In this document: in pieces, positions 1 to 64,000 of the stretch | Position numbering within the stretch: the stretch's first letter is position 1 | How the letters are laid out: the number at the start of each line of letters is the position of its first letter | Assembly (NCBI GenBank): GCA_002269645.1 | Contig: NIVC01003901.1 | Location: forward strand, 44,624-108,623 | DNA: 64,000 nucleotides | Reading direction: 5' to 3' | DNA from: Macrostomum lignano | Taxonomy: Eukaryota | Notes under the pieces: generated by a model | Told to the model about the DNA's origin: nothing | Seen by the model: the letters and a program-made list of their open reading frames with translations, nothing else | Database searches by the model: none | Position numbers and translations under genes: made by a program

Positions 1-838
1 GCAAATAAATATGCAGCCGAATGCAGTTCGGAGGCGCGGTGGATTTCAGCTGACACTGAGTCGAGTCAGCTGATGTTTCACTATTTAAAGCGCAAAGCAT
101 TTCCTGGACAACCGGCTACTGTACACAAATCGCAGTTGGAAAGGCGCAAAGAATAGCAAAACAGAGAAACATCGAGTCTTTCATGGCTAGAAGCAATTAA
201 ATTAGCGACTTAGACAGAGGTATGAGAAAGTTAAGGTTCGCAGAGGGGACAGCGGGCAAAGCAAAAATTGTTGCTATCGTGTAGAATTTGCTACGAAATT
301 CAGTTCCTATTATCAAATTAATTCTAAGCTGCCGCTATCTTGCTACTAACAGTAGTGAGTGGCGGCGGGCGAAATTCGCAAAGCGGAGAAGGCGGGTCCG
401 GGCTGCGGGAGGCCAAGGCGAGCGCACAGTGCAGAATAAGTTGTCATGGACAGCTATGACCGCGGACGCAAACTGCAGGAGCTCTGTGAGTTCGGTGAGG
501 GAGACATGTATGGCTGCCAATCTACAATGCCAGCAAGCATAGGCGGAATACTGCCAGCCGGGCCGGGGCTCAAGGCTGCTGGTTAGAACTGGAACGAATG
601 CCAAACAGAGGAACAAAACTTGAATGCAACAAACATATCAGATAATCTGCACAGCAACTACAGAGCATTTTTGTCAGTCAGTGAAAGCGAGAAGCGCAGC
701 GGTGGGTCCGAGGATGAGGCGGCCATCAGAGTCTTAGCAACAGTTTTTTTTCCAAATGAATCTCGGCACACTTTGAAACAGTTCCGTATCCAAAGGGAAA
801 CTTGCGGTTGCTATGCTGTTGACAGGCTGGCCAAGCCG

Positions 839-5692
<4,854 letters not shown>

Positions 5693-5744
5693 TCTGAAAT
5701 GAGAAGTTTGTTTACTTTTTGGTAAAGTATTTGTATATGTGCAT

Positions 5745-6119
<375 letters not shown>

Positions 6120-9050
6120 CACTCCATCGATAACTTGTTCTACCGAAGTCTTTACGCCCCAAATCCAATTGGTTTAACCCCAGAGGGGAAGAAGACCGGG
6201 CAGGGTATCCCACGCAAGACGCAGGCGCTGCTGCCCGCGCAGGCCCGGTTTCACTTTCCCGCCTTTGTCACGCGCGCCCCAAAGCTGTTCCATTAAAACA
6301 AAACACAGTCGGGCCTTTCCAGCTTCTCCACCCTTTTTCCATCCGATGGGGAAGAGAGTCTGAGCCCCGTGGGCCGGCTCTGGACTCGGACAGTATGGGA
6401 TGCGGCGCTTGCCTTGGGCAGCTTATCCAGCAAATGCCTATAAAAACTCTAACCGCCCAGCTCAAAAACAGTTGGCCTGTTGAAACTGGCAGTGTGCTGA
6501 AATCTGCGCCCGGGCTCCGCTGCGATTGACCTGACTGGTGGGGCCGGGCTGGGCATTCCACAGCTGAGTGCTGCCCTTACACTAATCCGTACACTAATCC
6601 CCTGTGGATTAGCGTTAGAAGCAACATGGATTTTAATGCATTTTTTTTCAATTCAAACTTGACACGCGCAAATCAGCTGATCGACGCTTCATTGTCTATG
6701 GGCCAAACCGGGCTATGATGGCAATTAGAATGAAAATGTGTCATTTCTGGGAACTCTCGTCAGCCGGAGCGTCAGCCACTAATTCCTAATAACTGCATTC
6801 ATATTTCATGACTGATCCCAGCAATTTCCGATAGAAATGGGTTGCCGGTTGCGGAGGCGAGAAAAGAATAATATATTCCCTGGGAGCTGAGGACCGCGGA
6901 GCTAATCAAAACTCAGCAGTGGGATCGAATGCTGATCTGACCGGCCTCACGCAATGGGACCCACTCAGCCGCTGTGGTCAGTCCAACTCCAGAGCGACAA
7001 CTCACACCAGGATGCTCAGGGATCTTAGCCCAAGCGGCACTCCCCAGCGGAAGCCGGGCCGGCACTTCAGCCGAGGCTCCGGCGCACTCACTTGGAAGAC
7101 CAGCCAGCGCGACTTTCTCGCTGAACTCGAGTGGCCGGTGGCGGCTATGCCAGGCGGGCGCGGCAGAGCGGCTGCTCAGATGGAAGCATCGCCTCAAAGT
7201 GCTCCGCCGCGGGGCTAGCAGGGCTATTGTGCTGCGGCAATTGTCAAAACTCGGCTGGCATGAGGAATCGCCGGCTCAAGAGATGCAAATTTGGCATCGC
7301 CAAAGCACAGAGGGGGAGGGGCTGCCTACTGCAGATAAATGGCTTGGGGCAGCGGGGAGCAAAGGGGGAGTGGGAGAGACCGGGGAAGGGAGAGGAGAGG
7401 TGCGGCTTGGGGAAGTCCTCCAGCGTACGCGGCAGGCGGGGTTGGCGCCGGCCTGGGGGTGGACCGCAGCCCGGGCTGGTCGATGGTCCGTAGCCGCGAG
7501 GGCAGGGAGGGGGCGGCCTCCACTTTCCGTCGCCCAAGCCAGCGGCCACTCAGCAGGTCGGAGCCGCTGAAGTGGAGAGGCTGCCTCTCCCCCTCTCTGT
7601 CTCTACCCTCTCCTTCTCTATTTTTCTTTGCACAGGCAGGGAGGAGCTCCCACCGGTCCTTCAGCCGCACCGTTTCTCCTCAGCACACACTGAGCGCCCG
7701 TCCCACTCTGACAATAATTCCACAATGGGCATGCGGGGCTTTTAGTGGGCGTTTCTTATCTCATTCTCCTTTGACGATGAAATGTTTAATCAGCGGCCAC
7801 TCGGAAGAACTGCCGGGCCAATAGCCTGGATGCGTGAATTAAAATGCGAAAATGGGACAGTTGTGAGCCGAGGCACTGAGGTACTTTAGCGCTGGCCAGG
7901 GAGAGCCGGTGCTCCTGCCGCTGGGCTGCTCTTATCTGGGGCTGCGGATCGGGCCGGCCTGGACTGCTGCCAAGCTGCCGATGCGTCAGCGACGCGGAGC
8001 GGGGGCGGGGGAGGAAGGCTGAGTGACGGCAGTCAGCGATCCCGAGGCGAGAGGCGGGCTGACGAGCCCCCGCTAAACGGCAGAAGCTGAGGAGAAGAGA
8101 GTCGAAGAAAGAAAGAAAGAACGAAGGCTGCTGGCTAAAAAAGGTGCCGAAAGCAAGCCGAACCTCTGCCAGCGGGCGGGAGGAAAACAAAGGACTTCGG
8201 CTGGATTAAAAATAGAATCGAGGATTTGGGAAGGGAGCGGTTAGCGAGGAAGCGAGAGATTAGAGGGGGAGATTAGAGAGGAGAGAAGAGAGAGGAGAGA
8301 GGAGAGGGGAGAGGGAAGAAAGGAGAGGGGAGAAAAGAGATGGGAGAAAAGAGAGGGTAAAGAGGAGGTTGAGAGGGAAAAGGAGCCTGGAGGAAGCAGG
8401 GGATCGAGAAGACATGAGATTGATCTGGACTGCACTGAAAGAGGAAAGCGCTGCTGAACCAGGGCGCAACAAACCGGAGCAGTCCTGCCTGCCGGGCAAG
8501 CCTGGAGGCTGAGGGGCAGTGGAAGCATTAATATTTATCGCCTCTGAACGGTCCAGCTGCCTCCGATCCGTCATCCCTGAACCAGCGCTCCCCCAGCCGA
8601 GCTTCCGGCAGGCGGACTTCTCCCGCTGACCCGGGGCGCGGCAGGTCCGCCGCTTCGAGAGCAAGCAGCAATCGATGCCGCACTGTCGAAGGATTTTGTT
8701 GCAGCCGGCTCTGCTTTTGCAGACAAGTTTCAGCGGCTATTCTTTTCGTTTTTCGTCTATTTTTAGCAGCAAGTTTTCTTTCATGTATTTGCTCTGCTAT
8801 TGCCCTGTTTGTGAGCAAACTCGCCTGCCCCTTGCCTGGGGCGGCCTGAGGCGGCCGGCCGGTCCAACTGAGCCGGGCAGGAAGCTGCGAACTGCTGCAC
8901 CGTTGATGAGGGAGTGGCTGGAAACTGGGCGAAGACGAGAACGAGACCTGAATGCGAAATGATGAAGGAGTCTTCCTGGAAAAGGAGGGCTGAGCAGCTT
9001 TGTGCGCTCAACACTGGAGAGTTTGCTGCTCAGCTAAGGGTGAGGGATCT

Positions 9051-9891
9051 GGTGTGACTCTGAGGTGACTGATGTGACTCTGACGTGACTGGTGTGACTC
9101 TGAGGTGACTGATGTGACTCTGACGTGACTGGTGTGACTCTGAGGTGACTGATGTGACTCTGACGTGACTGGTGTGACTCTGAGGTGACTGATGTGACTC
9201 TGACGTGACTGGTGTGACTCTGAGGTGACTGATGTGACTCTGACGTGACTGGTGTGACTCTGAGGTGACTGATGTGACTCTGAGGTGACGGATGTGACTC
9301 TGACGTGACTGGTGTGACTCTGAGGTGACTGATGTGACTCTGACGTGACTGGTGTGACTCTGAGGTGACTGATGTGACTCTGAGGTGACTGGTGTGACTC
9401 TGACGTGACTGGTGTGACTCTGAGGTGACTGATGTGACTCTGAGGTGACGGATGTGACTCTGACGTGACTGATGTGACTCTGAGGTGACTGGTGTGACTC
9501 TGACGTGACTGGTGTGACTCTGAGGTGACTGATGTGACTCTGACGTGACTGGTGTGACTCTGAGGTGACTGATGTGACTCTGAGGTGACTGGTGTGACTC
9601 TGAGGTGACTGATGTGACTCTGACGTGACTGGTGTGACTCTGAGGTGACTGATGTGACTCTGAGGTGACTGGTGTGACTCTGACGTGACTGATGTGACTC
9701 TGAGGTGACGGATGTGACTCTGACGTGACTGATGTGACTCTGACGTGACTGGTGTGACTCTGACGTGACTGATGTGACTCTGAGGTGACTGATGTGACTC
9801 TGACGTGACTGGTGTGACTCTGAGGTGACGGATGTGACTCTGACGTGACTGATGTGACTCTGATGTGACTGGTGTGACTCTGAGGTGACTC
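9051..9891. repeat. 20-bp minisatellite (GTGACTCTGA(G/C)GTGACTG(A/G)T)
   Basis: About 42 tandem copies with variant interspersion. Confidence 0.96.
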
Positions 9892-9904
9892 CAGGGTTCT
9901 CTAG

Positions 9905-10428
9905 GGTGACTCATTCGAGAATAATTGGTGACTCATTCGAGAATAATTGGTGACTCATTCGAGAATAATTGGTGACTCATTGAAAATGATTGGTGACTCA
10001 TTGAGAGTGATTGGTGACTCATTGAGAGTGATTGGTGACTCATTGAGAGTAATTGGTGACTCATTGAGAGTGATTGGTGACTCATTGAGAATGATTGGTG
10101 ACTCATTGAGAGTGATTGGTGACTCATTGAGAATGATTGGTGACTCATTGAGAATGATTGGTGACTCATTGAGAGTGATTGGTGACTCATTGAGAATGAT
10201 TGGTGACTCATTGAGAATGATTGGTGACTCATTGAGAATGATTGGTGACTCATCGAGAATGATTGGTGACTCATTGAGAATGATTGGTGACTCATTGAGA
10301 GTGATTGGTGACTCATTGAGAATGATTGGTGACTCATCGAGAATGATTGGTGACTCATTGAAAATGATTGGTGACTCATTGAGAATGATTGGTGACTCAT
10401 TGAGAATGATTGGTGACTCATTGAGAAT
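9905..10428. repeat. 21-bp minisatellite (GGTGACTCATTGAGAATGATT)
   Basis: About 25 copies; shares the GGTGACTC core with the adjacent 20-bp array. Confidence 0.96.
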
Positions 10429-11867
10429 AGCAGTTTGATAGCTGGCTATATTTCGCCGGTGCTGTCTGCAATTCACTACTCACGGCCGAAACGGGGAGAG
10501 TTGCGAATCGATAGCTGAGACTGGAGAACGGAAAGGGGTCGCTGGCAGAGGAGGAGGCCGCGGCTTGCGTGTTGGGGAAGAAATGCGAGCTGGGAAGCCA
10601 CTTGAGGTGCCAGAGAGGCCACCCCAGATGCCACTGCAGGCGCCCCAAGCAGACAATGCAAAAAGCTGGCTATATTGCGGCGCCCAGATGCAGTTGGGGA
10701 CACGGCTGAGTGAAATTCCCGAGGCTCCGTGACCTGCGACTGCTGTTGCTGCTGTCTTCCCATTATTGTTGCCATGACAACTACCAACTGTATGGAGGAT
10801 GATTTGACAGCGCTGACATCCCATCAGCGGGCTTCTATCGCTAAGATGAGGGCTTCGCTCACAAACTCTGCATTCAGTATGCCTCTGGGGGAAAAGCCAC
10901 ACAGCTAAAATAGTCAGGTCGAGTCGCGCTACTACTCGAGTCAGTAGTGATTGTCAATTGAAAACTAAGGCCGCCAACTTGCTGCCGAGGGGAGGGGGGG
11001 CAGAGCTCAGGGTCGCAGCACAATGGAAACTGGGGATTCACTAGCCGGGGAGGGGGTCGGAAGGCGTGAAAGCGGAGGCTGGATGGAGCAGGGAGGCTGG
11101 GACAGGCAGAGCCTCGCCCAGGCCAGGCCCGGAGACAAAGCGAGCTGTCTTGCTGGCAGCGGGTGATTCCCACCTGTTGGGAGCGGAAAGCAACATTGTT
11201 GGAGGGAGCTGCTGCTGGGGAGTTGCAGATAGAGGAGGGACTCCCGCTAGTCCCCGGACTGATGAGGAGCGAGAAGGAAGCTGGGGGCATCAGGGAAGGG
11301 AGAAAGTAGGGGTGGCAATGGAGAGACGGAGAAGAGGGGAAGCAGCGCACAAGATTTTAGAAAATTTGAGTTGCTCAGCGCTGGCTGCGCGAGGCGGCCG
11401 GATAGCCGGGTTTGAAAAATTTTCCTCCTCAATAGGAAACAAAGAGAGGCCCGGAGCAGATAGGGGAAGAGGCGGACGGCAGAAGGCGAGGCCGGGAGGG
11501 AAACGCCTCAAGATTATTATCCGCTGCTTCGGGCCAGCAGCATCCGTTGGGAGTCACCTGCCAAGGAGGGCACGGCCTGAGCAGGGAGCAGCCTTCATAA
11601 TCCTGCTCCCCATTTCTAACCTGCCCCACTGTTTGCCTAATCCCCCTGGCGCACGCTCGGGCCGCCAGTGTCACGAAATCACTGAGTTGACGGTCGCCCG
11701 AGGCGGGACGGCAGCTGTAGGGCGGATGCAGCAGCGCAGGAGAGGAAAAGTGAGAAACTAAAAAAAGTATGTCAGCAAGAAGCCACCCACGCGGAGGTGG
11801 CTGACCCCCGCTGGTCTTGCAATGCGATTGCATTGGCCAACTGCGGGGCAAAGTGATGCACCTTTCA

Positions 11868-12410
11868 GAAATCGCCCCACTGAGAATCGCCCCCTGAGAA
11901 TTGCCCCCTGAGAATCACCTTACTGAGAATCGCCCCACTGAGAATCACCTTACTGAGAATCGCCCCACTGAGAATCGCCCCACTGAGAATCGCCCCACTG
12001 AGAATCGCCCCACTGAGAATCGCCCCACTGAGAATCGCCCCACTGAGAATCGCCCCACTGAGAATCGCCCCACTGAGAATCGCCCCACTGAGAATCGCCC
12101 CACTGAGAATCACCTTACTGAGAATCGCCCCACTGAGAATCGCCCCACTGAGAATCGCCCCACTGAGAATCGCCCCACTGAGAATCGCCCCACTGAGAAT
12201 CGCCCCACTGAGAATCGCCCCACTGAGAATCGCCCCACTGAGAATCGCCCCACTGAGAATCGCCCCACTGAGAATCGCCCCACTGAGAATCGCCCCACTG
12301 AGAATCGCCCCACTGAGAATCGCCCCACTGAGAATCGCCCCCCTGAGAATCGCCCCCAGAGAATTGCCCCACTGAGAATCGCCCCAGAGAATCGCCCCAC
12401 TGAGAATCGC
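11868..12410. repeat. 15-bp minisatellite (CTGAGAATCGCCCCA)
   Basis: About 36 copies. Confidence 0.96.
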
Positions 12411-12533
12411 TACTTAGCTTTATAGTTGATGCCGAAGAACCAACCTTAATAGTACTGTTTGGGATAAATCACTTCTGAAAATCTTACCTGACAATAATCG
12501 TCCCTGATGAAAATCGGCCCAAATGAAAATCCT

Positions 12534-12785
12534 CCCTGATGATAATCACCCATGATGATAATCACCCTTGATAATAATCACCTCTGATGATAATCACCCA
12601 TGATGATAATCACCCCTGATGATAATCACCCTTGATAATAATCACCTCTGATGATAATCACCCATGATGATAATCACCCCGGTTGATAATCACCCCTGAT
12701 GATAATCACATTTGATGATAATCACCCCTAATTAAAATCACCTCTGATTAAAATCGCCCTGGTTATAATCACCCCTGATCAAAAT
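12534..12785. repeat. Degenerate 16-bp minisatellite (TGATGATAATCACCCC)
   Basis: About 15 diverged copies. Confidence 0.9.
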
Positions 12786-13419
12786 CGCCCATTTAAATCC
12801 ATCTCTTGGGAATTTCTCCCTTTGCTGCTCAACCCCTTGAGCGCAGAACAGCCTCACAGTCCCAATTAAGGCTGTTTCGCATTCTTCACTCAGCCATCCT
12901 GCAGCGGCTTACCGAATCCCATTTAATTCCCCATCTTTGCAATCGAATTCAGCCCCCTCCAGTCTTTGATGCGAGCAGAAATCCAATTTAATCAGATTTT
13001 GATTATCAGCTGCTCTCAGCCTGAGCACTAAGTGAGCAGCCGGACTCACCTGTAGGCATCGCCCCCCCCGCCCGCAGCTCTGTCCAGCTCCTTTAACACC
13101 CGGCCGCCTCGCTGACGGAAACTACTCGCTTCCGTCTAGAATTTCTTTTCTCCCCGACTCCCCGCTCCCCACTCGGACCTCCCAGGAAGTTAACTCGGTA
13201 AACAGAGGGCCCCAGCGGCTCAGATTCAGGCTGGGCCAGGAAATTCTGGAAAGACGGAGGGATGATGTGGGTGGGGGCATTAGTCCAGCGCTTCTGTGAG
13301 CGCATCGAGTCAGCAGCTCTCTAGGTTTGCTCTTCCCGAATTTCCCGTCTCGTATTTTTTGAACCGCTGTAGTTGGAGTTGCCAGCAGATGCAGTGCGAG
13401 TTTTATAAATTTGCTTAAC

Positions 13420-14288
13420 AGGTAGGATAGGACACAGGTGGGATGGGACACAGGTAGGATGGGACACAGGTAGGATGGGACACAGGTAGGATGGGACACA
13501 GGTAGGATGGGACACAGGTGGGATGGGACACAGGTAGGATGGGACACAGGTGGGATGGGACACAGGTGGGATGGGACACAGGTGGGATGGGACACAGGTA
13601 GGATGGGACACAGGTGGGATGGGACACAGGTGGGATGGGACACAGGTAGGATGGGACACAAGTAGGATGGGACACAGGTGGGATGGGACACAGGTAGGAT
13701 GGGACACAGGTAGGATGGGACACAAGTAGGATGGGACACAGGTGGGATGGGACACAGGTAGGATGGGACACAAGTAGGATGGGACACAGGTGGGATGGGA
13801 CACAGGTAGGATGGGACACAAGTAGGATGGGACACAGGTGGGATGGGACACAAGTGGGATGGGACACAGGTGGGATGGGACACAGGTGGGATGGGACACA
13901 GGTAGGATGGGACACAAGTAGGATGGGACACAGGTGGGATGGGACACAAGTGGGATGGGACACAGGTGGGATGGGACACAGGTGGGATGGGACACAGGTG
14001 GGATGGGACACAGGTGAGATAGGACACAGGTGGGATGGGACACAGGTGGGATGGGACACAGGTGGGATGGGACACAGGTAGGATGGGACACAAGTAGGAT
14101 GGGACACAGGTGGGATGGGACACAGGTAGGATGGGACACAGGTGGGATGGGACACAGGTGGGATGGGACACAGGTGGGATGGGACACAGGTGGGATGGGA
14201 CACAGGTAGGATGGGACACAAGTAGGATGGGACACAGGTGGGATGGGACACAGGTAGGATGGGACACAGGTGGGATGGGACACAGGTA
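13420..14288. repeat. 16-bp minisatellite (ACACAGGT(G/A)GGATGGG)
   Basis: About 54 copies. Confidence 0.96.
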
Positions 14289-14834
14289 GAGGGTTCGGGA
14301 GAGGGGAGACGTAGGATGCGGTGAGCAGAGACTACATGGGAAATATCAGTAATGAAACCAGGAGACTCAAGAGGCAATGCAATAATTTCAGGAATTGTGT
14401 TTTTCCCTTGATTTCTTTGGATTTGACAATTCGGCTCGCGTGCTGGCAGAAGCAATTTTGGCCGCTTTTTGTGCCCGAATGAATGCAGCAGGCGAGGGAG
14501 ACGGCCGCCCTCAGTTATTTGCTATCCTCAATGCAATTAATTTGCAGAGCCCTCAGCCCCGAGCCGCCCAAATCAATGGCGTACTCTCTCTAAGCTTGCC
14601 TCGGAGCGCTTCGTGGCTCATTTGGCCGCGGGCGGCCAACCCGGACACCGCGGGTGGCGGGGGGGGGCGCACGTGACCTCGAATGCCACGATATGACAGC
14701 TGATCTTGAACTGGCGCACTCCTGGCTAATAGACAGTCCGAGTTGTGCAGCAATTGAAATATTCATATCAAATACTGGCGTCAGCTTCATGATGGACCGT
14801 CTGCTCTTTCAACAGGAAGCACTAGAGAGGCTGA

Positions 14835-16845
14835 TACAAGCACCATCAGGGAGAATTCCCCAATATCTAATACAAGCACCATCAGGGAGAATTCCCCAAT
14901 ATCTAATACAAGCACCATCAGGGAGAATTCCCCAATATCTAATACAAGCACCATCAGGGAGAATTCCCCAATATCTAATACAAGCACCATCAGGGAGAAT
15001 TCCCCAATATCTAATACAAGCATCATCAGGGAGAATTCACCGATATCTAATACAAGCACCATCAGGGAGAATTCCCCGATATCTAATACAAGCACCATCA
15101 GGGAGAATTCCCCAATATCTAATACAAGCACCATCAGGGAGAATTCCCCAATATCTAATGCAAGCATTTATCAGGGAGAATTCCTCAATATCTAATACAA
15201 GCATTTATCAGGGAGAATTTCTAAATATCCAATGCAAGCATCATCAGGGAGAATTCCCCAATATCTAATGCAAGCAATTATCAGGGAGAATTTCCCAATA
15301 TCTAATGCAAGCATCATCAGGGAGAATTCCCCAATATCTAATGCAAGCATCATCAGGGAGAATTCCCCGATATCTAATGCAAGCATCATCAGGGAGAATT
15401 CCCCGATATCTAATGCAAGCATCATCAGGGAGAATTCCCCAATATCTAATGCAAGCATCATCAGGGAGAATTCCCCGATATCTAATGCAAGCATCATCAG
15501 GGAGAATTCCCCGATATCTAATACAAGCATCATCAGGGAGAATTCCCCGATATCTAATGCAAGCATCATCAGGGAGAATTCCCCGATATCTAATACAAGC
15601 ACCATCAGGGAGAATTCCCCAATATCTAATACAAGCACCATCAGGGAGAATTCCCCAATATCTAATGCAAGCATCATCAGGGAGAATTCCCAATATCTAA
15701 TACAAGCATCATCAGGGAGAATTCTAAATATCTAATGCAAGCATCATCAGGGAGAATTCCCCAATATCTAATGCAAGCATTATCAGGGAGAATTTCCCAA
15801 TATCTAATGCAAGCATCATCAGGGAGAATTCCCCAATATCTAATGCAAGCATCATCAGGGAGAATTCCCGATATCTAATGCAAGCATCATCAGGGAGAAT
15901 TCCCCGATATCTAATGCAAGCATCATCAGGGAGAATTCCCCGATATCTAATGCAAGCATCATCAGGGAGAATTCCCCGATATCTAATGCAAGCATCATCA
16001 GGGAGAATTCCCCGATATCTAATGCAAGCATCATCAGGGAGAATTCCCCGATATCTAATGCAAGCATCATCAGGGAGAATTCCCCGATATCTAATGCAAG
16101 CATCATCAGGGAGAATTCCCGATATCTAATGCAAGCATCATCAGGGAGAATTCCCGATATCTAATGCAAGCATCATCAGGGAGAATTCCCCGATATCTAA
16201 TGCAAGCATCATCAGGGAGAATTCCCGATATCTAATGCAAGCATCATCAGGGAGAATTCCCCGATATCTAATGCAAGCATCATCAGGGAGAATTCCCCGA
16301 TATCTAATGCAAGCATCATCAGGGAGAATTCCCCGATATCTAATGCAAGCATCATCAGGGAGAATTCCCGATATCTAATGCAAGCATCATCAGGGAGAAT
16401 TCCCCGATATCTAATGCAAGCATCATCAGGGAGAATTCCCCGATATCTAATCAAGCATCATCAGGGAGAATTCCCGATATCTAATGCAAGCATCATCAGG
16501 GAGAATTCCCGATATCTAATGCAAGCATCATCAGGGAGAATTCCCCGATATCTAATACAAGCATCATCAGGGAGAATTCCCCGATATCTAATGCAAGCAT
16601 CATCAGGGAGAATTCCCGATATCTAATGCAAGCATCATCAGGGAGAATTCCCCGATATCTAATGCAAGCATCATCAGGGAGAATTCCCCGATATCTAATG
16701 CAAGCATCATCAGGGAGAATTCCCCGAAATCTAATGCAAGCATCATCAAGGAGAATTCCCCGATATCTAATGCAAGCATCATCAGGGAGAATTCCCCGAT
16801 ATCTAATGCAAGCATCATCAGGGAGAATTCCCCGATATCTAATGT
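14835..16845. repeat. 36-bp minisatellite (ATCAGGGAGAATTCCCCGATATCTAATGCAAGCATC)
   Basis: About 56 head-to-tail copies, some 35 bp; no spacers. Confidence 0.96.
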
Positions 16846-17317
16846 GAGAATTAGCAGGGAGATTTGTGATGTGAGATCTGTTTCATCCCTTTCAAAAGCA
16901 ATCAGTGGTCCTTGAATAAATTCTTTGGGTGGAAGAAACTCAAACTCAAGCTACCAGCAGCTCAGAATGGCATCTAAGCACGAGCTGTCAACACTGATCT
17001 GTATTTAATTTGCTTCACCACAATAATTCCCATCTGACTAATCGGTCACGCCTCAAAAAAGTTAGTCGGGTATCCAACACAATAATCCATCGTATTAAGA
17101 TGTGCCATCTTGGTAGCGCGTCTGGGATGAATTAGAAAATTTTATTCTTTGGGAAATAAGATTAGTTGATGGATATTGAGATTAAGGATTTCAAGCTCAT
17201 CTCATCCAGTTTAATCTGAGCATTATCATCTTTTCAACTAACTCCAGAGCGCCCGTGCCATATGGCCGTTAAAATCTCTTGCCCTATCAAATTGTTCAAC
17301 CCCCGGGGAGCTCCATC

Positions 17318-17915
17318 AGCCCTGCCCCTGCCCCTGCCCCAGCCCCAGCCCCAGCCCCAGCCCCAGCCCCAGCCCCAGCCCCAGCCCCAGCCCCAGCCCC
17401 AGCCCCAGCCCCAGCCCCAGCCCCAGCCCCAGTCTCTACCCCAGCCCCAATCCCAGCCCCCCCAGCCCAGCCCCAGCCCCAGCCCCAGCCCCAGCCCCAG
17501 CCCCAGCCCCAGCCCCAGCCCCAGCCCCAGCCCCAGCCCCAGCCCCAGCCCCCCCAGCCCCAGCCCTACCCCAGCCCTACCCCAGCCCCAGCCCCAGCCC
17601 CAGCCCCAGCCCCAGCCCCAGCCCCAGCCCCAGCCCCAGCCCCAGCCCCAGCCCCAGCCCCAGCCCCAGCCCCAGCCCCAGCCCCAGCCCCAGCCCTACC
17701 CCAGCCCTACCCCCCCAGCCCCAGCCCCAGCCCCAGCCCCAGCCCCAGCCCCAGCCCCAGCCCCAGCCCCAGCCCCAGCCCCAGCCCCAGCCCTCTCTAC
17801 CCAGCCCCAATCCCAGCCCCACCCCAGCCCCAGCCCGAGCCCCAACCCCAGCCCTAGCCCCAGCCTTAGCCCCAGCCCTAGCCCCAGCCTTAGCCCCAGC
17901 CCCAGCCCCAGTCCC
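17318..17915. repeat. (AGCCCC)n hexamer repeat
   Basis: About 600 bp; reads (GGGGCT)n on the minus strand. Confidence 0.96.
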
Positions 17916-18761
17916 AGCTCACCGTCTGGGTTCGGCCTCTACAAACGCATAGCTTCTATCCGGCGATCGGCTGCAAGACCTCGGACGGGACGGCGAGCCG
18001 GAGCGAGACCGCGACCTGGATGACCTGGCGAGCCGGGACCGCCTGACCTGGTGCTGCCGCTGCTGCCTGCTGTGGTCGTGCAGGTTCCGGCTCTGGTGGA
18101 ACATAGACCGCTGGGCGCCTCCGTTCTCAGCCTGGCTCTTTGCCTGAGACTAAAGTCCAGCCAGCCTCGCGCCTGCTCGCCTCGGGGAGGATTTCTGTGG
18201 CTACTTAGCCGCAAAGCAATGATAGATGTTGCTTCCAGGCAGCCAGCGCTGCTTGGCGCAGCTTTTCAGCTGGACGAGACCGAAAGGCGAAGGAGGAGGT
18301 GGGGGGGTTGAGAATGAGAGCGAGAGCCAGGCACCCAAACCCATCGATCTCAGGCAAGCCCGGCTGCTGCCATTGGCTGGGAGACTCTCGCCCAGGTCCC
18401 TGCCATGATATGCATTCTTCATCCCCAGCCTCCCCATGCAATTGTTTTGCCCCAGCAGCTGCTCCCGTCGCCAGGCCAGCATTTTCTGGAGAAGAGGAAA
18501 AGTGGGCCACAAATGGATGAAGAATGCGGCTTGAGTCCCGCTGTGGCTACCCAAGTTTCCCGCAATTTTTATCGGAGTCAAGGCTCGGAGGGTTCTCGCT
18601 GACACTCACCGCATTCATTGCCGATGTGTGACTCCATGAGAGCTGGGCAGATGCAGCGGCCATGGTTTGGGAATGGCAGTGGCGGAAGCAGCGGGGCCCA
18701 TTGCAATGCAGAGGGGCGGACAGCCTGAGATAATTGGGGGAAAACACTGCAGTGTATACGC

Positions 18762-19212
18762 ATGAGAGAAGCAATGTGATTTGCATGAGAAGCAATGTGA
18801 TCAGCATGAGAAGCAATGTGATCAGCATGGAAGCAATGTGATCAGTATGAGAAGCAATGTGATCAGTATGAGAAGCAATGTGATCAGTATGAGAAGCAAT
18901 GTGATCAGCATGAGAAGCAATGTGATCAGCATGAGAAGCAATGTGATCAGCATGAGAAGCAATGTGATCAGCATGAGAAGCAAAGTGATCAGTATGGAAG
19001 CAATGTGATCAGAATGGAAGCAATGTGATCAGAATGGAAGCAATGTGATCAGCATGGAAGCAATGTGATCAGTGTGGAAGCAATGTGATTAGAATAGAAG
19101 CAAGGTGATCAGAATGGGAGCAATGTGATCAGCATGGAAGCAATGTGATCAGTGTGGAAGCAATGTGATTAGAATAGAAGCAAGGTGATCAGAATGGGAG
19201 CAATGTGATCAG
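18762..19212. repeat. 20-21-bp minisatellite (GCAATGTGATCAGCATGAGAA)
   Basis: About 21 copies, grading into a purine-rich tract. Confidence 0.93.
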
Positions 19213-19959
19213 CAAAGAGATGATATGAGATCAAAGGGAGAAGAGAGCATAATAAGGGAGTGATGAGATTAAGATGAGGAAGAGGGGAGATCAGAAATTA
19301 GATGTAAGATCAGAATGTAGAGTGTACATGAAATCAGAATGTAGAGATTAGATTGGAATGAGAGCGAGGTGAGATCAGAATGTATAAGTAAGATCAGAAT
19401 GTAGAGATGAGATCAGGATGTAGAGATGAGATAGGAATGAGAGAGAGAGGAGACCGGAAGGCGAGATCAGAGTGCGGAGGTGGATCAAACAGGATTAAGA
19501 GGGTACAGTCGAGACAGCCAGGATCAGGCGAGTTCGCGGTACCGAGCTGCCAGATCACGTGATGCAGGGACGCTGCTACAAAAGTCCTGACGAACCTAAA
19601 AACGACTGCATTTTGTCGTGACCTTGAAATTAGCATTGGCACATTGCCATCTGCATCTATTGATCCCCAGAAATTTCATGAAAATTCACTAATAGCTGCA
19701 GTTCCGTCCCAGCGGCCTGGCAGTCCATAGCAACAATTCGTTTGTCGCTAAGCAAAAATTTCTAGCTAAGAAAGAATGCAGCAACGCGAGAGCCAAGCAA
19801 AGTGGAAAAAGAAAACGTGATAACTGGGGAAATTTTCCCAATATTTTTTGCACCTCTCACACGCTCCCGTCCGCTCGCCCTTCGATCTGAGGGCAGGGGA
19901 TGAGTTAATAAAAATATCCCTGTCTCCGAGCCGCGCAAGCCAGTATTCACTTACACGCT

Positions 19960-20810
19960 GACTCTCTCACTGGCTCTCGCACGGACTCTCACACTGACTC
20001 TCATACTGGCTCTCGCACTGACTCTCACACTGACTCTCACACTGATTCTCACACTGACTCTCTCACTGGCTCTCGCACGGACTCTCACACTGACTTTCAT
20101 ACTGGCTCTCGCACTGACTCTCACACTGACTCTCACACTGATTCTCACACTGACTCTCTCACTGGCTCTTGCACGGACTCTCACACTGACTCTCACACTG
20201 GCTCTCGCACGGACTCTCACACTGACTCTCACACTGACTCTCACACTGATTCTCACACTGACTCTCACACTGGCTCTCGCACGGACTCTCACACTGACTC
20301 TCACACTGACTCTCACACTGACTCTCACACTGACTCTCATACTGGCTCTCGCACTGACTCTCACACTGACTCTCACACTGATTCTCACACTGACTCTCTC
20401 ACTGGCTCTTGCACGGACTCTCACACTGACTCTCACACTGGCTCTCGCACGGACTCTCACACTGACTCTCACACTGACTCTCACACTGATTCTCACACTG
20501 ACTCTCACACTGGCTCTCGCACGGACTCTCACACTGACTCTCACACTGACTCTCACACTGACTCTCACACTGACTCTCACACTGACTCTCACACTGATTC
20601 TCACACTGACTCTCACACTGGCTCTAGCACGGACTCTCACACTGACTCTCACACTGACTCTCCCACTGACTCTCACACTGACTCTCATACTGATTCTCAC
20701 ACTGACTCTCACACTGACTCTCCCACTGACTCTCACACTGACTCTCACACTGACTCTCACACTGACTCTCCCACTGACTCTCACACTGACCCTCACACTG
20801 ACTCTCATGC
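19960..20810. repeat. 12-bp minisatellite (ACTGACTCTCAC)
   Basis: About 70 copies with higher-order variants. Confidence 0.95.
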
Positions 20811-21591
20811 TAGCTCTCTGCTGCTGGGCCTCTACCCCTGTGGTTCTCACACTGTGACTCTCTGTTGCTGGGACTATCAGGCTGCAGGTCTCATGTTGTG
20901 AATCTGACTTGAACTCTCACGATGCGGTGATTCTCACTCTTGACTCCACTCAGGTCAAGTGAGCTCACACAAGCCCAGAACGCAGAGAGCCGCAGGCAAG
21001 TCGCGTATCGCAGGCTTAACCTGGCAATTTCTTGTCGCATTCAATGCCGAATTCATTCTACCTTATTGTCGCACCGTCATGCAATGCTGAAAGCTTCAAG
21101 GCCAGCGCCAATTATCCCGTATCTTCCAAACAAGCTATGCATGTAAGCCGGCGCTCTGATCTAATTCCCATATCTGGTCTGAATCTCAAGGCTTGTGCGG
21201 CACGCGACTCACCCAGCGCAGAGCCGGGGGGATTTGAACTGCACGAGAATTTGCCTTTGCCTTCGCTTTCAGGAGAGGAAGTGGGCGTTATAGGCAGTAA
21301 TTTTTGTTGCTCAGCGGGATATCGGGACAAAAGTTGTTTATTGCATCCGGCTGCGGGCTTCCTTCCCGGGAAACGGCGCAGACTCAGGGCGGCTCAGGCT
21401 AGCCAGAGGAGCGAGTTGGTCTCTGACGCTTCTCAGGACCGGAGTGGAGTCAGTGCGACCTCGGAAACGGACTGTTGAAATTATGAAATATGATGAAGCG
21501 CTAAGCAGCTGGTTCAGATTCCATCCTGCAGTCATAAAACAGTGCCTATTGAAGTAGTTGGAATTCCGGACAGATTTACAGCTGCAACAAG

Positions 21592-22265
<674 letters not shown>

Positions 22266-22642
22266 TACTAATAATCTATCAGCATTTCAGTCTATTTCAG
22301 CGCAGCCGTCTTTCATATCTTTATTGACAATGCAAAGGTGACGGTAACTCAAAAGAAGAAGCTCGGAAGGAACTAAAAAGCATTCAGGTGCTCTTGGCCT
22401 CAACTACGCAGCCAAATCGGACTGACATTCGGGCTTTATTTTTGTAGAAAAATCAGCAGGGGCTGAAGTGCCAGGTAATTCCACTTTCCGCTGTGGCAAA
22501 ATCAATTTGAGCTGCCTAAATGAAACCGGAGCGACAGCTGAGTGGGAGAGAAATTCGGCCTTACGATGGAGGCCAGAATCTGAGTTCCTGCTTGCTTCTG
22601 ATGCAGTGCTATGGGATATGTGGTATTGAGAATACCGCAAGG

Positions 22643-23145
22643 AGAGTAGGGTGCAGTTAGAGTAGGGTGCAGTTAGAGTAGGGTGCAGTTAGAGTAGGGT
22701 GCAGTTAGAGTAGGGTGCAGTTAGAGTAGGGTGCAGTTAGAGTAGGGTGCAGTTAGAGTAGGGTGCAGTTAGAGTAGGGTGCAGTTAGAGTAGGGTGCAG
22801 TTAGAGTAGGGTGCAGTTAGAGTAGGGTGCAGTTAGAGTAGGGTGCAGTTAGAGTAGGGTGCAGTTAGAGTAGGGTGCAGTTAGAGTAGGGTGCAGTTAG
22901 AGTAGGGTGCAGTTAGAGTAGGGTGCAGTTAGAGTAGGGTGCAGTTAGAGTAGGGTGCAGTTAGAGTAGGGTGCAGTTAGAGTAGGGTGCAGTTAGAGTA
23001 GGTGCAGTTAGAGTAGGGTGCAGTTAGAGTAGGGTGCAGTTAGAGTAGGGTGCAGTTAGAGTAGGGTGCAGTTAGAGTAGGGTGCAGTTAGAGTAGGGTG
23101 CAGTTAGAGTAGGGTGCAGTTAGAGTAGGGTGCAGTTAGAGTAGG
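22643..23145. repeat. 16-bp minisatellite (TTAGAGTAGGGTGCAG)
   Basis: About 31 near-perfect copies. Confidence 0.96.
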
Positions 23146-23927
23146 GCACATTCCAAATGAATAATAATCGGAATTATTCGCAGGGACTCAGCACTCAGGG
23201 CGGCACCTCAAAGTAGGCTCAGCGCTCTGCAGCTGCGGGCGCTGAGAACTGCAGAAATGTTTTTGAAAGATGAAGAAAATCGCTGATAGAGCGGGAAGGG
23301 ATAAAAAGAAATGAGATCCCGGAGTGAGAGATGGAGTCGGGAGGATAACTGCTACTTTATACTCATATTTTAAGGGGATATTTCCCGGAGTGGGACTTAC
23401 TGAGCCATTGTTTGAGTTGAAATCCCGCAGCCCAGTTATCCGCATAGTCCCAGAGCTCACTATCGCAGTTTGAGCACCGCAGCCTTGGGGATTAAGGCCG
23501 GATTCGGTTGGCTCAAATAATCGAAGGCTCGGTGCCCCTCTAGATGGACAGCCCCAGAATCCCCCTGGCCGGCATCAAATATTCAGGAGAGCTGCAGCCA
23601 GGAGCGGCTTGCCGACAGAAACACGCAGGCGACGCGGAGTGAAATTCAGTAACGAGCTGCTTTAAAGCATTTTATTGTTGCCATGGTTACGAGTTTTTTA
23701 CAACGGATTTATTTGTTTGAATAACACGAGCTGACATTCAAAATTGTGTTTAATTTTTCGGACAAAAAGTGGCGTGAAGAATCCAACCGTTGTTGTTTGA
23801 TGGTTGGAAAAAGCTGCAAGAGCAAGCTCGTGATAGAAAATAGAAGATAACTTTTCATTCGGGCAGCCATCTGCCGCAGAAAAATTCGACCCAAGAATCA
23901 TTCTGTATGAGATTTCTATCATTGAGA

Positions 23928-24100
23928 CTTCCCTCCTTAGGATTTCCCCTTAGGATTTCCCCTTAGGATCCCCCTTGGGATTTCCCTTCTTAGTATTCCC
24001 CCTAGGGATTTCCCTCCTTGGGATTACCCCTTGGGATTTCCCTCCTTAGGATTCCCCTTGGGATTTCCCTCCTTAGGATTCCCCTTGGGATTTCCCTCCC
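23928..24100. repeat. Degenerate CCCTT(A/G)GGATT short repeats
   Basis: About 10 imperfect copies downstream of the nAChR stop. Confidence 0.8.
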
Positions 24101-24165
24101 ATCTAATTTCAATGTTCCCGTCTGAGATTCGGCCTCCGGCTGGGATTCCCTCCCCATGAACTTCC

Positions 24166-27100
24166 TCAGCCTTTGTAGACGTCGGGCGCTGAGAACAGGA
24201 TGGAGCAGGTGGAGATGACGGTGAAGCAGGAGAAGACGATCAGACAGAGCCGGTCCACCACACGAGCCGCGAATTTCCAGTCGCTGCTAATATCCGACGC
24301 CGTCGTGTCGTCGGCGATCTTCCGCGTGACGATGCGCAGCTCGTCCAGCACCACCGACAGACCGTTGGGGTTGCCGCCGCCACCGCCACCGCCTCCGCCT
24401 CCACCTACGCCGCAACCGCCCTCGACACCGCCGCTGACCGTCTGGACGCCGTTTTCCAAATCGAGCACGTTGGCCAGCAGGGACTTGGAGTGTCGCTGCG
24501 GCAGCCCCGCCGCTCCGGCGGTATCGCGGAACGACGCGCCACGGTGCGAGGCGGCGGCTGACGCGGCGGCCGCGGCGGCGGCAAAGTTCTTCGGGCGCCT
24601 CAGCCGGATGAACTCCTGCTCGGCCTCTTCCTGGCGGTGGTTCTTCATGCACAGGATGTTCGCCAGGTAAGTGCAGATGAACTTCTTCACCTGGAGGATT
24701 TTAGATGGTGAATTTTTGTGTAGAAATTGAATTTCTACAGAAGTTGCTCTGATGGAACTTGAGCTCTGAGTCAGTGAACCAGACCTTTTGTCACGCCACT
24801 GAGAATGTGACACCTGGGAGCTGAAACCAAAGTCCAGATGGAACACCTGGGAGCTGAAACCAAGGTCTGGATGGGACACCTGGGAGCTGAAACCAAGTTC
24901 AAGATGGAACACTGGGAGCTGAAACCAAGGTCCAGATGGAATGCCTGGAAACTGACACCTGGAAGCTGACACCTGGAAGCTGACACCTGGAAGCTGACAC
25001 CTGGAAGCTGACACCTGGAAGCTGACACCTGGAAGCTGACACCTGGAAGCTGACACCTGACACCTGGAAGCTGACACCTGGAAGCTGACACCTGGAAGCT
25101 GACACCTGGAAGCTGACACCTGGAAGCTGACACCTGGAAGCTGACACCTGGAAGCTGACACCTGGAAGCTGACACCTGGAAGCTGACACCTGGAAGCTGA
25201 CACCTGCAAACTCAGAATTGAATATTGAATTATCAAGCCAGTTAGCCTCACCCATCGCGGCACAGGATGCGACTCAGCGTCCCGGTGGTGATAGTTGAGC
25301 ACGATGACGGTGAACACCACGGACAGGCTGCACATGACCATCGTGCAGGTGAAGTACATCACTGCAATGCAAAAATTGACTCCTGACATAGACGTTACTG
25401 TATTAAAATTGTTACCATTTCAATAATTATGACCAGAAATTTGAGAGCCTCCTAGCCCAGTGGGTCAGCGCATTCGCAAAGTTAAGAAAAGATGGTCCCG
25501 GTTAGTACGCAGCTTAATAAGCTGGTTGAGTCATGAGCTCCAGCTCACGCTGCTGTGATTGGATAGAAATGCATGTACATGCACAGGGGTGAGCTGCGAC
25601 CTTCACGCAGTCAAAGCAATGTACAAGCCTTTTGCAGCGGCAGTGCTGTTGCTGCACACCTGACCACCTTGAAGCAGGTGTAGATGCTCTTCTAGAACTA
25701 TGAAATGTATAAACTCTTTCCACTGCTGCTACCACAGAACGAGACTCACCGATCAGGGGCACCGCCTCGGACGTCTTGGGCATGGAGTCGGCCACCAGCA
25801 GTTGAAACATGGACAGCGACAGCATGATCATCACGCCTGCAATTGGAACAGTGTGTGACAGCATGATCATCACGCCTGCATTTGAAACAATGTTGTGCGT
25901 GACAGCATGATCATCACGCCTGCAATTGGAACAGTGTTGTGCGTGACAGCATGATCATCACGCCTGCAATTGGAACAGTGTTGCGTGACAGCATGATCAT
26001 CACTGTGTGTGACAGCATGAACATCACGCCTGCAATTGGAACAGTGTTGTGTGACAGCATGATCATCACTGTGTGTGACAGCATGATCATCACGCCTGCA
26101 AGTGGAACAGTGTTGCGTGACAGCATGATCATCACGCCTGCAAGTGGAACAGTGTTGCGTGACAGCATGATCATCACGCCTGCAAGTGGAACAGTGTTGC
26201 GTGACAGCATGATCATCACGCCTGCAAGTGGAACAGTGTTGCGTGACAGCATGATCATCACGCCTGCAAGTGGAACAGTGTTGTGCGTGACAGCCCGATC
26301 ATCACGCCGGCATTTGAAACAGTGTTAGGTGTGCCGCATTTGCTAGACTGGTATTTCGACTAAGACCAGGTCTCTGGGGATAACCAGTTTCCTGTTCCCG
26401 GCGCTATTTTTTGGTTACCGGGTACCGGACACCGGGGTCTCGGGACAATTCTACCTGTAGCTTCACAGCCGGTTCGGCCGGCTACCCAGGACACGCACCC
26501 AAAGAGATTTTCTCGCCAGCATCCGGCGGCAGCAGGAAGGTGAGCAGCGACATAGTTGAGATGAGCACGCAGGGGATGATGAGGTTGATCCCGTAGTACA
26601 GAGTCCGCCTGCGGATCCGGATGAAGTAGCTCAGGTCGATGAACGGGTAGGGACAGCAGTCGTATTTGGCGGCCGTGCGCACGCCGGGGACGCCTGGCGG
26701 AGCGGAGAGTTAAGGGGGGGGGTTAAAGCAAATGAGACCCGGGTGGGAATAATTGGCTCTGGCACTCGGGACAAGATGCTGCGATCGATATAATGCACTA
26801 TTATATCATTACTATATCACTATTGATATGTTTGGACTGGCAGTGCTGTTATTTACAGTGGTGCTGTAATGGTGTTAGCAAAGACAAAATAGTCGATCTC
26901 TTGGTGTTGTAAATTTTATATTTATTCACTGTGAGCCAGTGGGATAGTTAACAGGACAAATCAATTATACAAGGAGTGTAAAGGAGCAACGTCAAGTCGC
27001 CAAGCAAAGCACGAGTCTACTGCGCCAAGTTGCTACTGGAAGTAGAGAAACTGCGTATAAAGTCTGATTTATCTAAAAAAAAATTCGTTCTCTTGCCTTC

Positions 27101-30085
27101 CAGGCTCCACTCGCCGCTGGTGATGTAGGTCTCCAGATCAGCCTGGCCGACCTCCGAGCAGCGCAGGGGGTCGCTGAGCCGCTTCTCCGTGGTGTCCAGC
27201 GATTCGTTGGAGCACTTGAGCCGCAGGTCCAGCGTGCCGCCGTCGTAGGACCAGGAGCCAAACTTCAGCTTGCAGATCTGAGTGTCGAACGGGAACCAGG
27301 TGGTGTCGATCTTGCAGGTGGAGCGAAACATGCCCGGCGGGATGAAGTTCATGTTGCCCGTGTGCTCAATCACCACGTTTGTCGGGTAGGTGCCGTCAAA
27401 TTTTTCGTCCGCGCTGTGGGGCGGGGGGCGCGGGCAGTTTTTGGGTGAAGATTTTCGAGAGTTTCTGGCGCAGCTCGAAACCTTTATTGATTAATCGCTA
27501 GCGTGATGACTCAGTTGTGAGGACCAGGGTGGCATTATGTTGTGCCAGTTATTCACGTTGCGTTACCCGTTCGATGCGCACGATGCTCTTAATAATAATA
27601 ATATAATTTATTACACGTGCCCCAATTAGGGCCAGATGTGCAACCGACAACTCAGCCGCAGGCTGAGTACGCTGAATACAGGCTGCGTACGGCTGTTCAG
27701 TCCAAGGACTGGGGGGGGGGGTTCGCCACACACACCCTTAATTACCCCAGCTGATGCTGGCACCCATTTTACAGCTGGGTGAACTGAAGCAATGCAGAGT
27801 TAAGTGTCTTGTTCAAGGACACGAACAAGGATCGCTAGAAGTTACCGTTGTATCAGGACGCAACACTGGCATGATAAATTCTAGTGGTCCTTGGACACGA
27901 ATCGTTCCAGTAGGATCGAGAATCGAACCCCCGAACTTCAAGTCGTGAGTCCGACGCTCTGACCACTGGGCTGCAACCCCTTTTGGCTTTTGATTTGGCC
28001 AAAGATGGCTCAAATCAATTTTTAAACGGGTGTGAACAAACTGTACATTGATTTGAGCAGTCTGACCCGCGGAGCCAGCTATTAGTGGCAATGTGAATCG
28101 GCCTTTACACGGTGTCGCAAAAATTTGCATATACAAGGTTGATCATTGATTTGGTTCCTTAGTGCTTTCTATGCTGTTTTTGGTAGTTTTATTCATGAGT
28201 TCATGGCCCAGATTTTCAAATCGTGACCTCCTTGAACCTGGAATGAACCGAAAAACTCCAGTTTGCATTGAAACGCCTCCCTCGCAAATCCACTGACCTG
28301 TTGTACAGCAGGATATCCGGCCGCCACACTTTGCGAGGGTCGATGTTGATTTTTGTGATGCCACCAAAGTCCTTCGGGTCCCACACGAAATGATAGTCGT
28401 TCCAAGTCTGCAAGTGCAACAAGCGGATGTGAGGTCAAGGTCTCTGATTTTGATAGCAAAACTTGTGCCCAGATAAACTGGCTTTTGTTTGTTGGCGTCA
28501 GAGCGGTGCTCCGGATCCGGGGTTCGATTCTGGGTAGTTCGACTCGTACGTATCCTAGTGAGTGCTGAGGGTGAGTCTAAGTGCCTCCCCGCTGGCTACG
28601 AGTGTATTATTGGTCGACTATAAGCTGCACACAGCCAACATGCTTCCTGAAAATTTGAATTTAACAGATCTGACAGCCAACAGACTGATCGGCAAGGTTT
28701 ACATAAGCTACCCGAGTGTTCTCAGTGGCCCTTCTTGCGTTGCTTAAGTAAGGACCAGTAAAAGCTTACGTTAAGACACTGGCGAATCGTGTAGTTTGTG
28801 TAGGTGGTGTGAATTTCGCATTGAAATGCATTAGCGTTTATATGTATTCAGTCTTTTAGTTTTCAGTCAAAATTGAAATTTTGCAGCTGGACACATAGGC
28901 ATAAAGTAACAATGGTTGGTTGCAAAAAGTGACGTCTCCGACTTACCAGGTCAAGCCAAATGTTGGCAAATAGGATCTGATTTTTCTCATCCTAAAATTT
29001 TATGGAAATTGGATTAATAATTTGATGATAGTTTACCTTACCGTCAACAATTTTCACAGCTCACCACATCGATAATTTGCTGTAGCGAGACCTTGAACCA
29101 GACATAGAGGACGCCTGAGTCGTTTCTCACCGGGCGCTCAACCGGGTTGTGCACCTGCAGGGCGCTGCTGCGGTTGTTCGGGTGGAACAGGTAGTAGAGC
29201 AGGCGCCGCTCGTGGTAGCCCGTCTGGGACACTTCAGCCCGGGGTTCAAGGAAGGTCATTAGCATGCTGTTGTATTGAATCAAACCTATGGAAGACTTAT
29301 AACATTCATCTGTTCGCGCTAAAGGAGTTCTGTTTGGATCTGTCGACACTGTACAGCGGAGTTGCATGCAGCCGCAATAGGAGAAACCCAGTGCACCGGC
29401 AATAGTGCATTCTGCACTGCTGCCGCAGATCGCCTGTGTTTCAAACCTAAACACCCAATCTCTTCATCGCCTTTTCTCTTACAGCAGCTGTGTGGAGCTT
29501 CTAACGATCGGGATCGAATGCTGCAGGAGGGCAGGGCTGCAGCAATCCCAGTTCTGAGCCGCACTGTCATTCATCAGCCCATTGACCGCCGGCAGCGCCG
29601 CACGGCCGCATGGCACCCGCAGGGCTCGTAAAGCAAATTAGTCGGAGCCCCTTGGACCCCCGCTGCCAGTCTACGGCTGGCCTAATTGGAATTGGCAGTC
29701 CCGAATGCGGACAGAGCTCGCGCCCGGCTCAGTTTGGAAGCAAAGTATTTGAAATGGTTCAGTTTTGGAGCGATTCCAGACTGTTGCAATCCGTCTGCCT
29801 GCCAGAGTGACCGATTTCTAACAAAATTCTTTGCAATCTTGACTTGAGAAAATCTTGAACTTGCTGCCATCCCGGACAGCTATAGAAGCTTGCAGACTAT
29901 CTGAAAGGTCAGCTTTCAAGAAACTTCTCATAGGAAATTTTTTGTCCTGACTTGTCTTGAACAGTGGGGATCTCGCTTAAGCTCTGAGCTATGAGAGACA
30001 TCAACAAGCAGGATTTGAGTTCGTACTCACCTGGTATTAGCAGCACAATCAGGGCTGCCAATAGCTCTGACTGTAGCAGCTGCAT
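24166..30085 (-). CDS. Nicotinic acetylcholine receptor alpha subunit, alpha7-like; join(30031..30085,29065..29285,28947..28991,28298..28407,27097..27413,26499..26693,25750..25836,25252..25361,24166..24690), 554 aa
   Basis: Signal peptide [19 protein letters not shown]; GYHERRLL; DEKNQIL..NIWL; [10 protein letters not shown]; Cys-loop [15 protein letters not shown]; loop B GSWSY; vicinal cysteines YDCC; M1, M2 (GEKISLG), M3 and M4 ([13 protein letters not shown]). All junctions have splice signals with matching phases, and the exons total 1665 nt. Confidence 0.95.
24950..25205. repeat. 14-bp minisatellite (ACACCTGGAAGCTG) in the last nAChR intron
   Basis: About 18 copies, preceded by degenerate related units at 24808-24950. 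Confidence 0.95.
25840..26325. repeat. 39-44-bp minisatellite made of the nAChR M2-exon splice acceptor plus exon start
   Basis: The unit contains minus-strand TGCAG|GCGTGATGATCATGCTGTC, identical to the real junction at 25836/25837. There are 9 extra copies with an intact AG. Confidence 0.92.
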
Positions 30086-31254
30086 TGCTCTAAATATTTT
30101 TTTAAATAATTTTGATCAGAATTTGCGGCAAGCCTTTGCATGCATTACATGTACTTTTGCTCTAAGTTGATCTTCTCTTGTCAGCGTTGTCGAGCCAGCT
30201 CCTGCTACTCTCAGTTCGATCCTCTGCAGCTTGCTTGCTTTCGATCTTGCCTTCTTTCACAATTTCCTTGTAACGGCTGCGATCGTCGAGTTGACCTCTC
30301 TCCAGCACGGGGACGCTCTGCAGCGGTGAAATAACAGTTTTAGTTGGAAGGCCGTCTGGTCGCATTCGAAGCGCACACAATGAGCGCCTCGGCTTGGGCC
30401 AATGGAAACTGCTGAGAGGCAATGCAGAGTCGGGCAGACGCGGGCTTGTGGGTTCGGGATTTGTCCCAGTTGTCGCGTGAACCCCCGTCCCTCTCTTCCC
30501 CTCTCAAGCGTCAGGTGGTGCTTGGCATTCCAGCGAAGTCCGACAGGCCTGAGGTGGGACGGTCAGGAAAATCTTGGAGGCAGCAAGAAAAATACAGTTA
30601 CTGGCGGGAACGGCTGCAGATTATGGAAGTCACTGGAGCTTTCGCTACGAATCCAGTGCAGGAGCCAGATACGTTATAGCGCACACACGGTTTTCATTTA
30701 GTGAACTTTTTGTTCCTCGATATTTGGCCATATTCCAATGCTGCACTCAAGGACCGCTGGACACAGGGTGTTAAAGTGGTTTCTGAGGGCTGATGTTTTC
30801 CTATAGAATATTAACTTGCCAGGATGAGATGATACTTTCCATACTTAGAATTTTTTTATTAAATACGAGCTACCGATCAAATATCCATTATGTCTTCGTT
30901 TTGAAACTTCTAATGGCTCTATTTATAGTATAGCAGAAGCCAAAGATATTCAGAAAAATGCAATCTTAATTGTCTTTCACATTATAACACGACGAAGTGT
31001 GCATTTAACAACATAGTCTATGGTCAAACCGTGGTAATCATTATGTATTTCAACAAATACATCAGCATGCATTTAACGCAGGCGCACTCGTGACCAAGAC
31101 CATTAAAGCACGCAGCAGCTATATATTAATCCTATATTCGATAAAGACATGGTATTTTAAGTGCCAAAAACCAATGGCAAGGTAGACATAGACAAAAGCT
31201 GTGCAAGAAGAGCTGATTCTTTAGTTAGGTGTTAAAAAGACTAACATTGGTCCA

Positions 31255-33327
31255 TTGATCCCAGATCAAGTTACTGCGAATATCATCGGCGCCAACAGCA
31301 GCGAGCGAGTGAAGCGACAGCTTGAGATGTGGCAGGGCAGCGTAGAGCTTCTCATGCCCGACCGGCGCGGCGAGGTCCCCCAACGAGGCAGCTGCAGTCG
31401 GCGCCAGAGCCGCAAGAAAACCGCCTCGGCCACCGCCTCCGTGTCCGTGAGCTCCCGGAGCATATCCAGGCGGCTGCACGAGCTCCAGCTGCTCAGCCGG
31501 CGACTGCGCCAAGGCGACACTGTGCAACTGTCGGAGCAGAAGGAGGCGACGCTAAGGAACGGCCGTGTAGAGCCGATCAGGACAGACCAGCCGTCGCCAA
31601 GACTTCAGTCCAGCCTCCGCAGGCCAAACCGCCTCGATGAAAGTCGGCGCATTGAAATCTGCATTGAGTTTCTCGTCTCCAGAACGAAGCAGAGGCGGCG
31701 CCGCCAGCATCCCCATAGGCGGTCGGTGGCAGAGCAGTCAAGCAACAGGATCCAGAGACAGTCAGTGGAGGAGCAGCCCAGCAACAGGATCCAGAGACGG
31801 TCAGTAGAGGAGCAGCCCAGCAACAGGATCCAGAGACGGTCAGTAAAGGAGCAGCCCAGCAACAGGATCCAGAGACGGTCAGTAAAGGAGCAGCCCAGCA
31901 ACAGGATCCAGAGACGGTCAGTGGAGGAGCAACCCAGCAACAGGATCCAGTGCCGGTCGGTAGCGGAGCAGCCCAGCAATAGAAACCGGAACCAGCTCAG
32001 CGTACGCTCAAAGATCCCTCTTCCGCTGACAGACCAGCGGTCGGGGCTAGATCAGGCTACCAGAGCTACTTCGACATTCAGCCTGGGGTGCAGCGAGGGC
32101 GGCAGCTTCTCGACCTCGCGGAGCTCAGAGGGTGTCAGTCTGGTGCAGCTCAGACAGGAACATTGCCAGTTCCTGGAGGCCACACTCGTCCCACTGAAGG
32201 CAGGCGGTCCACAGCGCGGCCGAAACAGTCTGCTGACACTGCGTTGCCTCCCAGACAACGCGATGTCGCTCATCAACAGGCACAGTCAAGCTTCGACCGG
32301 CGGCACAGAGAGCAGGGGAGGAGTCGTCGAGCTAACCAGCGAGTCGCCGACGCTACAAAAAACACCAAAAAAGGAGCCGAGCGGTCTGAAAAATCAGGCG
32401 CTCAAGAAAACAACGTCAGTTTCCCGGAGGTGCAGTCTAATCGCCCACTGTCTGACGGAGACTGGCTGGCCCAGTTTCGTCGCTGAAGATGCTCCTATGC
32501 CGCAGCTGCGCCAGGCGCGTTACCACCAGGGCCAGCGCCCAGTTATCTCCTGCGCCATTCTTGGCGCCGACCTGGCCGGTCGGTTCGCCACGCAGCACCG
32601 GCCACCGATGCAGTTGTTGCCCGGCGCCATCTGCAAACGACGCCCGCCACAACCATCGCAACAGTTCAGCCAGGCGCTGATGCTACCGACTCCCCGGCTG
32701 CCATCAGTCGCTGAAGCCGTCTTGGTGCAACTGCCACGCGAAGTTGCAGAGCTCAGCACCTGTAGTCTCAACCAGTTCACCGGCCTACCGGGATCGGCGG
32801 CCAGACGCTCTGCCTCCCACCGGCTACTCCTCCGTCCGCCCGGGTTCGCACGCGTCGCTAAAACCTTCCGATTTGCCGCAAAGACTCTCACCATCACCAG
32901 CAGGCTCGGGCCGATGGCTCCAGTTTGTGCCACCATCGATGAGCCGCAGAGCATCGAGGGCGCCAGTGCAGTTGGCACGGCTGGCAGGTGCTTCTTCTAC
33001 GCCGCCAGCCACTGCCTGCGCTTGTCGGTAGGGCCGGTGACCGAGCCCGGCGTCCGACGCCTCCGCCCGCTCCCATCGGACGGTGGGCACGTTAGCAGCG
33101 AGCTGGCGCTGGCGTCCGCATCAAACGAGACAGTTATCAGCTCACTGGTCCGGCAGTCCGAGGAAGAGAAGCAGCCAGTTAAAGCGGTCGCCCCATTTGC
33201 CGGCGACGTCGGCGGAGATATTGGCGGCTTCAATAGCTCAAAGGCGGTGCTGAGCGACGCCAGCGGGGACCGTCAACTGCTCAGCGACTTTGCTGTAGAC
33301 GGCCTGCAACAACAGGGGGAACAATAG
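31255..33327 (+). CDS. Uncharacterised low-complexity S/R/Q-rich protein (690-aa ORF, possibly one large exon)
   Basis: 2073-nt stop-free frame in GC-rich sequence, while the other frames are repeatedly interrupted. It contains in-frame 39-bp repeats (SNRIQRRSVEEQP) at ~31730-31980. No recognisable domain. Confidence 0.45.
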   Translation: MIPDQVTANIIGANSSERVKRQLEMWQGSVELLMPDRRGEVPQRGSCSRRQSRKKTASATASVSVSSRSISRRLHELQLLSRRLRQGDTVQLSEQKEATLRNGRVEPIRTDQPSPRLQSSLRRPNRLDESRRIEICIEFLVSRTKQRRRRQHPHRRSVAEQSSNRIQRQSVEEQPSNRIQRRSVEEQPSNRIQRRSVKEQPSNRIQRRSVKEQPSNRIQRRSVEEQPSNRIQCRSVAEQPSNRNRNQLSVRSKIPLPLTDQRSGLDQATRATSTFSLGCSEGGSFSTSRSSEGVSLVQLRQEHCQFLEATLVPLKAGGPQRGRNSLLTLRCLPDNAMSLINRHSQASTGGTESRGGVVELTSESPTLQKTPKKEPSGLKNQALKKTTSVSRRCSLIAHCLTETGWPSFVAEDAPMPQLRQARYHQGQRPVISCAILGADLAGRFATQHRPPMQLLPGAICKRRPPQPSQQFSQALMLPTPRLPSVAEAVLVQLPREVAELSTCSLNQFTGLPGSAARRSASHRLLLRPPGFARVAKTFRFAAKTLTITSRLGPMAPVCATIDEPQSIEGASAVGTAGRCFFYAASHCLRLSVGPVTEPGVRRLRPLPSDGGHVSSELALASASNETVISSLVRQSEEEKQPVKAVAPFAGDVGGDIGGFNSSKAVLSDASGDRQLLSDFAVDGLQQQGEQ

Positions 33328-35842
33328 CTGTACTGATGACTCGAACGGGGGCCATCTCCATCGATATTCGCCTGTTCGTCTGCGGCGGTAGCCGTCAAGT
33401 GGCAGCGTTTAATCTGGAGAATCTTCAACAGCGGCACCGTTGTCCGCTCTATGCGTTGAAACAAATTGAAACAGTCTGAAACAAGCTTTTTAGGCTATGT
33501 ACGAGTATTGTCCCTTGGCGCTTGCAATGAAAACGGGACCACCTGAATGACTAGCGAATTTATACAAATATATTTTATTATACGAGCTAGATAAGGGGAA
33601 GGAGCTTTTAGTTGGAGATGGCAGCGTCTTTTATAGGAAAATCGTCCAACAGTCGTCTGCCTTCGTTTGTTACTAACGTACAGTTAAAAACAAGAAAACT
33701 TGAGCTGTTGATTTGTACTTTTTTATTTGAGCTTGAGCTGAAGATATAATGAGGCTTCTTCCAATGATATACACACATATAGGCTACTCAATGCTTATAT
33801 AATCACATTTTGAAATGTCTTTAAGTGAGTATAATTGCGCTAGGAATTAAAAGTAAATTTGAGAAAAGAATAATAATTTGGATGTATAATTTGGAATCAG
33901 TTTTATCATACATTTATACAGATTTAACTTTAAAATAAATGAAAAATAATGTCACTGCCCCATGTCAAATGAACTATATTACATTTCAAAGATTAAATTT
34001 CCAAGCGGCAATCCTACACTTCGTTCAGGTATCGGGTAAATTATTTTGACTTCAAATTTGCGCTCAGCGAACAATTCTAAGAATTCTCATGCTGAAACAC
34101 TCACGAGTGTATATCTCAGTTTAAAAGTGTAGGGTTGACGTGGTACGAGCCGTATAGTCTATGATCTGATCCCCAAGAAAAGATATTGAGCAGTTTCTGT
34201 GGCGTCGCTTTTTTCTACTGGGTAAGAGCGCCGCCACTATACACATTGATTGTTTCTTTTTGCCCTTAGCTGACAATTACTTGACTAAATTTTGTTTAGG
34301 CCTAATATTTTATAGTTTGCAGTTTACATCTTATTTACCATTGATACACAAACTCGTTAGTGTTTGTTTTACTATGAAAGTTCTTAGAACTGTTCGCTAA
34401 GCACAAATTTGAATGAAGTCAAAATGTTCTCTAACATCCTCGCGCGAATATCTCGAAGTGGTAGGATTGCCTTTGGCTTTGTAAGCTTTCTGATTAGGCC
34501 TATAAGATCAAGATGCCAATTTTATAGGGCCTATAATGTTAAATAAAACCTTTTACACCTTTCAAAAAATCTATTTTATTCGTGTATTTGGTTTTATTAA
34601 AATAAAAAAGCTAGAATAATATAATATAAAAATGTATAAAAAAATAATATGCTGTTATAAGACACTATGTATAAGACACTATGTATAAGACACTATCTGG
34701 GCTTTAACTTAATGTAACCAAATAGATAGCAAAACTGTTTTTTATGGTCTTCATATATAGGAAGCAAAATGGCTACCAGGTATTTTTATGCAAATTATGG
34801 TCATGCCACAGGGAAGAAAGTTTATTTACAATAATAGTTACCAAATTACATTAAGTAAGCTTAAAGCTAGCTAAAGTTGGAGAGAAGAACCACTATTTAC
34901 TATAAATATTAATAAGTTACTGTAACCTCTGTAACATATTAAGCAGGGACTCCTAAAAATAGCATCATTGGATGGGAAGCTCCCCACACAAATTTACCTT
35001 AGTGTGGCAACCCTTCCCAGCTATTGTGTGAGTAAAAAGGGGCATTTTATCTCTCAAAATGTTTCTTTCAAGAGTCTTAAACACTATTGGCATACAAAAG
35101 CGATTCATTTGGAGACATTGCTGCTACTAATCTAAGAACCTGGACTATATGATGAAAATAAATGGCAATAATGGAGAAAATATTGAGTTAGCTATAGGGC
35201 CAGGTCTGAACAAACTTATTTAAGAATAATTACAGAACTCGTGTGTAAACTAAGTTGAAATGTAATTGTAGCTATATTCATCATCTTGAAACATTTATTA
35301 AAGCTTTATAAATTGTTCATCAAACCATAGAAAAGAGGCCAGGCAGCTTAGAGATATTTAGCTTCCTTCCGCTTTCACAATTAGAGAGCTGCTTGGCCAG
35401 GTTTTTCATTATGCAGTTGCAGAAAGCTTTTGCCAAGCTTGTCTTCACATTGTGGCAAATCACCAGCTATATAAAAGATTCCAGAAAGACCTCATTGTTG
35501 GCCATCTTATCCACAAGGCCACAGAAGACTTGCTGCTGCCAGGGTTTTTTTTTTGTGCGTAGAGTGTGCGTATGCACCCTAAATTTTAAAATCGCACCCT
35601 GAAATTAAAAAAGTAGGTGCGGTTTAGGTGCGGTCTTATAACCATTTTTCTTTAAAGGCTTAACCATGCTTAAGCTATTTTTTATGCACTGCCTTAAAAT
35701 ATGAAACAAAATAACTCTTTAAATCCTATAAGTCATATAGGCGATATAGCCTATAGCTATAGCCTTATGTAAGATATTAAAATATACATTCCCAGTTGTC
35801 TGAAATGTGAGCAATGTGAGGGTTTCACGAGAGATATTCAGA

Positions 35843-36224
35843 CAGGGGCTCCCTAAAACACGCCCCGCACCGGGCCCCGAACCGCTACACATTATAACAT
35901 TTTTTGTCAATGCAGTAGGGGGCCTATTTGATTGCAAGGAAAAGTTAAAATAGTAATGGAATAAATATCTTTATTTATTTTTTTAAATATTATTTTTTTT
36001 ATATTCTCGTTTTCATTATTAAATTATGATATTATTATTTTATTAATATTATTATTAATATCACTTATTGTTCACCGAATTTTATATTTCAAAGTAAAAA
36101 AACTAAATTTAATAAAAACTTGAAGCTTAACAGAAAACGCATTCTGAAGTGTCTTTAGTTATAGTCCAATTTGTTTTAATGTGTAGCGCTGCAGGGCGGT
36201 GCGGGGCGTGTTTTAGGGAGACCC
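35843..36224. mobile_element. MITE (~380 bp, AT-rich core) in the left arm of the inverted repeat
   Basis: ~50-bp imperfect TIRs (GGGCTCCCTAAAACACGCCCCGCACC / GGTGCGGGGCGTGTTTTAGGGAGACCC); absent from the matching right arm. No clean TSD. Confidence 0.75.
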
Positions 36225-36493
36225 ATTCCGAAGACAGACATTCAAAATGATTGTCTGTAACTTTAAACAAAATTGATCCGCTTCAACCATCTTTTTGGCA
36301 AATACTTACGCAAGTGTTGGGCGTCGAATAAGCTTTAATTTATTAACTGATGTAAAAATCCTGACATACATTGATTTAAAAATTGCTTAGCAACACTAGC
36401 TCTGATTAGAAATCGCTTTACTGTTGACTAAAATTGTTTTGATCGTAGCAGCCTAAAAGCAGATACTGGATTTAAAAATGCTTCGATTTACTC

Positions 36494-37010
36494 TATACGC
36501 ATGTCTCAGCTTTAAAATGACACCTCAGGCGTTGCAAAAGACAGCTTTGATGCTGAGATATTTGACACTAAACATGCATTGCTTTGCGCAAACTCACATT
36601 CAGAAATTTCACTGATTTTTTGTTGATATTTGTGCAGTTGCCGTGTCCTTGTTTTTCATCAGAATCTCGTCAAATTCTAGTCATGTCTATACGCATGTCT
36701 CAGCTTTAAAATGACACCTCAGGCGTCGCAAAAGACAGCTTTGATGCTGAGATATTTGACACTAAACATGCATTGCTTTGCGCAAACTCACATTCAGAAA
36801 TTTCACTGATTTTTTGTTGATATTTGTGCAGTTGCCGTGTCCTTGTTTTTCATCAGAATCTCGTCAAATTCTAGTCATGTCTATACGCATGTCTCAGCTT
36901 TAAAATGACACCTCAGGCGTTGCAAAAGACAGCTTTGATGCTGAGATATTCGAAACTAAACATTGCTTTGCTCAAACTCACATTCGGAAACTTCACTGAT
37001 TTTTATTCAA
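36494..37010. repeat. 194-bp tandem repeat, ~2.7 copies
   Basis: TATACGCATGTCTCAG recurs at 36494, 36688 and 36882. Confidence 0.9.
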
Positions 37011-40000
37011 TATTTGTTCAGATGCTTGTCTACTTCTCCATTTATTAACCATCGCATGGAGCCTTGCTAACGTACAAGTGTATGTAGTTACTGTAAATGG
37101 GGTTTTTGTGACTCACTTAAACTTGTTTACGCATTCTGCAGCTATTCGCCGCCTTTCATTGGAGTGATTCATGGAGTCCAGTTGATAAATTTCCGCAAAT
37201 TGGACTGCTTCTACGTCAGATCTCAACATTTGGAACCGTCCTTGAACTATTTCAGAGTTAAGTGAGCTAATGGCATCAAATGGAAGGCTAGTGCTCGTAC
37301 TCGTAAGCGAAGCAGGTTCACAATTGAAATGGTTGTATTCATGGCCATGGGATCTAAACTGATCTGTTTTACTTTCACGATCGCTTCGGTCTCAGAAGGA
37401 GCAGCAGTTGATGGACTGAGGCGAGAAGAAGATGTGTCACAACTTGAGCTGTTTTTAGAAAATATCTTTATCCAATTAAATATTTTCATGCGGCTCCTTA
37501 GGTTGTTCCGAATTCCGAGTCTAGAAGTCAAGACAGAAAAAAGTTAAGAACTGCTACGGTAGTCCGTAGGGATTGGAAAGCTTAGCAGTACATTAGATCC
37601 CACCGCTTACCTCATTCCAATTTGGATAGCAGAATTGCCACGCAAAAAATGTAAAAACATAACAATAAACTATTTGCTTCATATTAATTGCCACTGACTG
37701 TTAATAAACGCGACGTCAATTTCTCTCAATAACAGTTGGAACATGTTTCTCGTACACTCGTATATTTATTTGAACCGCAAAGCGGTGAAAAAGTCATGAT
37801 TGGTCGCCATATGTACAAATGTACACTCACAGACTCACTGACTCAGGTACAATCTATGCAATATAAAGGCAGGAATCATTAAAAATCAAATACTTAAGAC
37901 AGTTTAAGAGAAGTCCAGGTTTAAACTGGACATGACTAGAATTTGACAAGTTTCTGATGAAAAACAAGGACACGGCAACTGCACAAATATCGATAAAAAT
38001 CAGTGAAATTTCTGAATGTGAGTTTGCGCAAAGCAATTGTTTAATGTCGAATATCTCAGCATCAAAGCTGTCTTTTGCAACGCCTGAGGTGTCATTTTAA
38101 AGCTGAGACATGCGTATAGAGTAAATCGAAGCATTTTTAAATCCAGTATCTGCTTTTAGGCTGCTACGATCAAAACAATTTTAGTCAACAGTAAAGCGAT
38201 TTCTAATCAGAGTGTTGCTAAGCAATTTTTAAATCAATGTATGTCAGGATTTTTACATCAGTTAATAAATTAAAGCTTATTCGACGCCCAACACTTGCGT
38301 AAGTATTTGCCAAAAAGATGGTTGAAGCGGGTCAATTTTGTTTAAAGTTACAGACGATCGTTTTGAATGTCTGGCTGAATATCTCTCGTGAAACCCTCAC
38401 ATTCTAAACAAGACTCAAGAGAAATTGCACTCTGAGCCTTAAAATCGCACCTTGAAATTTGGCACAAGGTGCGATTTCGCACCTTATCTCTGGCGAAAAA
38501 AAAAACCCAGGCTGCTGCTGCTGCACAGTCAGGAATGCCTTGAGGAGTGAGTCCTTCCATCTTATCTCTTCAAAGATTTTCTAGCAATGCATTGAAAATG
38601 CAAAAGCTAGTTCCATTGGCTAGCATAGACCTCCTCAATTGATGTGATCAAAGAATGATGATGCCTCAGCTGGAACCCAATCAACATCCAATGGTGGCAC
38701 CTCTTCCTGTTCAAGCAATAGCTTTCTACAAGAGTCACACTTACAGTTCTGCACAAACTTGCAAGCAACTGTGGCGGTGACATAGAATATTGCAGTCAGG
38801 TCTTCTAGCCAAGGATAGCTATCCATCTCCAGCTGTGCAGCCAGCATGCTCACAGATTCCCAAACAGAGCCAGAGTTGGAGGGCACCTTGATGACACTGT
38901 CAATTTCCTTCAAGGAAAATTCCGAATACTTCAAAAGGCTGACCACAGCAATTTTTTTGCTGTTTTCCTTCACCTGTCGTGCGGAAATGAAGAAATTCGC
39001 CCTGGACATTTGCCAAAGCCAGCCAAATCGGTGCTCAATGCAGTCTGACTGAATCGCTCCAAGAAGCACATAGGAAAAGCCTTCATGGTTCAGCAAATGC
39101 CTTGCATAGCAGGCCAAGGCACGGCAAGTCATGCGGTAGGCAAAGAAGGTCTCCTTGGACATGCCAGGATTGCCTGACTCCTCCCAGCTGTCAAGAAAGT
39201 CAGCAAACTCCTCTAGAAACTGCAGCTTCCAGTCAAGCGATGAATGGACAGGATCCTGGCTGATGTCCCACTTGCACTTTCCTTTGTATGGCGACTTGAC
39301 AATGAGGACATGCCAGAGCTTCAGCACCAAGGTGATAAAGTCCACAGTGCCTTGCCAGGGCCTACCATCATGCTCAGAGTAGTAGCAGACAAGCATCACG
39401 GATAGACTCATTGAAGATGGCAACTGTGAGCTTCACTGAGGTCTTCTTGATGCTCTTCGGACTGAGAACAGTAGGATTCAGCTTGTGCGCTAGCTTCAGT
39501 GGCTTTGTAGCTTCCAACTTATATAGCTAGATGATGTGGTCAAATCAAGCTTCGGATCCGTGCAAAAGAGCTGGAGAGGAAGGGAGATGAAAGACTCCTC
39601 AACTCTGAAAGTTGTTGTAGATGTTTTTCAAGTTATGCACTAGATCGAATAGCACAAACACAGGCTAGCATGTTACTTCATCTATGAATGATGGATTGAT
39701 GTTGCACCTTGAACTGCTGCACAGGCCTTTGGCAAATTTCCAATTGACGGCAGCGTTGTCCATGCACACTGCCATGACAGTGAACCCAAGCTTTCTCAGG
39801 ACCTCCATGGCCTGCTGAAACCAATTGGAGAGCTTCTTTGCCATTAATGCAGAAACTGCGTGCATTGCCACCATATCCTTGAACTCTCCAATAACAGAGC
39901 TGATCATGAAGCAGCAAAGCGTTGAAGCCCATGCACTATCCTCATCAATGCCCATAAGCTGGCCATTGCTATATTCAATTCTACTTGCAACATAGATCTC

Positions 40001-41179
40001 GTCGATGACTAAGGTCACAACCTTCTCCATCTGTGACAGCTTTGAAGCTCTCAGAGCAAGGTAGCCTTCGCTGTCAAGGCCACTTGAAGATCCAACTCTT
40101 GCAGTAATTGACCTTAGCGTGCAATCAGATGGAAGGCAGATTGCATCTTGTTCAAGCATGGTCTTGTATGCTGAGGCACTAATGGAGTAGATCAAGTAGG
40201 AGAACACAAGGAGATCCTCGGAGTACCTCCTGGTGTGTGATGGCTTCCTGCTCAGCTTCAGCTGCTCCAGGGCAAAGCTCACAGTACAATTGTCTGTCAG
40301 CCCTTCTGCTTCTTCCAAGAGATCTTGCACTGCATCTAGCAGACTGGCAACCTTGGTCTCAGAGGACTCTGCCTTGCAGGAATCTTCAGTCCAATTCTTG
40401 ATTCTCGACATACAATTCACAAGTTGGCTGAGAGTCAAAGCTTTTCCTCCAGTCAGTAGGTCGCTAAACATGCTTGCTTTTAGTGGCAGTCCATTGGCTC
40501 CATATGTGATGGTAAGGTCTTTTGCAAGGCAAATATAGCAGGAAACACGGCACACTGGTTGTGTCTCTAGCATGTAGATGCACAGCTTGTTGTCCTGGAT
40601 AGCCGTCTGAAATCTAGCTGGCTTGGTTGCTTCCTGCTCCAGCTTGCGCTGAATCTCCTGTAGGTCCATCTCGGCAATGGAGTCAGCTTCCAGAAAGACT
40701 CCAATCCTTTCCTTTAGCTCTCTTTGCTCTCTCTCCATGCGCTAAGACAATGTCACTGTCGTTGCTCGCGGTGCTTTCTTATCAAATGACAAGTAGATGG
40801 GAGTGTTTAGGAAGATAGACAGAACTGCTCCAGGCTTCAGACACCTCCTTGACAGTGACTCACTTCTTCTCTTATTTCGCGTGGCATTGGTATCCGCAGA
40901 TGCTTCAATGAAGTCATGAGGATGAAAATGGCAAGAGCAAATCTTGGAGTACTTTGTTGGCTTGAAGTCTTTTCTCGGGTTTGCTCGCTTCCATTTCTCA
41001 AGAAGAGCAGCATCTTGGAAAAGGTAGCTGTAGAAGCTCACTCTAGATTCTGAGTTTATTATTTTGACCCTGTTTTTGAACTTTTTAGACTCCCAAGGCA
41101 ACAAAAATGAGTTATAAAGGTTAAATAAGTTCAAGTTACTACATAGGGTAGTAGTGTATAATCTAGTAGAGGATATTGC

Positions 41180-41445
41180 CAAATTGCCATTCAGGAAAAG
41201 CTTGGTGCCACATGAATTCATGCCATGCCAGCATGGCGCTGGAGTGCCATGGCAACATTGCATGTGTCACACATCTTGCTATTAGCGAGCAGGTGGTGTC
41301 TTGCCATCCATTGCATGGCTTCGTCAACGTCTGGTACTAGTGCAACTAATTCTTGGTGGGTGACTTCAATGTCACACAGCAAGATGCTGTTGACAACTTT
41401 GGCAGCAAGCACGATAGATAGTGGCGCTCTAAGTCGGCTAGCCAT
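41180..41445 (-). pseudogene. Possible N-terminal fragment of a Merlin/ISXO2-like transposase
   Basis: DVDEAMQWMARHHLLANSKMCDTCNVAM resembles the helix plus CxxC zinc-ribbon start of Merlin-type transposases. No DDE core follows. Confidence 0.3.
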
Positions 41446-43479
41446 TCAGTCAGTAGCTGAAAAGGTCAAAAACAGATTCAAAAAATAATTTAGAGCAGGA
41501 ATCCAAAGGATTGCCTTATTATCATGCATTATTTTGGTTTAATCAATCATATTTATATATAGATACAATAATAGATTTGAAACAAATTATTCATAATATA
41601 AAAACTTTAATCTTTTTAGGGTTTATGCCAATTTATTACCACAAGGCCATATATATCAAATATATCACTATCAGTTATATTAATGATACATATCTTTATT
41701 TTTTAACTGAATAGTCTTTTTTTTGCATTACAAGTTTGTCACTTACAATTATAACCCATAGTCTAGATCATGCTAAGTGAATGCCAGAATGCTTTGAATC
41801 AATGAACGCTGACACTAATTGCAGTTGTGACAATAAAGGACCTTTTTTGCAATTGCAACAATAAAGAACATTTTTCGTAGTTTGCATTTTTACAATGTAA
41901 GTTTCAATTAAAACTAAACTAATGATACAACCTATATGTATATATGGACTGCTGACTGACTAACAATTTATTTTGTTTTTGTTGTTGTGTTATTGTACAT
42001 GTTCCTGCTAATAAACTATTGATATCTTTTCAATTATTTACATTTATCCTAGTTAATACTGTCAGAAAAACCACTTATAATTTAGCTTTGAATTGTAAAA
42101 ACTTTCTGCAACAAATGACTTTGAACATCTATCTCTTATATGCCTTACACTGATATGCCTTAATGCACATTGCATGCTATTTGTACATGCTCACAACTAC
42201 ACTTTCTTTCAGTGATACACTAATATTTTGAAATGCATGCTATGCATGCTGACATTTTCAAATGCATGCCGGAAAACTCTGTCATGCACTACATCTTATG
42301 GAAATAGGATTATAAACTGCCAAAGTAATGATATAATAAGCCTAGATATTTATGAAACTTAAAATTTATATATTTATTTTAACACTTCTCTTATGTATAA
42401 AAGTTTTATTATTAACAAAACTATAGTTTATTAGCATACTAGGCCTAATGCAAAATGGAGTGCCTAATTAAATAGTAGTGCTACCAAGGGGGCAATGGGT
42501 CAATTGCCCCCCTTAGGTAGGGACTAGAAATAATCAAAGAGGGGTTCAAGTAAATTTTTGCTAAAATACAGAGCCACTTCCTCTATTATCTCTCCCCCAT
42601 ATATGTTTTTACTCTCTAGAATCTGCCTTTTCCCTTAACAAATTTCTAGTTGCATTATTGTAAATCTCAAATACAAAAATAAAGAAATTAAATAAGTTCA
42701 GAGCCATAAAAATGTTTTACCTCAAACATTAGGCCTAATATAATAATTTTTGTACTTAAAACCAAAAATTACACTAAGTTTTACTAAGACACTAAAGAGT
42801 GCTATTCATTTTTAAAGGCATTCTGACAATGATTAATACCAAAGATAAATATTTTGCTTATTTAACTTATAAAACTATAATATTTAATTTCTAGAAATAT
42901 CTATTTTTGTTAGTTTTATACTTAAAATAAAAAATTTTCTTTGCTTTTAAGTTTAATTTTGTTATGAATAAAGGCATTTATAGTTACTAAATTTAATATC
43001 CAATAAACCTGCTTAATTAAATAGTATAGAATAGTAGAATAGTCTAGAATAGTATGGAATTTATATATAGAATGCATTTTCTACAATGTCACAGTATATC
43101 TTGATACTAGCATATTGTCAATGCTGCCATTTATGGTAGCCATCATACTGCATCTATTGAAGCTTGACAGATTGTGGCCATAGACATTTTGACATTCTGT
43201 TCAAACTTATTGTCACTTTGATATTGATATTGATATCTATAACAAGGAATAGAATTGCAGCTTGAGCCATCAATTGACAACTATATATTTCTTGGTAGTT
43301 GGTATACTATTCTGACTCACTCCTGCAGCTGTGCCAAGATTTGAAATAGGTTCTAGATTAGGTTCCAGATTTTCTTGCAACTTTTTGTCTGTTATAGCAA
43401 TGACACTCTGGTGCTAAGTGAGAGCATATATAGGTAGGCCAACTATATACAATTTCTCTTTGTGTTTAGCAGACATCAT

Positions 43480-44672
43480 GGCAATTTGCAATTCCTTGCA
43501 TTTCATTTAGATCAACTATTTGAAGTACACCTTTTTGAAGGTCAATGTCTTCTGTTGTAACAATGAATAAAATGACTTTCAAATCTAGTTCACAATGAGC
43601 AGCCACCATGACAGTGGTGCAACCAAGAGGGAGTTAAGAGCAGTCACCCCCTTAGATAGAGAGCAGAAAAAACAAAATGGAGGACCAAGCAAATGTTTGC
43701 CAAAATATAATAACAGAGCTATATCCCTTCTATTGCACTTGGGTCTTTACCTTCCAGAATCCATTGGTGTCTTCTCTCAACAAATTTCTAGTTGTGCTAC
43801 TGCATTATAACTTCATCTAGGGTTTGCACAGTGCCTCCCATCAATACAATGCTATTGCATTGCTGCTTTATTATAGCTCCTACTCCATTAACTGCGCATT
43901 TGCCATGGCCCATTTTGGTAAAAAGCTACTACAAATAATGCACTCATTTTTTGTGGCAGACAATCAAAAGCATACAGATTAAACCAATTTCTTCTACTGG
44001 CTGATAGAAGAGTCTAAGATTATAGTAATCTTGGTAATTTAAAAAAATCTATCCTAGAAATACTTTAGGACAGGCAAAAGATTCACTCCTATTGGGTTGC
44101 TAGTCTTGCAATTGTCTGCTTACAATGTTGAAAAGCAACAAGATTTTGACTTAGGTGATAGTATACTCCTTGATAAATGATCACTTCATGCTTGGAACCA
44201 AAGTGACTCAATTGCACTTCATATCCACATTTCTTAGAATAGTTCTCACAATTAGCAAAACAAGATGACCATGTTTCTGATGAAATTTTAGCTCCTAGAT
44301 GGCTTGGTACTAATGCCTAAGCCTATAAAGTTTACTTGGTGTTGTGAAATTTGCAGGCTCCACTGTTAAGAGTTCAAATCCTAATGAATGACATTTTGCG
44401 AGCTTTGGACTGTCTGGATATCGTGATCATACCTGATGCTATCTACAGAGCCCCAACATAGTATTTGGCAAATAATAGTTTTCATTTGTTTTTAACAATG
44501 CATAAAAACAGTGAAGAATTTTGCTATCTCTTGCACAATGCACAGGCACCATTCTGAAATCCAGTTGCAAGTTGTTTGCTAGTAGCCAATCATTGAAGCA
44601 TTGAACTGCTGCTGTATTTTTCATCAAGCTAGGCTGACACTGGTTGTCCATTTCAAATTGCTTGCCCTTCAT
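43480..44672 (-). pseudogene. Decayed Crypton-like (DUF3504 tyrosine recombinase) remnant
   Basis: KNTAAVQCFNDWL...ILHCFYALLKTNENYYLPNTMLGL fits the NT.WAV..F.EW...L..FY.......Y...TL..LR pattern. Faint HSLR.T/GH-like remains at ~43500-43640; many stops. Confidence 0.4.
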
Positions 44673-44970
44673 ATAAATTTATAGAGCCTGTTAAGCCCAC
44701 TAATCATTGAATTAGTGCTGATGGTTAAATTAGTCACTAATTTAGGTTAAAGTCTTTCAATTCTTTAAAAAAGCTTGGCAAGGAGTCTTATTTGGGTAAA
44801 AAAAAACAGTTAAAAACTATAAGTGATGATTGATTCAGCATATCTCACACAAAAAACTAGTTTAACTCTGCAGAATCTGTCCTCTGTCTTAATGAGCGCC
44901 CGCATTACTAACAGTATTATCATCACCTCATTCCAGCTGCAAGTCAGCCAGCCAGATTAGTCTCTGAGCC

Positions 44971-45194
44971 ATGGGCAGCTACCTGAGCAGCGCTAGCGCG
45001 CCAGAGCGAATGCTGGAGGGCGGCGTTCCAGCCAGCGAGCGCCGCGTCCTCATTGCTCTGGACGGCTCGCCTGGCGCCCAGAAGGCCTTCAACTTCTGGG
45101 CCAACGCGCCTGGCAGCCGCAACGACGAGTTGATCCTGTTCAGCTCGCTGGAGATGCCGAATGTGCTCACTGGCCTGCTGCTGCTGCCGTCTGG
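44971..45194 (+). CDS. Universal stress protein (UspA family), first coding exon only
   Basis: RRVLIALDGSPGAQKAFNFW...DELILF matches the USP beta1-alpha1-beta2 region and ends at a strong donor GG|GTGAGT. Downstream exons with the GSRG motif were not seen in the window. Confidence 0.8.
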
Positions 45195-45530
45195 GTGAGT
45201 TGAGGTGGGCGGCTTCTTGAGACTCTGCTGTGCAGGGGAGCTCAGGGTAGGATAGTCGGTGGGCTTCTTCGTGAGGTTTTTTTGTTTTTAGATCATCAAT
45301 CTTGATGCTTGAAATTTGGGTCTATGAGAATTTCCGGCTGAGGTTTGCCCGCGCAAGCTTTTCCCGCCGAGATTTTCTCACCGGGTTTTCCTGTCGAAGT
45401 TTCAAGTCAAATCCGATCGGATTCGATTTGAAATCTAGTCTAGTTTATGTCTAGTCTAGTCTAGTCTAGGCTAGTTATAATTTAGTCCAGTATTGTCTAT
45501 AGACTGGATTTGACTTGAAATTCCGATTGT

Positions 45531-45795
45531 AAAAACCCTGCGGGAAAACCTCGCTGCGGGAAAACCTCGCTGCGGGAAAACCTCCTATGGGAAAAACTCG
45601 CTGTGGGAAAACCTCGCTGCGGGAAAACCTCCTATGGGAAAAACTCGCTGTGGGAAAACCTCGCTGCGGGAAAACCTCCTATGGGAAAAACTCGCTGTGG
45701 GAAAACCTCGCTGCGGGAAAACCTCCTATGGGAAAAACTCGCTGTGGGAAAACCTCGCTGCGGGAAAACCTCGGCGGGAAAACTTCCTGCGGGAA
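45531..45795. repeat. 15-16-bp GGGAAAACCTCGCTGC repeats with a 47-bp higher-order period
   Basis: About 16 units. Confidence 0.92.
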
Positions 45796-46330
45796 ATTCT
45801 GGTGCTCCCTGAAATTTGCATCGATTTCTACGAATATGTGTCTGCTCATTTGAAGTTGAGCGAGTAGAGACATTTTTCATGTTGGTTCAGCAACTAAGCC
45901 GATATTGCAGTCAAGTTGCTTTTGTAATTCACGATTTGAAACATTCGCAATCCCCGAGATCATGATCGAAACAGAATATTTTCGACATCTCGTCCGACCT
46001 CTACTGCTCATGGAGACGCAGGGAAGTTTGGGGTTCGATTGCTTGTTACCCAATGTAAAGCTATGGGAAAGCAGCTGACGTCATTGCTGGATCTACTAGC
46101 GTATGCCATTTTAACACAGCAGTCCAGCGGATTTCTCGACTGTAAGCTTCTAGGCGTCTCCCAAAAGTGAGATTCGAGTTCAGATTAGTGAAATTCGTCA
46201 GGACCGGCTTCTGAGTTCCTACGGGCTTAGCATCTGATTTTAACCACAGTGCCAGGAGGACACGCACGCTCGAGGTTCCATTTAACTAGCCAGACTAGCC
46301 ATGATAAATAATACGCTTCACATTCTCCTC

Positions 46331-46835
46331 GTGTTACTCCAATGTGATTGTCCAGTGTGTTACTCCAATGTGATTGTCCAGTGTGTTACTCCAATGTGAT
46401 TGTCCAGTGTGTTACTCCAATGTGATTGTCCAGTGTGTTACTCCAATGTGATTGTCCAGTGTGTTACTCCAATGTGATTGTCCAGTGTGTTACTCCAATG
46501 TGATTGTCCAGTGTGTTACTCCAATGTGATTGTCCAGTGTGTTACTCCAATGTGATTGTCCAGTGTGTTACTCCAATGTGATTGTCCAGTGTGTTACTCC
46601 AATGTGATTGTCCAGTGTGTTACTCCAATGTGATTGTCCAGTGTGTTACTCCAATGTGATTGTCCAGTGTGTTACTCCAATGTGATTGTCCAGTGTGTTA
46701 CTCCAATGTGATTGTCCAGTGTGTTACTCCAATGTGATTGTCCAGTGTGTTACTCCAATGTGATTGTCCAGTGTGTTACTCCAATGTGATTGTCCAGTGT
46801 GTTACTCCAATGTGATTGTCCAGTGTGTTACTCCA
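46331..46835. repeat. Perfect 26-bp tandem repeat (GTGTTACTCCAATGTGATTGTCCAGT)
   Basis: About 19 identical copies, no spacers. Confidence 0.97.
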
Positions 46836-47033
46836 CTCTGATGGCGACATCTGCGCGCCAATTGAGATCCAGCTCAATCGTATTTCATCTGTAACTCTTT
46901 CGTTCTCACTAAATCAATCAGTATCCCACTATTAAAGAAACAATCTGTCCTAGGGGAGCGGCATTGGGTCAGGTGTCGCAGTTGACTTCTCGGAGGTTCT
47001 TCCAATTGGTCAATGCGTCTATGTACGAGTCTC

Positions 47034-47718
47034 CTACCTATGGATAAGAGGGATGAGACCTGCAGTCGCGTGATCAGGGTGGTCAAGGCAGAGCGGCTCA
47101 GTGGTAAAATAAACGCATCTGGTTTCCGACCACGACCCGGCGAGAAAGCGGATGGAAAGTCTTACCTGCTGTTCGGCGCTCAGAGCAAAGTTGCACCGTG
47201 TTGGATGTTCGATTCTGTGTCGAATTCTATCTATTAGGCTTGAAAGCTGGATCTCGTTAAGTCTAAAACGCATAGCACTCTCGGCTGGATCTTCTTCAAA
47301 AAAATTTATTCTTGCCTTAAATTGTCGATGGCGTCTATCATTGACTCCTTCCTCATCAGAATCCGATTCGCTGTCCGAAAACATTATAATCCTAGCTTGT
47401 CTAAGAGTGAAAATTGGCCCTTGAACTCTTGCTTAGGAGTCAAGAGTTAGGAGCGAAATTTTCTCATTCTATAGAACACGCGCTCCTAGAATCACTCCTA
47501 AAAGCCAACTCCTAGCTCCTAGACTTCCTCTCCTAATTCTATAGCATGCCACGGACCTTAATGAGTTCTCCTAAATTCACCCAGTAGTCTCCTAACGTCC
47601 TTAAGGAGCCTCCTAGCTTTTAAAATTTACTCTTTATTCTATAGCACAGAAAAGCCAGCTAAGAGTTAGGACACTATTAAGGATTTAGGAGTTAAGAGTA
47701 TTCTATAGCACGGGCCCC
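47034..47718 (-). mobile_element. Truncated PIF/Harbinger element (5' end and transposase N-terminus)
   Basis: FRLNEIQLSSLIDRIRHRIEHPTRCNFALSAEQQVRLSIRFLAG matches the HARBI1-type N-terminus. Terminus GGGGCCCGTGCTATAGAA at 47701-47718, with subterminal TTCTATAG repeats. Confidence 0.75.
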
Positions 47719-48393
47719 TTTAAAAAAGCCAATGCCGCGATATGGTGCTAGGCAGGCATAAAAAATAACTCAAAGGGCCGCTTGCACTTAGCAGGGCCGA
47801 CTTATATATTTGGCTATGACTAATTGCGTAATAAATCAATTATTGAAGTGAATGGTTGGCTGTGCGTACTTGTACGGGGCAGTGATAGCGCCGGACTAAG
47901 TGAGCGAGAGAGAGAGAGGAGGCAGATGTACACTGCCCCACAGACTCCTGGTTCGCTTCTGTGCGCAGCCACATTAATTTGAGGCTTGTGCGCAAAAATT
48001 AGCTTTAAGGATTGTCGTGCGATTCACAGCCATGAGAGCCGACCCCCCGAGGCTTAAAGTGTGACTATTGGCAATTCGGGACCGCTGTACATCCTGCATG
48101 AGTGCGTGCCTGCGTACAGCATTAGCGCGCTTGTACGAGTATGTGTTCAAGAGTCAGCGGAATGTGCAGAATTGCCTCACCGCCGGTGATGGGGAGTAGT
48201 AGGGGAAATGTGGACTCTGCCGCAGGAATTTCCGTGGGAAAACCACGGGCCTGTAGTGTGTAAACATAGCGCCTATGTAAATGCATTGGTGGACTCTGCC
48301 GCAGGGAAAGCCATGGAAATTCCATGGGGCCTTAGTGAGAGAACATAGGCCTATGTTTTTCTATTGCTGTATGTCTGCTGCAGTGGTTTAGTC

Positions 48394-48401
48394 TATATAA
48401 G
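48394..48401 (+). promoter_or_regulatory. TATA box (TATATAAG) upstream of the PC4-like gene
   Basis: Canonical motif ~80 nt before the ATG at 48479. Confidence 0.55.
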
Positions 48402-48478
48402 GACCAAAAAATCTCTTTGATTCATGAAAAAACGATTTTTTTTTCGACGAGATAGTTTATTCTGTTAGATTTTAAGTC

Positions 48479-49243
48479 ATGGACATCGGCGAAGGATATA
48501 AACTCCAAATACAGGAGTATGAAGGAGTTATGTTCATTGCTATCAGAAAATTTTACCGACATGGCAGCACTGCGAGTTTGAAACCTGGAGTCCCCGGCTT
48601 CAATTTGAACATCCGTCAGTGGGAGAAGCTCAAGGAGTTGAAGCGATCGCTTGTCAAGGCGGCCTTGGACAAACAGCCAAAGGTTGTCAAACTCGGCTTC
48701 GATAAGTTCATCGAAGTGAAAAACGGCATTATCTGGTTAAAGCGATTGCCGGAGGACTGCTGCGACGAGTTTCTTAAGCGGAACACCGTGCCGCTGACAC
48801 CGCCGCTGTGGCGAAAGCTGTGGCAGTACGCGGATTGGATCGACGAGCAGCTATCGGCTCCACGTGAGATTTCCGATGCATACGAGCTGGAGTCGGGATC
48901 TTCCTCCAACAGCATCGAAAATGAAGACGATGCTGGCGAAAACGCGGAAGAGACCAAGCCGGTAGTGAAGGCGGAGGACAATGCTCCTGCTGCTGCTGGC
49001 GAGGCTGGCATGCCATCCAATCTGCAAATCGACACAGCGTTTGCCACTTCAACGCCTCTGCAACTGACCAAGCCAGCAGCTGGAGCGATTCCTCGGCAGG
49101 ACACTGATCTGCAAGAGGACCCAGTCTGGTACCAATTCCGAGCTCAAGCAGCCGCCGCTGAGAACGCCAGGAAACGCAAGCAGCCGCCGTTCGCTCTGCG
49201 CAGATTGGATGCCATGAAGCTGCCCAGGCCGTGCTTCGACTGA
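48479..49243 (+). CDS. PC4/Sub1-like ssDNA-binding protein, probably two tandem PC4 domains plus an acidic tail
   Basis: IQEYEGVMFIAIRKFY...LKPGVPGFNLNIRQWEKLKE matches PC4 (..DIR.Y...KPG.KGISL...QW..L). A second degenerate copy reads LGFDKFIEV...TVPLTPPLWRKL. AATAAA at 49323-49328. Confidence 0.82.
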   Translation: MDIGEGYKLQIQEYEGVMFIAIRKFYRHGSTASLKPGVPGFNLNIRQWEKLKELKRSLVKAALDKQPKVVKLGFDKFIEVKNGIIWLKRLPEDCCDEFLKRNTVPLTPPLWRKLWQYADWIDEQLSAPREISDAYELESGSSSNSIENEDDAGENAEETKPVVKAEDNAPAAAGEAGMPSNLQIDTAFATSTPLQLTKPAAGAIPRQDTDLQEDPVWYQFRAQAAAAENARKRKQPPFALRRLDAMKLPRPCFD

Positions 49244-49411
49244 TTGCAGACCCTCTGACATTGAGACAAACTCTGTGCTACGAGCTTTTTATCCAGACCT
49301 GCTTTCCATCTCTTTGTTTGAAAATAAAAAATATATGCTTGCTTTCACATGCGCTATACATTTTCAATGTCTTAAGAAAACCTAAAAAAAAATGTTTCTT
49401 TGTTTCTGAAA

Positions 49412-50479
49412 ATGGAAAAAATTTATTTCAATCCAAATCAGCCTGCGAGCTATTGCAGTTCTTCAAAACTGCAACATGAACTGCGAAAAAGAGGCGAGCA
49501 TATTGGAGTCAAGAGCATTGAGCAGTGGCTAAGTCAGCAGCCAGTACACACTCTGCATAAGCCAGCTAGAGTACGATTTCCAAGGGCGCCAATAATAGTG
49601 AGGGCCATTGATGATCAGTGGGAGATGGATCTGGTGGAAATGATTCCGTTTGCAAAGTATAATCGCGGGCATAAATACATTCTCACCTGCATTGATGTTT
49701 TGTCTAAATTTGCAATGGCCCGAGCACTGAAGTCTAAGAGCGCGGCAGAAGTGAAATCTGCGTTTGAGAGCATGCTGAAGAGCTCAAAGCGGCAGCCGCG
49801 CACTGTCCGCACAGATCAGGGAAAAGAGTTTGTCAACGCAATTTTTCGCCAGTTCTGCATAGACCGGGGGATTCTGGCGTTTCCAACTAGCAGTGAGCAC
49901 AAAGCAGCCATAATTGAAAGATGGAATCGAACTTTAAAAAGCAAGATGTGGCGTTACTTTACTCACAACAGCACTCTACAATGGCTTGATGTGCTGCCTA
50001 AACTGGTCAAGTCCTATAACAATACTTTCCACAGAAGCATCAAGACTACACTAATGAATGTCAGCAAAGCAAACGAGACTGAAGTGTGGATGAACCTTTA
50101 TGATGGGAAAGCGATTGAGACAGTTGAGAAACTGAGAAAACCGAAGTTCTGTGAAAACCAATCAGTGCGGATTTCCAATGCACCCAGACTCTTCAGGAAG
50201 GGATACAAGGCGAACTGGAGCGAGGAGGTGTACACCATAGTGTTTAGGGCACCAAAGCATTATCCCTACATGTACAGGATTCGAGACATGAAGGGGGAAG
50301 ACATAAGAGGCCTCTTCCACGAGCATGAGCTGCAAGCTGTTCCGGACTCGCAGCGGCTGTATGTAATCGAGAAGGTTCTGAAGACTGAGAAGCGGAAGGG
50401 TAAGATCCGATATCTCGTCAAGTGGGCCGGCTACAAGTCCACTGACTGGGTGGATGAGAAGGACTTAAGAAAAGTGTAA
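49412..50479 (+). CDS. Polinton retroviral-like (rve) integrase with C-terminal chromodomain
   Basis: Intact DDE triad (QWEMDL, RTDQGKEF, AIIERWNRTLK); KGYKANWSEEVY region; chromodomain YVIEKVL...YLVKWAGY. First ATG at 49412. Confidence 0.95.
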   Translation: MEKIYFNPNQPASYCSSSKLQHELRKRGEHIGVKSIEQWLSQQPVHTLHKPARVRFPRAPIIVRAIDDQWEMDLVEMIPFAKYNRGHKYILTCIDVLSKFAMARALKSKSAAEVKSAFESMLKSSKRQPRTVRTDQGKEFVNAIFRQFCIDRGILAFPTSSEHKAAIIERWNRTLKSKMWRYFTHNSTLQWLDVLPKLVKSYNNTFHRSIKTTLMNVSKANETEVWMNLYDGKAIETVEKLRKPKFCENQSVRISNAPRLFRKGYKANWSEEVYTIVFRAPKHYPYMYRIRDMKGEDIRGLFHEHELQAVPDSQRLYVIEKVLKTEKRKGKIRYLVKWAGYKSTDWVDEKDLRKV

Positions 50480-50509
50480 GATACCGACATTGTGCAGCCA
50501 TTCCCAACT

Positions 50510-51319
50510 ATGAGAAGCATCATCATTTGTAGCGAAAATGCTGAAGGTACTCCTAGTGACTTTCATTTTCACCTGCCTTCACCTATTTACTTGGATCGAA
50601 ATGTGGACTATGAGGCAGGTCTGGCTGAAATCCATCTGCCTGCTGCATGGTTCAATGTTGACGAGCCTTACTGCTTCACTGTCTCAGATGGAAGAGAGCA
50701 TGAGGCCCTGGTTCTTCAACCCGGACGCTTTGCTAGAGTGGAGGAACTGGTTGAGCGCATGAATGAGCTGCTGGCCAACTCTGAGTCACTGTTCTTCGAT
50801 GCAATGAGCGAAAGGGAGTCTGAAATGGAAGCTGATGAGTCCGGTTTAATGGGGCGAAGCAGCGCTAGAGATATTGGCATAAAGTTTGAAATCCAAGAGT
50901 TGAGAACGGTAGTGCTCAACAACACGGCTCGAGCAGAATTGTTCCTTCCATCAAGTAAAATTCTGCAGTGGCTGGGATTCGGAAACCAGCCTGTGAAGAT
51001 CCCACCCGGACGGCAAGTGTCACTCTGCTGCATCGGTTGTCCGCCCACCAACCTGATCAACTTGCACTGCAGCATTGTGGAGCGAACAAACTGTAACTGG
51101 AACTCCGTGCTGCGAACTGTGAGCATGTCATCCGATGTCGAATGGGGCAGCTACATGAGCAAAGTGTTTAAGAAAGCAATTTTCTTCCCGATTCAGAAAG
51201 CTAATTTTCTACATGGCATTAGATTTCAACTGCGTGACATCTTTGGCTACTCACTGACTGCTCGGAGCAGCAGCCCTGTTCTGCTCACAGTTCATATTCG
51301 GGAAAGGCTAATACAATGA
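50510..51319 (+). CDS. Minor capsid protein (penton)
   Basis: SDFHFHLPSPIYLD..YEAGLAEIHLPAAWFNV N-terminus and C-terminal IRFQLRDIFG..L....P..LTVH pattern; Polinton gene context. Confidence 0.8.
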   Translation: MRSIIICSENAEGTPSDFHFHLPSPIYLDRNVDYEAGLAEIHLPAAWFNVDEPYCFTVSDGREHEALVLQPGRFARVEELVERMNELLANSESLFFDAMSERESEMEADESGLMGRSSARDIGIKFEIQELRTVVLNNTARAELFLPSSKILQWLGFGNQPVKIPPGRQVSLCCIGCPPTNLINLHCSIVERTNCNWNSVLRTVSMSSDVEWGSYMSKVFKKAIFFPIQKANFLHGIRFQLRDIFGYSLTARSSSPVLLTVHIRERLIQ

Positions 51320-51726
51320 ACTACCAACAGCTGATTCGTCAGTATTCAGGGACTCTGGCAGGAAGCCAAAAGCCGGCGCTCTATGGCTGTGGGAGTTTTC
51401 CAGGAATCATGACTTACCAGCCTCCTCCAGAAGCTTCCACAAAGTCAATATCGCTATCAAAGCCAGCCCATACCACCGCCAGCGGTAGCAGCAGCAACAG
51501 CAGAAGCAATAGAAACAGACCAAAGCAGCGACTAGTCAAACAGGGCAGTAAGAAGCAGACAAAAAAGAAGAAAAAGAGTAAGACGGAGAAATCACCGAAA
51601 AGAAGCCAGTCAGGGCGAAATAAACCTAAGAAAGGGAGGTCTAAAACTCAAAGCAAGAAAACAGGCAAAGGAAAGCAAAAAGTGAGCAAAAAGACTGTGA
51701 AACGTGTTCTGGACTCGCTCTCATAG
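51316..51726 (+). CDS. Basic Lys/Arg/Ser-rich putative virion core (DNA-condensing) protein
   Basis: Lies between penton and MCP with an ATGA overlap. Very basic C-terminal half; LYGC|G fits an adenain cleavage consensus. Confidence 0.65.
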   Translation: MNYQQLIRQYSGTLAGSQKPALYGCGSFPGIMTYQPPPEASTKSISLSKPAHTTASGSSSNSRSNRNRPKQRLVKQGSKKQTKKKKKSKTEKSPKRSQSGRNKPKKGRSKTQSKKTGKGKQKVSKKTVKRVLDSLS

Positions 51727-51728
51727 CA

Positions 51729-53011
51729 ATGGCTTACGGATTCAACCCGAGACTCGATTTGTTCAAGTCCCCCATGCTGCAGACTGCCATTGAAAAATCC
51801 ACATATGTTGATATTCACCCCGTGAACTCTATTGCTACTAACTCACCTATTGAATTCGACTGTCATCCATCGGCTGATGAGTACACTGATCTGCTGAGCT
51901 CATTCCTGTATATTCGCTGTCGCCTAGTCCGGCTTGGCGGGGCTTTGATGAGGGAGGAGGTTCGAAATGCCGATGGAGTTGTCACTGAGCGCAGAGACAG
52001 TGGGGTGCACCCAGAAAACTTTGTCCTGTCTACGGCATTCTCAGATGTAATCGTGAGCATCAACCAGCGCATTGTCTCAGGCGGAGACCAGCTCTACCCC
52101 TACCATGCCTACCTAAAAGCTCTCATGGGCTCATCCGATGCTCAGCAGTTAAAGTTCTACCCCGCCGGATTCCTGGAACCCGAAACTGCTGCTGAGGGGC
52201 ATGCCGAGAGACACCGGGAGTCCCGCTGGGTGGAGTATGCGGGACCACTGCTCAGCGACATCTTCCAGTGTCCTGTTCTGCTGCTGAACAATTTACACCT
52301 GCACATCAAGCTGATGCCCAGTGATGCTGCATTCGCCATTCGAACCCCAGATGATAACAACACAGCCTACCGAATGGAAATCTCCCACTGCATTCTGAAC
52401 CTGCGCCGAGTCAAAGTGGCGCCTCACATCAGCCTGGCGCATGAGCAGGGACTGACCAATCAGAACGCACTCTACCCCATCGAGCGAACCGAAATGCAAA
52501 ACTTTATTCTACCCCAGGGAATTCAGTCAAAAAACATTGAAGGATTCACCCATGGCAAACTGCCGAAGTTCGTTATGCTGGTCTTCGTGAACCACCGAGC
52601 CTTCAATGGCCATCACCATTCCAGCCCTTCGAGTTCCAGAGCTTCAACCTCAGCCAGCTAGCACTAAAGAAAGGTGGTGAAGCCATGTGCCACGCTGCAT
52701 TTGCACCTGAGAATAATTCATTCGTGAGAGAGTACTTGCACTACCTGAAAAGCTGTCAGTCAGCCAGCCCTAGCAACTCGGTTCCGTGGGTCCCCTACCA
52801 GTTGTTCTCCAACGGCAACACAGCTTTCGCATTCGATCTCACGCCTGAGGGAGCGGCCCTGTGGTACGGACAGAAGGAGGGCAATTTGCGGCTGGAGATT
52901 CGCTTCCGACAGGCCCTGGAGGAGCCTGTATCTCTGATTGTTATGTGCCTGTATGACTCACTGATTGAGGTCACCAAGCACAGGGAGATTCTGTTAGATT
53001 TTCCATCCTAG
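51729..53011 (+). CDS. Major capsid protein (double jelly-roll), one -1 frameshift at ~52625-52627
   Basis: LDLFKSPMLQTAIEKSTYVDIHP...PIEF...YTDL..SFLYIRCRL is typical of Polinton MCPs. Adding one C restores SPFEFQSFNLSQL...TAFAFDLTP...GNLRLEIRF...VSLIV, giving 427 aa. Confidence 0.88.
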
Positions 53012-53034
53012 GAGTACGCTGGCGCAACGCTAAT

Positions 53035-53553
53035 ATGGATGCTTTTCAACTGCTTAAACTGGCTAAAAGCTTTTTGCCACAAAATAACTATTTAATTATT
53101 GTCTTGAATTCAATAAATAAAACATCTTATGCTTTAAACTTTATTCAGCGAGCAACTCTCAAAAGAAATTTATCTCGATGTAAGTTTATTTTCTTTCTGC
53201 TTCAGTACAGCTCATCCTTCGGTCACTGGGTGGTTTGTTATGCTGATAAGGAGAATTCCATAGAACTCTTTAACTCTCTGGGCTGGGACTCCAGCACTTT
53301 AGAGATCATTCACAGAGCACTGAAATCCTTTTGGTATTCTCCATTCTACTTACGTAGCAATGTGAATCGAATTCAGAGCTGTGACTCTGCTAAATGCGGT
53401 TTGTTCTGTCTCTTGTTTGCCTATCAAAAGTTTCGTTTCAAGCGCTCGTTTGAGTGGGTTCTGCGGCACCTCCATGCAAATCAGCAGAGCCACTTGAATG
53501 AGAGAATGCTGCAAAGGTTTGAGAGTTGCTTAAGAAAAAAGAAATTTAATTAG
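53035..53553 (+). CDS. Adenain-like cysteine maturation protease
   Basis: GHWV (His), FNSLG (normally FDS.G), IQS (oxyanion Gln), KCGLFC (Cys). Confidence 0.85.
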   Translation: MDAFQLLKLAKSFLPQNNYLIIVLNSINKTSYALNFIQRATLKRNLSRCKFIFFLLQYSSSFGHWVVCYADKENSIELFNSLGWDSSTLEIIHRALKSFWYSPFYLRSNVNRIQSCDSAKCGLFCLLFAYQKFRFKRSFEWVLRHLHANQQSHLNERMLQRFESCLRKKKFN

Positions 53554-53586
53554 ACTTTCAAAATTAGGGATTTAGCTCAACAGGCG

Positions 53587-54240
53587 ATGGAAACACGTGA
53601 GCGGATAAACTGTTATGATGTGCGCCTGCGACAGGGAAGCTGCATGATTGTCAGCGGGCCTACAAATGCAGGAAAGACAACCTTCGTGAAACATCTGATA
53701 CAATACAAGGATGTCCTGTTTGATGTGAAGCCTGGGAGAGTTCTGTGGTACTACGGGATTTCACAAGCAGCACACTCTGAGCTCAGCAGTCTCGGCGTGC
53801 ACCTGCAGCAGGGATTTCCCAGCAGTATCGAGACCGCACTGAGACCCAATGACCTGGTTGTATTTGATGACCTGATTGAAGAAACTTCCAATTCTGCTGC
53901 AATGCGAAATGTTTTCACTGGAATTGCCCATCATTTGCCCTGCTTTCTGGTTATGCTCACCCAAAATGTATTTTTTAAAGGGAAGGAGTTGCGAACAATG
54001 AGTCTGAATGCGATGTACTTTGTGATCATGAAGAACCCCAGAGACCAGCTGCAGATTGCAGCGCTGGGCAGGCAGTGCTTTGCTGAGAAGCCCGGATTTC
54101 TGCTGTCAGTGTTCAAGCACGTGACATCGCACGGCAGGGGAGCCTACCTGCTCCTGGATTTTCACCCTTCCACCCCTGATGAGCTGCGCGTCCGGGCTCG
54201 AATCCTGCCCAATCAGCGACCCCACCTGGTTTACACTTAA
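53587..54240 (+). CDS. A32/FtsK-like genome packaging ATPase
   Basis: Walker A GPTNAGKT, Walker B LVVFDD, HH..QN.F...RTMSLNA.Y...KNPRD. Confidence 0.93.
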   Translation: METRERINCYDVRLRQGSCMIVSGPTNAGKTTFVKHLIQYKDVLFDVKPGRVLWYYGISQAAHSELSSLGVHLQQGFPSSIETALRPNDLVVFDDLIEETSNSAAMRNVFTGIAHHLPCFLVMLTQNVFFKGKELRTMSLNAMYFVIMKNPRDQLQIAALGRQCFAEKPGFLLSVFKHVTSHGRGAYLLLDFHPSTPDELRVRARILPNQRPHLVYT

Positions 54241-54287
54241 GAATAACAGCCGAGATTTCGCCATTTGCTCTATATTCTGCAACACTA

Positions 54288-54605
54288 ATGATAATGGAAA
54301 CATTTGACTCTCATGAAAGTTTGTTTGATGTTCTCGCGTCACCGAAATATTCCATCAGCTTTAAACGTCTGTTGATCAGAGCGGGTCCAAAAGCCGTACG
54401 TGAATTTCTCATTGAGGCCTGCTACAACCTATTGCAAAACACTCTGTCGTTCTCACTCACTGAAAAGGCAGCGCTGGTGAAGCAAAAGCAAATAATCCGC
54501 AAAATTTCTACACATAGAAGAACTGCGGATCTGCTAAATACGGGTTTTATCAAAATTCTCTACATTCTAATAAAGCTAGTGAAGAAAAAGAAGCAAAATG
54601 AATAA
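54288..54605 (+). CDS. Small basic Polinton protein, function unknown
   Basis: IEACYNLLQN...KAALVKQKQIIRKIS resembles a small gene recurrent next to the ATPase in animal Polintons (from memory, unverified). Confidence 0.6.
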   Translation: MIMETFDSHESLFDVLASPKYSISFKRLLIRAGPKAVREFLIEACYNLLQNTLSFSLTEKAALVKQKQIIRKISTHRRTADLLNTGFIKILYILIKLVKKKKQNE

Positions 54606-55320
54606 GTTCTCAGAAATGGTTCTGATCCCCAAGTCAGAGTACGACATGCTCACACAGAATTTGAAGCCAGTCGAGTCTGAAATGGACACTGCTGTGAGAT
54701 ATGCGCAGAGGAAATGCAATGATATTTTGCTTGCCGAGGATTGCCCAGACGATGTGAAAGCTGCCATGTACCATGATGCGATGAAGAGTTTGCTGGTCAA
54801 GCGCAAGCGGACTGGAAAGGATGGTGCGGTACCTGCGAGTGATGCAAAGATGCTGAAAACAGATATTGCACCAAGCAGCTGGGGGGAAAAGATCACCCAA
54901 TCCGTGCCGCAGAAGTTTAAAGCGAGAGCCCGCAGTCTATGGGCCATCCTATCTGGCAATCCCTCTCTGATTCGGGTGTCCGAAAATGGCGAGGCGCAAA
55001 TTTCTGGGAAGACAATACCCTCCTCAAACATTCTGGATTTGTTTCACAGTGCGGTGAGGGATTCGAAATGTGCCAACGAGCCGGTAGGCTGGAGTGAGTT
55101 TGTCTCATTGCTTCAAGACAAAAAGCTTAACATCCCAGCTTCGGCTATAGGAAAGTCAGTAAGGCAGCTAATTTCTAAACCGGCTGTTTCTCCAGAGGCC
55201 ACCCCTGCACATCATACAGTTAAGGGATTCGGGAGTGAGAGAGCCTGGCTACACCTGAGCAGGAAAAAAAACTATTTAAGAAGGGGAACTGAGTCGGCTT
55301 CCCGACATCTTGCGTCTTGA
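54598..55320 (+). CDS. Conserved uncharacterised Polinton protein
   Basis: NGE..ISGKTIPSSNILDL....R....PVGWSEF...L...NIP.S.IG pattern is recurrent in animal Polintons; overlaps the upstream stop. Confidence 0.7.
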   Translation: MNKFSEMVLIPKSEYDMLTQNLKPVESEMDTAVRYAQRKCNDILLAEDCPDDVKAAMYHDAMKSLLVKRKRTGKDGAVPASDAKMLKTDIAPSSWGEKITQSVPQKFKARARSLWAILSGNPSLIRVSENGEAQISGKTIPSSNILDLFHSAVRDSKCANEPVGWSEFVSLLQDKKLNIPASAIGKSVRQLISKPAVSPEATPAHHTVKGFGSERAWLHLSRKKNYLRRGTESASRHLAS

Positions 55321-55332
55321 AACCATCCGATC

Positions 55333-56178
55333 ATGAACTATATTGACTTCCAAGGCTTCCCACGCGAGAGATCGAGCAGAGATTTCGTTGTGAAGGAGCT
55401 GGCCATTGCCCAAGTCCGGGCTGGCAGTTACCATATCACTCATCACGTGTACGCCTCTCCGTTCTCATGGGACAGAATCTCACCTGAGATGCAAGTACAT
55501 TACAGAAAGCTCTCAAAGAATTTGCATCATTTCAAGTGGACAGATGGATCCCGACCGTACATGCATTTGGCTAATGACATTCTAAACATTGCTTACGGTC
55601 CCACCTGGACAAGCGGGGTGAAAAAGTCCATCTTTCTGACTGAGCTGCTTGGCAGACAGGTGTACAACCTAGAGGATCTGGGATCACCTTTGATTCAAGC
55701 ATCTGATACTGGTTGTGCAGTGAAAAATGTATTACTGTACTACAACTGGCTGAAACCGAAGTTCTGTATCAACTTAAGAAGCGAGGTGTGCCCGCACCAC
55801 TCAAAAGCTCGCAAAGACAGCACCACTGACAGAAAGGACTCTCTAAATGAGTACACCTGCGACAGCCCTGCGAGTGACCAATCTGGTCGGCGGCGTGGAT
55901 CTGAGACTTGCTGGAGACAGGGGTGCCCAGTTGCCTCTGCGGGAACTGGCTCTCAGCATGGCTCATGTCATCTATCGCCCCGTCTGGCCCCGAGTGCTTA
56001 TCAAGAGGATGCGGAGTCCCAGAGTGACTCTATTGCTCTATCCGACTGGACAACTGAGTATCTGTGGCGCCCGGAGCTACTCGGCCTCAGTCAGGGCCGC
56101 TCGTCGCTTCGTGGCTATGCTGCATCGCAGAGTGCCTGCTCAACTGCTGCCTCATCAAACTGTGCATGTGCGGATTAA
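55333..56178 (+). CDS. DEDD/RNase T-like 3'-5' exonuclease-fold protein; C-terminal ~110 aa overlap the TBP-like ORF and may be non-functional
   Basis: N-terminal YIDFQGF......FVVKELA, HHFKW..G and CAVKNV..YYNW motifs. Confidence 0.6.
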   Translation: MNYIDFQGFPRERSSRDFVVKELAIAQVRAGSYHITHHVYASPFSWDRISPEMQVHYRKLSKNLHHFKWTDGSRPYMHLANDILNIAYGPTWTSGVKKSIFLTELLGRQVYNLEDLGSPLIQASDTGCAVKNVLLYYNWLKPKFCINLRSEVCPHHSKARKDSTTDRKDSLNEYTCDSPASDQSGRRRGSETCWRQGCPVASAGTGSQHGSCHLSPRLAPSAYQEDAESQSDSIALSDWTTEYLWRPELLGLSQGRSSLRGYAASQSACSTAASSNCACAD

Positions 56179-56410
56179 AACTATTACTGCGCATGGGAAA
56201 ATTGACTTGTGCAGAGCACTTCCCCTCGCTAATCTTGTGAACACTTTACCAAATGCTCAATATGAGCCAGAGTCATTTTCTGCTTTGATCTGCAAACTAA
56301 GCTTCTGCAAATGCCTGCTTTTTCACAATGGCTCATTCGTTCTCAGTGGTGCAAAAACAATGAGCATGCTAATTTCCGACTTTTCCTTGCTTGTCCGTTT
56401 TCTGTGCTAA
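55847..56410 (+). CDS. Divergent TATA-box-binding protein (TBP)-like protein, core only, 187 aa
   Basis: Two TBP repeats: LRVTNLVG...YRPVWPRVLIKRMRSPRVTLLLYPTGQLSICGAR and VRIKTITA...YEPESFSALICKL..CKCLLFHNGSFVLSGAK. Confidence 0.88.
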   Translation: MSTPATALRVTNLVGGVDLRLAGDRGAQLPLRELALSMAHVIYRPVWPRVLIKRMRSPRVTLLLYPTGQLSICGARSYSASVRAARRFVAMLHRRVPAQLLPHQTVHVRIKTITAHGKIDLCRALPLANLVNTLPNAQYEPESFSALICKLSFCKCLLFHNGSFVLSGAKTMSMLISDFSLLVRFLC

Positions 56411-56431
56411 TAATAACCATATGTTTCAACA

Positions 56432-56556
56432 ATTAAATAAAAAGACGACAGCTGAACAAAAATATAATAATCTTGCATGCATATACCACGTATTAAGATG
56501 CGTGCATTTTAATCAATATACCTGAAAATCAGACTTCGATCGACTTTTTCTTTATT
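56432..56556. terminator. Convergent polyadenylation signals
   Basis: ATTAAA/AATAAA (+) at 56432-56441 after the TBP-like stop; AATAAA (-) at 56551-56556 downstream of polB; AT-rich spacer. Confidence 0.55.
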
Positions 56557-57125
56557 TTCATAACTGAAATCGCAATATTAGTTTGAGTATAGAAAATTTA
56601 ATCAGACCACAACCAACTCAAGAAAAAAAGCACACCCATCACTCAGATTATGCACTGCTAAGACAAATAAAAACGAACAAGAACTAGCAGAAATGAAAAA
56701 GGAAGCAATATTTTTCAGATAATCATTGGATAATGGTTACAAAAAATATGAGTAGCAAAGCTAGCAAAGATAAAAAAAGGACAGTAACTCAGTTCATTCA
56801 ATTGTGCAAAAATTCAAGGATAATAAAAAAGGGAAAGCCAGACCAATATGCCGCAAATTATTCCAACATGGCTTTCACAAGTTCGTATTGAAATAAATCT
56901 GGAACAACTCAACTCGAAAATGTTACGTCAGTTAGTTGCTTAGAGACTACAAATATGTAACTAACTGAATTGGCTCTATTCGTTCCAGCATTGTCATTAT
57001 CATCATCATCCATCATTATCATCATCATCATCATTCAGATTAATTAAACCACTGAAACAATTCATGGAGTACATAAGTAAAAGTCAATAAATTTCAACGC
57101 CAAGGTTACACAGATGTGCAAAGCA

Positions 57126-60100
57126 TCACTCTAAGCAGTCCGCTGTCCTTTTCGGACTACCCCTGATTAACAGCTGAAAGTGGCCGAACGGAAGACTTGA
57201 GTTCGAGCCAGTCCACGCTCGCTTGTCCTCCCAGATACTGAGAGCGAGCTTACGTTGCTCAATGGTGAAAACGCGATGTTTCTCACTTCCAATTCGACGA
57301 ACAGTGAGCGACAGCTTTGAAGCCCCCTTGAAAATCTTGACGTAGTCGTCGTGGGAGACTTCATTCTTCAGCACGCTTCGTTGGATGCCTTTTGCTTTTG
57401 CTTTGCATGCCGCCGAGCTTTCAGCGAGGAAAGAATAGAGCTTGGGCCTTAGCAGCACCCACTCAATCTGTTGCAGTCCACCAGCTTCATCTTTAATGCA
57501 GCCTAGCTTGGCCTTTAGCCGATTCGAGAAGAGAGGATGATTAGTGAAAAAATTGGAGGTGTCCAAGAGGCCTTCGGCATGCAGGATTGGCAGCACTTCT
57601 CTCTGCAAACTAAGGTTCTCTAAGCTCAAAAACAACGAGTCTGTATCGCCACCGCAAACTCGAACTCTTGCTCCATCACGGAATTCTAGCATGGGTTTTA
57701 TTTTGTCATAGTAAAGTCGATACATGATGATCTTGGAGCGATCTAGAACACACTGCCCCATGAAATTGGGCGATCAAGAGTTACTTCGCGCTTTTGAAGC
57801 TCAAAGATGCTGAGTGACGGCGTAATGATTGTGAATGATGCGACATTTGGTTGAGAAGAAACAGTCTTGGCTTTTTTCTTGTCAGTACACACTCTGATGT
57901 CCCGCCGCTTGCGCACGTTCTCCATTGTTTTGCCAAACAGGGAGTTATTTTTCAGTTTATAGAAATCCTTCTCGAAATCATTTTTCGCCATAGAGCGCTT
58001 CTCGCTATTCATCTTAATGTAGTCCGCGAAGACAGGTTCTTGCCTGAATTCGATCATCCTGTGGAGCCCATGCAACTTCATTCCGTGCGATAGATAGAAT
58101 CGGAGAGCAGACGAGTGCAGTACATAGGAAAACTTGTTGTGGCATGTGAGCATTAATTTTTGTACTCCACGGTAGCGCGCAACGGTAGGATTCTCAGTCG
58201 TGTTCGCGTCGGGCTGCTGCTGCTGATGATGATGAGAATGATCATTGTCATGTTGAAGCAGTACCCATAATTCTCGCATGTACTGCGGAAATTCTTCAAA
58301 ATTCGGACACCTTTTCTCTGGGGCGAATGGAAGATCCTCCGTTGCCGTGTGGATTTCGGCTGGGTAGAGCAAATCCGCTTCGACAAGGTAGCCGATTGGA
58401 GCGTCATCATCCAGGGAAAGAAAGCGGCACTCGGACCAGGAGCACAGCTCCTCTTGACTGAGCCAGCGAAAGCCGCCAACAGGTAGGGGCATTGTGAGCG
58501 CATGACCATAAAGGTTATTAGCATCAACAGCCAGTAAACTCCTACCTGCTGGTTCATTATCATCATCACTACTTTCGCTCTGGACATGATGTACATTGAC
58601 AAAAGACATTCCACCCCGAATTCCTTTCTCAAACATTTTATACATCTCGAGGTCAGTTAGCAGTTCGATCTTGACTTGAGAAGACTTTAGTGCAGAAGCG
58701 AATGATAGCCTGGAGTTGACACAAAATGCACCGGATCTAGCTTGTCTTCCTGCAAACTCAGCCTTCGAAACCCTTCAAAGATATCTGCTAGTTGCCTGAT
58801 GTCCAGCTCCAAGTAGCAGAGCATGTAATCGCGCAATGTTGTAGATTCGAATTCAGTCCAGGCCTTCTGCGCATGCCGATACTCCGCCTCGGTACAGTGG
58901 CTGTTGGTGAGTCGGTTAAAAAAGCTTTCTACTTTTGGTAGTTGGCGATCATCAAGCACATTCAAATTCGAGAGATAATCATACGGGAAAACTCCCTTAC
59001 TAAACAGTACATCGCTTGAGAGATTTGGATACTTTGATCGCATCGCATTAGTGATGGGGCAGTTGTCCTCCGGCAAGTTCTTAATAAGTTGAGAGAGACT
59101 GCTGTGTAGGAATTGCAGTGAGTCGATGAATTGTAGCGTGAAAAACAGGGGCTTTTTTACGCCATCTTTCTCATACTCATCAATCTGGAACTCGACCCTC
59201 ATGGAGAGGTACGACTCAGCAGTTTGGGGGATGACGCTCACCCTCCAACCAGTCATGTCACCCAGCGCAGTTGAGAAAATCAAATGCAGGTCATATCCGC
59301 GAAGATTGTGGAAAACTATTGGCAAAAATCGCCGTTTCAGCCGAGCAAGCTTGTTACACGAAGCGCAGGCAGCACCCTTGTATTCACCGCTGAGGTGGTC
59401 GTGATCCCAGTGCTTGTCAGAAGATGAAATGAACACTGCATTGCATAAATAGCACTGTGTGGCATCTTGAAAGCTGCGCCTGTTGTCATCACTGTTTCTG
59501 TCAGCAATCTGATGACTAAACTCGGTATTCCAACCATAAACTTCACGAGCAAGACGTTCGAGTGAGGCCAAAAACTGTTTCACGACAGAATTCGGATTGG
59601 GTCCGCTGCAGAGGAAAACATCCTCACTCGGCCTCAGAATTTTGCTGCTCATACCCTCTCTTGGAATAACAATGTAGCCAGCAGCTACAGGTACATGCTC
59701 AGTTAACTTGGTGACAGTAACTTCTCTTTCAGGCTCACTGGTTCACGTGGGGTGTTCAGAGCTTCAAAATCTGCGTAGACAACAAATGGGGGACTGATTG
59801 TCTTTTCCCAAGCCATGAACTGCATTGTGTTGCTACTTGCATCAGGCATGCGCTCCATGATGGCTGGTTTCAGTTGAGGATTGCAGCTGTCTCGATGCTG
59901 CTCCAACTCTTCCTGGAATCGAAACGGAGAAATGCACTTCTCACACCATTTGCGATTCCTCAGACCTTTTTTGCTGTTCAGGAGCCGGTCCAGGTTCGAA
60001 ACTGCACACCAGTGTCCAGTCCCACAATTCTCATCACCACCATCATCATCATCAGCATCATCGGAGCTGGAGTTGCGAAGCAAGAGTAGAGGAATAACCT

Positions 60101-60879
60101 TGCGAGAGGCACAAATCCCAGGAAGAGGCTGGCGAATGACATAGGCCTCATCATCTTCCCAGCTAAAAACTGTGAAACAGATTTCGGAATTCTTTTCCTC
60201 TATAACGTCTAAATCGGAAATTGCGACTGGTAGTGCGATGCCGCTCAGATCGATTTCATCCAACCATCTGCTGTAAGTTGTTAGTCGATGGCAAGACTTC
60301 ATCACACCTGGATCTCTGATGTGCAGGTAAGCGAGACAGGCAAACAGAAAGCAATTGTTTCCATCGCTCGGTGGGTTGATTATGGCCTTCTTAACGGCCA
60401 GCTGATTGGGCAAAGAAAAATTCGCGCATCGTCCACGATAGTAGCGAATGCGATCAGTGAGGGCAGAGCACAGATCAAAATAGTTGATTTGCTCAACTAT
60501 CCAACCGCTCCCATTTGAATTGTAGGCATCAATCTTGCGTTCCAGCTCAGAAAACTGCTGCAACCACCACAATTCAAAATCTCTTAGATCAGAGAGAAGC
60601 TCAAGACCGCATGCGATCCACTTATCTTCTGCATTGATTACCGCAGCTTCCTTGATTCTCACCATTCTATGTTGAACTTAAGCTGCGCTCGAATAGATTA
60701 TTCTCGGATGAATCGAATCTCATCTCAACAGCCTGTAGCACTGCAAACTTCGTTGATGATAAAAAATGAAATGGCTCGAGACCTCTTGATGCTGGAGTGA
60801 AGCGTCTGACCTGCAGCGTGTCATCATGCGCACTAGCGTGAATAGCCGAGCTGAATTGAATGCCTGCATGAATTAGCAT
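57126..60879 (-). CDS. polB: Protein-primed family B DNA polymerase (TP-like, vOTU-like, Zn finger, exonuclease with EndoVII-like insert, polymerase); five -1 frameshifts
   Basis: ExoI YADFE, ExoII HNLRGYD, ExoIII YLELD; motifs DANNLYG, KLKNNSLFGKTMEN, GDTDS and PKLY. Span 3754 + 5 nt = 1253 codons. Shifts at ~60692, 60665, 59742, 58709 and 57763. Confidence 0.93.
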
Positions 60880-60957
60880 GTTGTTGGGTGTACGCGTTTC
60901 ACTCGACAGTTAAAATTTATAAATCATAATCCTAATTCCACCTCATTATGGTGCGGG

Positions 60958-61407
60958 AATCGGTTAATCAGGAATCAGTGAATCGGGAATCGGCGAATCG
61001 GGAATCGGTGAATCAGGAATCGGCGAATCGGGAATCGTGAATCGGGAATCGGCGAATCGGGAATCGGTGAATCGGGAATCGGCGAATCGGGAATCGGTGA
61101 ATCGGGAATCGGCGAATCGGGAATCGGTGAATCGGGAATCGGCGAATCAGGAATCGGTGAATCGGAATCAGTGAATCGGGAATCGGGAATCAGTGAATCG
61201 GGAATCGGGAATCGGGAATCGGTGAATCGGCGAATCGGGAATCGGTGAATCGGGAATCGGTGAATCGGTGAATCGAGAATCAGTGAATCGGTGAATCGGC
61301 GAATCGGAATCGGTGAATCGGCGAATCGGTGAATCGGTGAATCGGGAATCAGTGAATCGGTGAATCGGTGAATCGGGAATCGGTGAATCGGCGAATCGGG
61401 AATCGGG
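60958..61407. repeat. GAATCGG-core 7-8-bp repeat array upstream of polB
   Basis: About 55-60 units of GAATCGG(T/C), GAATCAG and GGAATCG. Confidence 0.93.
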
Positions 61408-61428
61408 TTTCGTGACTACTTTTGCTTG

Positions 61429-61436
61429 TATTTATA
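61429..61436 (-). promoter_or_regulatory. TATA box (TATAAATA) facing polB
   Basis: Perfect consensus ~25 nt upstream of the repeat-array edge. Confidence 0.55.
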
Positions 61437-62180
61437 GAGGGAAGAGTCTACTTTACTGGCTTTACTAATCACATTGGATTGACTCACTGGTTGGTTCGAT
61501 TTCGATAGCAAAATTGGTAGACTCAAGCGGCCGATCACTTGCTGATGATGATGATGAAGTGTCTCTCGAAGAAGCCATCTCGGTTCGGTTGATGACACGG
61601 CTTAGAGCATTTTCGATGAGAATTAGAGGAGGAAATTTGCTGAAATACATATTTGTGAAATTATTTTTTCTTGCAAAAGTAAATTCAAATCCCTAATTTG
61701 TGGATATACGCTCGTATTAAGTGTACATATTTTCGAAAGTTGTACTTCGGGTCTTGTCGTTACGTGCCAAATTTCGGGGTCTCATAAAGGGTTTAATAAA
61801 AGGGTCTTATGAAACGAATTCTAAAAATTCAAAATAACTCAAAGCTGAAAACTTTTCCAAAATTCTGCGCTTCATTGCGCTTTAAAACTTATATTTTAAA
61901 AATGCAATGATACGCTACATTATTAGAAGCACAAGTTAAAGAAGGAGATTACAAACCCAACCAGAATCAAACCCAATCTGCATTCACACCCAAGCACAGC
62001 TTGCAATTGATCAACGCGCACTGCCTGCATAAATATGAACTTTAAAAATAGCAATGAGATGTTGAAAAGAAAAATAAACATTATTCACTTTTTCAATATA
62101 CGGATAATCATCTCGCAATTTAATTCAACACAAATGTTGCTAAATTAATATTTAACGACTGGTACATTAGAATTATTAGT

Positions 62181-63166
62181 TTAGAATTGAGAATTGCTCA
62201 GGCGAATACGGAAAGCCCCTCCCAAGTCAATCCAATATTCACCCGTAACACTGTTGGGCAGAACCAGCTGGATGCAGAGAGGTGCTGGCTGCTGCACTTC
62301 ATTAGCGGCCGCAGGCTGAACCTCAGTCGGTGGTGGCGGTGGTGGAGGCGCAGGGCCTGAGTCCATATCGCGAATCAGGTCGGACAGGCTGACTTCGACC
62401 GCAGGCTGAACCTCAGTCGGTGGTGGCGGTGGTGGAGGCGCAGGGCCTGAGTCCATATCGCGAATCACGTCGGACAGGCTGACTTCTGCCAGCATCCTGG
62501 CACGCTCCATATTTTTTCCGGGAACAGGGATTGCACGCCGCTGCTGCTGCTGTTGCATTTCTTGCTGGCTCCTGTGCTTCAGGCTCACCATCGAGGTTCT
62601 CGAAGAAAGCGGTGTCCAGCTCATTCAGCTCGAAGTCAGGGGTGCCACCTCCATCAGCAGCATCAAGCAGGGGAGCTCCGACATCACCGTCGAGTAGAGC
62701 AGCAGAAGCAGCAGCAGGCTGGGCGTTGGGCTGGTCACCAGTGTTCGTTACTCGCCGCATAAGCTCGTGATAACTTGACTCAAAGTGCTCACCGGCTCTC
62801 GAATGCGTTCTGCCGCCTGTTGCGTTCCTCTTGACGTGCAACTTCCAGAGCAGTAATGCAAAGTGCTCACCGGCTCTCGAATGCGTTCTGCCGCCCTGTT
62901 GCGTTCCTCTTGACGTGCAACTTCCAGAGCAGTAATGCGTGCCTGCTCGCGGTCTTCAGCAGAGCTCCATTAACAGTCGAATGATTTTTATGCCTTTTTT
63001 TGGCCTCTAACGTGAAGAGCTCAACGGACTGGCATTCATGGCATAGTAGCCATCGGGTGACACTGCAGCCTTCATTCGCTACATGGTGCTTTAGTCCACC
63101 GAGCATACTAATATTGCAGGTGACACACACCTCATGAACGTAGGATGGGCACCGAGAATGGCTCAT
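62181..63166 (-). CDS. Frameshifted or overlapping ORF cluster: Cys/His Zn-binding N-terminus with LxCxE, charged helix, acidic segment, Gln-rich and polyproline repeats
   Basis: ORFs 62867-63166, 62413-62841 and 62181-62624. Contains a 78-bp duplication (62781-62937) and a 90-bp duplication (62311-62490). One gene or two is unresolved. Confidence 0.55.
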
Positions 63167-64000
63167 GGTTTAAAATTTAATCAAGGGTTTTTTGTGAAAA
63201 TTTGAAATTTCGAAGTCCGTTTAAATATCAACAAAATCTATTTTTAATGGCTCAGTAGAATTTTTCAGTCCTTATATCCAAATCACCAGGCAATATCGCC
63301 TATATACACACACAGATATGTTTACACGTTACATATGTGTATGCACTAATTATTTTCTTACCGTTATTGAGCATAATAATAATAAAACTGATAACATTCC
63401 CCCGTCGCGTGCATCAGTTAGTTTTAAAGACCTCCACCCCAGACCTGCACCCCACTTCCCCGCGGCCAAATCAGCAGTATCAAGAAAAACAATAACAAGG
63501 CAATAAACGGCGCTTTGCAAGCTCACTTTCACAACAAATTCAGTCCAATTTGCGAGACTCGTACAAAGTGCGGAGGAACTCATGAACATAGGCCTATGTA
63601 TTCCCACTGCCAACAAAGTTTAAATATTGTGGAGATCGGAAGCCAGGTTCACCCAATTCTCAATTAACTATGGCTAATGTACACTAGAGAAGTTTTTTAC
63701 TATTTTTAGAGAATCAGTTTTGGGCTTCCCAGGAACTTATGCTGCTTTCCCGCGCAGAGTCCACCAATCCATTTACATAGAGCTCTATTCGGCTTTTCAT
63801 TGAAGATCGAGTAGGAAAATGAAAGCGTCAAATTTTTCTATTTTTGTCTAATTAGCTTAATTACTTCTCAAAGGATAAAAACATGTTTCATTTAAAATCT
63901 AGAAACTAGTATTCTTTTGAAATGTTTGAAATGTTATTTCAAATTCGTCCTTTCGTTTCTATAGAAATACGATAAAAGATCGAGAAAATTTCTCGAACCA

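Follow-up and report, generated by a model that had tools for sequence, protein, structure and literature searches.

A young multicopy Polinton of Macrostomum lignano with a TBP-like gene of its own, frame breaks that are most likely assembly errors and a likely two-step gene programme

The 64,000-nucleotide stretch of Macrostomum lignano contig NIVC01003901.1 analysed here (the window) contains one insertion of a recently multiplied Polinton family. The reading that we consider probable is that of a young multicopy Polinton of the Maverick/adintovirus type, in which the frame breaks are most likely errors of the assembly and the genes likely follow a two-step programme that uses the element's own TBP. 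The TBP-like gene, the PC4-like gene and a recurrent upstream motif go beyond the initial annotation of this DNA, which had described a possibly intact, virion-competent endogenous virus.

The element starts at 48195 with the AGTAGTAG terminus of a 135-bp TIR, so that 47907-48194, which had been included in an earlier span of 47907..63800, is host flank. It also runs on past 63800 and past the window: the contig stops at window position 64000, with about 270 bases of the element still to come, hence no right TIR is present in the window, and the right end of this insertion is on another contig. Full-length stretches of the family measure 16.2 and 16.5 kb, with TIRs of 135 bp. A count of copies and of their divergence, which had been proposed as a check, gave at least 22 insertions that are about 99% alike and carry 6-bp target duplications, consistent with a young family. 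Among seven testable single stretches the target duplication is exact in five and has one mismatch in two; that of the window insertion, read from both of its contigs, also has one mismatch. All eight stretches that have both TIRs show 2-4 substitutions between the left and the right one, and for that reason TIR divergence is unusable for dating.

The initial annotation had found all morphogenesis and replication genes in place, and this holds for the core genes, whose catalytic words are conserved in almost all family stretches where they can be read (Table 1). An MCP, a likely minor capsid protein, ATPase, protease, integrase, pPolB, TIRs and target duplications were all found, which places the element among the Polinton/Maverick group (Polintoviricetes). 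The predicted structure of the first 294 residues of the MCP (pLDDT 94) matches D13, PBCV-1 Vp54, the Sputnik MCP and the faustovirus capsid protein, with E of about 1e-7 to 1e-5 and TM of about 0.47. Atlas matches of the minor capsid candidate include a Sputnik V18/19 cluster, in which 26% of the members carry that Pfam annotation, the packaging ATPase has strong matches in seven related metagenome elements, and the Chromo match of the integrase (E 1.1e-4) is below the Pfam cut-off. The exonuclease and polymerase words of PolB are kept, and a second TATA word lies 557 bases upstream of its start. GGDTDS as PolB motif C, which had been listed as a caveat, is not a lesion and is the norm of the clade; it is present in 25/26 family readings and, among the PolB relatives in which motif C can be read, in 31/49, a test from which 74 metagenome readings retrieved by the GGDTDS word itself were excluded. 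Asn in place of Asp in the protease was likewise rejected as a lesion, being present in 25/25 family readings and in 6/6 of a second group. The ORF at 55333..56178 gives a weak lead to a Maelstrom-type nuclease fold (PF13017, Atlas 0.88, under the 0.9 line), and no fusogen was identified in the element. An identical fragment bears a database name that reads 'OTU domain-containing', which is a name alone.

Table 1. Features of the Polinton, in window coordinates
Feature	Position	Strand	Evidence or remark
Left TIR, 135 bp, AGTAGTAG terminus	48195..48329	+	Real element start
TATA word, canonical	48394..48400	+	85 bases upstream of first gene; presumed function
PC4-like protein, N-terminal coactivator/ssDNA-binding domain	48479..49243	+	Pfam PF02229 E 3.6e-6, above cut-off
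TTAAGAA	49372..49378	+	40 bases upstream of integrase start; kept in 25/26 stretches
Integrase, retroviral-type, open, C-terminal chromodomain	49412..50479	+	Pfam rve PF00665 E 2.6e-16; D-D-E words kept
TTAAGAA	50465..50471	+	45 bases upstream of minor capsid start; kept in 23/23
Likely minor capsid protein, open	50510..51319	+	Atlas matches 0.97 and gene position; a lead
TTAAGAA	51168..51174	+	148 bases upstream of basic core-like ORF; kept in 22/22
Lysine-rich ORF, likely DNA-condensing core protein	51316..51726	+	Suggested by composition; no Pfam family
MCP, double-jelly-roll type	51729..53011	+	One frame break near 52.6 kb in assembly; 3015 relatives
Maturation protease, adenain-type, open	53035..53553	+	Pfam PF00770 above cut-off; His, Asn, Cys words family-wide
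TTAAGAA	53530..53536	+	57 bases upstream of ATPase start; kept in 25/25
Packaging ATPase, A32-like, open	53587..54240	+	Position, Walker A/B words
TTAAGAA	54237..54243	+	57 bases upstream of 103-codon ORF; kept in 24/24
ORF of 103 codons, no assigned product	54294..54605	+	
ORF of 240 codons, no assigned product	54598..55320	+	Also in related elements
TTAAGAA	55276..55282	+	57 bases upstream of ORF 55333..56178; kept in 25/25
ORF, tail overlapping TBP gene	55333..56178	+	First ~170 aa match unnamed eukaryotic clusters, Atlas 0.97
TTAAGAA	55774..55780	+	73 bases upstream of TBP-like start; kept in 25/25
TBP-like protein, 187 aa, open	55847..56410	+	Pfam TBP E 4.5e-22
PolB, protein-primed, Endonuclease VII-like insertion, GGDTDS motif C	57126..60879	-	Five frame breaks in assembly; Pfam PF03175 (two pieces), PF02945
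TATA word	60915..60921	-	42 bases upstream of PolB start; presumed function
Tandem array, GAATCGG-type units	60954..61407	.	Differs between copies
Right-arm ORF with 90-bp repeats	62181..62955	-	Split by 79-bp duplication
Right sub-terminal region	62956..64000	.	Contig ends before right TIR

The TBP-like protein is modelled as a complete two-repeat saddle (pLDDT 92.8) with TM of about 0.8 to solved archaeal and eukaryotic TBPs, and is 26% identical to the host TBP. Canonical TBP has four DNA-intercalating phenylalanines; at the corresponding positions the element proteins have Pro (21/21), Phe or Tyr (20/21), Phe (21/21) and Phe (21/21), the window protein having Pro, Tyr, Phe and Phe. With its first repeat altered and its second conserved, the element protein is, judged from its sequence, a variant of TBP and not a canonical one. 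The Pfam cut-off for TBP is passed by 14/14 candidate ORFs of related metagenome elements, and the gene is present in all eight metagenome relative loci of at least 10 kb. Within the M. lignano genome there are more than 100 TBP-family matches, mostly element-borne, and six of the ten other Polinton families sampled have a TBP-like match; the stretches examined for the remaining four may end before the TBP gene, and no TBP-less Polinton control was found.

All seven sense-strand TTAAGAA sites (against 0.5-0.6 expected) lie 40-148 bases upstream of start codons, and thus 7/7 fall within 150 bases of a start, compared with a background of 20%. The word, first noticed post hoc, beats 300/300 shuffles as the best word. 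Sister families at 73% identity, which are not mutually independent, keep four to five of the seven sites, compared with 18% for any 7-mer; six of the seven sites are inside coding sequence, and protein constraint may therefore help to keep them. The motif is absent ahead of the protease and 240-codon genes, and the MCP has only a one-mismatch variant, 103 bases upstream. Other TBP subclades have upstream words of their own, TTAAGC and CATAAAC/ATAAAC. In five of eleven metagenome loci the word beats all 100 shuffles, while a significant upstream word is absent in the other six, including a 14.9-kb element with TBP; in other families of the M. lignano genome the best upstream words are weak (P 0.03-1.0).

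Aligned with the other copies over 11,428 coding columns, the window copy lacks a single base at exactly six places: once in the MCP, near 52.6 kb, and five times in PolB, near 57.8, 58.7 and 59.7 kb and twice near 60.7 kb. The earlier description of six -1 lesions without a nonsense codon thus stands (0 nonsense codons in the 12 genes scored), except that it had overlooked a 79-bp tandem duplication at 62781-62938. This duplication is seen in 0/9 other right arms, and the ORF that it splits spans 283-335 codons in seven of those nine. An extra base near 53.5 kb was rejected as a seventh lesion, as the protease frame is open and the contigs of two runs agree with the window. Programmed frameshifting or introns in PolB were also rejected, because the break positions vary by copy and one stretch can be read through for 1,262 codons.

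The breaks behave as assembly error rather than decay, as had been proposed, though the suggested cause, deletion in short base runs, accounts for them only in part, since single-base gaps follow polymorphic sites more than base runs. Across the family 106/261 such gaps fall on a polymorphic column, compared with a background of 1.3%, and five of the six in the window are at most one column away from such a column. Of the gaps off polymorphic columns, under half of the total, 35/119 are in runs of at least four bases, compared with 6%. The main source of error is likely the mixing of reads from near-identical copies, with run-length error second. The paired halves of single insertions differ at 158/169 coding indels; between the window and its duplicate contig, the host flank differs by about 72 substitutions and nine gap openings, and the element by one and about 12, respectively. 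The proposed short-read check found the longer state in at least one run at every one of the six sites, and at the MCP site in 4/4 runs, in contigs that pool all copies. The contrast drawn earlier with the adjacent P element also holds: the stop in its P-like transposase is common to all three homologous places and therefore looks real. In this assembly, a frameshift in a young multicopy element is accordingly not readable as decay.

Variants shared among copies comprise 73 non-synonymous and 108 synonymous changes (pN/pS 0.20), of which the MCP has five and 16, respectively, and the family is under purifying selection. PolB is open in one of 19 assembled stretches, and of the nine stretches that cover all 12 genes none is open throughout; the rate of the assembly would by itself give about 14 indels per copy. 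Two runs guessed to be RNA were considered as a source on transcription and set aside as uninformative, as their coverage includes non-coding parts.

These features would fit a two-step programme. Transcription of the PC4-like and PolB genes, the two with a canonical TATA, would begin with the TBP and Pol II of the host; the linear genome, once excised, would be copied by PolB from the TIRs. The element TBP would then bind TTAAGAA and bring in TFIIB and Pol II of the host at the genes for the integrase, capsid, core, ATPase and TBP, feeding back positively on its own gene; TBP and TFIIB are a textbook pair. Genomes would finally be packaged in capsids, and the integrase would insert new copies. 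The central step, activation of the late genes by the element TBP through a modified TATA box, is a likely one, predicted from protein and motif.

Three other readings bear on this picture. It is improbable that the window copy is truly broken, with some gaps or the 79-bp duplication real and only other insertions functional. The gap near 57.8 kb is common to 8/23 copies and two others to 4/24 and 2/23, as real changes might be; the MCP break is common to 0/19 other copies. Recurrent gaps lie on polymorphic columns, at which one run has two different longer states, and this argues against a true break. The contig that partners the window lacks 4/4 of the gaps it overlaps and lacks the duplication, while the MCP and 57.8-kb gaps lie outside the span of the partner contigs and the short-read contigs merge all copies. 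A possible reading, to which we give real weight while favouring the programme above, is that the family is a self-copying intracellular transposon, whose capsid genes serve intracellular packaging or have recently fallen idle, and which forms no infectious particle. At least seven insertions have large internal deletions, some removing the MCP or PolB, and no run is recorded as RNA, both as a transposon might show. Shared variants in the MCP, mCP and ATPase are strongly skewed towards synonymous changes, which argues against this reading, as does the recent exchange of the MCP-to-TBP block between two lineages with different PolBs, an exchange expected if the block is selected as a unit.

The motif itself may be a real late promoter read by a helper virus polymerase or a host factor, with the TBP-like protein having another task, such as serving as a decoy or acting at the TIRs; this we regard as unlikely. 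TAAG, the core of baculovirus-type late promoters, is within both TTAAGAA and TTAAGC. Some Polinton-like viruses depend on giant viruses, according to a recent report (10.64898/2026.06.19.733378). TBP-bearing relatives with CATAAAC/ATAAAC, however, have a word that lacks TAAG and resembles a TATA variant, and the TBP retains three intercalating aromatic residues and a conserved second repeat; both points count against this reading.

The element resembles Polintons, Mavericks and adintoviruses in its size of about 16 kb, AGT-ended TIRs, 6-bp target duplications, pPolB, rve integrase, ATPase, adenain-type protease, double-jelly-roll MCP and likely mCP, and differs from them in the TBP-like and PC4-like genes, GGDTDS motif C and repeated upstream TTAAGAA. 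A word search of Polinton papers and of a survey of protist endogenous viruses found no mention of TATA or TBP. A TBP-like gene had been labelled previously in a MELD virus, one of the midsize linear dsDNA viruses (Fig. 5 legend, non-animal datasets section of Starrett et al., PMC8502044); that section describes neither a promoter motif nor a clade-wide spread. In nematode Mavericks, too, virus-like genes stand open in the genome of an animal, and virions have been inferred, none having been seen; they carry a fusogen, which was not found in the flatworm element, and cargo genes, and the text of that paper mentions neither TATA nor TBP nor a promoter (10.1101/2022.07.12.499685).

The closest parallel for the proposed switch is the late system of beta- and gamma-herpesviruses, where, in the relevant passages of PMC6541308, TBP mimics (KSHV ORF24, EBV BcRF1 and HCMV UL87) act on TATT promoters. 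The flatworm element would likewise pair a viral TBP-like protein with a modified TATA box upstream of structural genes, both parts being present by sequence. Unlike the herpesvirus proteins, that of the element consists of no more than a 187-aa TBP core, clearly similar in sequence to cellular TBP, in an unrelated virus class, and none of the scanned element ORFs corresponds to the herpesvirus-like Pol II-binding extension or the five partner proteins.

None of the papers searched deals with how Polinton capsid genes are turned on, and one report states that a virion has been observed for no Maverick-Polinton (10.64898/2026.06.19.733378). The flatworm family offers a concrete candidate switch in a viral TBP and its predicted site. 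More tentatively, and at less than even confidence, the family may belong to a widespread undescribed Polinton clade (GG/AG-DTDS polymerase; the flatworm and 76 metagenome contigs) with its own TBP and a co-evolved TATA box specific to each sub-lineage (TTAAGAA, TTAAGC, CATAAAC), a minimal one-protein late switch convergent with that of herpesviruses, in elements that would still form virions in a laboratory animal. Pairs of TBP and motif that vary naturally in this way would show how TBP specificity can be rewired. A scan of viral contigs gave one weak match, which was set aside.

The element is a bona fide Polinton and a member of a young family. In the assembly (764 Mb in 5,269 contigs, with the window on contig NIVC01003901.1), a search with positions 47907-48450 gave family-copy matches beginning only at 48195, the start of a 135-bp terminal inverted repeat (TIR) opened by the AGTAGTAG terminus, so that the start at 47907 in the initial annotation is replaced by this position. 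The contig ends at window position 64000, ~270 bases short of the right end seen in other copies. A homologous place that lacks the element (C387) joins the left flank of the window directly to the right flank on contig C1698, so C1698 likely carries the right end of the insertion; the target duplication of this pair has one mismatch. Among 35 stretches selected from genome searches (~98–99% identical to the window), 6-bp target duplications are exact in five of the seven testable single stretches and have one mismatch in the other two, and where left and right halves lie on separate contigs, ten further pairs share an exact 6-mer and an eleventh matches at an offset of 3 bases. Counting copies and their divergence, a check proposed at the outset, thus gave at least 22 insertions from single stretches and paired halves, with a median of 8.1 substitutions per kb between unrelated pairs (425 pairs). 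Most insertions occur once in the assembly, against three occurrences for each of the host TBP-family genes, which fits recent insertion.

Internally deleted derivatives with both TIRs are found on C3033, C201/C2466, C2520, C84, C106, C109 and C356, one type lacking MCP and another PolB; separate insertions share identical deletion end points, so these non-autonomous forms have spread as well. Within the left TIR region (48210-48356), a 79-bp sub-terminal repeat has an inverted 27-bp echo at 63754-63780, ~470 bases inside the right end, and the two are possibly a replication or packaging signal.

Genes of the element and neighbouring features of the window
Feature	Window position	Strand	Details
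PC4-like, integrase with chromodomain, likely minor capsid protein (mCP), basic ORF, major capsid protein (MCP), protease		+	
ATPase, three unknown ORFs, TBP-like gene		+	
PolB		−	Endonuclease VII-like insertion
Right-arm ORF		−	
THAP-domain P-like transposase	39665-41266 and upstream	−	
Closely packed, distinct tandem arrays of short period	1-26500		periods 4-42
Long-armed inverted-repeat element, probably a non-autonomous DNA transposon	35813-38403		~170-bp blocks, 98-99% complementary; 194-bp internal repeat

The replication and morphogenesis genes first reported, with largely intact catalytic motifs, were recovered, and the catalytic words of the integrase, protease, ATPase and PolB hardly vary across the family. 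The first 294 residues of MCP (model pLDDT 94) match double-jelly-roll capsid proteins. The PolB motif had been read correctly as GGDTDS rather than YxDTDS, but it is not a defect: 31 of 49 relatives showing the motif have GGDTDS (51 were listed, two without it), the others carrying mostly AG, AC and similar small residues and only two a tyrosine. In related metagenome Polintons, an ORF (L165:16128-16553, L166:11098-11538) scores above the cut-off for adenovirus core protein X (PF05829).

The frame breaks of the window copy are very probably assembly errors. In a coding alignment of 36 stretches (273,982 coding bases), the window has the six single-base gaps originally noted, one in MCP (~52.6 kb) and five in PolB (~57.8, 58.7 and 59.7 kb, and two at ~60.7 kb), and one extra base; a 79-bp right-arm duplication is also peculiar to it. 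Across the stretches there are 261 one-base, 22 two-base and five longer gaps and 55 insertions, against 216 private substitutions, and such a high indel-to-substitution ratio is unlike ordinary decay. The initial annotation had described each lesion as repairable by lengthening a short run. Base runs are enriched among the 119 gaps lying away from polymorphic columns; 106 of the 261 one-base gaps fall exactly on a polymorphic column (minor base in at least three stretches; background 1.3%), and five of the six window gaps lie within one column of one. This pattern is that expected if the consensus was built from reads of near-identical copies.

Where one insertion is represented twice, as paired halves or as duplicates, the two versions differ at 158 of 169 coding indels (11 of 14 pairs, those with sufficient overlap). 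The partner contig of the window lacks all four PolB gaps that it overlaps, the MCP and 57.8-kb gaps lying outside this locus-level comparison, and has eight indels of its own. Between window 40761-50892 and the duplicate contig C4712, the 7.4 kb of host flank differ by ~1% (~72 substitutions, nine gap openings) and the 2.7 kb of element by one substitution and ~12 gap openings, a disparity that may reflect either a chimeric join or an insertion copied between homologues. In the read check, contigs from four of 24 listed runs were compared; each of the six sites shows the longer state in one run or more, the MCP site in all four, and among the 32 pieces listed none bridges a gap site without a gap, but these contigs pool all copies. 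Fixed deletions would be consistent with the recurrence of three window gaps in other stretches (8/23, 4/24 and 2/23); the indel excess, the discordant paired halves and the longer states in read contigs argue for error rather than decay. The adjacent P-like transposase differs, as first described: its stop looks real, being shared by the three homologous places, and the family is older, with 68–83% identity among other copies.

MCP is open in five of 20 stretches and PolB in one of 19, and of the nine stretches that cover the 12 genes from end to end, none is open throughout; at the observed assembly rate ~14 indels are expected per copy, too many for the assembly to decide on intactness. Shared variants have a pN/pS of 0.20 and one stop, a sign of purifying selection, and private variants 0.53 and eight stops. 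Judged from sequence, particle production by the family is conceivable, if somewhat doubtful.

The 187-aa TBP-like protein matches the Pfam TBP profile (E 4.5e-22) and 35 solved TBP sequences, its model superposes on TBPs (TM ~0.8), and it is 26% identical to host TBP. Searched for the TBP family, the genome gave 150 scored matches, of which over 100 are of the element type; the 15 checked loci with full context, ranked below host-type matches (L201-L215), all lie among element genes. A PolB-alignment scan of metagenomes gave 76 loci, with TBP-like ORFs in 11 by profile and in three more by position and size; all 14 pass the Pfam cut-off and cover all eight loci of at least 10 kb, many shorter loci ending before the position of the gene. 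All 21 element proteins have proline in place of the first intercalating phenylalanine; the other three positions are aromatic in 20, 21 and 21 of them. In cellular TBP the acidic stirrup of the second repeat contacts TFIIB, and the second repeat of the element proteins keeps the invariant residues. Two host proteins stand apart from the element proteins in a tree with no outgroup (support 94/90, unstarred), and the shared proline suggests a single origin of element TBPs.

Canonical TATA words precede only the PC4-like and PolB genes among 12 starts. TTAAGAA, first noticed post hoc, has seven sense-strand sites in the gene train, all 40–148 bases ahead of a start (background 20%, P ~1e-5), compared with 0.5–0.6 expected under Markov models (maximum four in 300); as a best-word statistic it exceeds 300 of 300 shuffles. 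Within the family, 169 of 170 site readings retain it. In held-out sisters at 72–77% identity (22 stretches, four with too few element genes), TTAAGAA is found ahead of the same genes and MCP and is nearly absent antisense, with none ahead of genes in one distant element of the set; eight aligned sisters keep four to five of the seven sites, against 18% for any 7-mer (P ~0.003, the eight counted as one test). TTAAGAA itself is not enriched in metagenome elements, where upstream words exceed all 100 shuffles in five of 11 loci and none is significant in the other six: one TBP subclade has TTAAGC (L165, L166; L171 at P 0.06) and another CATAAAC or ATAAAC (L117, L119, L131). Ten more distant families of the genome have at most one upstream TTAAGAA site each and weaker words such as TATAAGC; most have the TBP-like gene, so they provide no TBP-less negative control, and since kin share both traits, the pairing of motif and TBP lineage is no proof of co-evolution.

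We propose that host TBP would start the PC4-like and PolB genes, while the element TBP, itself behind the motif, would bind TTAAGAA and bring in TFIIB and Pol II of the host for the structural and integration genes. Capsids would then package genomes copied by PolB, and the integrase would make new insertions with 6-bp duplications. This scheme as a whole, built on anatomy, selection, fold and motif placement, is one we moderately favour.

What sets the element apart is the pair of TBP and motif, on an otherwise known Polinton type. Literature searches for Macrostomum gave one unrelated listing with Polinton and two with Maverick. A TBP-like gene is labelled in a figure legend on MELD viruses (accessible text of PMC8502044 and its preprint), with no match in one supplement file of PMC8502044. 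TATA and TBP are absent as words from the accessible portions of 10.1101/2023.08.22.554363, PMC11071308, 10.64898/2026.06.19.733378, PMC11131425, PMC10120064 and 10.1101/2022.07.12.499685; Repbase, subscription journals, figures and bioRxiv supplements may record the gene. The available text of 10.1101/2025.04.19.649669 describes Orthopolintovirales-related insertions in Rhabditophora, and that of PMC6541308 a herpesvirus precedent for a viral TBP with a modified promoter.

Further Polinton lineages are numerous in the genome (each search scored ~100 MCP matches, and many of these have frames open over 430–460 codons). In a second lineage (L091-L101, on C862, C130, C512 and C273), the MCP-to-TBP block is 93–98% identical to window 51795-56195, whereas PolB, the PC4-like gene and terminal regions reach only ~55–68%, which indicates that two polymerase lineages have recently exchanged the structural module.
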